From positions 5,504 to 69,503 of the forward strand of contig CANQWG010000003.1 of NCBI GenBank assembly GCA_947627505.1: a DNA stretch of 64,000 nucleotides, written 5' to 3'. Positions 1 through 64,000 of this stretch are shown one piece after another. Every line of letters starts with the position of its first letter. Within the stretch, counting starts at the first letter, position 1. This stretch comes from an uncultured Bacilli bacterium (GTDB taxonomy: Bacteria; Bacillota_I; Bacilli_A; RFN20; CAG-449). A program made the translations under genes and the position numbers. The notes beneath the pieces are model-generated. The model did no database searches and was not told the DNA's origin. It saw only the letters and a program-made list of their open reading frames with translations.

Positions 1-117
1 TGTTTAGAATCGTTTTCATTACAACCAACAACAAATAATGATGTTAATAATAGACCTAATGTTAAAATACTTTTTTTCATTTTGTTTCACTTCCTTATCA
101 TTTTTTTTGTTATTTTT

Positions 118-1002
118 TTACCATTTTTTCTTTTCGTTTTTACCATGATTTTGCTTTCTTTCTTCAACCATATGAGCAAACCATTCTACCATGCTAGGAT
201 CATTATGAGAAAAGAAAGCACTATTAGTTTCATCAAGTGTAGCAATTAGTTTCATTTCATCATCAGTTAATGTAAAATCAAAAACATTGAAATTTTCTTG
301 CATCCTTTCAATATGGGTAGATTTACAAACAACCATGACACCTCTTTGCATTAACCATCTTAAAATCACTTGGGCATTACTTTTTTGATATTTATCACCA
401 ATTGATTTTAAAGCAGGATTGGTAAACATATCTTTTCTACCTTCGCCAAATGGTGCCCAGGCCTCAATAAAACATCCATATTTTTCATTCCACTTTTGAG
501 CTTCAACTTGTTGATTAAATGGATGCGTTTCAATTTGATTAACCATAGGAGGAATTTCACTAAATGAAGCGATGTCGACTAGTCTATCTGGATAGAAATT
601 AGATACACCTATGGCTTTAATTTTTCCTTCTTTGTACAAATCAATTAAAGCTCTATAAGCACCATAGACATCAAAGAATGGTTGGTGTAATAACATTAAA
701 TCAATGTAATCTGTTTTGAGTTTTCTTAAAGATTCTAAAACAGAAGCTTTAGTTTCTTCATAGCCATAATGTTCAACCCATACTTTAGAAGTAATAAACA
801 AATCTTTTCTAGGAATACCGCATTCAACAATAGCATCTCCTACAGCTTCTTCATTAAAATATGATTGAGCGGTATCAATTAAACGATAACCAACTTTAAT
901 AGCGTCTAGAACACATCTTTTAGTTTCTTCTGCAGGTATTTGATAAACACCAAAACCAAGCATTGGCATTTTGATTCCATTTCTTAAAACTTTATATTCC
1001 AT
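118..1002 (-). CDS. aldo/keto reductase family oxidoreductase
   Basis: 294-aa ORF; AKR family hallmarks (LGFGVYQ N-terminus, LIDTAQSY, IPRKDLFITSK, C-terminal NAD(P)-binding region). Confidence 0.85.
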   Translation of the reverse strand: MEYKVLRNGIKMPMLGFGVYQIPAEETKRCVLDAIKVGYRLIDTAQSYFNEEAVGDAIVECGIPRKDLFITSKVWVEHYGYEETKASVLESLRKLKTDYIDLMLLHQPFFDVYGAYRALIDLYKEGKIKAIGVSNFYPDRLVDIASFSEIPPMVNQIETHPFNQQVEAQKWNEKYGCFIEAWAPFGEGRKDMFTNPALKSIGDKYQKSNAQVILRWLMQRGVMVVCKSTHIERMQENFNVFDFTLTDDEMKLIATLDETNSAFFSHNDPSMVEWFAHMVEERKQNHGKNEKKKW

Positions 1003-1003
1003 C

Positions 1004-1468
1004 TTATTTTAGACCTCCGATAAATTTTAAATGCTCTTCAATACCTTTATTAAATAATCCTTTTTCAAACTTCATCTTAGCATCAATTTGTTTACAATCT
1101 TTGAATGAATTAATCATATATTGCGGATCATTTGTATAACTATTAGCAAATAAATAAACTTTGCCTTGAAATCCTTTGATTTGTTCTAAAAATGTTCCAA
1201 TAGGCATTGGAAAGGTATACCACCAAATAGGAAAGAAAAGTAAAATATTATCATACTCATTAACATCGACATTGATATCCTTAATAGATGGATGAATTTT
1301 CTTTTCAACCTCTTCTTTTGCTTCAACATAGGCACATTTGTCATAATCACTAGAATAAGGAATAGTTTTTTCTATTCTTACTACATCAAATTTAAATTTT
1401 TGATTAACTTTTTCAACTAATTTTTTGGTATTATTTGACCAACTAAAATAAACCATTAAATTTTTCAT
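1004..1468 (-). CDS. flavodoxin-like protein
   Basis: VYFSWSNNTKKLVEKV matches the flavodoxin VYxSxxGNTxxxA N-terminal FMN motif; start placed at MKNLM, which has an AAAGGA RBS 8 nt upstream. Confidence 0.55.
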   Translation of the reverse strand: MKNLMVYFSWSNNTKKLVEKVNQKFKFDVVRIEKTIPYSSDYDKCAYVEAKEEVEKKIHPSIKDINVDVNEYDNILLFFPIWWYTFPMPIGTFLEQIKGFQGKVYLFANSYTNDPQYMINSFKDCKQIDAKMKFEKGLFNKGIEEHLKFIGGLK

Positions 1469-1572
1469 TTTTATCATCCTTTCTGACACTTAAATTTTAT
1501 AAAAAAACATAAAAAAAATAAAATATCAAAAAGGTATTGTGGTATAATTAAAACGTATAGTGAGGTGGCATT

Positions 1573-2415
1573 ATGATTGAACTTTATTTACTAGAGTATT
1601 TAGTGAAAATTCATGAACTTGGAAATCTTACCAAAGCAAGCGAAGCTTTATTTGTTTCCCAACCCTCTTTAACTCGCTCTATGCAAAAATTAGAAAACGA
1701 CTTAGGAATTGAATTATTTAATCACGCCAAAAATAAAATTACCTTTAATGAAGCAGGTGAATTACTTGTTAGTTATGCACAAAATGTTTTAAAAGCACAT
1801 GATTTAATGATTGAAAAAATGAACGATTATAAAAATTCTTTATCAACGATATCGATAGGAATGGTGGCTCCCGGGCCTATTTTTAAATATGGTAACTTTT
1901 TATATACTAATTTTACTCAAAAAAATGTTGTTACTTCGATAAAAAATGAAGAAACCTTAATAGAGGAATTGCTAAACGAAAAACAAACCATTATCTTTAT
2001 TAATCATCCATTAGATAATAAAAAAATTGTTTGTAAAAAATGCTTAGAAGAAAAATTATATTTATCAGTTCCAAAAAACCATTTTGTTGCCGGGATGAAA
2101 GATGGTATTTATTTTAAAGATATCGATGGTCAATCCTTTTTAATGGCTAGTGAAATCGGTTCCTGGAATGAAATTGTGAAAAAACATTTACCTAATTCTA
2201 AATTTTTCTTAGAGAACAATGATAATTTAAAGGAACTTGTCAATTCTTCAATTATTCCCTCATTCGTTACTAATATTACAATGAATAATAGATTGAGTAA
2301 TGATCGAATCTATCTTCCTTTTTTAGATGAAGATGCAATTATGCCATTTTATATCGCCTATCTTAAAAAGAATGAAAATAAACTTGAAAACTTTTTAAAA
2401 TCAATCTTAATTTAA
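1573..2415 (+). CDS. LysR family transcriptional regulator
   Basis: N-terminal HTH LGNLTKASEALFVSQPSLTRSMQKLENDLGIELF typical of LysR; 280 aa with substrate-binding-domain length. Confidence 0.85.
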   Translation: MIELYLLEYLVKIHELGNLTKASEALFVSQPSLTRSMQKLENDLGIELFNHAKNKITFNEAGELLVSYAQNVLKAHDLMIEKMNDYKNSLSTISIGMVAPGPIFKYGNFLYTNFTQKNVVTSIKNEETLIEELLNEKQTIIFINHPLDNKKIVCKKCLEEKLYLSVPKNHFVAGMKDGIYFKDIDGQSFLMASEIGSWNEIVKKHLPNSKFFLENNDNLKELVNSSIIPSFVTNITMNNRLSNDRIYLPFLDEDAIMPFYIAYLKKNENKLENFLKSILI

Positions 2416-2421
2416 TAAGTT

Positions 2422-2468
2422 GGTCTTAGAAAAAATGCACTAAATATACTTACTAAGATCTTTCTTTA
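2422..2468 (+). terminator. hairpin plus T-rich tail after lysR; copy 1 of a conserved hairpin element
   Basis: GGTCTTAG...CTAAGATC 8-bp stem with one G.U, a ~23-nt loop, then TTTCTTTAT; near-identical element at 11412-11458. Confidence 0.5.
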
Positions 2469-2597
2469 TAATAATTTATTAAACTTTATAAAAAATTGAC
2501 AAGTGAACGCAAATGAAAGCGGACTATAAGCAAAAAAAAGTCATAATAGACAATGATGGCTTATTAAATAAATATTTATTCTTAACTTTAAAAACGT

Positions 2598-3437
2598 TTA
2601 ACTTAATAAATTTTTTATAACATTAGCAATATCATCTTGCACTTCTAAGGCTTTTTCTTTAACCTCATTAGGGACAAAAGCATACTGATTATTAATTCTT
2701 ATAAGATAAGCATTTTTAAGATTATATGTTAGTGCTTCAAATGGATACCTTATAATACTAGGTGTATTAAATCCTGCTCCTAATTCTAAAAATAAAATCT
2801 TCCTATCTTTATGATCATTTATAAATTTCTCAAAAGCCAAATTATGTTCATGCCAATTATCATCTTCAACAAAAAAACCATCTTTTCTTAAATTAACATC
2901 CATTTTACCACCACATATAGGACACTTAGGAATTAATCTAGTTGGTATTTTACATTCTTTATCTTCTTTTAACATTTCTTTTATCAGTTTTTCATTATCA
3001 TATAGTTTATTATGGCAAGCTCTTGCACATTGAATTTTTGTTAAAGCTCCTTGCACTTCAAATACTTTCTTTTCATCAAATCCAGCTTTTAAAAACTGAC
3101 GATCAACATTGGTTGTTAAAACAAAATAATCTTTATCTTTTATAAATTTAAATAAATCTAAATAAATATCTGTTACTTTCATTCCAACACATAAGTAATT
3201 GATGTGTTTTGCCCAATATGACCATCTTTCTTCTTCTGTATCAAAATCATAAAAACTTGAAGTATACATATCACTAAAGCCATATCTTTCAACAAGTTCA
3301 GGAAATAATTTTGCAAAATCTTTTGTTCCGTAATTAACTCCTGAGGCAGTAGATAGTCCTGCTCCGGCACCAATAACAATAGCATCTGTATTATTAATTT
3401 TCTCTTTAATTTTTAAATAAAGTTCTGTATTCACCAT
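2598..3437 (-). CDS. Sir2-family protein (divergent sirtuin, SirTM-like)
   Basis: IVIGAGAGLSTASG Rossmann motif, TTNVDRQF (cf. QNIDxLH), VFEVQGAL at the position of the catalytic HG, Zn ribbon Cx3C...CxxC; start at MVNTELY overlaps the stop of the macro gene. Confidence 0.75.
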   Translation of the reverse strand: MVNTELYLKIKEKINNTDAIVIGAGAGLSTASGVNYGTKDFAKLFPELVERYGFSDMYTSSFYDFDTEEERWSYWAKHINYLCVGMKVTDIYLDLFKFIKDKDYFVLTTNVDRQFLKAGFDEKKVFEVQGALTKIQCARACHNKLYDNEKLIKEMLKEDKECKIPTRLIPKCPICGGKMDVNLRKDGFFVEDDNWHEHNLAFEKFINDHKDRKILFLELGAGFNTPSIIRYPFEALTYNLKNAYLIRINNQYAFVPNEVKEKALEVQDDIANVIKNLLS

Positions 3438-4167
3438 AATCACTCTCACTAAAAACATTAAAAATAACTTTTAGATCCACATTATATTTACTTAATATTT
3501 CTTTCACCGAGTTATAAGCTATGAACTTAGCTTTTTTTATTGGATAAGCAAATAAACCTGTTGAAATTGAAGGAAAAGCAATCGATTGATATTCATTTTT
3601 AATTGCATATTCTAAAGATTTTTTATAACAACTTGCTAAATCTAATTCATTTTGTCTAGTTACTTCTTGATATACTTGAGGACCAACAGTTGTAACGACT
3701 TTTTGGCTTGGTAAATTATAAGCATTACACACAATGATATCCCCTGTAGGAATCGTTTTACCTTTTAAGATGTCATTACATTCTAATCTTAATCTCATTC
3801 CCGCATTCGTATGAATAATATTATCAATACATTGATGGTTTGGGTTAAAGCAACCAAGTCCATCTTGATTTCCAGCATTAACAATGACATCACATTTTAA
3901 AGTAGTAATATCACCCTTCCAAAGAATGATGTTTTGTTCGATTTCTTTTAAATCTTTTACATCTGTTATTATTTTATCTTTTAATTCTAATTTTAAATAT
4001 TCATCTTCTAAAAGTAAGATATTTTCATCGATTGGTTTTGGCATTCTTATATTAACAAGAGCTTTATATAATTTTTTTAAATCCTCATATGTAGAAGGTA
4101 TATTAACACCATAACCTTTCTCATCAATTAAATATTTGACAATTTTTAAAAGTAATTTTTGCTTCAT
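3406..4167 (-). CDS. macrodomain protein (ADP-ribose binding/hydrolase family) with ~100-aa N-terminal extension
   Basis: LWKGDITTLKCDVIVNAGNQDGLG matches the macro motif GDITxxxxDAIVNAAN; 253 aa. Confidence 0.75.
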   Translation of the reverse strand: MKQKLLLKIVKYLIDEKGYGVNIPSTYEDLKKLYKALVNIRMPKPIDENILLLEDEYLKLELKDKIITDVKDLKEIEQNIILWKGDITTLKCDVIVNAGNQDGLGCFNPNHQCIDNIIHTNAGMRLRLECNDILKGKTIPTGDIIVCNAYNLPSQKVVTTVGPQVYQEVTRQNELDLASCYKKSLEYAIKNEYQSIAFPSISTGLFAYPIKKAKFIAYNSVKEILSKYNVDLKVIFNVFSESDYGEYRTLFKN

Positions 4168-4189
4168 TTAAATCAATCCAATTGATCAC

Positions 4190-4588
4190 TTAATGTTCAC
4201 TGATTTCTTCAGGTGATGCATAAAAATTATATTTATAAGCTTTGATATTAACTAATTTATAAGTAACAAATCTTCCATCTCCTGCTTTATATAACTGAGA
4301 TGGACCTGTAGGATCATTAAGCATTGCTTCTTGAACTTCTATTCGATTATCTTCAACAACTTCCGCGGATACTCTAATCCAAGTTCCACCATCATACATT
4401 CCTGATATTTCAATTTTATTATTTTCTTTTAATTGCTTATAAGTATCTTTATGATTTCCAGTACAAATATAAGGATGTCCTTCAAACTCTGCAATACTTG
4501 AAAATGGTCTAACTCTAGGTTGATCTTTTTCCATGGTTGCAAGATAAAATACTTTTACTTTTTTTAATTCTTCAACTATCTTATTCAT
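4190..4588 (-). CDS. pyridoxamine 5'-phosphate oxidase-like FMN-binding split-barrel protein
   Basis: VFYLATMEKDQPRVRPFSSIAEFEGHPYICTGNHKDTYKQLKENNKIEI matches the PNPOx-like family pattern; 132 aa. Confidence 0.7.
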   Translation of the reverse strand: MNKIVEELKKVKVFYLATMEKDQPRVRPFSSIAEFEGHPYICTGNHKDTYKQLKENNKIEISGMYDGGTWIRVSAEVVEDNRIEVQEAMLNDPTGPSQLYKAGDGRFVTYKLVNIKAYKYNFYASPEEISEH

Positions 4589-4590
4589 TT

Positions 4591-5031
4591 TTATTTCTCC
4601 AATTTTAACTCTTTAAGAATGTCATTATATACATTCCCAATTTTTATTTCTTCCATTTGTTTTTTCATTGAATCTTGAATTTTTGCTAACTTATCATCCA
4701 TAGCCTTATGAATATTTTTTCCAATTGGACAATTGAGATTTGGATTACTATGAAAATGAAATAAACCATCTTCATCTAAACTATCAACAGCATTGAAAAC
4801 ATCTAATAATGATATATTATCAATGCTTTTCATTAGACCAATACCGGTTTTTCCTTGACTAATATCAAGGATTCCAGCTTCTCTTAATTTAGATATAACA
4901 GTTCTTACCGTGACAGGATTTGCACCCGTAGATGATGCAAGTAAAGAACTAGTAACAATGGTTTCTTTTTTAAAATATTCAATCGCACATATAATATGGA
5001 CACCAATTGTAAATTGATTTGTAATTTGCAT
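4591..5031 (-). CDS. Rrf2 family transcriptional regulator
   Basis: N-terminal wHTH SSLLASSTGANPVTVRTVISKLREAGIL typical of Rrf2/BadM; internal promoter TTGCCA-17-TATATA and RBS AGGTGAG upstream. Confidence 0.8.
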   Translation of the reverse strand: MQITNQFTIGVHIICAIEYFKKETIVTSSLLASSTGANPVTVRTVISKLREAGILDISQGKTGIGLMKSIDNISLLDVFNAVDSLDEDGLFHFHSNPNLNCPIGKNIHKAMDDKLAKIQDSMKKQMEEIKIGNVYNDILKELKLEK

Positions 5032-5096
5032 TTCATCTCACCTTATATAATATTTTACCATATTTTTGGCAAGATGTCATTTAGAATACTACAAGT

Positions 5097-5867
5097 CTAA
5101 AATTTACCATTGCTATTTGCCCATTTAGATTTATCTAAAATGGTTTCCATAACATCCCAGTGTTCGGCAATTTTTCCGTTTTCAACTCGCCAAAGATCAT
5201 AATAAGCAGTTGGTTTTCCACCAAAGGTTCCTTCAGATACGCCTAAGGCATAATCGCCACATGCTAAAACCATATGCACTTTATCATAAATCATTTGTAT
5301 GCCAGCTTTTGCTAATGCTTCTAAAGCAAGACCAAGACCACTTAAACCATCCGCAATATCTGTATTATGTTGTAAGTACATATCTCCATTAAAATAGGAT
5401 GTTGTTTTTTCTGGAGCCTTATTTTGCATTACATCATGTAAGAAATTTTTAACTATTTCTCGTGTTTTTTCGGTATTTTTATTGGGAGTAATCAAAGTAT
5501 TGCCATCAATTTGTGTTCTTCCACTTGGATTAGGTTTAGCAAGTAAAGCTAAATTATCCCAATGTTCAGCAATTAAGCCATCTTCAAATCTAAAAATATC
5601 AAATGCTACTTGTTCACCTGCTCCTGCAAAGTTATAAATTGATTGAAGAACAACTTTATCTTTATCTTCAAACTCTCTTATCACTTTTAATGTTGTTTTA
5701 ATGGGAGCTGATGCTAAATAAGTAACACTGCTAATAAAGGCATCTTTTCCTGTTGCGTAAGATAAATTGTGTTGAATGTAGTCTTCTTTTAACAATTTTT
5801 CGACTACTTCTACATCACCGCTTGTGAATGTTGAAATTAATGCTTTTGCTTTTTCAATATTTGTCAT
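5097..5867 (-). CDS. tandem SnoaL-like / NTF2-like domain protein
   Basis: Two ~125-aa repeats, each with the Y[IL]QHN motif and ending IAEHWD; start at MTNIEK with RBS GGAGGG; ORF-track start (5933) is probably upstream of the real start. Confidence 0.75.
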   Translation of the reverse strand: MTNIEKAKALISTFTSGDVEVVEKLLKEDYIQHNLSYATGKDAFISSVTYLASAPIKTTLKVIREFEDKDKVVLQSIYNFAGAGEQVAFDIFRFEDGLIAEHWDNLALLAKPNPSGRTQIDGNTLITPNKNTEKTREIVKNFLHDVMQNKAPEKTTSYFNGDMYLQHNTDIADGLSGLGLALEALAKAGIQMIYDKVHMVLACGDYALGVSEGTFGGKPTAYYDLWRVENGKIAEHWDVMETILDKSKWANSNGKF

Positions 5868-5915
5868 TTTTAAACCCTCCATTTGACAATTCATATTTGC
5901 ATTTTTATCAAATAC

Positions 5916-5952
5916 ACTTGTAGCATATAGCATTACAAGTTATCTTGTCAAA
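5916..5952 (-). promoter_or_regulatory. promoter of the SnoaL-Rrf2-PNPOx-macro-Sir2 operon with overlapping ACTTGTA-N11-TACAAGT inverted repeat
   Basis: Minus strand TTGACA (5947-5952) then ~16 nt to TATATG; perfect 7-bp inverted repeat arms at 5916-5922 and 5934-5940 between the -35 and -10; lies ~50 nt upstream of the RBS. Confidence 0.5.
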
Positions 5953-6250
5953 TAGTTTATTACAAGTTTTAAAAATTTTTACAATTACATAAAATGCTTT
6001 CGCCAAACATCGGTATCTCTATAATTTTAGACATAGTTCGGTTAAAGAATCTTAGATACCTTTCAAATATATTCCCTAATGAAAACATTGGTCTCCTTTA
6101 AAAATATAGTATACTGTTAAACATTTATGAAAGAGATTATTAATAAGCCAAAAAGCTCTAATCCATTTTTTTGGCTATTTAATATGCATTACACAGCATA
6201 AAAATTGCATCATTATAAATTTTTCCCTTACAATTTTCTAACATAGAAGT

Positions 6251-6276
6251 AAAAAAGCCCTAAAATAGGGCTTTTA
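6251..6276 (-). terminator. rho-independent terminator (minus strand)
   Basis: AGCCCTAAAATAGGGCT hairpin followed on the minus strand by a U6 run. Confidence 0.6.
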
Positions 6277-6310
6277 ATACCAAATGGCAAAAGAGAACTA
6301 TTTTGATACA

Positions 6311-6360
6311 ATGCACGCAGTTGCACGCAAATGAACGCAAATGAACGCAGATGCAAGCAG
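6311..6360. repeat. five tandem 10-bp repeats, consensus ATGMACGCAR
   Basis: atgcacgcag ttgcacgcaa atgaacgcaa atgaacgcag atgcaagcag; GC-rich within AT-rich non-coding DNA; exact 10-bp period. Confidence 0.9.
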
Positions 6361-6370
6361 GCTAAAGGCA

Positions 6371-6408
6371 AACAAAAAACCACCAAAGTCATATAAACTC
6401 TAGTGGTT
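6371..6408 (-). terminator. rho-independent terminator for the ABC/hypothetical operon
   Basis: Minus strand AACCACTAgag...cTTGGTGGTT stem (one G.U) followed by UUUUUUG. Confidence 0.55.
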
Positions 6409-6580
6409 ATTATTTAATTTACCATTTTTCTTTTTGCTGATTTAGCAAGTTCTTTTAGGATCCGTAGGTTTTAAATGATGAAATTCGTAATTCATATCTT
6501 TTACCTTTTTTTGAAAAAGACATATTTCTTTATCTTTACAAATTGTTCTCCTAATAAAGCTTTGTCTAGTTCAGTCAAAA

Positions 6581-7201
6581 TTATTCCTCAACAATCTCTA
6601 CACTATATTTTTCATCAAGACCATGTTCTTTTAAAAAGGCATTGAATTCTTCTGAAAGCTGTTTTGCTGAATATTCTCTATTTTCATTGGAATTAACTTT
6701 ATGAGCATTGATGTTTGCTTTTGTCTTTTGATTGAGTTCATCAATTTTTCTTGCAGTATCCGCATTTGCATTTTTAGCACCATTTTTTATGTTTTCAATT
6801 ACAAGACGGCATTTTGCTTTAAAGCCTTTCGTGTGAAGAAATTCTTTAAATTCTTGATTTTCTTTTGAGTTTCTTACTGCTTCGATATTAGCTTTATCTT
6901 GCTCATGTTGACGATGAGCATTTTCTTTCATTTGACTAAAGGCTACTTTAAATTTAGCCTTAATTCCTTTTGTATTACAAAATTCTTTAAATTGCTTTGA
7001 AATTTCTTCTTCAGAAACGGCATAATCAGTTTTATAGTTTTCCATATTATTTTTCCTCCTATTTTCAATATTTTTTTGATTATTTTCTGAATGGATTATT
7101 AATATTTTAATTTTTTCTTTAAAAGTTTTAGCTTCCATGAATTGATGAAATTCATCATCACTTATTACATTGTTTGTATAAGTATCATTATTATTTTTCA
7201 T
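6581..7201 (-). CDS. hypothetical protein with three internal ~35-aa repeats (EFKEF..TKG[IF]KAK core)
   Basis: 206-aa charged, Lys/Glu/Asn-rich ORF, last gene of the ABC operon; repeats visible by eye. Confidence 0.5.
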   Translation of the reverse strand: MKNNNDTYTNNVISDDEFHQFMEAKTFKEKIKILIIHSENNQKNIENRRKNNMENYKTDYAVSEEEISKQFKEFCNTKGIKAKFKVAFSQMKENAHRQHEQDKANIEAVRNSKENQEFKEFLHTKGFKAKCRLVIENIKNGAKNANADTARKIDELNQKTKANINAHKVNSNENREYSAKQLSEEFNAFLKEHGLDEKYSVEIVEE

Positions 7202-7225
7202 TTTAAATGATCATCACCTCAATTT

Positions 7226-8008
7226 TTAAACCAAACTTGTTTTGTTAAGGATGAATTTACTTACAAAAGCAAGTCCAATACTAAATAAGATTCCGCCTAC
7301 AAAACACATAATGACATTTAGAATTCCTGCATCCAGTGGTGTCATCATAGGAATCATCATAAATAAAAGCATTCCACCACCTAAAACACAAATAATAGAT
7401 AGCCATAATTTGGTTTTTGCAACACACGCTAACGTTAAAGCGATAGAAATAAAGATAAGTAAAATAAACATTTTTGAAAGTAAACAGCAAATGATTGTAC
7501 CTACATTAAATCCATCCATACTAAATGGAAGTCCAGCAATTGCTCCACCAACCATTCCACCAATAAAGAATAAAAGGAGCATGACTATACTTGCGATAAA
7601 GCAAGTAATGGTTTTCGATATAACATATTCCATTCTCTTTGCTCTAATAGTAAATAAATTTTTTACATAGCCACTTCTGAAATCTTCACTGACAAAGATA
7701 CAAGCAAAGATTGCAACAATGAAATAAATGAGATTAATATTACACATACTGGTTAAATCCATGGACATACCAGCATTTGATGTAGCACCTAATATTTGCC
7801 ATACATTCGTAAATGTTTCCATTACTGTTTCTTCTCCTGTTGAGGGATCTACAACGGAGGTATTCCCCATAAAACTAGTCATTACAAGAATTAAAACGGG
7901 AATCATGAAACATATGCCGAACATTATATAGACTAAAGGAGTCTTAAACATTCTTCTACTATCTACTTTTAACATGCTCTTAAGATTATTTAAATTCGCT
8001 TTATTCAT
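7226..8008 (-). CDS. ABC-2 family transporter permease (paralog B)
   Basis: 260 aa with ~6 predicted TM segments; start overlaps the stop of the upstream ATPase. Confidence 0.75.
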   Translation of the reverse strand: MNKANLNNLKSMLKVDSRRMFKTPLVYIMFGICFMIPVLILVMTSFMGNTSVVDPSTGEETVMETFTNVWQILGATSNAGMSMDLTSMCNINLIYFIVAIFACIFVSEDFRSGYVKNLFTIRAKRMEYVISKTITCFIASIVMLLLFFIGGMVGGAIAGLPFSMDGFNVGTIICCLLSKMFILLIFISIALTLACVAKTKLWLSIICVLGGGMLLFMMIPMMTPLDAGILNVIMCFVGGILFSIGLAFVSKFILNKTSLV

Positions 8009-8910
8009 TATAATGTACCTCCTTTATCCATGAGATTAATGTAATATTCTTCTAAGTTAATTTTTTTAGTTTGGACATAAGTAGGTAAAATATTTTCACT
8101 ATATAGATAACTTACAACGTCTTTTGTCAAACAAGAATCATAAACACGAAGTTCATCATTTTCTTCAATAACCTTTTTATATCTTTTTTCTAATGCCCGT
8201 TTTGCTTCTATATTATCTTTTGCTTTTATCGCAACATAGGTCGGACATTCTTTTTCTAATTCTTCCGCTGTCATTTCTTTTATCATTTTTCCATTTCGAA
8301 TGATTCCATAATGCGTCGCTATTTTTTCAAGTTCACCTAAAATATGTGATGAAATTAAAACAGTACAACTTAAATTTTTTGTAATATCTATTAATACTTC
8401 TCGCATGATTCTCATTCCATCAGCATCAAGACCATTGATAGGTTCATCTAAAATTAATAGTTTAGGATTTCCAAGTAATGCAAAAGCAATACCAATTCTT
8501 TGTTTCATACCTAATGAACAATTTTTAAATTTATTCGAGGCTGATCCTTCCATTCTTACAATTTTTAAGACTCTTCTAATTTCTTCATTTTCATTTTTAA
8601 TACCTAAATTAGCAGCCTGGATTTTCATATTATCCCAAACACTGATATTAGGAAAACATCCTGGACTTTCAATTAAAACACCTATTTGAGACCTAATTTC
8701 TTGATCATGATAATCTTTATCAAATAATTTAATTGTGCCACTATTTGGTCTAATGAGTCCACATATGAGCTTTTCAGTTGTGGATTTACCAGAACCATTT
8801 TCGCCAATAAAACCATAAATTGCACCCATAGGTACTGTCATATTTAAATTTGATAAAGCTTGTTTTTCTCCATAATTTTTGGTTAAATTTCTAATTTCAA
8901 TTGCATTCAT
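8008..8910 (-). CDS. ABC transporter ATP-binding protein (paralog B)
   Basis: Walker A GENGSGKST, signature SLGMKQR, Walker B LLILDEP, H-loop SSHIL. Confidence 0.9.
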   Translation of the reverse strand: MNAIEIRNLTKNYGEKQALSNLNMTVPMGAIYGFIGENGSGKSTTEKLICGLIRPNSGTIKLFDKDYHDQEIRSQIGVLIESPGCFPNISVWDNMKIQAANLGIKNENEEIRRVLKIVRMEGSASNKFKNCSLGMKQRIGIAFALLGNPKLLILDEPINGLDADGMRIMREVLIDITKNLSCTVLISSHILGELEKIATHYGIIRNGKMIKEMTAEELEKECPTYVAIKAKDNIEAKRALEKRYKKVIEENDELRVYDSCLTKDVVSYLYSENILPTYVQTKKINLEEYYINLMDKGGTL

Positions 8911-8923
8911 AATTATTTACTCC

Positions 8924-9745
8924 TTAATAACAATCTCTTTTTGATAACACTAAGGTTCCCACTATGTTATAAATAACAGCCCAAACTAGACTTATGCCAA
9001 GACAAGTAATTAAACTGATGATATTTGATGATAAACAAGCATTCACGGATGAACCATATAAAAAGATATTTAAAATAGATGAATTCCCAACAATTGATGC
9101 TGCGCCAATGACAGGAATACCTGTTCCAAAAACAAAACATAAGGCGATAGAAATACCAAATTTTCTTCTAAAAATAATGTTAATAAAAGTATATAAACTT
9201 GCCCACCCTAAACTCATAATCATCTTGCCTAAAATGGCTAAAATAAGTGAACCAACATTTATGGTAAATGGAAGACCTGTAAAAGCACCTGAAAGAGTGC
9301 CCCCTATAAGATAAGTTATACACATACACATCATTGAAAAAGCACTAATAATGGTCTTAGACATCATATAATCTTGTTTTGTTGAATGAGTTGTAAATAA
9401 TTGTTTTACATAACCACTATGGTAATCATGTCCAATAAAGATTGAAATCATAATTCCCCCAAAAATAAAGACCATATTCATATTGGCATACTCACCAATA
9501 TTACTTATAACATACAAGGGTTTATCGGCAGCTATGATTTGCCAAGCATTAGTAAACATTCCTGCCGTTTCATTCGTATCCCCCATAGATCCCATAGAAA
9601 CTAAAGCTGGAATAATCGCAGCAATAAACAAAAAGATATAAAACAAAGGCGTATGAAATAAACGATAAAAATCGACACTTAACATTCCTTTAATCCTTTT
9701 AAAAAAAGATGGTTGTTCAAATTCTAAAGTGATTTCTTTTTCCAT
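8924..9745 (-). CDS. ABC-2 family transporter permease (paralog A)
   Basis: 273 aa polytopic membrane protein with the same architecture as 7226-8008. Confidence 0.75.
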   Translation of the reverse strand: MEKEITLEFEQPSFFKRIKGMLSVDFYRLFHTPLFYIFLFIAAIIPALVSMGSMGDTNETAGMFTNAWQIIAADKPLYVISNIGEYANMNMVFIFGGIMISIFIGHDYHSGYVKQLFTTHSTKQDYMMSKTIISAFSMMCMCITYLIGGTLSGAFTGLPFTINVGSLILAILGKMIMSLGWASLYTFINIIFRRKFGISIALCFVFGTGIPVIGAASIVGNSSILNIFLYGSSVNACLSSNIISLITCLGISLVWAVIYNIVGTLVLSKRDCY

Positions 9746-10644
9746 TATTTATTTACCTCCTTACTCATTAATTCAATATAATATTCTTCTAAACCAATTT
9801 TGTTTTGAATAATCTTACTAACTTCAAAGTGATTTGAAAGTAAAATATTCATCACTTTTTCTGTATCATCTTCATCAAAGATTTTTAAATTATTATCTAA
9901 CCTAACATCATTAAAATGTTTTTTTAAAATATTATAAGCTTCTTTATTATTATTCGTTTCAACTTCAATAAACGTCCGATTTCTTGCTTCCATTTCTTTT
10001 GCGGAAATTTCTTGAATCATTTTACCTTGACGAATAATTCCATAATGAGTTGCTATTTTTTCAAGTTCACCTAAAATATGTGATGAGATTAAAACGGTGC
10101 AATGATAATTTTTAGTAATATCCGCCAATATTTCTCGCATCATTTTCATTCCCTCAGTATCTAAACCATTGATAGGTTCATCTAAAATAAGTAAGGCTGG
10201 ATTTCCAAGTAATGCCATGGCAATACCAACTCTTTGTTTCATTCCTAAAGAACATTTTTTAAATGGAAGTTTAATGTGTTCTTCCATTTTCACAATCTTT
10301 AATACCCTATGAATTTCTTCATCAATATTTTCAATTCCTAAATTTAGTGCTTGCATTTTCAAATTAGCATAAATACTAGAGTTTGGAAAACATCCGGCAT
10401 TTTCAATTAAGGCACCTACTCTTGCTCTTACACCTGGGTCAGTATAATCTCTACCAAATAATTTAATTTCACCCTTATTTGGTACTAAGTGACCACAAAT
10501 ACATTTTTCAGTTGTTGATTTACCTGAGCCATTTTCACCTATAAATCCATAAATTGCTCCAACAGGTACAGTCATATGAAAATCATCAAGTGCATACAAA
10601 CCGCGAAAACTTTTTGATAAATTTTTTATTTCTATTGCGTTCAT
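9745..10644 (-). CDS. ABC transporter ATP-binding protein (paralog A)
   Basis: ~60 percent identical to 8008-8910 by eye (GAIYGFIGENGSGKSTTEK identical); start at MNAIEI with RBS AAAGGAG. Confidence 0.9.
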   Translation of the reverse strand: MNAIEIKNLSKSFRGLYALDDFHMTVPVGAIYGFIGENGSGKSTTEKCICGHLVPNKGEIKLFGRDYTDPGVRARVGALIENAGCFPNSSIYANLKMQALNLGIENIDEEIHRVLKIVKMEEHIKLPFKKCSLGMKQRVGIAMALLGNPALLILDEPINGLDTEGMKMMREILADITKNYHCTVLISSHILGELEKIATHYGIIRQGKMIQEISAKEMEARNRTFIEVETNNNKEAYNILKKHFNDVRLDNNLKIFDEDDTEKVMNILLSNHFEVSKIIQNKIGLEEYYIELMSKEVNK

Positions 10645-10660
10645 TGTTTCTCCTTTCAAA

Positions 10661-10748
10661 ACCACATTTGTTGTTTTTACACTAGTATTATAGTATAATT
10701 TGTTTGTAATTTACCCAACAATAAATCAAACATGTGTTGTTTTCACAA
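10661..10748. promoter_or_regulatory. divergent promoter region with two ~20-bp direct repeats (candidate TetR operators)
   Basis: ACATTTGTTGTTTTTACAC (10664-10682) and ACATGTGTTGTTTTCACAA (10729-10747); a TATAAT on each strand between them. Confidence 0.4.
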
Positions 10749-10785
10749 AAATATTATTATTCAAAACATTATACAAGGAGTAATT

Positions 10786-11373
10786 ATGGGAAAATCAGAA
10801 GTCAAATATCAAAATACATCTATTAAAATGGATAAGGCTATGTTAAAGCTATTGGAAGAAAAAGATTTTTTAGATATTAGTGTATCAGAAATTTGTATAG
10901 AAGCTGGTGTAAATAGATCTACATTTTATGATCATTATTTAAATACCAGTGATTTGTTAAAAGAAACACAAAAAGAAATTATGAAAGATTTTACTCTTTA
11001 TTTTAATAATTATTCTATTGAGTTCCCTGACTTTTCAAAAAATAATAGTGAAGAGTTTCTTTTCATATCGCCTAAATATCTAATTCCCTATTTAGAATAT
11101 GTAAAAAAACATAAAAAACTTTTTAAAACTTATTTATCTAATCTTTCTACTTTCAATGTCGATGAAGCTTATAGTGATTTATTTGAATATGTTTTGAAAC
11201 CTGTCTTTATTAGAATGGGTGTTGAGAATGATTTAATTATGAACTATATGTCAAAGTTTTACTTATCTGGTGTAACTGCAATTGTAAATGAGTGGATTAA
11301 TCGTGATTGTCAAGATGATATGTTATTTGTTGTTGAAATAATCATTGCCTGCATACCACAACAAACAAGTTAA
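10786..11373 (+). CDS. TetR/AcrR family transcriptional regulator
   Basis: HTH ISVSEICIEAGVNRSTFYDHY; start at MGKSEV with RBS AAGGAG; divergent from the ABC operon. Confidence 0.8.
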   Translation: MGKSEVKYQNTSIKMDKAMLKLLEEKDFLDISVSEICIEAGVNRSTFYDHYLNTSDLLKETQKEIMKDFTLYFNNYSIEFPDFSKNNSEEFLFISPKYLIPYLEYVKKHKKLFKTYLSNLSTFNVDEAYSDLFEYVLKPVFIRMGVENDLIMNYMSKFYLSGVTAIVNEWINRDCQDDMLFVVEIIIACIPQQTS

Positions 11374-11411
11374 TATCAAAAATTTCTTCCAAGTTAAATA
11401 CATCAAAAAAA

Positions 11412-11458
11412 GGTCCTAGAAAAATGCAACTTCGCACTTACTAAGACCTATTTTTCTT
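11412..11458 (+). terminator. hairpin plus T-run after tetR; copy 2 of the conserved hairpin element
   Basis: GGTCCTAG...CTAAGACC stem, loop AAAAATGCAACTTCGCACTTA, then TATTTTTCTTT. Confidence 0.55.
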
Positions 11459-11490
11459 TAAAACTACATAGACGTTGAGAGTCGAACTCT

Positions 11491-11543
11491 ATAAAAAACA
11501 GACTGACACCATTGCAAACTTGTTTGCATTAGTATCAATCTGG
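11491..11543 (-). terminator. compound rho-independent terminator downstream of tRNA-His
   Basis: Minus strand CAGATTGA...TCAGTCTG outer stem enclosing TGCAAACaagTTTGCA, followed by UUUUUUAU. Confidence 0.6.
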
Positions 11544-11554
11544 TTCTTTCAATA

Positions 11555-11631
11555 TGGGGCGAACGATGGGAATCGAACCCACGAGTGTCTGGTTCACAGC
11601 CAGATGTGTTAACCACTTCACCACATTCGCC
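11555..11631 (-). tRNA. tRNA-His (anticodon GUG) with encoded G-1 and 3' CCA
   Basis: Minus-strand sequence GGCGAATG...GTGGGTTCGATTCCCATCGTTCGCCCCA; anticodon loop CUGUGAA; G-1:C73 pair characteristic of tRNA-His. Confidence 0.9.
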
Positions 11632-11702
11632 ATTAGCGTTTTAATTCTAACCAAAGATAAGGTTTTTGTAAAGAGTTATTTTATCAAAAACCTAAAACGC
11701 TT

Positions 11703-12371
11703 TTATTCTGCATTGTCATTAACAAAAGAATCAAATTCGACTATGCTCTTTAATATTCCAATTACTAGCATTACATCATCTTTTTTTAATTTATCATTGC
11801 CTCTTGGAATGAAAAAATCACCACCGCGAATTACACCCACCACATTAACTTCAAACTTATTACGAACATCCATTTCAATCAAAGTCTTAGCCATATCATG
11901 CTTTAGTTTTATTTGTAGCAAACTATAATCGTTGGTTACTTTATAGTAATCAAGAACATTGTCGCTTGAAATATGGTTTGCCAAAGAAATTGCCGATGCC
12001 TCTTCTGGAATAATAGTGTCGGTAGCTCCTAAACGTTGCATTACCGATTCATATTGTTCGTCATCGACGCGAACAGTGATTTTCTTAACACCTAATTCTT
12101 TAAGGTTGATAGTCGCTAAAATTGTGGCTTGCAGATTATTGCCTATCGCCACTACGGCATGATCAATATTGCTGATTCCGATTTGTTTTAAAACATTGAT
12201 TTTAGTAGCATCACCGATCACACATGCATCTGTAAATTCATTTGCCTGTGCCACACAATCTTCATTGATATCGATCGCTAAAATATCCGCTTTCATTTCG
12301 GCTAAAGTTTTGACGATTGCTAATCCAAAGCGTCCCAATCCGATAACCATAAAACTCTTTTTAGTTTTCAT
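11703..12371 (-). CDS. ktrA: Ktr/Trk potassium uptake system NAD-binding subunit
   Basis: Rossmann motif MVIGLGRFGLAIVKTL; 222 aa with RCK_N plus RCK_C. Confidence 0.85.
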   Translation of the reverse strand: MKTKKSFMVIGLGRFGLAIVKTLAEMKADILAIDINEDCVAQANEFTDACVIGDATKINVLKQIGISNIDHAVVAIGNNLQATILATINLKELGVKKITVRVDDEQYESVMQRLGATDTIIPEEASAISLANHISSDNVLDYYKVTNDYSLLQIKLKHDMAKTLIEMDVRNKFEVNVVGVIRGGDFFIPRGNDKLKKDDVMLVIGILKSIVEFDSFVNDNAE

Positions 12372-12383
12372 TCTTTTTCCTCC

Positions 12384-13718
12384 TTATCCGATGATAATTT
12401 TTTCTTCGAGATAACGAACCTCGCCTTGTGTTTCAAGATTCCATTTTTTATTCCATAAACTCATAATGGTAAGAGGTCCAACACGTCCTAAAAACATCGT
12501 AAGACAAATCAATAGTTTCGCGACAACACTTAAACTAGAGGTAATTCCCATTGAAAGTCCTACCGTTCCAAATGCTGAAACCACTTCAAATAATATCGCA
12601 TTTAAGGGGAGATTTGAATCCGTAAAACTGATAACAAGCGCAATAAGCATAATGTACATTACTGAAATGGAAACAAGCGAAAAAGCTTTGATAATCGTTT
12701 TATTAGATAAACTTTTGTAACCAATTCTCGGATTTTTACCTTTAGCAAATGCGATGATTGCAAGAATAATCGCGAAGAAAGTTGTGGTTTTAACCCCTCC
12801 ACCAGTTGAGCATGGCGAAGCACCGATAAACATTAGCATAATAATGACTATCAATCCCGAATTGGAAAGCGCCTCTAAATCAAATGAAGCAAATCCCGCG
12901 GTTCTAGAACTAATCGAAGTGTTGAAAGCTTGAAACCAAGAGATTTGATTCCACATCGCAAGTTTAATAAATAAGGTACCAAATACAATCAATATGGCAG
13001 AACTGATAAGCACGATTTTCGAATGAACATTTAAGCGTTTTAAACTCTTTTTATCCAAAAAATCAGTTATAACGATAAAACCGATGCCACCTAAAATGAT
13101 CAAAAGATCCGTATTGATATTTAATAAAATATTATCATGCAATCCGATCATACTATCCCCCGTTCCAAAAATATCAAAACCAGCGTTATTGAAACTGGAA
13201 ATAGCATGAAAAATCCCAACACCGAGGGCTTGAAAGAAGTTATTATAATGTGGCCATAAAATCAAGGTGTTCAAAATGGCACCGATGGCTTGAATCGTCA
13301 ATGAAATTACGATAATGCGCTTTATCAACTTACTGATGCCTTCGGTTTGATTTTGATTGAGCGCTTCTTTCATCATCATTCTTTTCGACATATTTAATTT
13401 CCGTCCGAAAATAATGAAAAAGAAGATTGCAATAGTAAGTATGGAAAGACCTCCGATTTCAATCAAGATACAAATTACTGCTTTTCCAAACACCGTGAAT
13501 GTGCTTTCTAGATTGGCGATGGTGCTTAATCCCGTCACGCAAACCGCCGACACCGTCATGAACAAAGCGTCTAGAAAATCAAGGCTAATGTTAGATTTAG
13601 TTGCAAAAGGCAATAACAATAAAAGAGTTCCCAATAAAATAATTGCTAAAAAACTAGCGACAATCCTTAAATATGGCGAACTTTTTCTTCCTTTTAACTT
13701 TAACTTTAAAAGTTTCAT
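12384..13718 (-). CDS. ktrB: Ktr/TrkH family potassium transporter membrane subunit
   Basis: 444-aa polytopic protein with repeated GFxxxG selectivity-like motifs (TGLSTI, NAGFDIFG, STGGG). Confidence 0.85.
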   Translation of the reverse strand: MKLLKLKLKGRKSSPYLRIVASFLAIILLGTLLLLLPFATKSNISLDFLDALFMTVSAVCVTGLSTIANLESTFTVFGKAVICILIEIGGLSILTIAIFFFIIFGRKLNMSKRMMMKEALNQNQTEGISKLIKRIIVISLTIQAIGAILNTLILWPHYNNFFQALGVGIFHAISSFNNAGFDIFGTGDSMIGLHDNILLNINTDLLIILGGIGFIVITDFLDKKSLKRLNVHSKIVLISSAILIVFGTLFIKLAMWNQISWFQAFNTSISSRTAGFASFDLEALSNSGLIVIIMLMFIGASPCSTGGGVKTTTFFAIILAIIAFAKGKNPRIGYKSLSNKTIIKAFSLVSISVMYIMLIALVISFTDSNLPLNAILFEVVSAFGTVGLSMGITSSLSVVAKLLICLTMFLGRVGPLTIMSLWNKKWNLETQGEVRYLEEKIIIG

Positions 13719-13877
13719 TTTAATCAGCCTCTTTATTGCTAATTATTATAGCACTATAAATATCAAAATCATAATTTGTAAAGTAAAATAATAAAAATCT
13801 ATTATTTAAAACGAAAATAAATTAAAATTATATTTTGCTAATAACTTATGTTATAATGCTCGAAGAGGAGAATCCTA

Positions 13878-14750
13878 ATGTCTAATAAATATGTAATTAT
13901 CACAGATAGTTGTTCTGATTTAACAACCGAAATTATCGAAAAATATCACTTATACGTGATTCCGATGTCCTTTAATATTAAAGGAAAAAATTATCTAAAT
14001 TATCCTGATGAACGGGAAATTAAAACTCACGATTTCTATGAGATGATGCGTAACAAAGAAATAGCCACCACATCACAAGTTGCACCTAACGACTTTTTGA
14101 AAGTTTTTGAAAAATATCTTCAAGATGGTTACGATATTTTATCGTTGTCATTTTCAAGTGCTCTTTCCGGAACCTATAATTCCTCTTTAGTGGCTAAAGA
14201 TGTATTACAAGAACAATATCCGGAACGAAAAATTGTTTGTGTCGATTCCCTTTGCGCTTCGATGGGCGAAGGATTATTCGTGTATTATGCCGCAAAAATG
14301 CAACAAGAAGGTAAAACCCTTGAAGAAGTGGCCGCTTGGTTAGAAGAAAACAAACTTCATTTTGCCCACTGGTTTACGGTCGATGATATCGGAACCTTAA
14401 AAAGAGGCGGCCGTTTATCGGCAACCAAAGCCTTTTTAGCGACTATTTTAAACTTCAAACCAGTTCTTCACGTTTCAGATGAAGGTAAGTTAGTCCCAGC
14501 TTTTAAAGTCAGAGGTCGTAGAAAATCAATTATGACCATTATCGAACAAGTGAAAGCGACCATCACCAATCCTGAAGGACAAACGATTTTCATTTCTCAT
14601 GGCGATAGTTTTAACGAGGCCAAAGAAATTGGCGATGAATTAGAACAAAGTTTAAAGGTCAAAGTTATCTACAATTCAATCGGTCCAGTAATTGGAGCAC
14701 ACTCTGGTCCTAACACTCTCGCCGTGTTCTTTTTAGGAAATAAACGATAA
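13878..14750 (+). CDS. degV: DegV family fatty-acid-binding protein
   Basis: YVIITDSCSDL N-terminus and DegV-length (290 aa); RBS GAGGAG. Confidence 0.85.
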   Translation: MSNKYVIITDSCSDLTTEIIEKYHLYVIPMSFNIKGKNYLNYPDEREIKTHDFYEMMRNKEIATTSQVAPNDFLKVFEKYLQDGYDILSLSFSSALSGTYNSSLVAKDVLQEQYPERKIVCVDSLCASMGEGLFVYYAAKMQQEGKTLEEVAAWLEENKLHFAHWFTVDDIGTLKRGGRLSATKAFLATILNFKPVLHVSDEGKLVPAFKVRGRRKSIMTIIEQVKATITNPEGQTIFISHGDSFNEAKEIGDELEQSLKVKVIYNSIGPVIGAHSGPNTLAVFFLGNKR

Positions 14751-14811
14751 TCTAGTTACTTAATATTTTTTTGAGTTATAATAATCATAGAGTCTATTTA
14801 GGAGGAATACT

Positions 14812-16497
14812 ATGCCTGATAAAATAAAATTTTTCGCATTAGGTGGCCTTGATGAAAGCGGAAAAAATATGTTTGTCTTGGAAATAAATGGCGACATTTT
14901 TGTTCTTGACGCCGGATTAAAATATCCCGACAAGTACATTCCCGGTGTCGACACTATCATTCCAAAATACGATTATTTAAAAGAAAACAAACAACGTATC
15001 GTCGCTTTTTTGATAAGTCATGGGCACGATGATCAAATGGGGGCTTTGCCTTATATATATCAAGATATAAAGGCTCCTATTTATTGTTCCAAAATCACCT
15101 CTAAGATGATCGATTTGACCACCAAAGAATTTAAGTTAAAAGGCAATAATTACGACTATCACTTTATTGAAGATGGTGACACGTTAAATATCAAAGGTCA
15201 TAAAATTCTTGTAGCTGGGATGACACATTCAATTTCCGGAGCTTTTTCGTTTTGCTTTGATACCGATCATGGCTATATAGTATATACTGGTGATTTTATC
15301 GCCGATTACGGTGCTCCCAAAAATCATCGAATGAATCTCGCTTTATTGGCGGAAGTCGCTTCAAAAGGAGTCTTGTTATTGCTCAGTGAATCAGCGGATG
15401 CCGATAAAGTCGGTCACACTTCACCCTATCATCGACTAACCCCACACATCGATTCGCTATTTACCGATTCGCCAGGGCGCATTTTTATCGCCCTTTATTC
15501 CCAAAACGTTTTTAATCAACAAGAAGTGATCGATCTTGCTAACCGCACTAACAAAAAAATCATCTTCTACAATGGCGATAACGAACTTGATCGTGTCACT
15601 GATTTGCGGGACAAAGGTTTAGAAAACATCGATACCAAGGTAGTCTATCCTTTCAATGAAATCGAACGACTTCGCAGTCAAGATACTTTGGTATGCATTT
15701 CCGGATCCGGAGAAAAATTATTTGACACTCTTTCTGAAATCGGAAATCAAGAAGATCGCAATCGCATTTTCAATATTGTCGAAAACGATACTTTTATCGT
15801 CGCTTGTCCTCCAGTTCCTGGCACTGAAACTTGTGCAACACCGGCTCTTGATAGTCTCTATCGAACCGGTGCCAAAGTCATCAATTTGACACGCAAAGAC
15901 ATCTTTTCGATGCACGCTAGAGAAGAAGATTTAAAAATGTTAATATCATTATTAAGACCGAAGTACTATCTTCCTATCAAAGGTGATTTTAAAAATTTGA
16001 TGGCCAATGCTAAAATTGCTTTAAATATGAATATGCATTACAATCATTCAAATATATTCGTGTTTGATAACGGCATGGTTTTAAATATCGATAATGGCAT
16101 CGCCAAACCCGATTTCAAAAATCAAATTCCAGTCGGCGACATCATGGTCGATGGGATGGATGTCGGCAATCTTAAATCAAGTGTGATTACCGAACGACAA
16201 AAAATGGCAAATGATGGCGTGATTGTCTTAGGAATTACCATTTCATTAAAAGAAAAGAAGATTACTAATGGCCCGGATGTTCAAATGCGTGGTTTTATCT
16301 TCTTGAAAGACTCTGAAGCCATCGTTAAAGAAATCACCAATATCTTCGTCACTAATACCAACAATTTTTTAAGCGGAGCTTTCCCCTCCATCGAAGAAAC
16401 TGAAAACAAAATCAGCGATAGAATATTCAAATATGTTCGTTCTCAAACCGGAAAAACACCTTTGATTATTCCTCAAATTATCAATATCGATGAATAA
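14812..16497 (+). CDS. rnj: ribonuclease J (metallo-beta-lactamase/beta-CASP)
   Basis: HGHDDQMGALPY zinc motif, 561 aa, RBS AGGAGG. Confidence 0.9.
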   Translation: MPDKIKFFALGGLDESGKNMFVLEINGDIFVLDAGLKYPDKYIPGVDTIIPKYDYLKENKQRIVAFLISHGHDDQMGALPYIYQDIKAPIYCSKITSKMIDLTTKEFKLKGNNYDYHFIEDGDTLNIKGHKILVAGMTHSISGAFSFCFDTDHGYIVYTGDFIADYGAPKNHRMNLALLAEVASKGVLLLLSESADADKVGHTSPYHRLTPHIDSLFTDSPGRIFIALYSQNVFNQQEVIDLANRTNKKIIFYNGDNELDRVTDLRDKGLENIDTKVVYPFNEIERLRSQDTLVCISGSGEKLFDTLSEIGNQEDRNRIFNIVENDTFIVACPPVPGTETCATPALDSLYRTGAKVINLTRKDIFSMHAREEDLKMLISLLRPKYYLPIKGDFKNLMANAKIALNMNMHYNHSNIFVFDNGMVLNIDNGIAKPDFKNQIPVGDIMVDGMDVGNLKSSVITERQKMANDGVIVLGITISLKEKKITNGPDVQMRGFIFLKDSEAIVKEITNIFVTNTNNFLSGAFPSIEETENKISDRIFKYVRSQTGKTPLIIPQIINIDE

Positions 16498-16498
16498 A

Positions 16499-16521
16499 GC
16501 GACAATCGTCGCTTTTTTTAT
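16499..16521 (+). terminator. rho-independent terminator after rnj
   Basis: AGCGACAATCGTCGCT hairpin followed by T7. Confidence 0.8.
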
Positions 16522-16671
16522 GAGTTTAATTAGAATTTAATTTACTTTGTCATTTAATGTAATTAACGAAAGCATCCGCCAAAATATCAAAATTGTTGTT
16601 ATAACATGTTCGTCATGATACAATTGTCTAAGAATTTATTTTAAATACTTTTGAAGGGATTGTGGAATAAT

Positions 16672-17259
16672 ATGTTTTGTAAAAATTGTGGTAAAGAAAT
16701 CTCCGACGATGCAAAATATTGTCCTTATTGCGGAGTTGAACAATCAAATATCGAACCTATTAAAAATGTTTCCGTGAAAGAAGAAAATACTTCTATTCCA
16801 CCTGAAAAACATAAAAAGAAATCTCATCGCTTATTATTTGTCATGATCATCTTCGGTTTTTGTATATTCGGATTTGTTAAGTTTATGCAGTATCAACAAT
16901 CGAGAAGTTTGGTCGGAGAAGATATAGTACAAGGAAATCATGATGGAGATATGCAATTATTCAAACGTTCGGCAAATCTTAATGATATTTCTGTGAATAC
17001 TAGTGCGTCTTTTGAAAGTCTTGGTATGAAATATACCATCATCCCATTAACTGATATTGAAGGATTCGAAATAACTATCAACTACTTGAATAGCGATAAA
17101 ATAATTCTTCATTCTTTAGTCAAACCTCTTGGAAATGTCAAGAAAAACGTTCAAATAAACTTCTCTGTCTCCCTATTTGACTTAGGATTAACGACATCGG
17201 CAAATATTGTATATGAGTCTTATGCCGTAACGGGAGGAACTGTATCTTATTTTAAATAA
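16672..17259 (+). CDS. zinc-ribbon domain membrane-anchored protein
   Basis: N-terminal CxxC-x13-CxxC (FCKNCGKE...CPYCG), one TM helix; ATG start preferred over the TTG start used by the track. Confidence 0.5.
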   Translation: MFCKNCGKEISDDAKYCPYCGVEQSNIEPIKNVSVKEENTSIPPEKHKKKSHRLLFVMIIFGFCIFGFVKFMQYQQSRSLVGEDIVQGNHDGDMQLFKRSANLNDISVNTSASFESLGMKYTIIPLTDIEGFEITINYLNSDKIILHSLVKPLGNVKKNVQINFSVSLFDLGLTTSANIVYESYAVTGGTVSYFK

Positions 17260-17310
17260 CCATATAAATAATGCTTTATTTAACATATTCTCTTTTTGAC
17301 ATCAAAAAAA

Positions 17311-17343
17311 ACAGATTGATGCAGAATCAATTTGTTTCTTTTA
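17311..17343 (+). terminator. rho-independent terminator
   Basis: ACAGATTGATgcagaATCAATTTGT hairpin followed by TTCTTTTAT. Confidence 0.6.
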
Positions 17344-17482
17344 TGAAATTTTTTTCATTGAATTTTTTAATTATAAATATTTTTGTTGAATATTATAGAT
17401 AAAAGAGGTAGAATCTTGTACAAATTTACAATTTAAAAACAATTGTAATTTTCTATATCTATGTAGATACAAGGAGGAATTA

Positions 17483-18703
17483 ATGAAAAAAAGTTTTGGT
17501 ATTATTTTAATTTCTACTATTTTTTTAATAAGTTGCCAACAGGCAACAAGTGTAGAAACCAGTGGAGAATCCTCGAATAATTCAATTTCAAGTAGTGAAA
17601 TGTCCGAAGATTTCCATTCATCTAATACCTTTGAATCCGAAGATTTCAGTTCATCTGATACCTTCGAATTTGAATTTGATCGACACTATAAATCAAATTC
17701 TTGGGATGAACAACTTTTAAAAGCGATTGCCTATTTTACAGGTGAAGAAAATAGTAATCTAGTTCCGTCGGTGAATGCAGATAGCTATGAATATTACTTT
17801 ACTATTGATGAATATTCTAGCGTGGATATTCTTGTCATCAATTGTAATAATATTAATCCTGATACAGTCGTAGAAACTTATGAGAAAAGTTTAACAGCAA
17901 ATGGCTTCCAGCTAGGAGAACAACCTTATGGATTTATGGAACTCAATGTTACAGATGATTTAATGGTTCAATATGCTCTTGGAGAAACGAATCTACTCCA
18001 TCCTGATCCATATCTAGAACTGATTGTCTATACATACGCGACAAGAATGGTAGAATGGCCAAAAAATGCCATTTCTCTCATTACCGCGGAAGAAGTTCCG
18101 GAAGTGAAAGCAAAATCTTATGAAGCCATAGTAGATTATGATATTTATTATAGGCCTAGATTAGATATTATTTGTTATAATACGGATTATCGTTCTGTAA
18201 GTGAATATGAAGCAATTTTAGAAAACGCAGGTTATACCATTGAAAAAAGCATCAATCTATCGACCGCGGTAACTGAAAAAGGAACAAGAATCATGTATTC
18301 CTTTGATACTTACGATTATTCACTTACTCTATATGTCTCTAATGATTGGCCTTATGTTGATATCATGGCACTGCTAGGATTTGATCTTCCTAGATTAGAT
18401 GTAAGTGGCGCAGAATTCTCTTTCCAATATTATACTTATGATGATGGTTCAGAATCCTTAGCGTTATATTATGAGCCTGTTGCTAAATCCTCTCTTGCAA
18501 CTTACGGCTCATTACTTGAAGAGATTGAATTTAGTCAATATGGTCAAGAAACAACAGAAGTTTATAATGAAGGAACAGTAGATCAACTTACAATCACTTC
18601 AAGAGATTATCTTATGAATGAAGGGGATGAAGAAAATGAACATTGGATTCAACTCTTATATTGTGAAGAACAAAGTTCATTAGCAATCGTAATTTATTGG
18701 TAA
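17483..18703 (+). CDS. lipoprotein (paralogous family member)
   Basis: Signal peptide with lipobox LISC; RBS AAGGAGGA; Ser-rich acidic linker. Confidence 0.7.
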   Translation: MKKSFGIILISTIFLISCQQATSVETSGESSNNSISSSEMSEDFHSSNTFESEDFSSSDTFEFEFDRHYKSNSWDEQLLKAIAYFTGEENSNLVPSVNADSYEYYFTIDEYSSVDILVINCNNINPDTVVETYEKSLTANGFQLGEQPYGFMELNVTDDLMVQYALGETNLLHPDPYLELIVYTYATRMVEWPKNAISLITAEEVPEVKAKSYEAIVDYDIYYRPRLDIICYNTDYRSVSEYEAILENAGYTIEKSINLSTAVTEKGTRIMYSFDTYDYSLTLYVSNDWPYVDIMALLGFDLPRLDVSGAEFSFQYYTYDDGSESLALYYEPVAKSSLATYGSLLEEIEFSQYGQETTEVYNEGTVDQLTITSRDYLMNEGDEENEHWIQLLYCEEQSSLAIVIYW

Positions 18704-18729
18704 TAAAAATTTATGAAAGGAAAATAATT

Positions 18730-21700
18730 ATGAAAAAATGTCAAATATTTGTACTATCCGCGACAATATTAGCCTTAGTAGCATGTAATAATCCTGTACA
18801 AGAATCAACGACATCTAATAATTCTAATGATTCTAGTACACCTCTTACTTCTGAAACCTCATCTAATAGTGATGGTAATTCAAGTAATGTAGAAACATCA
18901 AGTTCTACTAATACAAGTATGACCCAAAATCAAGCATTAGCCCTATTTAATAGCGCATTACAAAAGAATTATAGTAATGTTACAATCTATAGTACAATGT
19001 ATGAAAGTGATTGGGCCGATGAATATAATACTGTTCAAACATCTGAAACCGAATTCATGAATGATGGCTATTTGTTATATTATAGTAACACATTGGCTGA
19101 AGCGGGTTATTCAGCAGAAGATTGTTATTCTTTATATTATATTGATGATCAAGATAGAAGCTATTTATATTTTGAGAGCGATTATTCTCATGCTTGTGCC
19201 GAATGGCAAGGTGGATATTTACAACAAGGATTAAGCAATGCAGATTTATCCGTTTGGATTGCATATGTATATCTTCCTCACATTTTAAAGAAACTTTCGG
19301 TAGATGTAGTAAGATATGATGCTGCTACTGGTTACTACATGGTAACTGATCAAACTGTGATCGATGCATTAAATGCTGATGGATTCGGCTTAGTTTCTTT
19401 TGATTTTGCTACTGTTGCATTAAGTATTGGTAGCAATGGTTACTTTAATCAAATCATTGCTTTAGCGGATGGTAGTACATTAGATAATCCTGAACTCTAC
19501 GTCAATGTTTCCTTGTCTAATTTTGGTACAACTGTATTTCCATCAACTTACACAATCGAACAACCATTTGCACCAGAAAATGTGAAAAGATACTATCAAA
19601 TGATGGGCTGGGAACACGATTATGAAGATGCTTATTATAATGACGCAACAGTATCTCTAAAAGACGAACAAGATAAAGATTATACTACTGGAGCACCAGA
19701 TGGTTATGATGCTATCATGAACGTAGATGATGTAATTGATTTACAATACGCCTTGACCCCTACCTCGTTTGAACCATGGCAAATCGAACATGATGCCGAA
19801 GTAGAATGGCATTGGACAAATGGAATGTTTAATAAAGTAAATGATAGTCTTTCCAATGGCAAATTTAGAGCCGTTAACACTAATGGTGGAGATGGTGAAA
19901 TTTGGGTCACATTTACCGGAGCTTATGGTGAGCAACAAACATCCAATAAAATTAAGATTAAAGTGAATGCCTTACCTGATCAAGATAAGACCGGAGCAAT
20001 CTATGACTTTAATTGGACTAATATACAATTAAATTCCGAAGGTGGAAAAGATAAAGAATTTAAGGAAATTACCGCTATTAATGAAGCGCCAAATTCTAAA
20101 GCTTTATACACCATTACTGCCGGTATGAATGTTAGTTTAATCGATGGAAGTAATGGTCAATTAGCAAATTACTTTGAATCTGGTAGACAATATTTAACCT
20201 TTAGTCCAACCGCAAACGATGCCTTGAATCATGATCGAAAAGATGATTTAATCTTCGATTTCGGTGAACAACAAGTCTCTAAGATTTCCTTCAAATATGG
20301 TTTCTTCTATGAAAATCATGCTACGAACAAAGATAAAATTAATCATGTATACATTGAAACGAAAGATGATGATCAATGGTACAAAGAAGTTCCAGTAGAA
20401 GGTAGCGGAACAAAGACCGAGCCAATCTCACCAGACGAAGCAAAATGGTATGTCGATATTGCTGACGAAATTAAAGAGAATATTTCTACAAGCTTCATGA
20501 AAACATATGAAGCCACATTTGAACCAACATCTCATGTTAGAATTGATATTCCTTTAGCAAATACTGTTGGAACACCATTACAAATTTGTATTGATTCTGT
20601 GTGTTTCTTTGCGGATGAAAATTGTCATAACTATGTTGCCCCAGAAGATCAACCTGTAACAGGCATAAATCTTACTCCCGAAACAGCAACTGTATTTGTC
20701 GGTAAACAACAAACGATCAATGCTCAAGTCTTACCTCAAGGTGCGGATAGTACATTAACATGGCATGTTGAAGAAGAAAAAGACGACATCGTTGCAGTTG
20801 AAAACGGAAAAGTCACAGGAAAAGCTCCTGGTGTTGCTAAAATATGGGCTACATCTGATAAAGGAGAAGATGGTCAAACCATCACCTCTAATCAAGTCAC
20901 AATCACCGTTGAAAATGAACCTGATTTTACTGAATATGTCGGTAAAAAATATAATGATTCACAAGTAGATGTTACCCTTACATTTGTGAATAGTAATACT
21001 ATTGCATTAGATGGTATTCAGTCTGAAAAAATTACAGCAACCATCGAAAGTGTTGTAAAAAAGAATAATGAACCTTATTACACAATGAAAATTGCTGATG
21101 ATGGAGGAACATTCCATTTAACAGTATCTAGCTCTAGTGCATTTATCACCGAATATCCGGGTTCATTGAAAACATCATATTCCTTTTCGGTAATTGGAGA
21201 GGTTAAATCTGCTTATTTAACTATGAGTGGAAATAGAGTAAATGAAGATCAAATATATGAAGTTTTCGCTAATGACGGTTCTACATATCTTACAGTTAAA
21301 CCGGACAATTCATCAGCTCCCTTTACAGTAGACGTACAATCTAGCGATTCCTCTGTAAATGTAAGTTATGAATCCAGTAACAAAACAATAACTGTTCAAT
21401 TTACTCAAGCAAATGAAGAAGTGACGCTTACTGTTACTTTAACAGACGAATATAATAATGTAACCACGATGACAGTTAAGTTCAAAGTAAAAGAAAAAGT
21501 ATACCCAACGTCTGAGGCTGATTTTGAAATTAAAACCGATAAAGATGTCAATGAAATCAAAACCGGAAATACCGTTCAATTCTCTATCAATTGGTTAAAT
21601 GACAAAATTAATCAGAACAAAGATGAAGTTACTTGGTCTGTTCAAAATGAAACTGAAGGTGGAGATCCCCTTGCTACTATTAACTCAAAAACCGGTAAAT

Positions 21701-22107
21701 TCGAAGCTATCGGCGAAGGAAATGTTATAGTCACCTGTACAGTTAAGGGTGAAGGAAGTACTACCATTTCAAAGACTATGACAATTACCATTCAAAAGAA
21801 CGACGTTGAAAATCCTACACCAGGAGACATTTGGGGAAATTATACTGGATGGGATGATTATAGTACTTACGAATTTACTTTGGATATCGATGTAAATGGG
21901 GCAACGCTGACAATTGTTGATGGTACTGGTGCATCATATCATTTTACGTTCAGTAAAAAAGATGGAAGTTACTATGAATTTACACTTGATGATGACCCAA
22001 CGGTGACTCTGTATGTTAATGATGGAGGAATGATGTTTAGCGATGATGGTGCTTATATTTATGATAAAGAAGATGCAATGTTCGGAAGTTCGGTATATTT
22101 TGATTAA
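18730..22107 (+). CDS. large surface lipoprotein with bacterial Ig-like (Big_2) domains
   Basis: Start MKKCQIF with lipobox LVAC and RBS AAAGGA; at least two Big_2-like segments (VTGINLTPETATVFVGKQQTINAQVLP..., ...TVQFSINWLN...GEGNVIVTCTV); 1125 aa. Confidence 0.7.
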   Translation: MKKCQIFVLSATILALVACNNPVQESTTSNNSNDSSTPLTSETSSNSDGNSSNVETSSSTNTSMTQNQALALFNSALQKNYSNVTIYSTMYESDWADEYNTVQTSETEFMNDGYLLYYSNTLAEAGYSAEDCYSLYYIDDQDRSYLYFESDYSHACAEWQGGYLQQGLSNADLSVWIAYVYLPHILKKLSVDVVRYDAATGYYMVTDQTVIDALNADGFGLVSFDFATVALSIGSNGYFNQIIALADGSTLDNPELYVNVSLSNFGTTVFPSTYTIEQPFAPENVKRYYQMMGWEHDYEDAYYNDATVSLKDEQDKDYTTGAPDGYDAIMNVDDVIDLQYALTPTSFEPWQIEHDAEVEWHWTNGMFNKVNDSLSNGKFRAVNTNGGDGEIWVTFTGAYGEQQTSNKIKIKVNALPDQDKTGAIYDFNWTNIQLNSEGGKDKEFKEITAINEAPNSKALYTITAGMNVSLIDGSNGQLANYFESGRQYLTFSPTANDALNHDRKDDLIFDFGEQQVSKISFKYGFFYENHATNKDKINHVYIETKDDDQWYKEVPVEGSGTKTEPISPDEAKWYVDIADEIKENISTSFMKTYEATFEPTSHVRIDIPLANTVGTPLQICIDSVCFFADENCHNYVAPEDQPVTGINLTPETATVFVGKQQTINAQVLPQGADSTLTWHVEEEKDDIVAVENGKVTGKAPGVAKIWATSDKGEDGQTITSNQVTITVENEPDFTEYVGKKYNDSQVDVTLTFVNSNTIALDGIQSEKITATIESVVKKNNEPYYTMKIADDGGTFHLTVSSSSAFITEYPGSLKTSYSFSVIGEVKSAYLTMSGNRVNEDQIYEVFANDGSTYLTVKPDNSSAPFTVDVQSSDSSVNVSYESSNKTITVQFTQANEEVTLTVTLTDEYNNVTTMTVKFKVKEKVYPTSEADFEIKTDKDVNEIKTGNTVQFSINWLNDKINQNKDEVTWSVQNETEGGDPLATINSKTGKFEAIGEGNVIVTCTVKGEGSTTISKTMTITIQKNDVENPTPGDIWGNYTGWDDYSTYEFTLDIDVNGATLTIVDGTGASYHFTFSKKDGSYYEFTLDDDPTVTLYVNDGGMMFSDDGAYIYDKEDAMFGSSVYFD

Positions 22108-22131
22108 TAATAAAGGAATAAAAATTAATTT

Positions 22132-22998
22132 ATGAAACGCATTATAGGTACTGGACTATTAATAACAACCCTATTTTTAGGGATGGGATGCACTGAGACT
22201 ATAGAAGATTCAACCGCGGTTGAATCTTCTAGTGATGCTACCACTTCAGAAGTTATTAGTGAACCCTCTTTTCTAGACAGTAAATGGGGTAGAGAGTACA
22301 ATGAAACTATCATTGGCAATTTGGGCACAGATATTCCTTATATTTCCGTTCCGAATTATGAGGTTGTAGAAAGTGAAGATGATTTCGGCGATCCTCTTAT
22401 CATCATTTATTTATACTTTGAAGAAAGTGAATTAGCTTCCAAACTAGAAGAATATGCTCTTATTTGTCAAAATGAAGGATATGTTGTATCTCTAGAACAA
22501 TCGGGATATGTAGATCCTAATAATGGAGATAGCTATACATATGATGTCTATTTTGCAGATAAAGAAATCGATGATAAACTTGGCATAGAATTACAATTTC
22601 TCGAAGGACAAAACAATGGTAAAGAATGTTTAGGTATCTTTGCATATAACTATGTTGTAGATGATCCATATGCATGGCCTACAAATTTAGTCACTTCTTT
22701 ATTAGGTCATGATGTTCCTCATCTAGAGGATGAAGGTAACTATACCTACAATGTTCACATCAATTCCGATGGCGCAGGTGGTAAATACATCGATATGATT
22801 ATTCAAGGAGTTGCGACGACCGCGGAGGAAGATTATATAACCATTCTTGAAGCAGCAGGATATCATGTTGAAAAAGATTTATATGATCCTGAAACATATG
22901 AATATATGGGAAATATGGCTTATGATAAAGATATGAGTCATGTCATTCAATTTGGTTTATCTCAATATGGACTCGAAATTTATATCTGGTTAATATAA
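22132..22998 (+). CDS. lipoprotein (paralogous family member)
   Basis: Lipobox LGMGC; shares the [EY]xxxLxxAGYxxE module with the two upstream lipoproteins. Confidence 0.7.
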   Translation: MKRIIGTGLLITTLFLGMGCTETIEDSTAVESSSDATTSEVISEPSFLDSKWGREYNETIIGNLGTDIPYISVPNYEVVESEDDFGDPLIIIYLYFEESELASKLEEYALICQNEGYVVSLEQSGYVDPNNGDSYTYDVYFADKEIDDKLGIELQFLEGQNNGKECLGIFAYNYVVDDPYAWPTNLVTSLLGHDVPHLEDEGNYTYNVHINSDGAGGKYIDMIIQGVATTAEEDYITILEAAGYHVEKDLYDPETYEYMGNMAYDKDMSHVIQFGLSQYGLEIYIWLI

Positions 22999-23023
22999 TC
23001 ATTAAAATTTAGCATTTATGAAA

Positions 23024-23056
23024 AGTAGAAATAAGCAATTGATTTCTACTTTTTTT
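23024..23056 (+). terminator. rho-independent terminator
   Basis: AGTAGAAATaagcaattgATTTCTACT followed by T6. Confidence 0.75.
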
Positions 23057-23132
23057 GTGGAATTTTCTATTTAGCAAATAAAACACTTATAAAATCTTAT
23101 TTATGAAACAATTTAGTCTTATATGACATTTA

Positions 23133-23160
23133 TAAAAACAGCATGAATAATCATGCTGCT
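23133..23160 (-). terminator. rho-independent terminator overlapping the stop codon of the 23151-23717 gene
   Basis: CAGCATGAataaTCATGCTG flanked by an A5 run on plus (U-run on minus). Confidence 0.65.
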
Positions 23161-23717
23161 TTTTCTAATTCAATTGGAGTTCCTTCAAGATAGAGATAAG
23201 TTTCATTTATGATGGTCGCATTAGGATCATCAAGTACTTCGAGAGAATAATTACCATAATTATCCCAAAATTCAATGATACACTCTTCATCGCTAGTTGC
23301 GACAAACGTAAAATAACCATTGCTTTCAGTATGATTATAATTTATCGCAGGATTTGCACTTGCTTTACGAATTAAAGATAAAGAAACATTATCATCTTCA
23401 TATACATTTGTTAAAACAATGGCATCATCTGCTATTGCTAAAGTAAAATCACTCGAAGCAATATCATAACCATTATATGTTCCTAAAATAGATTGCCACT
23501 TAGCATCCCCTTTAATTTCATCCTCTGTTTTTTCACTGGATGTTGGAGTTTCTGAAACACTTGAAGAATCAAATGGATTAAATTCTAAACTGTTCTTTGA
23601 ATCGATTAGTTCTCCTTGTACACTTTGTGATGAACTTTCGACACTTGCAATTTGTGTTTCTTGACATGAGATTAATAATAGACCTAATAGACTAAATAAG
23701 ACGATGCGTTTTTTCAT
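23151..23717 (-). CDS. lipoprotein
   Basis: Lipobox LISC; 188 aa; last gene of the MoxR-VWA operon. Confidence 0.65.
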   Translation of the reverse strand: MKKRIVLFSLLGLLLISCQETQIASVESSSQSVQGELIDSKNSLEFNPFDSSSVSETPTSSEKTEDEIKGDAKWQSILGTYNGYDIASSDFTLAIADDAIVLTNVYEDDNVSLSLIRKASANPAINYNHTESNGYFTFVATSDEECIIEFWDNYGNYSLEVLDDPNATIINETYLYLEGTPIELEKAA

Positions 23718-26296
23718 TTTCTTTTTCTCCTTTTTAAGGCTTTCAGATCGCTAAAGCGTAATTTACGAATCATGATATCTACGATGAATAAGATTACTAT
23801 GACTAAGATTAGATATAAACTAATACTATCGTAGAATCGTGAACTTGCTTCATCATAAGAGATGACATAATCATAATCTATAGCGACAATTCCGTTTTCA
23901 CCGACAATTTGATATAAAAGTTCTTCGTCGGTAGAATGAAAATAATCATATTCTTTTGAGTAAGAAAAGTCAAAATATTTCGTATCACGATATGTATTTT
24001 CTCCATTATGGTAAATTAAATCTAAAGTATATAAACCAATTTGCTCTACATTAAAGCTCATTTGATATGTAGTAACTTCATTTCTAAAGTATTTAGCTTC
24101 TTCTTTTGTGCCATCTGGATGAGTTAAAATGACCTCTAGATAGGCATTATTATTTAATAAATCAAGATTTACCGTACAATCGGCGCTATAGCCATTCGTG
24201 GATATTTCTACATCATAAATGGTCGATACTCTTTCACTCGGTTCTAGATAATGAACCATATTATTTAATAGCGCCCTTCCTCCAGAAGAGATGTATAAAT
24301 CGCTTGCCCAAGAAGAATTTAAATCACTCGTAAAGGACATCACTTTACCCTTTCCAAAATTCCAATAGGCTAATAAAGGTACTTCACGTTCACCACCTAG
24401 ATCATTTGTATAAGTGACTGTATAAATCGTCGAGGCACTTCCTTTAATTCTCGAAAAGTTGTACCCATGAATAGAAGGTAAATTAGTCACATTTTCCATC
24501 ACAGGATCATTTTGATACTTATTGTGGATTTCAAAAGTACCCTCGACACGCGTATTGGTGATTTCATCTGCGACGGATTGTAAGATGACATCGACGATAT
24601 CTTCACTTTGATTGATATAATAATAAGTTCCATTTCCCTCATTTGCTAAAGTGGATAATAAGGAGGCTCCATCTTTTGAGGAAATATTCAAGAAAGAACA
24701 AGCAATATTATTTCTTGTCATATTGTTAACAGCCATGATTAAAGCAATGGGATCATCCGCGGGTAAACCATCGGATAAGACAATGACATTCTTTGTTTCG
24801 AAATTTGCATTGCGAAGTTGCGAATCCGCTTCTAATAAACCTCCACGCATATTTGTAGCGTACGATGTTTGAATGTTATTGATTGCATTAATAATTTGTT
24901 CTCTATTTCTTGCACTTGTAAGGGGCTGAATAACATTGGTTTTGTCTCCAAAAGTGATCACAGTAACATAATCTTGTTCCCCTAGTAAATCTAAACAAGC
25001 AATCGCGCCTTCTTTAGCCTTTTGTAAACGATTTTGTTCATCCATTGATGAAGAGGCGTCAATGACTAAAGCGACGCATTTTGTATCATTTGTTTCAAAT
25101 TGCACCGGTAACATATTGTTATATTTAGACATCGTTTCAGAACTGGTACCAGAAGCATAAGTCGTGCCATATGTGACTAAAGATTTTCCATAAGTCGCCA
25201 CAACTTTTTCTAAATTCGTTACTAATTCTTCATGATGAGGTAAACCCACAATATTTGCATTTGCAAATACAAATTCATCATATTTACATAAATCTTCAAG
25301 AAGATAAGGAGTTTCCTCACGATTAAAGAAAGGATCAATCACACAATTTTCATTATAAAGAGCGGCAATGGTATTACAATCTGAATATTTATCTCCGACA
25401 ATCATCACTTTATATTCATCTACAACTTCTTGAACAAAATATTTAATATTATTTCTTTCGTCATCTTGTTCATTTCCTTTTACTTCAAGATGATAAGAAT
25501 GATTACCTTTAGTTTCCGTATTTAAAGCAAACTCAATGATATTAATTCCCTTCATTAAGCTTAAATTTTTTGTTTCTTTTACTTTATCATCTTCATAGAG
25601 GGTACATGGAACTCGCATTTGATTTCCTGCTTGAATAGAAGCTTTTACCGTTTCATTTCGATCGATATAAGTTTTATTAATATAATCTAAACTATTAATT
25701 TGGACATCATAATCATGAACTTCATGGTCTAAATAGATAGCGTCGACTTGAATATTTTTGCTTTGAATATCGATCATGGCTCTTAAAACATGATTATCTG
25801 TTTCCCCGCCATCGGAGATAAGAATCATCTTTTTAAAGACATTATCATGATACAAAGTAGAGGTATATTGAATGGCACTTTCAATATTCGTCGCACTTTT
25901 ATCTACACTAGATTCTTTAACACTTCTTAAAGCGCTGTCTAAAGGAGATAATAGTTCGTAATTTTTAGCAAAGGTTACAACACCCATCGAAGAATGATTA
26001 TCTAAATGAGCATAAATCTTTTGAATTTGTTCATCGATTTTATCTAGTTCATCGTTATTGGATTCGGAAACATCGGCAAGAACATAGACTTCACTATCTT
26101 CATTGGACTTCAAAAAGGAAACATCGACACACGCGGTAGTGATAAGTAAAGCAATAAGCAGATGAATGATTAAGGAGATAATATTCTTAGGACTCTTCTT
26201 TCCTGCTTTCATACGAATAAAGGGCACTAAGATAAGTGCTAATAAGGGAATAATTAATAAGAATAACCATGGATGAGCAAATTTAATATTGTTCAT
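23714..26296 (-). CDS. membrane-anchored protein with two von Willebrand factor A domains (Bat-like)
   Basis: BatA-like N-terminal TM region; MIDAS motifs DVSES and DASSS; 860 aa. Confidence 0.7.
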   Translation of the reverse strand: MNNIKFAHPWLFLLIIPLLALILVPFIRMKAGKKSPKNIISLIIHLLIALLITTACVDVSFLKSNEDSEVYVLADVSESNNDELDKIDEQIQKIYAHLDNHSSMGVVTFAKNYELLSPLDSALRSVKESSVDKSATNIESAIQYTSTLYHDNVFKKMILISDGGETDNHVLRAMIDIQSKNIQVDAIYLDHEVHDYDVQINSLDYINKTYIDRNETVKASIQAGNQMRVPCTLYEDDKVKETKNLSLMKGINIIEFALNTETKGNHSYHLEVKGNEQDDERNNIKYFVQEVVDEYKVMIVGDKYSDCNTIAALYNENCVIDPFFNREETPYLLEDLCKYDEFVFANANIVGLPHHEELVTNLEKVVATYGKSLVTYGTTYASGTSSETMSKYNNMLPVQFETNDTKCVALVIDASSSMDEQNRLQKAKEGAIACLDLLGEQDYVTVITFGDKTNVIQPLTSARNREQIINAINNIQTSYATNMRGGLLEADSQLRNANFETKNVIVLSDGLPADDPIALIMAVNNMTRNNIACSFLNISSKDGASLLSTLANEGNGTYYYINQSEDIVDVILQSVADEITNTRVEGTFEIHNKYQNDPVMENVTNLPSIHGYNFSRIKGSASTIYTVTYTNDLGGEREVPLLAYWNFGKGKVMSFTSDLNSSWASDLYISSGGRALLNNMVHYLEPSERVSTIYDVEISTNGYSADCTVNLDLLNNNAYLEVILTHPDGTKEEAKYFRNEVTTYQMSFNVEQIGLYTLDLIYHNGENTYRDTKYFDFSYSKEYDYFHSTDEELLYQIVGENGIVAIDYDYVISYDEASSRFYDSISLYLILVIVILFIVDIMIRKLRFSDLKALKRRKRK

Positions 26297-28112
26297 GAGC
26301 GTACACCATCCAATCTAAAATAAAGAAAATAGCCCCAAGAAGAACAATGATCATCAATTGATCGACAATCGAGGTATTTCTTATAATATTCGCATTTTCA
26401 ACAAGGGCAAAAGAAGCGTCTTTTGTCACAGTGACATAACCTTCATCTTTAGAAAATCCAACATAAATAGGATAAGTTCTGGTTTCATTTTGTGAAGTGA
26501 TTTGTACTTTATATGTACCTACTTCTTTTAAACGATAATATTCGATATTTGAATTAAAGGAGATATATTTTACATCTTCGGAAGGAGTCGTAATTCGCGC
26601 ACTTTCAAATCCTGAAGAGACATTGATTTGTAAATCATCTCCCGCGACATAATTTTTATCCTCAATGGGGCTTGGTAAAGAATAATTTAATAAATTTCTC
26701 ATCAAAGGAATAAAATCATATAGAATCGGTAGGTCACTATCATCAAGTGCAAAAGAGAAAACAACCTCTCTAGCGTTATCTTCTGTAGTACCGACAAATA
26801 ATAAAGGAACAGAATCATAACTTAAAATCGTAGTAAAGGGTTCGTATAAACTATATTTATAATATTGATATAGCATCATCTGATTTTGATGAGTTCCTTC
26901 TGTGATTTGCCTATATAAAGGACTATCCTCTCTTTGATAACGGACACTATAAGAAGGCGAAGAAACACGATGATCTTGAACTAAAAATCCTGAATGATCG
27001 ACATTTTGATCAATATTGATAAACCAAACAGAACTATTTTCCGGTAATCTAGATGGAGTATAGCTATCAAAGATATATAAATCATATTCCCCTTCAACAT
27101 AGGCTTCCGGGGCTATGATATCTAAATCATAAATTCCTATCGCGCGAATCATCGCTTGAATATAGAATGGAGACTTACTCACCAAAGCAATCTTCGATTT
27201 ATTTTTGTTCGTCAAAGGATAATAAGAATCTACATTATCTAAAGCTAAACTATCTTCATTATTAATTTTAACACTTGCTTTTTCATATGTTCTTTTTACG
27301 ACATCAAATCGGAACGGAGTTTCTATATCTTTTGTAACACTAATTTCTTGACTTCTTAATTCATTATCATCGAGTAATAAAGATAAAGATAATGTAGTAT
27401 CTTCTTCATAAGATAAAACATTTCCTTCAAAAATAAGACGATTGTTTTCTTCTTTAACCGAAAGATCATAAATCGCATAATTTTGTTCATGATTAGATAA
27501 ATTCACCCATTCAACATTATCAATATGGGTATAAGTTTTATCAGTATAAACGATTAATTTAGATATCTCCCCGTTTTGATAATAAGAAAGTGCAGTATCT
27601 AAAGCATCATCAAGCTCAATATAAGAATCTTCGGGAGTTATGCGATTGCTTAATTGATAAAAGATGTCTTTATCTTGAGTTTTTTTAACAATAGTTTGAG
27701 CCTCACTTCCGGCATAAATTAAAGTATACGTACTTCCTATTAAAGAAGAAGAAACTGTGGAATTCATTTGTTCTTTTGCCATTTCAAATCGAGATTTCCC
27801 AGCTTGAGTAATATTCATACTTCCCGAAGCATCTAAAATAAAACAAATATTCTCGGCTTGATCAGGAAGATAAAAGACAGGATGGGCTAAAGAAATCGAT
27901 AAGAATAATATAGCGATGATTTCAAAGATTAGACTTAATAAGCCTTCAAAACGACGAAGAATCTTCTTTCTTTTTAAGAATTTTTCACTTAATTCAAATA
28001 AATAAGAAGAAGATACAATATGCTCTTTATATCGATTTCTTATAATATAGATAATGATTAAAATCGGTATTCCAATTAAACCTAATAAACCCCATGGATA
28101 TAGAAAACTCAT
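26283..28112 (-). CDS. BatA-like VWA domain protein
   Basis: N-terminus MSFLYPWGLLGLIGIPILIIIYIIRNRY (aerotolerance-regulator N-terminal type); VWA MIDAS ILDASGSM. Confidence 0.75.
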   Translation of the reverse strand: MSFLYPWGLLGLIGIPILIIIYIIRNRYKEHIVSSSYLFELSEKFLKRKKILRRFEGLLSLIFEIIAILFLSISLAHPVFYLPDQAENICFILDASGSMNITQAGKSRFEMAKEQMNSTVSSSLIGSTYTLIYAGSEAQTIVKKTQDKDIFYQLSNRITPEDSYIELDDALDTALSYYQNGEISKLIVYTDKTYTHIDNVEWVNLSNHEQNYAIYDLSVKEENNRLIFEGNVLSYEEDTTLSLSLLLDDNELRSQEISVTKDIETPFRFDVVKRTYEKASVKINNEDSLALDNVDSYYPLTNKNKSKIALVSKSPFYIQAMIRAIGIYDLDIIAPEAYVEGEYDLYIFDSYTPSRLPENSSVWFINIDQNVDHSGFLVQDHRVSSPSYSVRYQREDSPLYRQITEGTHQNQMMLYQYYKYSLYEPFTTILSYDSVPLLFVGTTEDNAREVVFSFALDDSDLPILYDFIPLMRNLLNYSLPSPIEDKNYVAGDDLQINVSSGFESARITTPSEDVKYISFNSNIEYYRLKEVGTYKVQITSQNETRTYPIYVGFSKDEGYVTVTKDASFALVENANIIRNTSIVDQLMIIVLLGAIFFILDWMVYAHEQY

Positions 28113-28984
28113 TTTACAATCTCCATAGACATGAAGTCTTTAAAAAATACATCTTGCAAAGAACGCTCGACAGGAATTAATAAATATTTAGCATCCCGTA
28201 TTTCACAATAATTTTTAATTCTATTTGTGACATACTTTACGGCTTCTTGATAAGCCTCTAAAACATTTTGTGTGATATTGTTTTTATAATATCGTTCATT
28301 ATTTTCGCTATCGTAAAGAATCACTTTTCCCCTTTTCGAAGGATTTAATTCTTCTTGAGAAAGAACTTGTAAACATAAAACATCTCTTCTTTTTTCACGA
28401 AGGTGATCAATGGAATATTCATAAGGTAAGTCTGTGAGAAAATCAGAAATGATGATCGAATTTCCATCCCCATATCCCACATTTGATTTTAAAATGGCTT
28501 CCAAAAGATTACTTTCCCCTTTAAACTCCACTTCATTTAATCTATTGATATAGTTTAAATAAGAATCTTTTCCTACGACATTTTCCATGATGCCATATAA
28601 TTGATTTTCTTGAACATAATAAATCGATACTTTGTCCATGTATTTGATAGATAAATAAGCAAGTGACGCGGCAAGTTCTAACGCTCTTATGCCTTTAGAA
28701 AAATAACCCATCGACGCGGAGGCATCAACATAGATTTTTGTATGTAATTGTCTTTCGTCTAAAAAGAGCTTTAAAAAGAGATTATCGGTACGCGCAAAAA
28801 CACTCCAGTCGATTTTACTGACATCATCTCCAGGAATATATTCCCTATAATCAGCGAATTCTACTGAGGAACCATAACTTTTTGTCTTATGATTTCCTCC
28901 AAATCTTCCTTGAATGATATCGTGTATTGATAACTGCAGTAATTCGATTTGCTCTAAGAATTGATCATCGATAATCTGCTTCAT
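28109..28984 (-). CDS. DUF58 domain protein (MoxR-associated, VWA-like)
   Basis: SSVEFADYREYIPGDDVSKIDWSVFART plus YVDASASM. Confidence 0.8.
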   Translation of the reverse strand: MKQIIDDQFLEQIELLQLSIHDIIQGRFGGNHKTKSYGSSVEFADYREYIPGDDVSKIDWSVFARTDNLFLKLFLDERQLHTKIYVDASASMGYFSKGIRALELAASLAYLSIKYMDKVSIYYVQENQLYGIMENVVGKDSYLNYINRLNEVEFKGESNLLEAILKSNVGYGDGNSIIISDFLTDLPYEYSIDHLREKRRDVLCLQVLSQEELNPSKRGKVILYDSENNERYYKNNITQNVLEAYQEAVKYVTNRIKNYCEIRDAKYLLIPVERSLQDVFFKDFMSMEIVK

Positions 28985-28986
28985 AA

Positions 28987-29970
28987 TTAATGACCTTTTT
29001 TATTCTCTTGGATTAATAAAGAAATCACCTCATCACAAGATAGATGTTCATTAATCGCATTGTAGTTAATCTTAATACGATGTCTTAATATAGGATAACA
29101 AAGAGCATCGATATCTTCATAACTTACATTAAATCTTTCTTCGATTAAGGCTCTGATTTTTGCCGTGGTAATTAAGGCTTGACCCGCGCGAGGGGACGCG
29201 CCATAACGGATATATTTTTTTGCCACTTCCGAAGTATCTTTTAATTCAGGGTGACTAGAAGAAACTAATTTCATGGCATATGTGACAATTTCAGGAAGAA
29301 CCGGGACGTCTTTTGCTAATGCCCTCATTGCTAAAATGGTTGGTCCATCGATAATTTTCGTCGCAACTTCATCCATCGTAACTTGTGTCATATTGACGAT
29401 GTTTTCAAGCTCTTCATTGCTAGGAAATTCCATGACTAATTTAAACATGAAGCGGTCCATTTGGGCTTCCGGTAAAGGATAAGTACCATCTTGTTCGATG
29501 GGGTTTTCTGTTGCCATAACAAAGAAGGGTTCATCAATTTTATAAGTTTGATTTGAAACCGTGACACTATGCTCTTGCATGACTTCGAGTAAAGCAGATT
29601 GTGTTTTAGGGGTTGCTCTATTGATTTCATCGGCAAGAATTAAATTTGCAAAGACGGGTCCTTTTTGGAATCTTGTATTGAGTTTTCCTTGTTCATCTTT
29701 TTCGATGATATTCATACCGATTAAATCTGATGGCATTAAATCTGGCGTAAATTGAATTCTCGAGAAAGGTAAACTTAAAGTTTGACTTAAAGAACGAACT
29801 AGACGAGTTTTACCAACGCCTGGAACACCTTCAAGAAGAACATTACCTCCTGCGAGAATCGCGATAATGACATTATCGATTACCTCTTCTTGACCGACGA
29901 CATCCTTATGGACTTCTTCTTTGATCTTTTTGACTAATGTTGCAAATTCACTGATTTCTAATTCCTTCAT
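28987..29970 (-). CDS. MoxR family AAA+ ATPase
   Basis: VVGQEEVIDNVIIAILAGGNVLLEGVPGVGKT Walker A, 327 aa. Confidence 0.9.
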   Translation of the reverse strand: MKELEISEFATLVKKIKEEVHKDVVGQEEVIDNVIIAILAGGNVLLEGVPGVGKTRLVRSLSQTLSLPFSRIQFTPDLMPSDLIGMNIIEKDEQGKLNTRFQKGPVFANLILADEINRATPKTQSALLEVMQEHSVTVSNQTYKIDEPFFVMATENPIEQDGTYPLPEAQMDRFMFKLVMEFPSNEELENIVNMTQVTMDEVATKIIDGPTILAMRALAKDVPVLPEIVTYAMKLVSSSHPELKDTSEVAKKYIRYGASPRAGQALITTAKIRALIEERFNVSYEDIDALCYPILRHRIKINYNAINEHLSCDEVISLLIQENKKGH

Positions 29971-30902
29971 AGCATTCTCCTTTTTATTGCCTTTTGCGGC
30001 TCACTATTTCCTTCGTTATTTTTACTTTGATCGTATAATGATTTAAAGTAATCATCTAAAATATCTTCAAGATCATCGGGGATATTTCCTTGTATTTCAC
30101 CTTCGACGATTTGATTATAATAATCATCTAAAACATCGCCAAGTTCTGTAAATCCGTCTTTAGTAAAGACATGACCATCGCCATATTGGGTTTCTCCATC
30201 TCCGCTTTGTATGGAATTTGAAGAATCCGAGTTTTGGCTTGCACTATCGATATCCCCTGAATCAATTTCACTAGTTTCTCCAGATTCTACACTAGTTAAA
30301 TCTCCGCTTTCAATTCCTGAATCGCTTCCTTGTTCTCCACCTTGCATTGAAGTTGAATCACTAGTCACTATGCTTGTATCGATGGAGCTTGGATCAAGTG
30401 AACTATTCGAGTTAGGATCCTCTTTAAAGGGGGAATTAGGATTTAAAGGAATGAAAAAAGATCCTCCAACAATTAAAAGTGCTATAACTAAAGAAATATA
30501 ATAACCAATAGGAATCACAATCGGTAATTCTTTAGTATCGCAATTCAGTAAAGATAGCTTTGTATCTTCTTTTTGCTTAATTAAGATTTCATTGTCATTT
30601 GATGGATATTCCACCATCGTTTGAGTTTTTTCTTTTAAATGGTATGTTTCATCAAGTCTTTTAGCAATGCTTTTTTCATCTGGTTGATGATTAAAATATA
30701 GTAAGCAAACAAATATAGCAGAAGAACTTAAGAAAATCAAAATATAAAAGATAAAAAATAAATCGATCCCGATTAATTTAAAGGCACCAAAAATAAGAGC
30801 AGTAAAAATAGCGCCGAGAGAATCCCCTAATATCAGTGCTTTAATTAAATGTTCGAGTAAAATTTTCTTGCTAAACTTTTTAAATTCTTCTTTCATATCC
30901 AC
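29967..30902 (-). CDS. membrane protein with Ser/Asp/Gly/Glu-rich acidic tail (first gene of the MoxR operon)
   Basis: Three predicted TM segments then low-complexity SDSG/ESG repeats; 4-nt overlap with moxR. Confidence 0.5.
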   Translation of the reverse strand: MDMKEEFKKFSKKILLEHLIKALILGDSLGAIFTALIFGAFKLIGIDLFFIFYILIFLSSSAIFVCLLYFNHQPDEKSIAKRLDETYHLKEKTQTMVEYPSNDNEILIKQKEDTKLSLLNCDTKELPIVIPIGYYISLVIALLIVGGSFFIPLNPNSPFKEDPNSNSSLDPSSIDTSIVTSDSTSMQGGEQGSDSGIESGDLTSVESGETSEIDSGDIDSASQNSDSSNSIQSGDGETQYGDGHVFTKDGFTELGDVLDDYYNQIVEGEIQGNIPDDLEDILDDYFKSLYDQSKNNEGNSEPQKAIKRRML

Positions 30903-31226
30903 TTTTAATTAAGACTTTTATATTTATATAAAATATAAAATTTTGCGTTAATTATAGCATATCTCCCTTTCTTTTCAAGAGAAAAAAATCGAATATGCAA
31001 ATTCGTATATTGAGGGCATAAATTTGTCCTAACTACTCGCTTTTTTAATGGTAAACCATAAACTTTGTACGATGAGGAAGATCCAAATTGAAAATTATTT
31101 AAAGACAGGAGCATTCAACTTCCGCTTCGTTAACTTTGTCACTTAACATCATTGAATTTTTTTTGGCAATTTATTTCATCTATCAAAAATAATTGCTATA
31201 ATAACAAAGTTTGAGGTGATTTTTAT

Positions 31227-33047
31227 ATGAAAATTAGAAATGTCGCCATCATCGCTCACGTCGACCACGGAAAAACAACCTTAGTCGACCAATTGTTACG
31301 AAAATCAGGAACATTCAGAGACAACGAAGAGGTTCAAGAACGGGCGATGGATAGCAATGATATCGAACGGGAACGCGGAATTACGATTTTAGCCAAAACT
31401 ACTGCGATCAATTACAAAGATTATCGCATAAATATTTTAGACACTCCTGGACACGCCGACTTCGGTGGTGAAGTAGAACGAATCATGAAAATGGTTGATG
31501 GCTGTGTATTAGTCGTCGATGCACTAGAAGGAACGATGCCACAAACCCGCTTTGTCTTAAAAAAAGCTTTGGAAGCACATATTCAACCCATCGTCGTCGT
31601 CAATAAAATCGATCGACCAAACGCCGATCCTTCAAGAGTCGTCGACGAAGTGCTTGACCTTTTTATCGAGCTTGGCGCTCCAGATGAACTTTTAGACTTT
31701 AAAACGATCTATTGTTCAGCCTTGAAAGGAACTTCCTCTTATAGCCCTCTTATCAGCGATCAAAAAGAGGGCATGGATCCGATTTTTGAGACGATTATTA
31801 GTGAAATTCCCGAACCGCAATGCGATGAAAATGGTGAATTGCAATTTCAACCGGCCCTTCTTGATTACAATGATTACGTTGGGAAAATCGGAATCGGTCG
31901 CATCAATCGCGGAGTCATTAAAACTAACGACATGGTCACATGTTGCCGTTTAGATGGCACGACTAAAAATTTCCGCATTCAAAAACTCTATGGTTTTTTA
32001 GGTCTAAAGCGACTTGAAATTCAAGAAGCTAAAGCCGGGGATATTGTTGCTATCGCTGGATTACCTGACCTTTGCGTCGGTGAAACGATTTGCGAATTCA
32101 ATAAACCTTGTCCTCTCCCTTTCATTCATATCGATGAACCGACCTTGCAAATGACTTTCGGAGTCAACTCGTCGCCTTTCGCAGGACGAGACGGCAAACA
32201 ATTGACTGCCCGTAAAATCGAAGAACGTCTCTACAAAGAAACACAACGCGACGTCTCTTTGAAAGTCGAACGAATTCCCAATTCTGAAACTTGGATCGTC
32301 TCGGGACGTGGTGAATTGCATCTTTCGATTTTAATTGAAAATATGCGACGCGAAGGCTTTGAATTACAAGTTTCTAAACCCGAAGTTATCATTAAGGAAA
32401 TCGATGGTGATCCTTGTGAACCATATGAAGACGTGCAAATCGACTGCCCGGAAGATTATGTTGGTTCCGTAATGGAAGCTTTAGGTTCCCGTGGTGCCGA
32501 ATTGGTTCATATGTCATACAATGAAGATCAAGTTCGTGTCAATTATGTGATACCTTCGCGTGGATTACTCGGCTTCATGACTAATTTCATGACCTTAACC
32601 AAAGGATACGGAATTATCAATCACACTTTTAAAGAATATCGAAAGCAATTAAAACTAAATGTCGGAGAACGTAAAATCGGTGTTCTAGTAGCCACGGACG
32701 GTGGTCAATCGACACCATATGCTTTACAACATGTCGAAGAACGTGGCACGATGTTTATCGGGCCTGGAGTTGAAGTCTATGAAGGGATGATCGTCGGTGA
32801 AAATCGCTACGATATGGATCTAGGCGTTTCCGTGGTTCGCGAAAAGAATCTTTCCAATATGCGTTCTTCTTCGAAAGATACGACCGTCGTTTTAAAAAGC
32901 CCTCGTCATCTTTCTTTGGAAGAAGCACTCGATTATATCAATACTGATGAACTCGTCGAAGTGACTCCAAATGCTTATCGAATGCGGAAAAAAATTCTCA
33001 ATACCGCAGAACGGAAAAAATTTGAAGCGCATCATCGTCAAGATTAA
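31227..33047 (+). CDS. typA: translational GTPase TypA/BipA
   Basis: [27 protein letters not shown]; 606 aa; promoter TATAAT and RBS GAGGTGA upstream. Confidence 0.95.
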
Positions 33048-33050
33048 AAA

Positions 33051-33071
33051 AACAGGTCAACCCTGTTTTTT
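33051..33071 (+). terminator. rho-independent terminator after typA
   Basis: AACAGGtcaacCCTGTT followed by T6. Confidence 0.75.
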
Positions 33072-33103
33072 CTTATATTAAAATTAGACGGAGGAAGTAA
33101 AAT

Positions 33104-34078
33104 ATGAAATGGTATAAAATTGTTTTAGCAGTTTTTCTGATAATTTTATTTTCGCCCTTTATTTTATTAGGAATAGTATTATTTTCTTTATTAGGATTTA
33201 TATTATTTTGCTTTATAACGCCATATTCAGCTATTTCTAATCGCAAAAATTATAAAAAATCTGCTTACTATCAAAAATATAAAAAATCTTATAATAAAAC
33301 AATTTGCACTAGTAATAATTATATTTTTTATAATTATGCGATTAATGAGAAATTGCCTATTCAATATTTCAGAGTTGAATCTACCGGATTCGAATATTTC
33401 ATTTTTAAAAACAATATTTTTATTTTCCCTGATTTTAATGAAATTGTATTTAATGTAGATAAAGGTGAATACGAAATAGTATATAAGGAAAAAAACAAGC
33501 AAATATATATGTCAATAGATGAATTTATTAATAATAAAAGAAAACTATTTGATGATAATATCGCTTTGCCGATAAAAATTTTAGTATTAAGAAATTATTT
33601 TGACGAAGAATATCTAGATATCGATAATCTTCCTCAATCACTTTATGTTGTAAAGTATTACAATACAGCTTTCAAAAATGAAAATAAAAAATTATTGTCG
33701 ATTGTTCCACATACAACTGAAACATTATATAAAATGATGTTAGAAAATGAAAAACTCGGCGGTAAATTTGAGTTGAAAAATGGCGAACAGATTATTTGGA
33801 CTTTTGAAGATGTCCAATATGAAATAGAAATGGAAGGTGATGAAGGTTATTTTGGTGTTTTTAAAAATAATAAATCTCATACCAATATTACACATTGGCA
33901 TCCTTGGAATTATGAGATATATGATGATGTATGTAATGTCGGCGAAAAAGGTAATATATTAATAATAAAGTATTCATTAGGATCAGCAGAAACATTATAT
34001 ATGGGAAATCCTAAAAACTATGTATTTGATAAAAACAAAAAACGCATCGGAAAAATATTTTATTTTGAATCTAAATAA
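33104..34078 (+). CDS. hypothetical membrane-anchored protein, markedly AT-rich orphan
   Basis: 324 aa; two N-terminal TM helices then Lys/Asn/Tyr-rich soluble region; visibly lower GC than its neighbours. Confidence 0.5.
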   Translation: MKWYKIVLAVFLIILFSPFILLGIVLFSLLGFILFCFITPYSAISNRKNYKKSAYYQKYKKSYNKTICTSNNYIFYNYAINEKLPIQYFRVESTGFEYFIFKNNIFIFPDFNEIVFNVDKGEYEIVYKEKNKQIYMSIDEFINNKRKLFDDNIALPIKILVLRNYFDEEYLDIDNLPQSLYVVKYYNTAFKNENKKLLSIVPHTTETLYKMMLENEKLGGKFELKNGEQIIWTFEDVQYEIEMEGDEGYFGVFKNNKSHTNITHWHPWNYEIYDDVCNVGEKGNILIIKYSLGSAETLYMGNPKNYVFDKNKKRIGKIFYFESK

Positions 34079-34178
34079 ATTAAGTGATAAATCTTTTTTG
34101 TAATGTTTAATAATTACTACTTTATAGGTTCATATTAGATAAAATCGCGTTTATAAAAGATTCTCTTAATTTATTAGC

Positions 34179-34208
34179 ACCACTAAGAACTCTTTTTAGT
34201 GGTTTTTT
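34179..34208 (+). terminator. rho-independent terminator
   Basis: ACCACTAAgaactctttTTAGTGGT followed by T6. Confidence 0.7.
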
Positions 34209-36048
34209 ATTGTTTGATTTTAATTACGAGATTTCGCATCGCATTTAAAATAGCGATAAGCGCCACTCCAACATCGGCAAAGATTGCAAGAAACATGTTA
34301 GTGTAACCTAAAGTCGAAAGAATCAAAACTAAGATTTTTATCGCTATTGAAAAGATAATATTTTCTTTAACGATTCTTATCGTCCGCTTTGACAAGCGGT
34401 AGATTAAAGGGATTTTTTGAATATCATCGTTTAAAATGACGACATCGCTAGCCTCTAACGCGGCATCAGAACCAAGTCCCCCCATTGCAAAGCCCACATC
34501 GCTTAACGCTAAAACCGGTGCATCATTCAATCCATCGCCGACAAAAGCGATTTTACTATCGGCATCCAATGATTCTTTTATCGTCTTGAAAATTCTGACT
34601 TTATCTTGTGGCATCAATTCATAATGCACTTCGTCGAGTTTCAAATAAGATTGGATTTTTAAAGTATTTTCTTTTTTGTCTCCGGTAAGCATCACCGCTT
34701 TAATATTTTGATCATGGAGTTTCTCGATTGTGGCTTTTGCTTCTTTTTTCACTTCATCACCGACCGTCACATAACCTAAATATTGATTATCGTAAGCGAC
34801 ATAGATCGTCGTTCCAAATGAATCGTTTTTAGCATAGTTAATATTAAATTGCTCCATCAATTTGTCGTTGCCGGCGATGATAACTTTATCGTCAATTTTT
34901 CCTTTAAGACCCATTCCGGCAACTTCTTCATACTCTTTTACTTCCTTCAATTCACCATCATAAGATGTGACAATAGCGTTAGCTAACGGATGTAAAGAAT
35001 TATGTTCAAGTGACGCAAGAAGTTGCATCATCCGCCCTTCATCAGCAGCACTTTTATCAATAATTGTAAAATTGCCTTTAGTTAAAGTACCTGTTTTATC
35101 AAAGCATATTGCTTTTAACTTCGCGATTTGTTCAATATATGTACTGCCTTTTATTAGGATTCCTTGTTTTGAAGCATAGCCGATGCCCGAAAAGAATGAT
35201 AACGGAATCGATATCACTAAAGCACACGGACACGAGACCACTAAAAATGATAGTGCTCGATGCAACCACATGGTCCATAATCCGTCAAACAAAGGTGGAA
35301 GTACCGCTAAAACAATTGCTAAAAGGACGACAAGCGGTGTATAAATTCGCGCGAATTTTGTGATGAATTTTTCATTCTCCCCTTTAGTTGACGATGCCTC
35401 TTCGATAAGCGATAAAATTTTAGTAGCCGTCGAATTTTCATAGGTGCTCTTCACTCTAATTACAAGTCGCGAATTGAGATTGATCGTTCCAGAAAATACT
35501 TCGCTCTTTTTTAAAACCTTAACCGGTAGCGACTCACCGGTTAAAGAACTCATATCCAATAAAGATTCTCCCTCTTCAACTATGCCGTCAAGGGGAATTC
35601 TTTCACCCGGTTTTACAACCATAAGTTCATCTAATTTCACTTCTGCAGAAGCGACTTCAAGTTCTTGATCGTCACGGATAACACGTGTAGTTTCCGGAAT
35701 GAGATTCATCATCGCCGTGATCGATTTTCGCGATTTGTCTACCGCTAAATCTTGAAGTAATTCTCCAATTTGGTAAAGAATCATCACCGCGATGGCTTCA
35801 CTATACTCTTGTAATGCTAGTGCGACAAGTGAAGCAAGACTCATCAAGAAAAACTCATCTAGAAAAGCGTGGGGATCATGAAAAATATTTTTGATAGCTT
35901 TAAAGATAATATCGTAACTGATAACAACATACGAGACTATAAAAATAATGACCTTAAAAACATTATCAATCGGCAAAAAGATTCCAAGTAATAGCAAAAT
36001 AGAAGATAAAATTATTTTAACGATTGCGATAATATTTTCTTTATTCAT
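34207..36048 (-). CDS. heavy-metal (Cd/Zn/Co-type) translocating P1B-type ATPase
   Basis: CPC motif VVSCPCALV, DKTGTLT, HP motif, GDGLNDAP; start at MNKEN overlapping (ATGA) the stop of the HMA gene. Confidence 0.85.
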   Translation of the reverse strand: MNKENIIAIVKIILSSILLLLGIFLPIDNVFKVIIFIVSYVVISYDIIFKAIKNIFHDPHAFLDEFFLMSLASLVALALQEYSEAIAVMILYQIGELLQDLAVDKSRKSITAMMNLIPETTRVIRDDQELEVASAEVKLDELMVVKPGERIPLDGIVEEGESLLDMSSLTGESLPVKVLKKSEVFSGTINLNSRLVIRVKSTYENSTATKILSLIEEASSTKGENEKFITKFARIYTPLVVLLAIVLAVLPPLFDGLWTMWLHRALSFLVVSCPCALVISIPLSFFSGIGYASKQGILIKGSTYIEQIAKLKAICFDKTGTLTKGNFTIIDKSAADEGRMMQLLASLEHNSLHPLANAIVTSYDGELKEVKEYEEVAGMGLKGKIDDKVIIAGNDKLMEQFNINYAKNDSFGTTIYVAYDNQYLGYVTVGDEVKKEAKATIEKLHDQNIKAVMLTGDKKENTLKIQSYLKLDEVHYELMPQDKVRIFKTIKESLDADSKIAFVGDGLNDAPVLALSDVGFAMGGLGSDAALEASDVVILNDDIQKIPLIYRLSKRTIRIVKENIIFSIAIKILVLILSTLGYTNMFLAIFADVGVALIAILNAMRNLVIKIKQ

Positions 36049-36260
36049 ACGATTTTTACACCACCTTCGAATTTTGCACATTCTTGGCGAATAGTAGCTA
36101 GCACTGTTTCAAATTGATCATCGTACGATTCGATCGTCATCTTATTAAATAAAAAATTGATCGTAAGGTTTTGAACGCCATCGATTTTTTGAAGTTTCCG
36201 TTCTAATTTAGTAGCACAAGACGGACAGTCTAATCCGATAACTTGAAATTTCTTAACCAT
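36045..36260 (-). CDS. heavy-metal-associated (HMA) domain protein, metallochaperone-like
   Basis: GLDCPSCA metal-binding motif; 71 aa; RBS GGAGGA; translationally coupled to the ATPase. Confidence 0.75.
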   Translation of the reverse strand: MVKKFQVIGLDCPSCATKLERKLQKIDGVQNLTINFLFNKMTIESYDDQFETVLATIRQECAKFEGGVKIV

Positions 36261-36275
36261 AATTTTCCTCCAACG

Positions 36276-36331
36276 ATTAAACGTTTGTTTAATTGTATAT
36301 TCATTATATTCAGGTCAAGAAGCTTTTGCAA
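36276..36331 (-). promoter_or_regulatory. promoter (TTGCAA-16-TATAAT) plus 18-bp near-palindrome ATTAAACaaacGTTTAAT upstream of the HMA-ATPase operon
   Basis: Read on the minus strand; palindrome lies between the -10 and the RBS, a typical repressor-operator position. Confidence 0.45.
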
Positions 36332-36352
36332 CTATTTTAAATTATTTATTTA

Positions 36353-36457
36353 TTATTTGTCGCGATTAAGTCTAGTCGCACCCTTAAAAAAAAGAAGAAT
36401 CACGAAGACACTAATTATATAAGCGATTGCAATTAATAGCATCTTCGATAGATTCAT
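36353..36457 (-). CDS. possible 34-aa hydrophobic small membrane peptide
   Basis: MNLSKMLLIAIAYIISVFVILLFFKGATRLNRDK; RBS AGGAAGTGA 6 nt upstream and TATAAT ~20 nt further upstream; missed by the >=60-aa ORF track. Confidence 0.35.
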   Translation of the reverse strand: MNLSKMLLIAIAYIISVFVILLFFKGATRLNRDK

Positions 36458-36600
36458 CTAAAATCACTTCCTATTATATCAATATGTAGATTTGTCGAAA
36501 TTATTATAATTTTGTCGTATTTTATATTTAAATTGTCCCCATTCAATGAATACTGAATACAATTTTTATCTTCTAATTGGAACTTATTTATAGTTTCACT

Positions 36601-37944
36601 CTAACACTTTATCTCGTCTAATAAAAACATAGTCATATATAATGGATAACACTTAATTTTCGGATTAGAACAATTTACATTATTTGTTGATAGGATAATT
36701 CCATAATCTAATCTTTCCTTTTCAAGTATGGTTTTTAAGCTTGATGCTTTTATATTTTTACCTGACTTTACTTCTATTGGAACAATTTTTCTTTTCATAT
36801 ATGTTACAAAATCTATTTCAACAGTTTCATTTTTTTGATAATAATATATAGGTAGCTGATTATCAATTAAGCATTGCGCTATAGCATTTTCAAAAATACC
36901 ACCTTTAAATACACCTAAATTCCCATTAATTATATCAAAACTAACATTTTGTTCATAAAAAGATAACAATAAACCTGTATCATTAAAATAAAATTTAAAA
37001 GCATTTAAATCTCTATAAGCTTTAAGTGGAATATCAAAGGTTTTTAATCTATTTACTTTAATTACTAATCCTGCATCTAAAAGCCAATTCAATGTACTTC
37101 CATAATACCTTGAAGTTCCCCCCTGCTTAACAACTTTATATTGAAATTTCTTATTATCTTTTGCAAGTTGTTCTGGAATTGACTCAAAGCATTCTCGAGC
37201 TTTTTCTCTCATCGTCTTAGATGCATATTTTGCAATATCATTTTTATAATCTAAAAGAATATTTTTTTGAACATAAATCACTTGTTGCATATTCGAAGTT
37301 TCTATGTATTTTTTTACGGCAGCAGGCATCCCGCCTACAACAATATAGTGTAAAAATAATTCAATCAGTTTTTCATGAGTAGCTAATGGAACAACTTCAT
37401 TTTTATCAAAGTATTCGTGTAAGCTACAAATTAACTCATCACTATATCCGTTAGCCCACAAAAATTCCTTAAAAGACATAGGTCTCATGTATAGTGATTC
37501 AACGTATCCTACAGGATAAGAAGAAACCTCATGCATAATAATTCCAAGCATTGATCCAGAGGCAATAACATCAAATCGTCCATCTAAAGCAAAAACTTTT
37601 AAAGCAGTTAAAACCTGTGGACATCTTTGAACCTCATCAAAGAATAACAAAGTTTTACCTTCTTCTATTGGTGTTGGTTGATAAGTTGTTAATTGCATTA
37701 AAAGTGTTTTTATATCCAAATTTCCAGAAAATATATGCCTTGCATCCTCACTAAACTCAAAATTTATGGAATAGCAATATTTATAATTATTTTTTGCAAA
37801 TTCCTCAACTAAATAAGTTTTGCCTACTTGTCTAGAGCCATATATGAGGAGTGGCTTATGTCCGGGTTGTGACTTCCATTGTACTAATTTGTCATACATA
37901 CTTCTGCGCATAAAATCAACCCCTTTCATACTTAATTTTACCAT
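36601..37944 (-). CDS. AAA-family ATPase with C-terminal DUF4143-type domain
   Basis: Walker A GSRQVGKT, Walker B LLFFDEVQ; 447 aa architecture common to the widespread archaeal/bacterial ATPase family; flanked by AT-rich non-coding DNA. Confidence 0.7.
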   Translation of the reverse strand: MVKLSMKGVDFMRRSMYDKLVQWKSQPGHKPLLIYGSRQVGKTYLVEEFAKNNYKYCYSINFEFSEDARHIFSGNLDIKTLLMQLTTYQPTPIEEGKTLLFFDEVQRCPQVLTALKVFALDGRFDVIASGSMLGIIMHEVSSYPVGYVESLYMRPMSFKEFLWANGYSDELICSLHEYFDKNEVVPLATHEKLIELFLHYIVVGGMPAAVKKYIETSNMQQVIYVQKNILLDYKNDIAKYASKTMREKARECFESIPEQLAKDNKKFQYKVVKQGGTSRYYGSTLNWLLDAGLVIKVNRLKTFDIPLKAYRDLNAFKFYFNDTGLLLSFYEQNVSFDIINGNLGVFKGGIFENAIAQCLIDNQLPIYYYQKNETVEIDFVTYMKRKIVPIEVKSGKNIKASSLKTILEKERLDYGIILSTNNVNCSNPKIKCYPLYMTMFLLDEIKC

Positions 37945-37960
37945 GGTCTATAAAAATATG

Positions 37961-38045
37961 CAATTTCACTATAAAAATATGCCGAAAAATATGCAAAAAT
38001 CAATTTAAAAAATATATAAAAATCTGCATAAAAATTTTTAAGCAT
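37961..38045. repeat. four dispersed copies of AAAATATGCA-like motif upstream of the ATPase gene
   Basis: aaaatatgcaa, aaaatatgccg, aaatatgcaaaaa, aaatctgcataaaaa within 85 bp. Confidence 0.5.
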
Positions 38046-38182
38046 TAAAATAGAATAAAATAATCACAAAGATATTTATTACAAAATTAAAGAAACTAAA
38101 TTAAAAAATATTTTTATATTTACAACTCATCTTTGAGTCCTTTTTTGTCTTTTTCATTAAAATACAATTTCCTAGTTAATAA

Positions 38183-38212
38183 AAAAAGTGATCATAATCG
38201 ACCACTTTTAAT
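38183..38212 (-). terminator. rho-independent terminator after dnaJ
   Basis: Minus strand AGTGGTCgattatGATCACT followed by T7. Confidence 0.7.
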
Positions 38213-38216
38213 AATC

Positions 38217-39350
38217 TCATTTTTTAAAAGTTCGCTTTATTTTCTCAAAGAAACTTTCTCCGCGATTCGGTTTCTTTTGTTCTAACTCATTAAATTGTTC
38301 TAATAGAGCTTTTTCTTCGTTAGTGAGTTTTGTCGGAGTCAAAACTTTGATATGGACATAGTGATCACCTTGACCATTACCTCTTAAGTCCTTGACTCCT
38401 TTGCCTTTCAGTTTAAAAGTTTGACCGTTTTGTGTTCCTTCTTTAATCGTCATTTCTACCGGTCCATACACCGTTTCAACATCGACGACACATCCTAATG
38501 CCGCGGCAACCATCGGAACTTCTAATTGTGAATGAATATCATTTCCGTCTCTTTCAAAACGTGGATCCCTTTCAACTCTAACTTCGATGAAAAGATCGCC
38601 GTTTGGACCTCCATTAGATCCTCTTTCGCCTTTACCGCTGACACGAATTTGCTGTCCGTCATTGATACCCGCGGGAATATTGACTTCGACATTCTTTCTA
38701 ACCCGGTTATATCCTTTGCCATCGCAAGCCGTACATTTATTTTTGATAATTTTTCCGGTTCCATGACACTCAGGACAAGTGGTGCTGGTTTCCATGGTTC
38801 CAAAAATCGTCTGTTGTCTTTGTTTTACGGTACCGGTACCATTACATCGCGAACACGTTTCAATGTCCGAAGAAGAATTTGCCCCCGTACCACCGCATTT
38901 GGTACATGGTTCATCGTAAGTGATTTGAAGATCGATCGTTTTACCATTGATCGCTTCCATGAATTTAATGCTGATGGTGTCGCTGCGATCACGACCTCTT
39001 GTCGGTCCATTCCGTCTTTGAGAGCGACGTCCGCCACCGAAAAACGAACCGAAAAGATCACCTAAATCGACATCTTGGAAGCCACCAAAACCACCGCTAA
39101 AGCCACCGAAACCGCCGGCTCCTTGTTCAAAGGCCGCATGACCAAATTGATCGTACTGGGCCTTTTTTTGAGCATCGGAAAGGACTTCGTAAGCTTCTTG
39201 TACTTCTTTAAACTTTTCTTCGGCACCCGGTTCCTTATTGAGGTCAGGGTGATATTTTTTAGCAAGTTTACGATATGCAGACTTTATTTCATCGTTAGAG
39301 GCATTCTTTGATACGCCTAAAACCTCATAATAATCCCTTTTAGTCGCCAT
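38217..39350 (-). CDS. dnaJ: molecular chaperone DnaJ
   Basis: J domain with HPD, Gly-rich linker, four CxxCxGxG zinc fingers. Confidence 0.95.
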
Positions 39351-39375
39351 ACCTACTCCTTTCTATACGCAAGAT

Positions 39376-39401
39376 GGAGGTTAGGATCATTCCTAGCCTC
39401 C
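39376..39401 (-). promoter_or_regulatory. intercistronic stem-loop between dnaK and dnaJ
   Basis: GGAGGTTAGGatcattCCTAGCCTCC 10-bp stem without a U-run. Confidence 0.5.
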
Positions 39402-39422
39402 ATAATAATTCTTAAAACTTTA

Positions 39423-41857
<2,435 letters not shown>

Positions 41858-41880
<23 letters not shown>

Positions 41881-42892
41881 CCTTTCTTGCAAAGAATTCA
41901 TTTAATTGTTTTTGAATGTATTCAAGTGCATTCATCACTTTTTCATAATCCATCCGTGTCGGACCCACAAGAGCGATTCTTCCTTCGTGGTCATCACTGA
42001 TTTTGATTTTCGTGGTCACCATCGAAACATCGTCAAATCCTTTGCCTTCTTCATCACGACCGATGAAAATTTCCACATCGTCATTCGCGTGCAAATACTC
42101 AGCCATCGTCTTTGGATTTTCAATCAAACGCACCAAACGTTTTAACTTTTCGATATCCGTATTGAATTCCGGTTGCTCCAACAAATTATCGGTTCCAAAA
42201 AAGCTGATTCTTTCGGTAGCGAATTTTAAGAAGGTTTCAGCGAAGGCTCGATAAATGGCATCATTGTTTTTAAGATGTTGAGTGATAATCTCTTTTGATG
42301 CTTCCATTTTTTCGATGAGTCCCGATATCGGCGTTCCTCGCATCCGATCTTGGATGATTTTCACACATTTTTCGACATCTTTGATATCGACATGTTCGGG
42401 AAGGATAAAGGTTTTGTTTTCAACATAGCCTTTGTCAGTCACAAAGACCGCGGTCGCCGAATTTTCCGATAATGGAATCACTTGAACTGAAAGAAGATGT
42501 TCCTCGTCGGCACTCGGCCCTAACACGATCGATGCCAAATTGGTCATATGTGACAAAATTTCGCAACTTTCTTTGATCACATCATCGATCGATTTTGATT
42601 TTTCGCTCAAAATTACCGCTAGTTGTTGTTTAATTTCTTCATCTACATCCCGTTGACGAAGATGTTCGATATAGTAGCGATAACCTTTGGTTGAAGGAAC
42701 TCTACCTGAAGAAGTATGAGTCTTTTCGATAAAACCTTCTTCTTCAAGTTCCATCATTTCATTGCGTATCGTCGCCGACGAATATGGAAGATCATATTGT
42801 TCAATAAGAGTATTGCTTCCAACCGGCGCCGCCGTTTTAATGAAATATTCAACGATGTATTTTAGAATTAGATCGCGTCTAGGCAAGGCCAT
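41858..42892 (-). CDS. hrcA: heat-inducible transcription repressor HrcA
   Basis: N-terminal wHTH ...ILKYIVEYFIKTAAPVGSNTL; start at MALPRR with RBS AAGAGGTG, just downstream of CIRCE. Confidence 0.9.
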
Positions 42893-42904
42893 TTCGTTCA
42901 CCTC

Positions 42905-42963
42905 TTTAGCACTATTTTTATTCAAGTGCTAAATTTATTATACCCACTTTTTTAGCAGTGTCA
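42905..42963 (-). promoter_or_regulatory. sigmaA promoter (TTGACA-16-TATAAT) and CIRCE operator TTAGCACTa-N9-aAGTGCTAA for the hrcA-grpE-dnaK-dnaJ operon
   Basis: CIRCE at 42905-42931, -10 at about 42936-42941, -35 at 42958-42963 (minus strand). Confidence 0.9.
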
Positions 42964-43097
42964 ACTGATTATTGCTAATTTTTGTATTAAATTTTATTTT
43001 AATGTGACAAATAACTTAAGTTTGCATAAATTCAAAATATTTTTCCAAAAAAAAATCCTCATAAGAAGGGGATTTTATCAAATTAAAATATTAATGT

Positions 43098-43505
43098 TTA
43101 AGATCTAATTGCAACCACTTTAGTATTCGTCAATTGATCGAAAATGCTGATTTCAGTATGTTTGGCAATCATGTAAATGGCATTTAAAGCCACGATAAGG
43201 GGAATTGAAATGAGCGCCGAACGCATGAAACTTTCTTTTAAAGTCAATCTTTTATTATCGAAACGTTTAATGCGGCTTCTGACTATGGCTTGGCCTAAAC
43301 TCACGCCATTAGTAGCCCAAATTAACAAAGTATTGATGATCGTAAAAATGATTATTTCAAAAATCATCATCCAGATCAACATCGTGAAAAATTCGATATT
43401 TACCGCGCGTGACAAATAATAATAAACCACAAAAGAAAGAATGAAGGCAATCGCGGCATCGATTACATACGATATTACTCTGCGTTCAAAACCGACTATA
43501 TCCAT
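43098..43505 (-). CDS. RDD family membrane protein
   Basis: FERRVISYVIDAAIAFIL RDD motif region; 3 TM segments; 135 aa. Confidence 0.7.
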   Translation of the reverse strand: MDIVGFERRVISYVIDAAIAFILSFVVYYYLSRAVNIEFFTMLIWMMIFEIIIFTIINTLLIWATNGVSLGQAIVRSRIKRFDNKRLTLKESFMRSALISIPLIVALNAIYMIAKHTEISIFDQLTNTKVVAIRS

Positions 43506-43513
43506 AAATCCTC

Positions 43514-44608
43514 CTAAAATAACAAGCGTCTTAAAACGTAATCTAAGATAAAAAAGTTTTCTTTTTTAACTTTGAGATTAATATCACTATACTCTATTAA
43601 AGATTCTTTTTGAAGTAATTCTATTTTTTCTCGATATTTATCAATAAAATTTTCATGATATTTATCTTGAAATTTGTTTAAATCCAATCCTTCTTCTAAT
43701 CGCAAGGCAAGCATGATTTCATAAAATTCCTGATCTTCTTTATTTAATATTTCTTCTTCTAGTCGATATTGATCTTGGCAATATTTGAAAAAATTTCGCG
43801 TATTGGTATAACGTTTTCCGTCAACATAACCCGATGCCCCAAGTCCAACACCATAATATTCTTCGTTGCGCCAATAGATGAGATTATGTTTACTTTGATA
43901 ACCTTTTTGAGCAAAATTAGAAACTTCATATCGTTCATATCCCTTTTCGTGAAGGTAATTTACGATTAAATCATAATATGTACGCGCCAAATCATCGTCG
44001 ATTTCTTTGACATTTTGATTGAAAAGCAACGTATGTGGGTGAATTCCTAGTAAATAAGTCGAAATGTGTGTCAAAGGTAATGAAGTCAACATTGATAGAT
44101 CTTGGTTTAATGTTTTTAGATCTTGATATGGTAAGCCATAAATCAGATCCCCGTTAATATCCTTAATATCATATTTGTGCAATAAGGAAATTACTTCTTG
44201 GATTTTTTTTAAATCATGATTTCTTTTAATGGTATTTAAAATTGCTTTTGAAAAGCTTTGAATCCCCAAAGAGACACGATTGACACCACTTGCCGCCATC
44301 AAGGCAATTTTCGCTTCGTCAAGATTTTCAACATTGCATTCCATAGTAAACGATAAGCCTTCGTAAACATAGGGTTTAACGATATCAAAAAGGCGCTTTA
44401 ATTGCGGATAAGAAAGCGCTGAAGGAGTTCCTCCACCAAGATAAAGCGTCGCTATTTTATCGATATTGTAAGAATCCAATTCACGTTGCAATGCTTCAAG
44501 ATATTGAGAAGCAAACTCTTCGTTATAAAGCAATTTGCAATAATCGCAATAAGCACAAAACGAAGTGCAAAAAGGAATGTGAATATAAAGTCCTCGCGTT
44601 AACTCCAT
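43514..44608 (-). CDS. hemW: radical SAM heme chaperone HemW (HemN-like, oxygen-independent coproporphyrinogen oxidase family)
   Basis: LYIHIPFCTSFCAYCDYC radical SAM CxxxCxxC motif, HemN C-terminal domain; conserved position upstream of hrcA. Confidence 0.85.
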   Translation of the reverse strand: MELTRGLYIHIPFCTSFCAYCDYCKLLYNEEFASQYLEALQRELDSYNIDKIATLYLGGGTPSALSYPQLKRLFDIVKPYVYEGLSFTMECNVENLDEAKIALMAASGVNRVSLGIQSFSKAILNTIKRNHDLKKIQEVISLLHKYDIKDINGDLIYGLPYQDLKTLNQDLSMLTSLPLTHISTYLLGIHPHTLLFNQNVKEIDDDLARTYYDLIVNYLHEKGYERYEVSNFAQKGYQSKHNLIYWRNEEYYGVGLGASGYVDGKRYTNTRNFFKYCQDQYRLEEEILNKEDQEFYEIMLALRLEEGLDLNKFQDKYHENFIDKYREKIELLQKESLIEYSDINLKVKKENFFILDYVLRRLLF

Positions 44609-44829
44609 TATTCTTTTGAATCGAGTTCGTCCTCGTTTGGATCTTCTTCGTCTTCTACTACTTTTTCATTTTCTTCTTTAGGAGTCACGATCAATCTTTC
44701 GATGTTGTCGCGTGAAATTTTTTCGGGATCTTCTTTTTCATTATCGGCTAAACCCGGAACAAAACGTCGAATCAACCAAACGACAAGTGCAATTGCGACT
44801 GCAACCGCTAAAAAATACAAAACCCACAT
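44608..44829 (-). CDS. small membrane protein with acidic C-terminal tail
   Basis: One N-terminal TM helix then an Asp/Glu-rich tail; 73 aa. Confidence 0.45.
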   Translation of the reverse strand: MWVLYFLAVAVAIALVVWLIRRFVPGLADNEKEDPEKISRDNIERLIVTPKEENEKVVEDEEDPNEDELDSKE

Positions 44830-44832
44830 ATT

Positions 44833-46242
44833 TTAAATCCTTTCCTTCTCTTGAACCACAGGGGTATAGACAAATTTATTTCTGACTTTTTCTTTTTTAT
44901 AGAAACCTAACAAAGCGAGATTTTCCATCGAGGTTCGCGCCGTTTCATAAGCGACATCCAACTCTTTTTTATATTGACCGATCGTATAATAATTTCCGAC
45001 GGTACAATGTCTTGAATAAAAAGAAGCTTGTCCTTTTTTAAGTGACGGATACGTTTCTATCAAATGCTCGGCGATAATTTGGGCATCTTTTTCGTCCAAT
45101 CCCGTTCGCATATGAGGTATCGCTACTTTACGCTCTAACTGAATGGTGGGAGCATTTTCTTCTTCATTAACTAAATTACTTACCACATTATTGGTGGTCT
45201 CTTTAGTATTATCTACCGCTACCACCGGTTTTTCAAGTTGATAGTGCTCTTCTTTGAGTTGCTCGCGTTCAATCATCACAAAATCATCGGTTAAAGCTCT
45301 TACGGCCTCTTCGACATGGGTCAAAATATAATTTAAAATGTAAGTCATATCTAGTCCCATCTCGGTTTCTTCCATCATCGTCTTTCCAAGATTGTCTTTC
45401 ATAATATCAATCAGTTTTTCGATATTGAGAATCGAACCTATTTGATCACTATCTTCATGCGCCAAAACATATTTAAACGACAACAAGGCGACAAATTCAT
45501 TAAAATATTCAAAAGGTTTAACATACATGATGTAATAAAACGCGACGCTAGCTTTCACTAAACTAAACGTTTCTGTCTTCGCGACAAAGTCAAATAATTC
45601 ATTTAGCATTGGAAGAATTTTATCTAAAGGAGCTCCTTCATAATGACGTTTCCCGAAGGTGTAATTAATACGTTCGTTTAAATCTGTCACTCGAAGATAA
45701 GTTTCCGGTTTATCTAATTCATATTCGCTACCGACTAATGAAGAGTAAATATCAACTAGCACCTTTAGATTAAAAGGTGAACTGAAGCAATTTTCGTTTT
45801 TTTTCAATGCCGTGCAGTAATGAGAGATCATTAAATATTCACTTGGAATATTCGCCAAAGATTCATCGAAAATGGCTTTTAAAGTCTCATCGGCGATGTC
45901 AAAGCCATAATAAGATGAAAAATCTTTTAAACATTCTAGATATCGACACTCCCTAAACTTTTGAAAAGAATCATTATCATGACGTAAGCTATTATATGAG
46001 AAAAGCAGTTTACTCAACTTTTTTTCAAGTGAAATAATCCGTGAAGAAACACTTTGAATCGTCGAAATGGTATAAGGAGATCTTTCAACATTGCGAACGG
46101 ATAATTCCAATTGAAAATGACGCCGATATTCTTTGATTTTTTCCCACATCAAATCGATCGAAGAGATCTTTAAAATACTTTTCACATCATTTTTCGTGGC
46201 ATACATACCATCGGTAAAGCGCATTTCTAAGTCTTGAGACAT
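44833..46242 (-). CDS. hypothetical protein (469 aa), no recognisable motifs
   Basis: Long intact ORF tightly packed between lepA and hemW; no Fic HPFxxGNGR motif or other signature recognised. Confidence 0.5.
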   Translation of the reverse strand: MSQDLEMRFTDGMYATKNDVKSILKISSIDLMWEKIKEYRRHFQLELSVRNVERSPYTISTIQSVSSRIISLEKKLSKLLFSYNSLRHDNDSFQKFRECRYLECLKDFSSYYGFDIADETLKAIFDESLANIPSEYLMISHYCTALKKNENCFSSPFNLKVLVDIYSSLVGSEYELDKPETYLRVTDLNERINYTFGKRHYEGAPLDKILPMLNELFDFVAKTETFSLVKASVAFYYIMYVKPFEYFNEFVALLSFKYVLAHEDSDQIGSILNIEKLIDIMKDNLGKTMMEETEMGLDMTYILNYILTHVEEAVRALTDDFVMIEREQLKEEHYQLEKPVVAVDNTKETTNNVVSNLVNEEENAPTIQLERKVAIPHMRTGLDEKDAQIIAEHLIETYPSLKKGQASFYSRHCTVGNYYTIGQYKKELDVAYETARTSMENLALLGFYKKEKVRNKFVYTPVVQEKERI

Positions 46243-46365
46243 CGAATCACCTCATATTCCATATTTTACCGACTTTTTAAATGTAAGTCTATACCTAAAA
46301 CTAATTAAATACTAATTTTCTACTAACAAATTTCGACCTAAAAATTAAATAAAAGACGAAGTTTT

Positions 46366-48177
46366 TTAATCTTCGTCTTGAACTGACAAAATTGCCATGA
46401 ATGCTTCTTGAGGCACTTCGACCGTGCCGATAGCTTTCATCCGCTTTTTACCTTCTTTTTGCTTTTCAAGCAGTTTTTTCTTTCGAGAAATGTCACCACC
46501 ATAACATTTGGCAAGGACATCTTTGCGAACTGCTTTGATATCGCTTCTGGCGATTATTTTATTAGATATCGCGGCTTGAACCGGCACTTCAAATTGTTGC
46601 CGCGGAATGATATTTTTAAGTTTTTCAACCAGCAAACGTCCGCGCGAATAGGCAAAATCACGGAAAACGATACTCGATAAAGCATCGATCACATTGCCGT
46701 TAAGCATGATATCTAACTTGCAAAGGCGGCTGGCGCGGTAATCCGATAATTGGTAATCGAAAGAAGCGTAACCTTTGGTATATGATTTCAATTTATCGAA
46801 AAAATTGTAGACGATTTCGGACAAAGGCAATTGATAGGTAAGCACGACTCGCGTCGGATCAAGATATTCCATATCGATATAAATTCCTCTTTTTTCTTGA
46901 GAAAGTTTCATAATCGGTCCGATGTAATCTTTAGGCGTCATGATTTTAGCCTCGACGAATGGTTCTTGGATTTCTTTAATGAGCGTCATATCCGGAAGTT
47001 TTGAAGGATTGTCGAGTTCGATCATCGTTCCATCATTAAGATAAACATGATAAATGACACTCGGAGCCGTCAAAATCAAATCGATGCCATATTCACGTTC
47101 AAGTCTTTCCTCAACGACATCCATATGCAATAAGCCTAAAAAGCCACAGCGAAATCCAAATCCTAGCGCCGAAGAAGTTTCCGGTTCAAAGTGTAATGAA
47201 GCATCATTTAATGAAAGTTTCATCAAGGCTTCTTTAAGATCGAGATACTTATTGGAATCGCACGGATACAAGCCGCAATAAACCATCGGATTCATTTTTC
47301 GATAGCCGGCAAGCGGTTGCATCGCTTTCTTTTTAGTAGAAGTGATCGTATCGCCGCAACGAACTTTATCGATTTCTTTTATTTGTGCCGCCACATAGCC
47401 AACTTCTCCGACATCTAAACGATTGACTTTGACATCTTTTGGAGTTCTTATACCTAATTCAGTCACCAAATACTCTTCTCCGTTTGACATAAAGATAATC
47501 GTATCGCCGACTTCAAGGTATCCTTCTTTAATAACTATCTGCGCGACAACACCGCGATACGAATCGTAGAACGAATCGAAAATCAACGCTTGCAAAGGGT
47601 TCTCCTCTTTGCCTTTTGGACAAGGAACATACTCGACAATCGCTTCTAAAACATTTTCTACCTGATATCCCGTTTTAGCGGATATTTGCAATCTTTCATC
47701 GAAAGGTAAGCCGATATTATCCTCTATTTCACGTCGCGTACGTTCGATATCCGCACTCGGAAGATCGACTTTATTGATGAGCGGAATCACTTCAAGATCA
47801 TTTTCGATTGCTAAATAGACATTAGCCAAAGTTTGAGCTTCTACTCCTTGCGTCGCATCGACGACAAGAAGCGCTCCTTCACAAGCCGCCAAGGAACGAC
47901 TCACTTCATAGGTGAAATCGACATGACCTGGAGTGTCGATCAAATTGAAAAGGTAATCTTCCCCGTTTTTACTATGATAATTGAGGCTAACCGCGTTTAG
48001 TTTTATCGTGATACCACGTTCCCGTTCAAGATCCATCGAATCGAGCAATTGTTCTTTCATCTCTCGTTTAGAAACCGTTCCGGTCAATTCTAAAAGACGA
48101 TCAGCCAACGTTGATTTACCGTGATCGATATGAGCGATGATAGAAAAATTTCGAATATGTTTCAAATCGTAATCCAT
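46366..48177 (-). CDS. lepA: elongation factor 4 (LepA)
   Basis: [27 protein letters not shown]; start at [11 protein letters not shown]. Confidence 0.95.
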
Positions 48178-48232
48178 GGAAAGCCTCCGCACGTTATACC
48201 ATACCGCATTTATGGTTTTGATTCAAATAAAT

Positions 48233-50566
48233 TTATGAGTTCCAAAATTTTTGAACTTCTCTTTTAATATCTATCAAAGAAAATACTTTTCGATAATGCG
48301 ACCATTCTTTTTTAAACATCTCACGATATTTTTGATAAAGAAAGCGAGAATCGATCAATAAAACCACTCCTCGATCAGTCGCGGAACGGATCACTCTTCC
48401 GGCTGCTTGCATTACTTTATTCATTCCAGGATTAGTATAGGCGTAATCAAACCCGTCATAACCATTCGCGCTATAATGTTCTTTTAATAAGTCACGGTCA
48501 AATGAAATCGTCGGTAATCCGACACCGACGATAATCGCTCCGATAAGGCGATCAGAAGTTAAGTCGATTCCTTCGGAAAAAGCACCGCCCAAAACTGCAA
48601 AACCGACGGTCGTTTCACTCGGCGTTTCAATGAAATTGCTTAAAAATTCTTCTCTTTCCGCCTCTTTCATGTCACGGACTTGTTTGATGATTCGATAATC
48701 GCTATCTGAAAAATATTGATAAATTTCGTCTAAGTATGCAAACGAAGGAAAAAACACCAAATAATTTCCAACCTTTTCTTTAACGACGGCTTTAATCGAA
48801 TTAGCGACATCTACATAAGAAAGCGCACGATCTTTAAGGCGCGTTGAAATATCACCCCGAATCAATAGTAAAAGGTTTTGCGGTGGAAACGGCGAGTTTA
48901 ACGAGATATACGGACTAGTTTCATCGCCACCCAATAAACCAATGTAATAATCTCTAGGAGTTAGCGTCGCCGAGAAATAAACAATCCCTTTAGCTTTCCT
49001 CAAAGTATGTTTTATAAGTTTTGAAGAATCTAAACACTGAAGATGGGCAAACACATTACCATCTGTTTTTTCAAAATATGCCACAAAATCCGAAGAATAA
49101 AATTCACTGATCTTTAAAAATCTGCTGATATCGTTAAAGATATCACTGATTTTCTCACTGACAATTATCAAATCATTCTGTTGCGCATCATAAAAAGCTT
49201 TAAGCAAATTATCCAAAATCACATAAAATTCATCTGAAAAGCCGTTTTCTTGAATTTGACAATCTGTTTCGCCTTCTTTGACTTCTTCAAAAATAGCGAC
49301 GAGCTTTTTCAATTGTCTTTTTAATTTTGGAAGTTTTTCTCGTTTTAATAAGTGTTTTAAAAATACTAAATCATTCAAATTCAGATTGCACGAATACATA
49401 TTTCTAGAACGATCCACGAGATTATGAGCTTCATCGATAAGTAAAAGATATTGATCTTTAACAATTTCAAAATAATTCTTTAAATAAACGATCGGATCGA
49501 AAACATAATTATAATCACAAATGATCACGTCACAATAATACGATAGATCTAATTGCAGTTCAAAAGCACACATCGAATTTTCAATGGCAATTTTGGATAT
49601 GTAATTTTTATCGTAAAGATTTTCATTTTCTAACATCGTTTTTAAAACAGATTTTAATTTATCATAATAACCCTTAGCAAACGGACACTCATCAGGATTA
49701 CAATGTGCGATGTCGTTAAGGCACATTTTATCTTTGGCGGTCAGGATAATCGCTTTAATAACAAGTCCTTTTTGATGCATCAATTTAAGTGCGTCAAAAG
49801 CAATGTCCTTTTGAGACGATTTGGCTGATAAATAAAAAATTTTATCATTGCATTCATCGCTGAACGACTTGATTGCGGGAAATAACGTCGACATCGTTTT
49901 TCCAATACCAGTAGGAGCTTCGGCGAACAATAAACCGCCGTCTTGAGCGATTTTATAAACGAATTTTGCTAGTCTTCTTTGTCCTTCTCTAAAGGAAGGA
50001 TAAGGAAACACAAGATCCATGGCTGACTTTTGACGAAGTAAATTATGGTCATCGATTATTTTATAAAATTGTAAATATTCCCTTATTAAATTTTCAATAT
50101 CGTCTTTTAGTTCCTCCACTTTGAAAGTGAAGTTTTTGATCATCTTACTTCCATCGGTTTGCGAAATATATGTTAAACGGCACGATATTTTTTCAAGGTT
50201 ATTGGCTAACGAATACATCAAAGCATAACATTTCGCTTGTGCTAAATGCCATTCTCCTTGTTCTTCATAAAATTCTTTTAAATCGGCGACAGTCGATTTG
50301 ATCTCATCGACAATATAGCGCGTCGGTTCGACGATTATACCATCCGCCCGTCCGATTAAAATTACCTCAAAATCATCAACCTCAAACTTTTGTTGCAAAG
50401 GAACTTCAGAAAGGTAATTACCGCTTTGAATGCTTTGATACCGTAAATGAATTCTAGTTCCTTCGGATAAGGTTCCATTATTAAAAACGCGGCTATCGAT
50501 GCTTCCGCGACGCAACAAAAAATCGACAAGAGTATGAACGGAAAGATTGATAAGTTTTTGCATCAA
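48233..50566 (-). CDS. ATP-dependent DNA helicase, DinG/Rad3 (XPD-like) family
   Basis: Walker A AEAPTGIGKT, DEAH box LIDEAHNL, four-Cys Fe-S-like cluster (CLNDIAHCNPDECP), helicase C-terminal domain; 777 aa. Confidence 0.8.
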   Translation of the reverse strand: MMQKLINLSVHTLVDFLLRRGSIDSRVFNNGTLSEGTRIHLRYQSIQSGNYLSEVPLQQKFEVDDFEVILIGRADGIIVEPTRYIVDEIKSTVADLKEFYEEQGEWHLAQAKCYALMYSLANNLEKISCRLTYISQTDGSKMIKNFTFKVEELKDDIENLIREYLQFYKIIDDHNLLRQKSAMDLVFPYPSFREGQRRLAKFVYKIAQDGGLLFAEAPTGIGKTMSTLFPAIKSFSDECNDKIFYLSAKSSQKDIAFDALKLMHQKGLVIKAIILTAKDKMCLNDIAHCNPDECPFAKGYYDKLKSVLKTMLENENLYDKNYISKIAIENSMCAFELQLDLSYYCDVIICDYNYVFDPIVYLKNYFEIVKDQYLLLIDEAHNLVDRSRNMYSCNLNLNDLVFLKHLLKREKLPKLKRQLKKLVAIFEEVKEGETDCQIQENGFSDEFYVILDNLLKAFYDAQQNDLIIVSEKISDIFNDISRFLKISEFYSSDFVAYFEKTDGNVFAHLQCLDSSKLIKHTLRKAKGIVYFSATLTPRDYYIGLLGGDETSPYISLNSPFPPQNLLLLIRGDISTRLKDRALSYVDVANSIKAVVKEKVGNYLVFFPSFAYLDEIYQYFSDSDYRIIKQVRDMKEAEREEFLSNFIETPSETTVGFAVLGGAFSEGIDLTSDRLIGAIIVGVGLPTISFDRDLLKEHYSANGYDGFDYAYTNPGMNKVMQAAGRVIRSATDRGVVLLIDSRFLYQKYREMFKKEWSHYRKVFSLIDIKREVQKFWNS

Positions 50567-50633
50567 AAAACCACCATAGTTATTATAACTAAAAGTGGTT
50601 AAAGATTAAAGATTTTCACTCGTGGATTATCGA

Positions 50634-51554
50634 TTAGTGATACAGCAAATAAAAAATCGCCAATTCGATTAATAGCAAAGTGGAAACTACTAATTGCAAA
50701 TAGAAAATCTTACGATGTAACAATTGAGGTTCATTGCCGCTTTCGATGTCTTTTACGATGTATTGTCTAGTAATTTTTTTACCTCCGCTATAAATAGTTA
50801 AACCGATACTGATCACCGCAAAGATAATGATGAACACTAAAAAAGCACTATTTATTTCTCGTCCATTGTTTTGAAATAAGAAACTCATAATGAAGTAAGC
50901 GATAATTAACACAATATTGAAAATTAAAACCGGGTAACGCATTAATTTGATATTTAAAGCAATCGAAGTGATCTCTTTGGAAAGCTGATAATCTATTTTG
51001 ACTTCACCGGTTATTAAATTAGCGTATTGCGTCTTTTTTCCGATTTGAAAAACCACATACGGCAAATAAAAGACAACCACTTCTTGCTCTAAAATCTCCG
51101 ACCAAATTTCAAGTCCTTTTTTTGCTTCTTTATAATCCTTGCAATTCATTAAATGCTTCATTATCAGCAGTTTAATTTTATTCTCATCATAAGTGGAAGA
51201 ATTATTGTCTTGTGGATTGAAAGGTTCCATATCACTTTCTTGATATTTCGAAAGATCCTCTTCGATAAAAGGACAACTATTTTCTTCTGAATCGAATTCA
51301 TGCGACACTTCAAAAGTTTTCGTCGATCCATCTTGAAGTTTAGAATCGATTTTCGCTCGATATTTTAAGTGATAGACAACATGATATTTCTTTTCAATGC
51401 TCTTTTCGTCAAAGGTCGTCTTTTTGACAACATCCATAAAGGTGTTCGCCACATCTAAAGTCGAGGCACTGATTTCGGCTTTGGTCTTTTCAAACAGTTC
51501 TTCAACGGTATATTTTTCTTTAACGACAAAAATATTATTGATTTCCAATCCCAT
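50634..51554 (-). CDS. hypothetical protein with C-terminal transmembrane helices
   Basis: 306 aa; soluble N-terminal region then 3 TM segments. Confidence 0.45.
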   Translation of the reverse strand: MGLEINNIFVVKEKYTVEELFEKTKAEISASTLDVANTFMDVVKKTTFDEKSIEKKYHVVYHLKYRAKIDSKLQDGSTKTFEVSHEFDSEENSCPFIEEDLSKYQESDMEPFNPQDNNSSTYDENKIKLLIMKHLMNCKDYKEAKKGLEIWSEILEQEVVVFYLPYVVFQIGKKTQYANLITGEVKIDYQLSKEITSIALNIKLMRYPVLIFNIVLIIAYFIMSFLFQNNGREINSAFLVFIIIFAVISIGLTIYSGGKKITRQYIVKDIESGNEPQLLHRKIFYLQLVVSTLLLIELAIFYLLYH

Positions 51555-52054
51555 TACATCTTCTCCACTTGATAGTCTTTTTCATCGATCGCGATGGCTT
51601 TTTCAATTATCACTTTTTCATAAGGACGGTCATTGATGGTCGTTTTAACATTAGCGATTTTATCGACGACATCAAGACCATCGATCACTTTACCAAAAGC
51701 AGCATATTGCCCATCTAAATATAAAGCGTCTTGATGCATGATAAAAAATTGACTGCCGGCCGAATTCATATCATAACTGCGGGCCATTGAAATGACGCCA
51801 CGCGTATGATGTAGCGGATTATTTATTCCATTAGCCGAAAATTCGCCTTTAATAGCATAACTAGGACCACCGGTTCCATTACCCAAAGGATCACCACCTT
51901 GAATCATAAATCCTTTAATCACCCGGTGGAAAGTTAATCCATCATAAAATCCGCTTTTAACCAAACTTACAAAGTTAGCGCAAGTATTTTTAGCGGCTTC
52001 ATAGTCTAATTCAATGGTGATATCACCAAAGTCTTTAATTTTTAAAATGATCAT
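51554..52054 (-). CDS. ppiB: peptidyl-prolyl cis-trans isomerase, cyclophilin type
   Basis: FHRVIKGFMIQGGDP and cyclophilin length (166 aa). Confidence 0.9.
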   Translation of the reverse strand: MIILKIKDFGDITIELDYEAAKNTCANFVSLVKSGFYDGLTFHRVIKGFMIQGGDPLGNGTGGPSYAIKGEFSANGINNPLHHTRGVISMARSYDMNSAGSQFFIMHQDALYLDGQYAAFGKVIDGLDVVDKIANVKTTINDRPYEKVIIEKAIAIDEKDYQVEKM

Positions 52055-52256
52055 TTTTTAATCCTCGTTTCATTTCAAACATAGTGTAATTGATACTATT
52101 TTTAATTTCAATGCTTTACTACTTCTTCAATCATCAAGTTATTTTACACTTAATATTTTATGTCTCATCAAAACATTTATTTCTCAAATTCGGAAAATTT
52201 AATTTTCCACTTTAATTTCCTTATTTAAATGCTTTATTGATTTTCCTTTGTTGTTA

Positions 52257-52973
52257 TCAAACATTTTTTGCGGTTATTATTTTGTGTTTAAGATATTCAA
52301 TTATGTCATCATAATAATATGCAATTACCATAAAAATCATCGACACAATGGTGACTAATGAATAAAATATCCGTGCACCTTCTTGATGATAAAGTACGAA
52401 AAGTTCAATATTTTGAAGATTAGTTAAAATTATATTTATCACCAATTGGAACTTATGGAGTAAAAGACTCACCAGATTGTAAGTGTAAACGACAAGCGGC
52501 ATTAATAAAGCGATAACTTGCCACAATGTTTGTAAGGACACTTTATCTTCAGCAAGCGAAATAAAAATATTATGTTCCATTCCAGAAAACACTAAATCTA
52601 AGGTTAAAAACGCATTGCTCTCTTCTGAAGCATCGATAAAAATCATCATAACTACAATAAATACTTGAAGCAATAAAGAAATTATGGCAATCATTACTGA
52701 ACTTTTCCGTTTCGGTCTTACTATCGGTTCGTCGATTAAATCATTGATTTCAACGCCGAATATCTTGGCTATCAAAGGAAGCATATCTTTTTCAATTTCA
52801 AGTTCGCCATTTTCCCATTTGGAGATCGTTTTGTTCGTCACTCCTAATTGTTCACCTAACTCTTCTTGAGTTAAATCGCGTTCAATTCGGTATTGTTCTA
52901 TTTTAAGACCGACATGAGATAAAGAGATGTCATTTAAATTCTCTTGTTGCGGCGATGGCTTTTTTCCATCCAT
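52257..52973 (-). CDS. XRE-family HTH regulator fused to transmembrane domain
   Basis: HTH_XRE (LTQEELGEQLGVTNKTISKWENG) followed by 4-5 TM helices; 5' end overlaps glpK 3' end by ~40 nt. Confidence 0.65.
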   Translation of the reverse strand: MDGKKPSPQQENLNDISLSHVGLKIEQYRIERDLTQEELGEQLGVTNKTISKWENGELEIEKDMLPLIAKIFGVEINDLIDEPIVRPKRKSSVMIAIISLLLQVFIVVMMIFIDASEESNAFLTLDLVFSGMEHNIFISLAEDKVSLQTLWQVIALLMPLVVYTYNLVSLLLHKFQLVINIILTNLQNIELFVLYHQEGARIFYSLVTIVSMIFMVIAYYYDDIIEYLKHKIITAKNV

Positions 52974-54426
52974 AATATAAATCATCTCGTCTTTCTTGAG
53001 TTAAATGTGGCATAAAAACACGTTCGATGCGATGCGCGGTCTGAAGCTCTTCTTTATTTTTCCATAATCCAATGGCAAGTCCCGCCAAATAGGCAGCTCC
53101 TAACGCAGTAGTTTCAAGACATTCAGGACGCACTACTTTACAATCTAATATATCAGATTGAAATTGCATCAAATAATTATTGCTGCTAGCGCCGCCATCA
53201 ACCGCTAAAGAAGCGATTGGTATCTTGGAATCCTCTTTCATAACTTCCATAACATCTTTGCTTTGATAGGCGATCGATTCAATCGTAGCATTAATGAAAT
53301 GTTCCCGCTTGGTGCCTCTAGTTAATCCAAATACCGCTCCTCGAGCATCATTATCCCAATATGGCGTCCCTAAGCCGACAAAAGCTGGTACAACATAAAC
53401 ACCATCGCTACCATCGACTAATTGACTTGCCAATTCACAATCGCTCGATTTTTCAAAAAAGCGCATTCCGTCACGCAACCATTGAACAGCCGAACCACCG
53501 ATGAAGACCGATCCTTCCAATGCATATTCGACTTTACCATCAATACACCAAGAAATCGTCGATAATAAACCATTTTGAGAATCTACGATTTTATCTTTTG
53601 TATTCATTAACATAAAACATCCGGTACCGTAAGTATTTTTTACATCGCCTTTTTCAAAACAAAGTTGTCCAAAAAGCGACGCTTGTTGATCACCGATAAG
53701 GCTGCAAAGTGGAATTTCAAGGCTTTTATCGATCTTTTGTAAGGCGCTAGCGATTCCGTAATTTTTCGATGAATCACACACTTGAGGCAACATTTCTCTA
53801 GGAATATTAAATAAATTCATTAATTCTTCATCCCACTCTAAAGTGTGAATATTAAAAAGTAATGTTCGTGACGCGTTAGAATAATCGGTAATATGAAGTT
53901 TTCCTTCACTCAAGCGATAAGCTAAATATGTATCAACCGTACCAAACATCAACTCTCCCTTTTTCGCGCGTTCTTGGGCACCTTTAACGTGATCTAAAAT
54001 ATAACGGATTTTCGTAGCGCTAAAATACGGATTAATCAATAATCCGGTCTTTGCTTTAATTTTATTTTGATATCCGTCGACGATCATCTTTTCACAAATA
54101 TCTTTTGATTGCCGCGATTGCCAAACGATCGCATTGTAAATCGGCTCTCCGGTTTTCTTATCCCAAACGATGGTTGTTTCCCGTTGATTAGTAATGCCAA
54201 GAGCCATAATTTGTCCATGCAGTGGCTTTAATGCATTAATCACTGACTTTAAAGCTTCAAATACTGTTTCATATATCTCTTTAGCATCTTGTTCTACCCA
54301 ACCGCTTTGAGGAGTGGTAATCGTCACTTCGATTTGTTCTTTAGCGACGATATTGCCCTTTTTGTCAAATGCAATTACGCGGCTCGACGTTGTTCCTTGA
54401 TCAATGGCGATAATGTATTTTTCCAT
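52930..54426 (-). CDS. glpK: glycerol kinase
   Basis: YIIAIDQGTTSSR, FGTVDTYL, 498 aa. Confidence 0.95.
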   Translation of the reverse strand: MEKYIIAIDQGTTSSRVIAFDKKGNIVAKEQIEVTITTPQSGWVEQDAKEIYETVFEALKSVINALKPLHGQIMALGITNQRETTIVWDKKTGEPIYNAIVWQSRQSKDICEKMIVDGYQNKIKAKTGLLINPYFSATKIRYILDHVKGAQERAKKGELMFGTVDTYLAYRLSEGKLHITDYSNASRTLLFNIHTLEWDEELMNLFNIPREMLPQVCDSSKNYGIASALQKIDKSLEIPLCSLIGDQQASLFGQLCFEKGDVKNTYGTGCFMLMNTKDKIVDSQNGLLSTISWCIDGKVEYALEGSVFIGGSAVQWLRDGMRFFEKSSDCELASQLVDGSDGVYVVPAFVGLGTPYWDNDARGAVFGLTRGTKREHFINATIESIAYQSKDVMEVMKEDSKIPIASLAVDGGASSNNYLMQFQSDILDCKVVRPECLETTALGAAYLAGLAIGLWKNKEELQTAHRIERVFMPHLTQERRDDLYYGWKKAIAATREFK

Positions 54427-54590
54427 ATAATTGTCCTCATTCTCATTTTATTAATTCCTATTATAAGCGTAAAAATGAAAAAAAGAAATTACATAGAATA
54501 ACTATTGTAATTAAGAATAGAGTACATTCTTTTTGATTAACTAAATTAAATATATTACAAGGTAACTTGATTTATTAAATAGAAATTATA

Positions 54591-55382
54591 TTAGGCTTGT
54601 TTTCTTTTAATAATTTCTTGAGCAAAATTTTTAATGACAACCACGGAATTATCAGGAACACTTTCAAGAATATAAGTGTTAGCGCCGATTATAACATTAT
54701 TGCCGATTGTTGTCTTGCCACCTAAAATCGAAGCATTGGCGTATATAGTCACATTATTTCCGATTGTGGGATGCCTTTTTATTCCCTTTAATTGTTGACC
54801 GCGACTTAAAGATAAGGCTCCTAAAGTCGTTCCTTGATAAAGTTTTACATAATTGCCGATAATCGTCGTTTCACCGATGACGATTCCGGTTCCGTGATCG
54901 ATAAAAAAAGATTCACCGATTTGGGCTCGCGGATGAATGTCAATCCCGGTTTTTGAATGGATTATTTCACTCATCATTCGCGGAATATAAGGTAACCCTA
55001 AATCATCTAATTCATGAGCGATACGATATACCATAATCGCCACCAATCCCGGTGACGTAAATATTGCTTCATCGATATCGTTAAGTGACGGATCATTATT
55101 AAATATAGCTTGTAAATCCATTTTAAGCATAGAAACAATTTTATCATATCTATTAAAAAATGCAGTTATTAAGCTACTAGAATCTATCTTTAATGATGAA
55201 GAAATATTTATAGCGGCAATCAATGCTTTCAAGTTGTCGGTTACCATTTCAAATAGTTTTTGTGAATCAATTTCCGCGAAAAAATATCCCGGAAAAAGCA
55301 GCGCTTGAAAATGATCGATAAGCTCTTCGACCTTATCTTTACAGATGCAATTAGGATAAGGGCGTTTAAGAACGAAATTCAC
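54591..55382 (-). CDS. cysE: serine O-acetyltransferase
   Basis: SATase N-terminal domain plus hexapeptide-repeat left-handed beta-helix (IGNNVIIGANT); immediately after cysK. Confidence 0.85.
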   Translation of the reverse strand: MNFVLKRPYPNCICKDKVEELIDHFQALLFPGYFFAEIDSQKLFEMVTDNLKALIAAINISSSLKIDSSSLITAFFNRYDKIVSMLKMDLQAIFNNDPSLNDIDEAIFTSPGLVAIMVYRIAHELDDLGLPYIPRMMSEIIHSKTGIDIHPRAQIGESFFIDHGTGIVIGETTIIGNYVKLYQGTTLGALSLSRGQQLKGIKRHPTIGNNVTIYANASILGGKTTIGNNVIIGANTYILESVPDNSVVVIKNFAQEIIKRKQA

Positions 55383-55383
55383 C

Positions 55384-56295
55384 TTAATCTCCTACGATTT
55401 GATTCGACAAATATCGTTCGCCACCATCAGGAAATATCGTAACGATATTTAATCCTTGATTTTCTTTTCTTCTTGCGATTTTTAATGAGGCGGCATAGGC
55501 TGCTCCTGAAGAAATTCCGACAAATAATCCGTGATTAATCGCTAAGTATCTCGCACTTTCTAGCGCTTCTTCATCTGTAATGTCGATTACTTCATTTAAT
55601 AGGCTTAAATCTAATATTTTAGGAATAAATCCGGCTCCGATTCCTTGAATTTTATGAGGACCGGCTTTTCCCTCGGCATTAAGCACATTTGAATTAGCCG
55701 GTTCAACACCGATGATTTTAATTTGAGGATTCCTTTCTTTAAGATATTTTCCAACACCGCTTATCGTTCCGCCGGTACCGATTCCACAAACTAAGATATC
55801 AACGTTACTACAGTCCCTTTCAATTTCCGGTCCGGTAGTTAAATAATGGGCTCTAACGTTAGACGGATTTTCAAATTGCGACAAAAAATAAGAATTTTTT
55901 ATCTGTTGTTGCAATTCATGAATGCGCGAAATTGAACCTCGCATTCCGTCTTTCTTATCGGTTAAAATAATCGTCGCTCCGTATGCCTTCATTAACGATC
56001 TTCGTTCTATTGACATCGAAGAAGGCATCACACAGATAAATTTCATTTTATAAATCGCGGCTATCAACGCTAATCCGATACCCGTATTTCCCGAAGTCGC
56101 TTCAAGAAGCGTCGTTTCATGGTTGATTAATCCGCTTTCAAGCGCATCGTCAATCATTTGTTTCGCAATGCGAATTTTTATCGATCCGCTAGGATTAAAC
56201 ATTTCGATTTTAGCATAAATATTGGCCTTTAAATCTGCTTCTTCCATTTTAATTAAAGGGGTATTACCGATAGTTTCAAGAATGCTATTTTTCAT
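55384..56295 (-). CDS. cysK: cysteine synthase A (O-acetylserine sulfhydrylase)
   Basis: PLP-lysine region NPSGSIKIR, glycine-rich GTGGT loop; 303 aa. Confidence 0.9.
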   Translation of the reverse strand: MKNSILETIGNTPLIKMEEADLKANIYAKIEMFNPSGSIKIRIAKQMIDDALESGLINHETTLLEATSGNTGIGLALIAAIYKMKFICVMPSSMSIERRSLMKAYGATIILTDKKDGMRGSISRIHELQQQIKNSYFLSQFENPSNVRAHYLTTGPEIERDCSNVDILVCGIGTGGTISGVGKYLKERNPQIKIIGVEPANSNVLNAEGKAGPHKIQGIGAGFIPKILDLSLLNEVIDITDEEALESARYLAINHGLFVGISSGAAYAASLKIARRKENQGLNIVTIFPDGGERYLSNQIVGD

Positions 56296-56356
56296 AAATT
56301 CCTCCTAAAATATCAGTAAAAAAATATGCTATACCTTAAATTATTATGAATAACCT

Positions 56357-56899
56357 TTAATTTAAAAATGCCATTTCAATTGCTCTTTTTACTTTTTCGA
56401 TCATTTCATCTTTCAAGGTGATTTTACCGGTGTCTTGTCCGTTCATTCGTGCGATACGCCGTTTAGAAACCGAGCGAATCGCATCTAATTTTAAAAACGA
56501 ATGCGCATTTTCATTTTTATCATTCAATCCTTCAATTATTCCTAAATCGAAAGTCAATAAAGAACCTGGAGCGTCACGACTTGAAAGCGGAATGACCACA
56601 ACATTTCCTAAATCGATGGCCCATACCAACGCATAATGACCATGTGTTTTATAGTCGCTGAGTTCCGTTCCGACGTTGATTCCAAATTCCACCCAGACTA
56701 CATCGCCACGAGAAAGATTGTCTGGTTGCGCTCCATAGCCCAATTTATTTATTGATTGATTTAAATATGCCGTTTTACGATCAAGCCAAGTAAGATACTC
56801 TAAGGCGATTTCACTATCGATATTTTGTAATTGCTTTTTTATCGACGAAAAAACCTCATCTGCCTTCGCATTTGTCTTTCTTTTCGATCGATTTAGCAT
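56357..56899 (-). CDS. MazF/PemK-fold domain protein with ~60-aa N-terminal extension
   Basis: GDVVWVEFGINVGTELSDYKTHGHYALVWAIDLGNVVVIPLSS aligns by eye to E. coli MazF GDLIWVDFDPTKGSEQAGHRPAVVLS...CVPCTT; own promoter and RBS AGGGTGA. Confidence 0.6.
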   Translation of the reverse strand: MLNRSKRKTNAKADEVFSSIKKQLQNIDSEIALEYLTWLDRKTAYLNQSINKLGYGAQPDNLSRGDVVWVEFGINVGTELSDYKTHGHYALVWAIDLGNVVVIPLSSRDAPGSLLTFDLGIIEGLNDKNENAHSFLKLDAIRSVSKRRIARMNGQDTGKITLKDEMIEKVKRAIEMAFLN

Positions 56900-56951
56900 A
56901 TATCAATCACCCTAATATTTAATATATGCAATTTTTAAAATTTGCTAAAAA

Positions 56952-58256
56952 TTATCTTATTGAAAATTCCTCTTCATCAACACCATAAAGATCATAATCG
57001 CCACTATCGACAATGCGACATTGAGCGATGTCTCCTTCTCCATAATTTTTATTAGAAGAAAAGTAGATTATACCATCGATATCATCCGGCGCATTAAAAT
57101 AACTTCTTAAAGTATAAAGATTTTTTTCCTGATCGTATCCGGTCACAATGCCTCGATGTTTTTCACCGATTCTCAGTTTATTTTTACGATTAGAAATTTG
57201 TCTTTGAAGATCCATAAGTTCCTTTTTGCGTTTGTTAGCAAGTGATTTCTTTACTTGCGGTTTCATATTAAAAGAAACTGTATCTTCTTCGCGCGAATAT
57301 GTAAAAACACCTAAATGATCGAATTGTATTTCATTAACAAATTCTTTTAATATTTTAAAATCGTCTTCGGTTTCACCCGGAAAACCGACAATCAAAGTCG
57401 TTCTTAAAATCGGATTTTTAACTTTGGTTCTGATTTTATCAAAAAGATTTTTAAGATCATCTAAATTACCGCGTCGATTCATAGATTGCAACATTTTATT
57501 AGAAGCGTGCTGTATCGGAATATCGAAATATGGTGTCAATCTTTCATTAGCCCCGATTAATTCGATAAGCGCATCATTAATTTCACTAGGATAAAGATAT
57601 AATAAACGTATGTATTCAAACGAAGTTTCCTTAAGCAAATCCTTTAATAGATTTTCAATACGATAATCAGCATATAAATCGGTTCCGTAACGAGTCGTAT
57701 CTTGTGAAATGACAACTAATTCTTTAACTCCTCGTCTTTCAAGGCTTTTTGCCTCGTTTAAAATGTCTTCTTTTTTAAAAGATTTAAAGCTACCTCGAAT
57801 AAGCGGTATCGCACAATAACTGCATCGATTGTTGCATCCTTCGGAAATTTTTAAATACGCGGTAAAAGATGGAGTCGCTAAAACACGATTTAAGCGATTC
57901 AACTCACCCTTTAACGGCAAATGGCGATAATTTGAAAGTAATTCAATAAAATGAGCATAGTCTCTTATTGGAATAAAAAGATCAACTTCAGGCAATTCTT
58001 TTTTTAGATCATTAAGATAACGTTCAACCAGACAACCGGTAACCACTAAAAATTTATGATATGCACTCATTTCAAGAATGGTTTCGATCGATTCTTCTTT
58101 ACTATCTTTAATAAAACCGCATGTGTTAACGATAATGATATCTGCTTCTTCCGGAGAGGAAGTTATTTCAAGACCATTTTCTTTCATGAGTCCCATCATC
58201 ATTTCCGAATCAACGAGATTTTTAGCGCATCCTAAACTAACTAAACCAACTTTCAT
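56952..58256 (-). CDS. rimO: ribosomal protein S12 methylthiotransferase RimO (MiaB-family radical SAM)
   Basis: N-terminal VGLVSLGCAKNLVDSE (RimO-type MTTase domain), radical SAM CNNRCSYC, C-terminal TRAM domain. Confidence 0.85.
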   Translation of the reverse strand: MKVGLVSLGCAKNLVDSEMMMGLMKENGLEITSSPEEADIIIVNTCGFIKDSKEESIETILEMSAYHKFLVVTGCLVERYLNDLKKELPEVDLFIPIRDYAHFIELLSNYRHLPLKGELNRLNRVLATPSFTAYLKISEGCNNRCSYCAIPLIRGSFKSFKKEDILNEAKSLERRGVKELVVISQDTTRYGTDLYADYRIENLLKDLLKETSFEYIRLLYLYPSEINDALIELIGANERLTPYFDIPIQHASNKMLQSMNRRGNLDDLKNLFDKIRTKVKNPILRTTLIVGFPGETEDDFKILKEFVNEIQFDHLGVFTYSREEDTVSFNMKPQVKKSLANKRKKELMDLQRQISNRKNKLRIGEKHRGIVTGYDQEKNLYTLRSYFNAPDDIDGIIYFSSNKNYGEGDIAQCRIVDSGDYDLYGVDEEEFSIR

Positions 58257-58302
58257 AATTCAACCTCGCATTTAATTATAATTATTTATTTAAGTTAAGC
58301 AA

Positions 58303-58331
58303 GAAAAAAGTCGAAGCATTACGCTCCGACT
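58303..58331 (-). terminator. rho-independent terminator
   Basis: Minus strand GUCGGAGCguaauGCUUCGAC hairpin followed by U6. Confidence 0.7.
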
Positions 58332-58348
58332 TTTGTTTAGTTTTTTCT

Positions 58349-58627
58349 CTAGAAGAATGCGGAAATACCACCAACAAGGGCAAGTGCAACGCAGACCCAA
58401 TAAATAATTAACCAAACATTTTTATTTTTCTTGAAGAATTCTAGATTTAAGGCGCCGTATGCTGTAACAATCAAGCAGATTGAAATCAAAAGATCAGCAA
58501 TCTTTTTTAAGACATCGAGGAAACCCCATGTTACGCCAAAAGCTCCTAATAAGGTAATCACTCCAAATAGAAATAATGCAACAAAAGAAGCGATTCCAAA
58601 AACTAGATTAAATGTTGATTTTTTCAT
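58349..58627 (-). CDS. small membrane protein (3 TM)
   Basis: 92-aa hydrophobic ORF; RBS GGAGG upstream. Confidence 0.5.
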   Translation of the reverse strand: MKKSTFNLVFGIASFVALFLFGVITLLGAFGVTWGFLDVLKKIADLLISICLIVTAYGALNLEFFKKNKNVWLIIYWVCVALALVGGISAFF

Positions 58628-58744
58628 TTTCCTTACCTCCGATAAATATTATAATTTATCGCAATTATTTTTTCTATAATAATGTTTAATTTTTTAACAA
58701 TTGAAATACCGAATTTGATTGTTATAATTTATTTGGATAAACAT

Positions 58745-61075
58745 ATGTTAAAATTACTTTGGATTTGTTTTTTATTAAGTTTCATTCCGACAAATTGTCG
58801 AGAACTTGATGCTAGCTTTGTGCAAGCAAAACCGGCAGAATTTTCATATGAACTAAGTGTCGAAGAAGAACCTCTTTACTCTCTTCAAGCAAATTTTAAT
58901 TTTTTAAATCTCGACGATACTTTATCTAATTATCGCGGTGAAAATGTAAAAATCGCGGTCATTGATTCGGGTCTTGATATCGATCATCAAGAATTCAAGG
59001 ATTCTAATGGCAACTTGGTTAATATCTCTTATGATTCTGCTTATGTCAAACGCAATGTGAATACTGGCGTAATAAGTTTTCAAACGATAACCGACTACGG
59101 ATTTTCTATAATCGACGATGACAATACTCAATATAATAGTCACGGAACCGCGGTATGCGGTGTGATCGCTTCTAGAGTAAATAAAGTAGGCATTACCGGA
59201 ATTGCTCCTGAAGTTGAATTGATGGTATTAAAGACCGAATATTACATCGATCAATTAAAAGAAGGTATTATTTATGCCGTTGACCATGGTGCTAAGATTA
59301 TTAATTTATCTTGCGTCATTTATAAATCTTCTTATAGTGCCATCGACTCATACTTCACTTCGGCAATCAATTACGCTAAAAACAAAGGAGTGATTATCGT
59401 AGCCGCTGCCGGCAACGATTCTAAAACCGAAAAAGCCTATCCGGCAGCATATTCCGATGTAATTGGTGTTGGAGCGTTAGCTGATGGAAGCGGTAATTTA
59501 TTAGCCTCTTATTCAAATTATGGTATCGATAATACCACTCTAGTTGCTCCGGGAACTTTTTATTTACCTAAAAATAATGCTCCCGATTATTATACCAAAG
59601 TCAGTGGAACTTCTTTCGCTTGTCCTGCCGTAGCCGCAGCGATCGCTCTTTTTGAATCCAAATTTCCGGACGCGACGCGCGAACAAGTAATCGAAAAACT
59701 TTTAAAATCTAGCGACGATTTAGGCGATAATCAAAAATTCGGAAACGGGCGCCTTAATATTTCACGTTACTTAGATCAATACCCTGTTACCGGTGTGCAG
59801 CTTAGTGAACATGAATTGAATTTGGAAGTTGGCGAACAATACATTTTGGAAGCGACTGTTTTTCCTCTAAATGCCTCTAATCAAGAAAAACTTTTTATTT
59901 CAGATGACGAAAATATCGTCACTATCGATGAGCTTACCGGGGAAATTGAAGCCTTAAGCGTCGGAAATACCGATGTTGGAGTAATAACTGACGATGGCTC
60001 TTTTATTGACCAATGTAAGATTAATGTCGTTCCTAAAGTGATTGTCACCGAGGTTGAATCTATCACATTAAATCCCGATTCTTTAATTCTTAAAATTGGT
60101 CAAAAATTACAATTGATTGCCACAATTTTGCCTGAAAACGCAACTAACAAAGAAATTTTTTGGAGTTCTTCCGATTCTAATGTCGCCACTATCGATTCCA
60201 ATGGCACCATAACCGCGTTAAAGGAAGGCAATGCTACTTTAACCGCTACTACTAGTAATAATAAAAAAGATTTTTGTAGTCTTACTGTGCCAAAGTTAGA
60301 AACACCGCAACTCATAATCGACGATTCAAACTTCGATTATAAAATTCCTTTTAAAAATCATCTTGATGCTTCTTCATTAAATATTTTCTATCGAGATCAA
60401 TATGGGAAACAAAGATTATTAAGTTCTCAAGAAGTAACTTTTACCTATGATGCTTCTCGCTTGGGTATACAAAATTTAACGATAGCCTACCTAGACTTAA
60501 GTAAAACTTTAGAAATATTTGTAACAAATAAAGGCGCTATCGAATATGATGGCACCACTAATTTTTTCACTCCTAGTCAACAAGCTGAAGCTTATAGTCT
60601 TTTTTTTATATCGACAACTGAATTAGGTACGTTCGATTCAGACGCTTGGGCGATGTTGCACGAGGAATTCGATTTTATGATTCCAGCAAGTCAAGAGCTT
60701 CTTTTACGCGAAGACTTAAATTCTTTTAAATCACGATATCGTAAATATGTGGCTCTTGGATACTTAGATTTTATCGACGAAGAATTATTTGAAAATTCCT
60801 CATCAGATGATACTTCATCGAATTCTAGTTTTGATTCTGAAAACATAGAAACTTCTTCAGACTTAACTAGTGCTACCGATTCATCTCTATCTTCATCAAG
60901 CGAAACTTCCACTTCATTTAATAATTTCCAAAATACTAGTGAAAGTAATCCTCAAAATTCAACAACTGATCCGCATAATAAAAATTCTTTTTCGTTATAT
61001 ATAATTCTGTTAAGTGTTGGAACTTTATCGCTTCTTGTTTTATCTTTAGTTCTTTTCATTAAAAAGAAAAAATAA
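58745..61075 (+). CDS. S8 subtilisin-like serine protease with two Big_2 domains and C-terminal TM anchor
   Basis: Catalytic triad motifs VIDSGLDIDH, HGTAVCGVIAS, GTSFACPAVAAAIAL; two Ig-like Big_2 segments; Ser/Thr-rich stalk; C-terminal TM followed by KKKK; signal peptide from MLKLLW. Confidence 0.85.
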   Translation: MLKLLWICFLLSFIPTNCRELDASFVQAKPAEFSYELSVEEEPLYSLQANFNFLNLDDTLSNYRGENVKIAVIDSGLDIDHQEFKDSNGNLVNISYDSAYVKRNVNTGVISFQTITDYGFSIIDDDNTQYNSHGTAVCGVIASRVNKVGITGIAPEVELMVLKTEYYIDQLKEGIIYAVDHGAKIINLSCVIYKSSYSAIDSYFTSAINYAKNKGVIIVAAAGNDSKTEKAYPAAYSDVIGVGALADGSGNLLASYSNYGIDNTTLVAPGTFYLPKNNAPDYYTKVSGTSFACPAVAAAIALFESKFPDATREQVIEKLLKSSDDLGDNQKFGNGRLNISRYLDQYPVTGVQLSEHELNLEVGEQYILEATVFPLNASNQEKLFISDDENIVTIDELTGEIEALSVGNTDVGVITDDGSFIDQCKINVVPKVIVTEVESITLNPDSLILKIGQKLQLIATILPENATNKEIFWSSSDSNVATIDSNGTITALKEGNATLTATTSNNKKDFCSLTVPKLETPQLIIDDSNFDYKIPFKNHLDASSLNIFYRDQYGKQRLLSSQEVTFTYDASRLGIQNLTIAYLDLSKTLEIFVTNKGAIEYDGTTNFFTPSQQAEAYSLFFISTTELGTFDSDAWAMLHEEFDFMIPASQELLLREDLNSFKSRYRKYVALGYLDFIDEELFENSSSDDTSSNSSFDSENIETSSDLTSATDSSLSSSSETSTSFNNFQNTSESNPQNSTTDPHNKNSFSLYIILLSVGTLSLLVLSLVLFIKKKK

Positions 61076-61081
61076 AGCCGA

Positions 61082-61648
61082 CTATTTGGCTTTATCGATC
61101 ATTTCTTTGGCCATCAACAACACCGGCAATTCTCTTTGTTGAATTAGTTTTGCTACTTTTCCTATCATCGCGTTTTGATATAAATCGATCGCTTTATCTA
61201 AAGATACCCAAACCATGCCTTTAATAAAAGTTTTCTCTTCCGGAAGAAGATTATTTTGATGCAATGATTTTAAGCGGCAGAGATAGTAATAAGAAATCGT
61301 CTTCCGTTTTATCAAATTATAATAATCTTCGGTAACCAATAAAGGTGCAATAATTTCTACTTCGGCCCCGATTTCTTCGTTTAACTCACGTTTTAAAGCT
61401 TCTTCTTTAGTTTCATTTTTTTCAATGCCACCACCCGGAGTTTCATAATGGTCGCGATGTCCGAAAATATCATCACAATAAATTTTCAGAAGCGGTATTT
61501 CATTTTTTTCGTTAAGCACGATTCCCCTTGCAACTTCCCTTACGTGATCAAAACCATGATTAGGATAAAGATTATCTTCAAAACATAAAGTTGTTTTAAA
61601 CATTTTTCTTTTGCCCTTTAAAATAGATTTCTTCAATAATGCCACCAC
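61082..61648 (-). CDS. NUDIX hydrolase
   Basis: Nudix box GGGIEKNETKEEALKRELNEEIG; real start possibly at M16 (61603). Confidence 0.8.
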   Translation of the reverse strand: MVALLKKSILKGKRKMFKTTLCFEDNLYPNHGFDHVREVARGIVLNEKNEIPLLKIYCDDIFGHRDHYETPGGGIEKNETKEEALKRELNEEIGAEVEIIAPLLVTEDYYNLIKRKTISYYYLCRLKSLHQNNLLPEEKTFIKGMVWVSLDKAIDLYQNAMIGKVAKLIQQRELPVLLMAKEMIDKAK

Positions 61649-62738
61649 CTAAAAGGCGATCATTGTCATAAAACACCGCGGCTTGTCCGGGTGTTACCGC
61701 TTTATATGGTGCATCGTAAATCACTTCAATCGTCTCTTCGTCGATATAATTGATCGTCACCGGAAGATCTTTTTGACGATAACGGAATTTACAACCAACG
61801 TGAAGACTTTTAAAAGGCTCTCCTATCCAATTGATGCTTTTAACGATGGCTCGATCCGAAAGAAGATATTCGTTTTCTTCGCCTTGGGCCACATAAAGGA
61901 TGTTATTTTTAACATTCTTAGCCACAACAAACCACGAATCGGTCGTGCGATTTTTTAATCCTCCGATTCCTAATCCGCGGCGCTGCCCTAAAGTATAATA
62001 AAGGACTCCATCGTGGTGTCCTACCACTTCTTGCGTTACAATGTCAACAATATCACCGGGCTTAGCAGGAAGATAATTATTTAAAAATAATTTAAAATTT
62101 CGTTCTCCGATAAAACAAACCCCCGTGCTGTCCTTTTTATCAGCGATCGACAAATCCAACTGATGCGCGATTTTTCTGACTTCGGTTTTATCGATTTTTC
62201 CTAACGGAAATAAACAATAAGACAATTGTTTCTCACTCACTTGGGAAAGGAAGTAAGTTTGATCTTTATTTTGATCAAACGCTTTATGAAGCTCCACTCG
62301 TCCGTTTGAACGATCGACGCGATAAGCATAGTGACCGGTGGCGATTAAATCGAAACCTTCTTTTAAAGCAAATTTTAAAAACGCATCAAATTTAATATAT
62401 TTATTGCAAAAGATATCGGGGTTAGGAGTTCTACCTTTCCGATATTCATCGAGAAAATATGAAAAAACCTCATCCCAATACTCTTTGATAAAGTCGATGC
62501 GATAAAGATGAATTCCAAGCTTATCAGCGACCGCTTCAGCATCCTTATAATCGGCTTCTTGAGGGCACATTGAATCGTTGATTGTCGGATTACCGAGATA
62601 ATCATTGTTGGCAAATGCATCCCAGTTTCGCATAAAAGCCGCCGAAACATCATAGCCTTGCTCTTTTAAAAGATAAGCGGCTATCGCGGAATCAACTCCT
62701 CCAGAAAGCCCAACGAGCACTTTAATCTTCTTTTCCAT
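61596..62738 (-). CDS. mnmA: tRNA-specific 2-thiouridylase MnmA
   Basis: PP-loop VGLSGGVDS, 380 aa; ATG with RBS GAGGA; ATGA overlap with dtd stop. Confidence 0.92.
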   Translation of the reverse strand: MEKKIKVLVGLSGGVDSAIAAYLLKEQGYDVSAAFMRNWDAFANNDYLGNPTINDSMCPQEADYKDAEAVADKLGIHLYRIDFIKEYWDEVFSYFLDEYRKGRTPNPDIFCNKYIKFDAFLKFALKEGFDLIATGHYAYRVDRSNGRVELHKAFDQNKDQTYFLSQVSEKQLSYCLFPLGKIDKTEVRKIAHQLDLSIADKKDSTGVCFIGERNFKLFLNNYLPAKPGDIVDIVTQEVVGHHDGVLYYTLGQRRGLGIGGLKNRTTDSWFVVAKNVKNNILYVAQGEENEYLLSDRAIVKSINWIGEPFKSLHVGCKFRYRQKDLPVTINYIDEETIEVIYDAPYKAVTPGQAAVFYDNDRLLGGGIIEEIYFKGQKKNV

Positions 62739-63196
62739 CACAATTCCTCACTATCAATCATCAAAGTAAAAGGTCCATCATTTACTAAACTAACTTCCAT
62801 ATCCGCTTGAAAAATTCCTTGAGCGATTGAACCTTTAAACTTCTCTTTTAAATACTCTAGTGATTTCAAGTACAAATCACGCGCTTCATCACTATTCATC
62901 GCCTTAACAAATGAAGGTCGTCGTCCCTTTTTAATATCCCCATAAAGAGTAAACTGCGAAATATACATGATTTCGCCGTTGATATCATCTAAAGAAAGAT
63001 TGGTTTTTCCCATTTGATCGGGAAATAATCTTAACGAAAGCACTTTATCGATCATTTTACAGGCGATAGTATAGTCATCGTGTTCTTCAAATCCCACAAG
63101 CAATAAAAAGCCTTTCCCGATTTTAGAAAAGACTTGTTTTTCAATTACAACTTCGGCTTCTTTTACCAACTGTAAAACGACACGCATAGTTTTCAC
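62738..63196 (-). CDS. dtd: D-aminoacyl-tRNA deacylase
   Basis: MRVVLQ...SQFTLYGD motif; 152-aa ORF. Confidence 0.9.
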   Translation of the reverse strand: MKTMRVVLQLVKEAEVVIEKQVFSKIGKGFLLLVGFEEHDDYTIACKMIDKVLSLRLFPDQMGKTNLSLDDINGEIMYISQFTLYGDIKKGRRPSFVKAMNSDEARDLYLKSLEYLKEKFKGSIAQGIFQADMEVSLVNDGPFTLMIDSEEL

Positions 63197-63239
63197 CCGT
63201 TTATATTATAAACGAGTGAATTTAAAATCCCAAACAAAA

Positions 63240-64000
63240 CTAAAGATTTTGCTTTTTATGTGCTGACTCTCGCACAAAAACGTTTTTAAAACTGCGATAA
63301 TCAAACGGGCATAACGGATATAAATACGGAAGATTAAACACTTTGATTTGAACGAGATACAGAAATAATATCGTCGTTGCAATTATGAAGCCAATAGTAC
63401 CAAAGATTGATGAAATTATTACTAATGCAATAGAAACAACTTTATTGGTAAGCGACAATTCGTAACTTGGAGTCGCAAAGCCGCAGATAGCGCTGATTGC
63501 TACGAATAGCAAGATTTCCGGTAAGAATAAACCTAAATCCATCGATACTTGTCCTAAGATAATCGCCGCGACTAACGATAACGCGGATACTAAAGAACTC
63601 GGAGTGTGAATAATCGCGATTCTAAAGATTTCAATCAATAAAGTCGCCGCTAAGACCTGAAGTAAAATGGGTGTTTCCGATTCATTTGAAACCGCAAAAT
63701 TTACGCCATTTGAAAACTCGTTATTCGTTACTAGACATAGCCATAAAGGAATCAAAAACAAAGATACGATTATGGCGACACTTCGTAAAAAACGCGTAAA
63801 CGATCCGACTAAGGGAGTTTGACGATATTCTTCGACATGCTTTGAATGATCAACCAAAGTGATCGGTGTAATAATCGCGGTACTAGAAGTATCGACTAAG
63901 ATCAAAGCTTTGCCGTTGATGATTTGAATCGCCGCAACATCGGGACGTTCCGTGTAACGGACAAGCGGATAAGGAGACTTGATTTGTTTAAACATATTTT
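63240..64000 (-). CDS. GerA-family spore germination protein, C-terminal part (gene runs off the window edge)
   Basis: ERPDVAAIQIINGKALILVDTSS...YRQTPLVGSFTRFLR matches the conserved GerA core, followed by multiple TM helices. Confidence 0.6.
   Translation of the reverse strand, partial: NMFKQIKSPYPLVRYTERPDVAAIQIINGKALILVDTSSTAIITPITLVDHSKHVEEYRQTPLVGSFTRFLRSVAIIVSLFLIPLWLCLVTNNEFSNGVNFAVSNESETPILLQVLAATLLIEIFRIAIIHTPSSLVSALSLVAAIILGQVSMDLGLFLPEILLFVAISAICGFATPSYELSLTNKVVSIALVIISSIFGTIGFIIATTILFLYLVQIKVFNLPYLYPLCPFDYRSFKNVFVRESAHKKQNL

What the first reader, a model, noticed from the sequence alone, without database searches (positions are those of the whole stretch)
56357..56899. Solo MazF/PemK-fold protein with a long N-terminal extension and no adjacent antitoxin, between rimO and cysK
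Residues ~63-125 align convincingly by eye to the MazF core (GDVVWVEFGINVGTELSDYKTHGHYALVWAIDLGNVVVIPLSS versus E. coli GDLIWVDFDPTKGSEQAGHRPAVVLS...CVPCTT). The 180-aa protein has a ~60-aa N-terminal extension and a ~50-aa C-terminal tail. No small upstream antitoxin ORF exists; rimO ends 52 nt upstream and the gene has its own promoter and RBS. Candidate explanations are a fused antitoxin-toxin, a domesticated endoribonuclease, or a toxin controlled by an unlinked antitoxin.
Basis: partly seen in the sequence, partly recalled or inferred. Interest (0 to 1): 0.55.

Follow-up and report, generated by a model that had tools for sequence, protein, structure and literature searches.

The report
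Solo long MazF-like gene after rimO
This is a real but unusual relative of the MazF RNA-cutting toxins, carrying a conserved extra N-terminal helical module and no antitoxin gene, that an entire lineage of uncultured gut Bacilli has kept right behind the ribosome-modification gene rimO under strong purifying selection, so it behaves like a domesticated host gene rather than a mobile toxin-antitoxin cassette.

Summary
Window 56357-56899 (-) encodes a 180-aa protein with a significant PemK_toxin match (E 1.1e-10, residues 64-175). Its core is modelled confidently (pLDDT 90.5) and superposes on S. aureus MazF. The 63-aa N-terminal extension is real, helical, basic and conserved. The supposed 50-aa C-terminal tail is simply the rest of the MazF domain.

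No antitoxin ORF exists upstream, downstream or overlapping, here or in 62 related genomes. No repeat-RNA antitoxin was found in the window or in two relatives checked.

The new findings:
- The gene sits 12-71 nt after rimO in 56 of the 59 loci that hold both genes, while the downstream genes vary.
- It co-diverges with RimO (Mantel r 0.75), is more conserved than RimO in 81% of pairs, has dN/dS of about 0.02-0.1, and uses native codons.
- Its closest outgroup lives in SPbeta-like phage accessory regions, once next to MazE, and more distant relatives sit on small plasmids.
- The canonical catalytic Arg is replaced by Tyr89, next to an invariant His88.

Best reading: a domesticated, antitoxin-less long-form MazF ribonuclease. 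A start-codon-occluding hairpin may limit its expression. Its function is untested. This is a new variant of a known kind, of moderate interest.

The parts
56357..56899 (-). Long-form PemK/MazF-like gene (180 aa plus stop)
   Evidence: ORF. Pfam PF02452 at E 1.1e-10. 431 full-length homologues. dN/dS about 0.02-0.1.
56711..56899 (-). N-terminal extension, residues 1-63: basic tail, helix-loop-helix (H2-24, H29-50), then a conserved linker Y55..Q58-P59-D60
   Evidence: AF2 full-length model. Invariant I20, L24, E30, A32, W38, Y55, Q58, P59 and D60. Net charge +2 to +6. dN/dS 0-0.13 in most pairs. No Pfam family. L24, A32, W38, K42 and P59 are also kept in the phage sister clade.
56360..56710 (-). 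MazF/PemK beta-barrel core plus C-terminal helix, residues 64-180. Tyr89 sits at the canonical catalytic Arg position. E79, H88, R148 and K159 are invariant. S106, K137, D139 and R142 are at least 90% conserved.
   Evidence: Pfam match over residues 64-175. hhalign. Core model pLDDT 90.5. Foldseek to S. aureus MazF and MazF-mt1. Invariant columns.
56907..56913 (-). Shine-Dalgarno AGGGTGA, 7 nt before the ATG
   Evidence: Read from the sequence. GGTG is nearly invariant in the alignment of 45 relatives.
56896..56929 (-). Candidate mRNA hairpin GCAUAUAUUAA-(12 nt loop with the SD)-UUGAUAUAUGC. The 3' arm contains the start codon (56899-56897).
   Evidence: Inverted repeat I19. dG -10.9, z -2.3. 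Family-wide mean z is -1.95, against 0.02 for the rimO start regions. Covariation support is moderate. The L013 homologue is flagged as an intrinsic terminator.
56921..56948 (-). Weak promoter-like site TTAGCA-16-TATATT. The -10-like hexamer lies inside the 5' arm of the hairpin.
   Evidence: 9/12 match, with no excess of sites over shuffles. CATATATTAA is nearly invariant across relatives.
56952..58256 (-). rimO (30S ribosomal protein S12 methylthiotransferase), the conserved upstream partner on the same strand
   Evidence: TIGR01125 equivalog at 470.8 bits against a cutoff of 357. Upstream on the same strand in all 59 loci that hold both genes; gap 12-71 nt in 56 of them by the first-start estimate.
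55384..56295 (-). cysK, the downstream neighbour only in this species group (not part of the conserved unit)
   Evidence: TIGR01139 at 388 bits. Downstream only in L001-L003.

Best explanation
The gene encodes a genuine member of the PemK/MazF superfamily, but of a distinct 'long' subfamily.

Architecture:
- A basic N-terminal helix-loop-helix module is fused to the MazF beta-barrel.
- The canonical catalytic Arg-Pro is replaced by His-Tyr/Phe.

Origin and inheritance:
- This subfamily is mostly carried by Firmicute phages and small plasmids, usually with no adjacent antitoxin.
- In the ancestor of this lineage of uncultured gut Bacilli, one copy became fixed immediately downstream of rimO.
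- It has since been inherited vertically under strong purifying selection, so it is a domesticated host gene and not a mobile toxin-antitoxin cassette.

Inferred mechanism (not shown):
- It is a sequence-specific RNA-binding endoribonuclease with a retooled active site. The candidate residues are His88, Glu79, Ser106/Ser107, Lys137, Asp139 and Arg142.
- Its potential toxicity is contained without a separate antitoxin in two ways.
- First, expression is kept low. An mRNA hairpin holds the start codon in its 3' arm, and in some relatives it doubles as the rimO terminator.
- Second, the built-in N-terminal module acts in cis.
- Its target is probably an RNA of the translation apparatus or a specific set of transcripts.
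For: Family and fold:
- Pfam PF02452 is above threshold.
- hhalign to MazF/Kid gives 90.7%.
- The confident core model matches S. aureus MazF and MazF-mt1.

No antitoxin:
- The rimO-to-gene gap is 12-71 nt in 56 of 59 loci.
- No conserved small or overlapping ORF exists.
- No MazE/Kis-like ORF and no second PemK copy lie in the 64-kb window.
- No tandem-repeat RNA was found in the window or in the two relatives checked.

Domestication:
- rimO is adjacent in all 59 loci that hold both genes, while the downstream genes are not conserved.
- The Mantel correlation with RimO divergence is r 0.75, reached by 0 of 2000 permutations. The protein is more conserved than RimO in 81% of pairs.
- dN/dS is 0.0-0.13 for the extension and 0.015-0.12 for the core.
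- Codon usage is native.
- There are no hits in phage collections for this clade.

Mobile ancestry:
- The sister clade sits in SPbeta-like phage accessory regions.
- Distant relatives sit on Bacillus and Fusobacterium plasmids.
- BFVD structural hits are long phage PemK-like proteins.

Same chemistry retained:
- E79, H88, N75, R148 and K159 are invariant across the chromosomal and phage clades. K137, D139 and R142 are nearly so.

Expression control:
- The start region is more structured than shuffles in 30 of 59 loci, against 3 of 59 rimO controls.
- Covariation support is moderate.
- The L013 hairpin is flagged as a terminator that includes the start codon.
Against: - No activity, toxicity or target has been tested.
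- The canonical catalytic Arg (E. coli R29) is missing, so the protein could be catalytically inactive.
- The full-length model is only moderate (pLDDT 74.7, and only one of five models scored above pLDDT 55). No coordinates were available, so the position of the N-terminal module relative to the RNA groove is unknown.
- Vertical inheritance does not exclude a defence role.
- Some chromosomal mazEF loci are also syntenic across genera (my own knowledge: the Bacillus/Staphylococcus locus upstream of the sigB operon).
- The hairpin is absent in the short-gap, TTG-start subclade, and its 5' arm is nearly invariant. That fits a -10 promoter box at least as well as a stem.
- I could not determine whether every genome of the lineage carries the gene.
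Confidence: 0.5

Rival explanations
1. It is a single-chain toxin-antitoxin or abortive-infection module. The N-terminal helix-loop-helix is a cis-acting antitoxin or sensor that keeps the MazF nuclease off until a trigger such as a phage protein, proteolysis or stress releases it. This would resemble EzeT or CapRel(SJ46), or the groove-blocking helices predicted in CRISPR-T/CalpT.
For: - The extra conserved domain is fused in cis and no antitoxin gene is present.
- Sister-clade genes sit in phage accessory regions beside Kiwa (KwaA/KwaB) and GmrSD-like genes.
- Most phage and plasmid relatives are also solo.
- Precedents exist for single-chain TA (PMC4826407) and for a MazF-like domain with its own groove-blocking helices (bioRxiv 10.1101/2021.12.06.471393, read).
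Against: - The extension is net basic (+2 to +6), the opposite of the acidic MazE tail that mimics RNA.
- It matches no Pfam family.
- The phage relative in L067 keeps the extension and also has a bona fide MazE gene directly upstream. That argues the extension is not by itself the antitoxin.
- PADLOC gives no hit.
- Fixed position, single copy, strict vertical inheritance and conservation above that of RimO are atypical of defence genes.
Confidence: 0.22
2. It is a catalytically inactive MazF-fold protein exapted as an RNA- or protein-binding adaptor or regulator. It could be an accessory factor for RimO or ribosome maturation, or an autoregulator binding the palindromic element at its own start site.
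For: - The canonical catalytic Arg is replaced by Tyr89 throughout the family.
- The gene is strictly linked to rimO across deep divergence, where RimO identity falls to 42%.
- The N-terminus is basic helix-loop-helix-like.
- An 11-bp inverted repeat spans the start site.
Against: - A full set of invariant polar residues persists around the predicted active site (E79, H88, S106/S107, K137, D139, R142). By eye, K137 and D139 line up with the Kid catalytic pair R73/D75 (Kid numbering is from my own memory).
- The same residues are conserved in phage and plasmid relatives that have no rimO next to them.
- The similarity of the extension to bHLH proteins is at chance level (E about 1).
Confidence: 0.15
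3. It is a conventional MazF toxin whose antitoxin is encoded elsewhere in the genome, or is a host regulator acting in trans, as reported for the solitary MazF-mx of Myxococcus xanthus.
For: - No linked antitoxin exists.
- A solitary MazF precedent is cited in PMC2701414.
- A relative can pair with MazE (L067).
Against: - Nothing MazE/AbrB/Kis-like lies within 64 kb (low sensitivity).
- The family profile is so diverged from canonical MazF that no solved MazF is found by sequence. Cross-neutralisation by a generic MazE therefore looks unlikely.
- The rival does not explain the conserved N-terminal module or the rimO linkage.
Confidence: 0.1

Closest known systems
MazF / EndoA of Staphylococcus aureus and Bacillus subtilis (type II toxin, Pfam PF02452)
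   Same: - Same beta-barrel plus C-terminal helix fold (Foldseek E 1.6e-5, TM 0.66-0.72 to 4mzp).
- Conserved GD..V.F...G.E start motif.
- S/T at the E. coli Thr52 position and Glu at the Glu24 position.
   Different: - 63-aa N-terminal helix-loop-helix extension.
- Longer beta1-beta2 loop.
- Catalytic Arg replaced by Tyr89, with invariant His88 before it.
- No mazE gene.
- Sequence so diverged that neither phmmer nor the family profile finds any solved MazF.
Kid/PemK of plasmid R1/R100
   Same: - Same superfamily and Pfam model.
- The invariant K137-x-D139 lines up with the Kid R73-x-D75 catalytic pair. This was judged by eye from the alignments, and the residue roles come from my own knowledge.
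   Different: - No Kis/PemI partner.
- Chromosomal and vertically inherited.
- No equivalent of Kid His17 at the aligned position.
Solitary MazF-mx of Myxococcus xanthus
   Same: A chromosomal MazF homologue without an adjacent antitoxin gene, integrated into host physiology (cited in PMC2701414).
   Different: MazF-mx is a short canonical MazF reported to be controlled by a transcription factor in trans. Here there is a fused N-terminal module, a changed active-site residue and clade-wide linkage to rimO.
Single-chain toxin-antitoxins (EzeT) and CRISPR-T/CalpT
   Same: A toxin-fold domain is covalently joined to extra helices that could restrain it in cis. CRISPR-T has a MazF-like domain with helices predicted to occupy the RNA groove (PMC4826407; bioRxiv 10.1101/2021.12.06.471393).
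   Different: - No sequence relationship of the extension to those proteins was found.
- No protease or CRISPR context.
- The extension is basic.
- Cis-inhibition is untested here.
Type III toxins ToxN/CptN
   Same: Distant structural similarity of the core (4rmo, E 8.6e-3, TM 0.47-0.58). No protein antitoxin.
   Different: No upstream tandem-repeat RNA antitoxin in the window or in the two relatives with long upstream gaps that were checked. The upstream gap here is only 52 nt.
Long phage 'PemK-like' proteins (PHROG 1412, labelled 'antitoxin mazE-like')
   Same: They share the N-terminal extension plus the first half of the barrel (E 8.2e-17, residues 23-116). BFVD structural hits are 178-266-aa phage PemK-like proteins.
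   Different: Many of the phage proteins are 250-270 aa, with an insertion splitting the barrel (P0176, P0183). They are mobile, and their function is also unknown.

Membership tests
PemK/MazF superfamily (Pfam PF02452) | Significant match to the family profile above the curated threshold | tested here: met
   42.1 bits against a gathering score of 23.1, E 1.1e-10, residues 64-175 covering profile positions 2-106 of 109. hhalign to MazF/Kid gives probability 90.7%.
PemK/MazF superfamily (Pfam PF02452) | SH3-like beta-barrel with C-terminal helix (MazF/Kid fold) | tested here: met
   Core model pLDDT 90.5, pTM 0.85. Foldseek matches to 4mzp, 9g7k, 2mf2 and 6kys at E 1.6e-5 to 6.5e-4, TM 0.61-0.72.
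PemK/MazF superfamily (Pfam PF02452) | Canonical MazF catalytic pair: Arg (E. coli R29 / B. subtilis R25) and Thr (T52 / T48) | tested here: not met
   Tyr89 aligns with R29. Ser106 aligns with T52 and is conserved as S/T. The canonical sequences and residue roles are from my own memory. His88 is invariant and could substitute for the Arg, which is an inference.
PemK/MazF superfamily (Pfam PF02452) | Sequence-specific endoribonuclease activity and growth inhibition | not testable with these tools
   Requires biochemistry and expression assays.
Type II mazEF/pemIK toxin-antitoxin module | Adjacent, co-transcribed small antitoxin gene (MazE/AbrB, RHH, Phd or similar) | tested here: not met
   There are 52 nt to rimO and 61 nt to cysK. 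Gaps are 12-71 nt in 56 of 59 relatives. No conserved small or overlapping ORF exists. No MazE/Kis-like ORF lies in the window.
Type II mazEF/pemIK toxin-antitoxin module | Mobile, patchy, horizontally transferred distribution | tested here: not met
   The position after rimO is fixed. Mantel r is 0.75 with RimO. Codon usage is native. The clade is absent from the phage collections. Whether every genome of the lineage carries the gene was not tested.
Type II mazEF/pemIK toxin-antitoxin module | Palindromic operator at the promoter for autoregulation | tested here: inconclusive
   An 11-bp inverted repeat spans the start site. U.G wobbles on the sense strand and the thermodynamic z-scores fit an RNA hairpin as well.
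Type III toxin-antitoxin (ToxIN/CptIN) | Tandem-repeat RNA antitoxin immediately upstream of the toxin gene | tested here: not met
   No repeats with a period above 10 nt near the gene, in L073 (735-nt upstream gap) or in L069.
Single-chain (fused) toxin-antitoxin | Additional domain in the same polypeptide as the toxin domain | tested here: met
   The 63-aa conserved helix-loop-helix extension.
Single-chain (fused) toxin-antitoxin | The extra domain neutralises the toxin domain in cis, or resembles a known antitoxin | tested here: inconclusive
   The extension matches no Pfam family and is net basic. A relative keeps it while also having a MazE gene. Cis-neutralisation itself cannot be tested here.

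The most novel reading that the evidence does not exclude
The MazF-fold protein is functionally coupled to RimO and the ribosome. It would be a domesticated toxin turned into a dedicated RNA-binding or RNA-cleaving factor of ribosome or tRNA biology in a reduced-genome gut lineage, for example acting on 16S rRNA or S12-proximal RNA, or setting translation capacity. It would operate without any antitoxin because its retooled His-based active site and N-terminal module make it a specific, non-lethal enzyme.
Probability: 0.12. Interest if true: 0.75.

Novelty: new variant of a known kind. Interest (0 to 1): 0.5.

Why it matters
Toxin-antitoxin toxins are usually regarded as mobile, fast-evolving and dependent on a cognate antitoxin. 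Here a MazF-fold protein with a built-in N-terminal module and a changed catalytic residue has been kept, without any antitoxin gene, as a core gene of an uncultured gut lineage. It is more conserved than the housekeeping enzyme next to it.

If it is active, it would be a clear case of toxin domestication. It would also be a handle on how a MazF nuclease can be made safe in cis.

It also defines a sparse 'long MazF' subfamily of about 355 clusters (at 50% identity) among 1.8 billion proteins. This subfamily spans phages, plasmids and chromosomes, and its function is unknown.

Tried and rejected
- **Full-length fold search against the PDB:** no significant match (best E 0.06, ribosomal L21e-type barrels). 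The full-length model was only moderate. Re-modelling the core alone solved this.
- **Sequence searches against the PDB:** neither the single sequence nor the family profile found any MazF.
- **Other libraries:** NCBIfam and PADLOC gave no family.
- **Phage collections:** tblastn against INPHARED with this protein and with a sister-clade protein found nothing. IMG/VR pattern scans also found nothing.
- **Overlapping or antisense ORFs as hidden antitoxins:** rejected. They are fragmented shadow frames of the conserved coding sequence.
- **Type III RNA antitoxin:** rejected.
- **Functional link to tRNA-Thr(GGU):** considered because the tRNA follows the gene in 37 loci. It has its own near-consensus promoter and is absent from the window, so I treat the adjacency as positional.
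- **bHLH-like reading of the extension:** similarity to Max is at chance level (E about 1).
- **RNAalifold on the MAFFT alignment of the start region:** predicted no pairs. Explicit pair counts and a register-anchored test were used instead.
- **Rfam:** nothing in 50000-64000.
- **Literature:** searches for long, solo or fused MazF, PemK with rimO, and YifN found no description of this clade.

Full report
**1. The observation**

The ORF at window 56357-56899 on the minus strand encodes 180 aa.
- It matches Pfam PemK_toxin (PF02452) at E 1.1e-10 and 42.1 bits, above the gathering score of 23.1. Residues 64-175 cover profile positions 2-106 of 109.
- The 63-residue N-terminal extension is real.
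- NCBIfam and PADLOC give nothing.
- PHROGs gives phrog_1412 (E 8.2e-17). That match covers residues 23-116, which is the extension plus half of the barrel.
- The neighbours are as stated. rimO (TIGR01125 equivalog, 470.8 bits against a cutoff of 357) ends 52 nt upstream. cysK (TIGR01139, 388 bits) starts 61 nt downstream.
- A Shine-Dalgarno AGGGTGA lies 7 nt before the ATG.

**2. Fold and active site**

By sequence the protein is far from every characterised toxin. Neither phmmer nor the family profile finds any solved MazF, Kid or CcdB.

Homology is nevertheless well supported.
- Profile-profile alignment against E. coli MazF, B. subtilis EndoA, S. aureus MazF and Kid gives probability 90.7%, E 1.3e-6, over residues 62-178.
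- The full-length AlphaFold model was only moderate (pLDDT 74.7; one model reached that and the other four were below 55). It gave no significant PDB match.
- A model of residues 61-180 built on a deeper 58-sequence alignment is confident (pLDDT 90.5, pTM 0.85, all five models agreeing).
- That core model matches S. aureus MazF (4mzp, E 1.6e-5, TM 0.66-0.72, RMSD about 3.3 Å) and M. tuberculosis MazF-mt1. It matches the type III toxin CptN more distantly.

In the alignment:
- Tyr89 occupies the position of the canonical catalytic Arg (E. coli R29).
- Ser106 occupies the Thr52 position.
- Glu79 occupies the Glu24 position.
- His88, just before Tyr89, is invariant. So are E79, N75, R148 and K159 across both the chromosomal clade and its phage sister clade. 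K137, D139, R142 and R147 are nearly invariant.
- By eye, K137-x-D139 lines up with the Kid R73-x-D75 pair. The residue roles here are from my own knowledge.

I infer a retooled rather than a lost active site. This has not been shown.

**3. The N-terminal extension**

- It is predicted as a basic tail followed by two helices (H2-24, H29-50) and a conserved linker (Y55, Q58-P59-D60).
- It is net basic, at +2 to +6.
- It matches no Pfam family on its own.
- It is under purifying selection. In L008 against L010 it has 15 synonymous and 0 nonsynonymous differences. dN/dS is 0-0.13 in most pairs, against 0.015-0.12 for the core.
- Its key residues (L24, A32, W38, K42, P59) are also kept in the phage sister clade.
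- A similar aromatic-x-W helix motif is visible in more distant relatives.

The extension is therefore an old, integral part of a 'long MazF' subfamily. It is not a local addition or a mis-called start.

**4. No antitoxin**

- Sixty-two species-level genomes carry the gene. All are uncultured gut Bacilli of the CAG-826, CAG-288, CAG-449 and Caccosoma types.
- In 56 of the 59 loci that hold both genes, the gap from the rimO stop to the start is 12-71 nt.
- Downstream genes are not conserved.
- Small ORFs overlapping the gene are fragmented shadow frames.
- No MazE/Kis-like ORF and no second PemK copy lie in the 64-kb window.
- No tandem-repeat RNA antitoxin was found in the window or in two relatives with long upstream gaps.

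**5. Evolutionary behaviour**

- rimO is the upstream neighbour on the same strand in all 59 loci that hold both genes, even where RimO identity falls to 42-47%.
- Pairwise divergence of the protein tracks that of RimO (Mantel r 0.75, reached by 0 of 2000 permutations). The protein is more conserved than RimO in 81% of pairs.
- Codon usage is native (distance 0.189 against a null of 0.252 ± 0.034).
- Only 355 clusters at 50% identity, out of 1.84 billion representatives, match the family profile at E ≤ 1e-3. Many of them share the N-extension-plus-barrel layout.
- The closest outgroup (94 proteins, in Clostridia/Bacillota MAGs) lies in SPbeta-like phage or prophage accessory regions in seven of the eight places examined. 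These carry YomN/YomO/YomX, tail and portal genes and integrases, once beside Kiwa KwaA/KwaB and once beside a GmrSD-like gene. The eighth place, L070, shows no phage marker.
- Only one of those eight places (L067) has a bona fide MazE gene directly upstream (PF04014, 43.1 bits).
- More distant relatives (about 30% identity, aligned over the extension as well) sit on small Bacillus and Fusobacterium plasmids. In the Bacillus cases no gene lies immediately upstream of them apart from rep.

The picture is a mobile, mostly antitoxin-less long-MazF family from which one copy was captured and fixed behind rimO in the ancestor of this lineage.

**6. Expression signals**

An 11-bp inverted repeat (56919-56929 and 56896-56906) would fold the mRNA so that the SD sits in the loop and the AUG in the 3' arm (dG -10.9, z -2.3).
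- Across 59 loci the -50..+20 region has mean z -1.95. Thirty of 59 are below -2, and the AUG is fully paired in 33 of 59.
- The rimO start regions of the same loci give mean z 0.02, 3 of 59 and 12 of 59.
- Explicit pair counts give 69.1% of cells paired against 64.7 ± 1.3 in shuffles (1/500), and a covariation score of 0.175 against 0.130 (0/500).
- A register-anchored test gives 79% pairing in the core register against 16-63% when slid. The outer stem is 56% paired against 48.4 ± 2.3 (1/2000).
- In L013 the hairpin plus its U-run is flagged as an intrinsic terminator that includes the start codon.

There are cautions.
- RNAalifold on the gappy MAFFT alignment predicts nothing.
- The 5' arm CATATATTAA is nearly invariant and contains the -10-like TATATT of the weak promoter match TTAGCA-16-TATATT.
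- The structure is absent in the short-gap, TTG-start subclade.

I therefore regard it as a partly supported element. It may terminate or attenuate rimO transcripts and occlude translation, possibly with a promoter nested inside it.

**7. The tRNA link**

tRNA-Thr(GGU) follows the gene on the same strand in 37 loci.
- It has its own near-consensus promoter: L008 at 11/12, L022 at 11/12 and L013 at 10/12.
- It is missing from the window and its closest relatives, where cysK-cysE-glpK follow instead.

I treat the link as positional. The variable, integrase-containing DNA beyond the tRNA explains why downstream synteny is lost.

**8. Interpretation**

Best explanation (confidence 0.5): a domesticated, antitoxin-less long-form MazF ribonuclease, held in check by low expression and by its own N-terminal module.

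Rivals:
- A single-chain toxin-antitoxin or abortive-infection sensor (0.22). This is weakened by the basic charge of the extension, the lack of any antitoxin similarity, and the L067 relative that keeps the extension alongside a separate MazE.
- An inactive MazF-fold adaptor linked to RimO or acting as an autoregulator (0.15).
- A conventional toxin with an unlinked antitoxin (0.10).

Precedents read here:
- The solitary MazF-mx (PMC2701414).
- The single-chain EzeT (PMC4826407).
- The MazF-like CRISPR-T, whose own helices are predicted to block the RNA groove (bioRxiv 10.1101/2021.12.06.471393).

No paper in the held library describes this clade.

**9. Verdict**

This is a real feature and a member of the PemK/MazF superfamily by profile and fold. 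It is not a type II or type III toxin-antitoxin module by the tests that could be run. It is a new variant of a known kind, with interest 0.5. It would be more interesting if the rimO or ribosome coupling or the cis-control proves real.

Noticed in passing
window 56896-56929 (-); homologous positions in L003-L061 (for example L013 5973-6004): A conserved hairpin at the rimO/PemK-like junction holds the SD in its loop and the start codon in its 3' arm. In several relatives it is flanked by an A-run and a U-run and is flagged as an intrinsic terminator. The nearly invariant 5' arm CATATATTAA also contains a -10-like TATATT, so a terminator, a translational occluder and a nested promoter are all possible.
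   Followed up: partly
L004-L062, 33-240 nt after the PemK-like stop in most (for example L008 6595-6668, L022 6568-6641): tRNA-Thr(GGU) follows the gene on the same strand in 37 of the 62 loci. It has its own near-consensus sigma-70 promoter (TTGACA-17-TATATT or TAAAAT). It is absent from the window and from L001-L003, where cysK-cysE-glpK have replaced it. Beyond the tRNA the content is variable, with integrases and AAA-type ATPases, as at a tRNA integration hotspot.
   Followed up: partly
L008, L010, L011, L035, L038, L043, L046, L050, L057, L059 (upstream parts): All or part of a tRNA cluster (Cys-Pro-Ala-Met-Met-Ser-Met-Asp-Phe) lies upstream of rimO, from about 1.2 kb to more than 4 kb away. 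The rimO/PemK-like pair therefore sits inside an old tRNA-rich neighbourhood.
   Followed up: no
L066 2092-3583; L068 3569-4543; L067 4685-4924: Sister-clade long-PemK genes sit in SPbeta-like phage accessory regions. One is next to Kiwa (KwaA/KwaB) and one is next to a GmrSD_N protein. One (L067) has a 79-aa MazE_antitoxin gene 76 nt upstream even though the toxin keeps the N-terminal extension.
   Followed up: partly
P0176, P0183; phrog_1412: A phage subgroup of about 250-270 aa has an insertion of roughly 100 aa that splits the MazF barrel in two. PHROGs labels this family 'antitoxin mazE-like', although the match is to the extension plus the toxin barrel. That is probably a misnomer.
   Followed up: no
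L029 and L050 (both from MAG DUOF01, AS08sgBPME_148); L053 and L062 (both from MAG JALFBO01, SUG531): Two MAGs each yield two contigs carrying the gene. The L050 copy has no rimO within 6 kb upstream and lies about 1.1 kb after a tRNA cluster. L062 is cut at its start. These could reflect strain mixtures or rearrangements.
   Followed up: no
L013, L016, L018, L023, L024 (immediately after the PemK-like gene): In one subclade a 160-181-aa ORF is inserted between the PemK-like gene and tRNA-Thr. It has not been annotated.
   Followed up: no
window 58682-61075 (+) and 58349-58627 (-): Divergently upstream of rimO lie a 797-aa ORF, which I labelled a subtilisin-like (S8) peptidase from reading its sequence, and a 92-aa hydrophobic ORF. 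The large ORF has an N-terminal hydrophobic segment, a Ser/Thr-rich C-terminal region and a hydrophobic C-terminus. The 92-aa ORF has no NCBIfam hit. Both are conserved only in the closest relatives (L001-L003).
   Followed up: no
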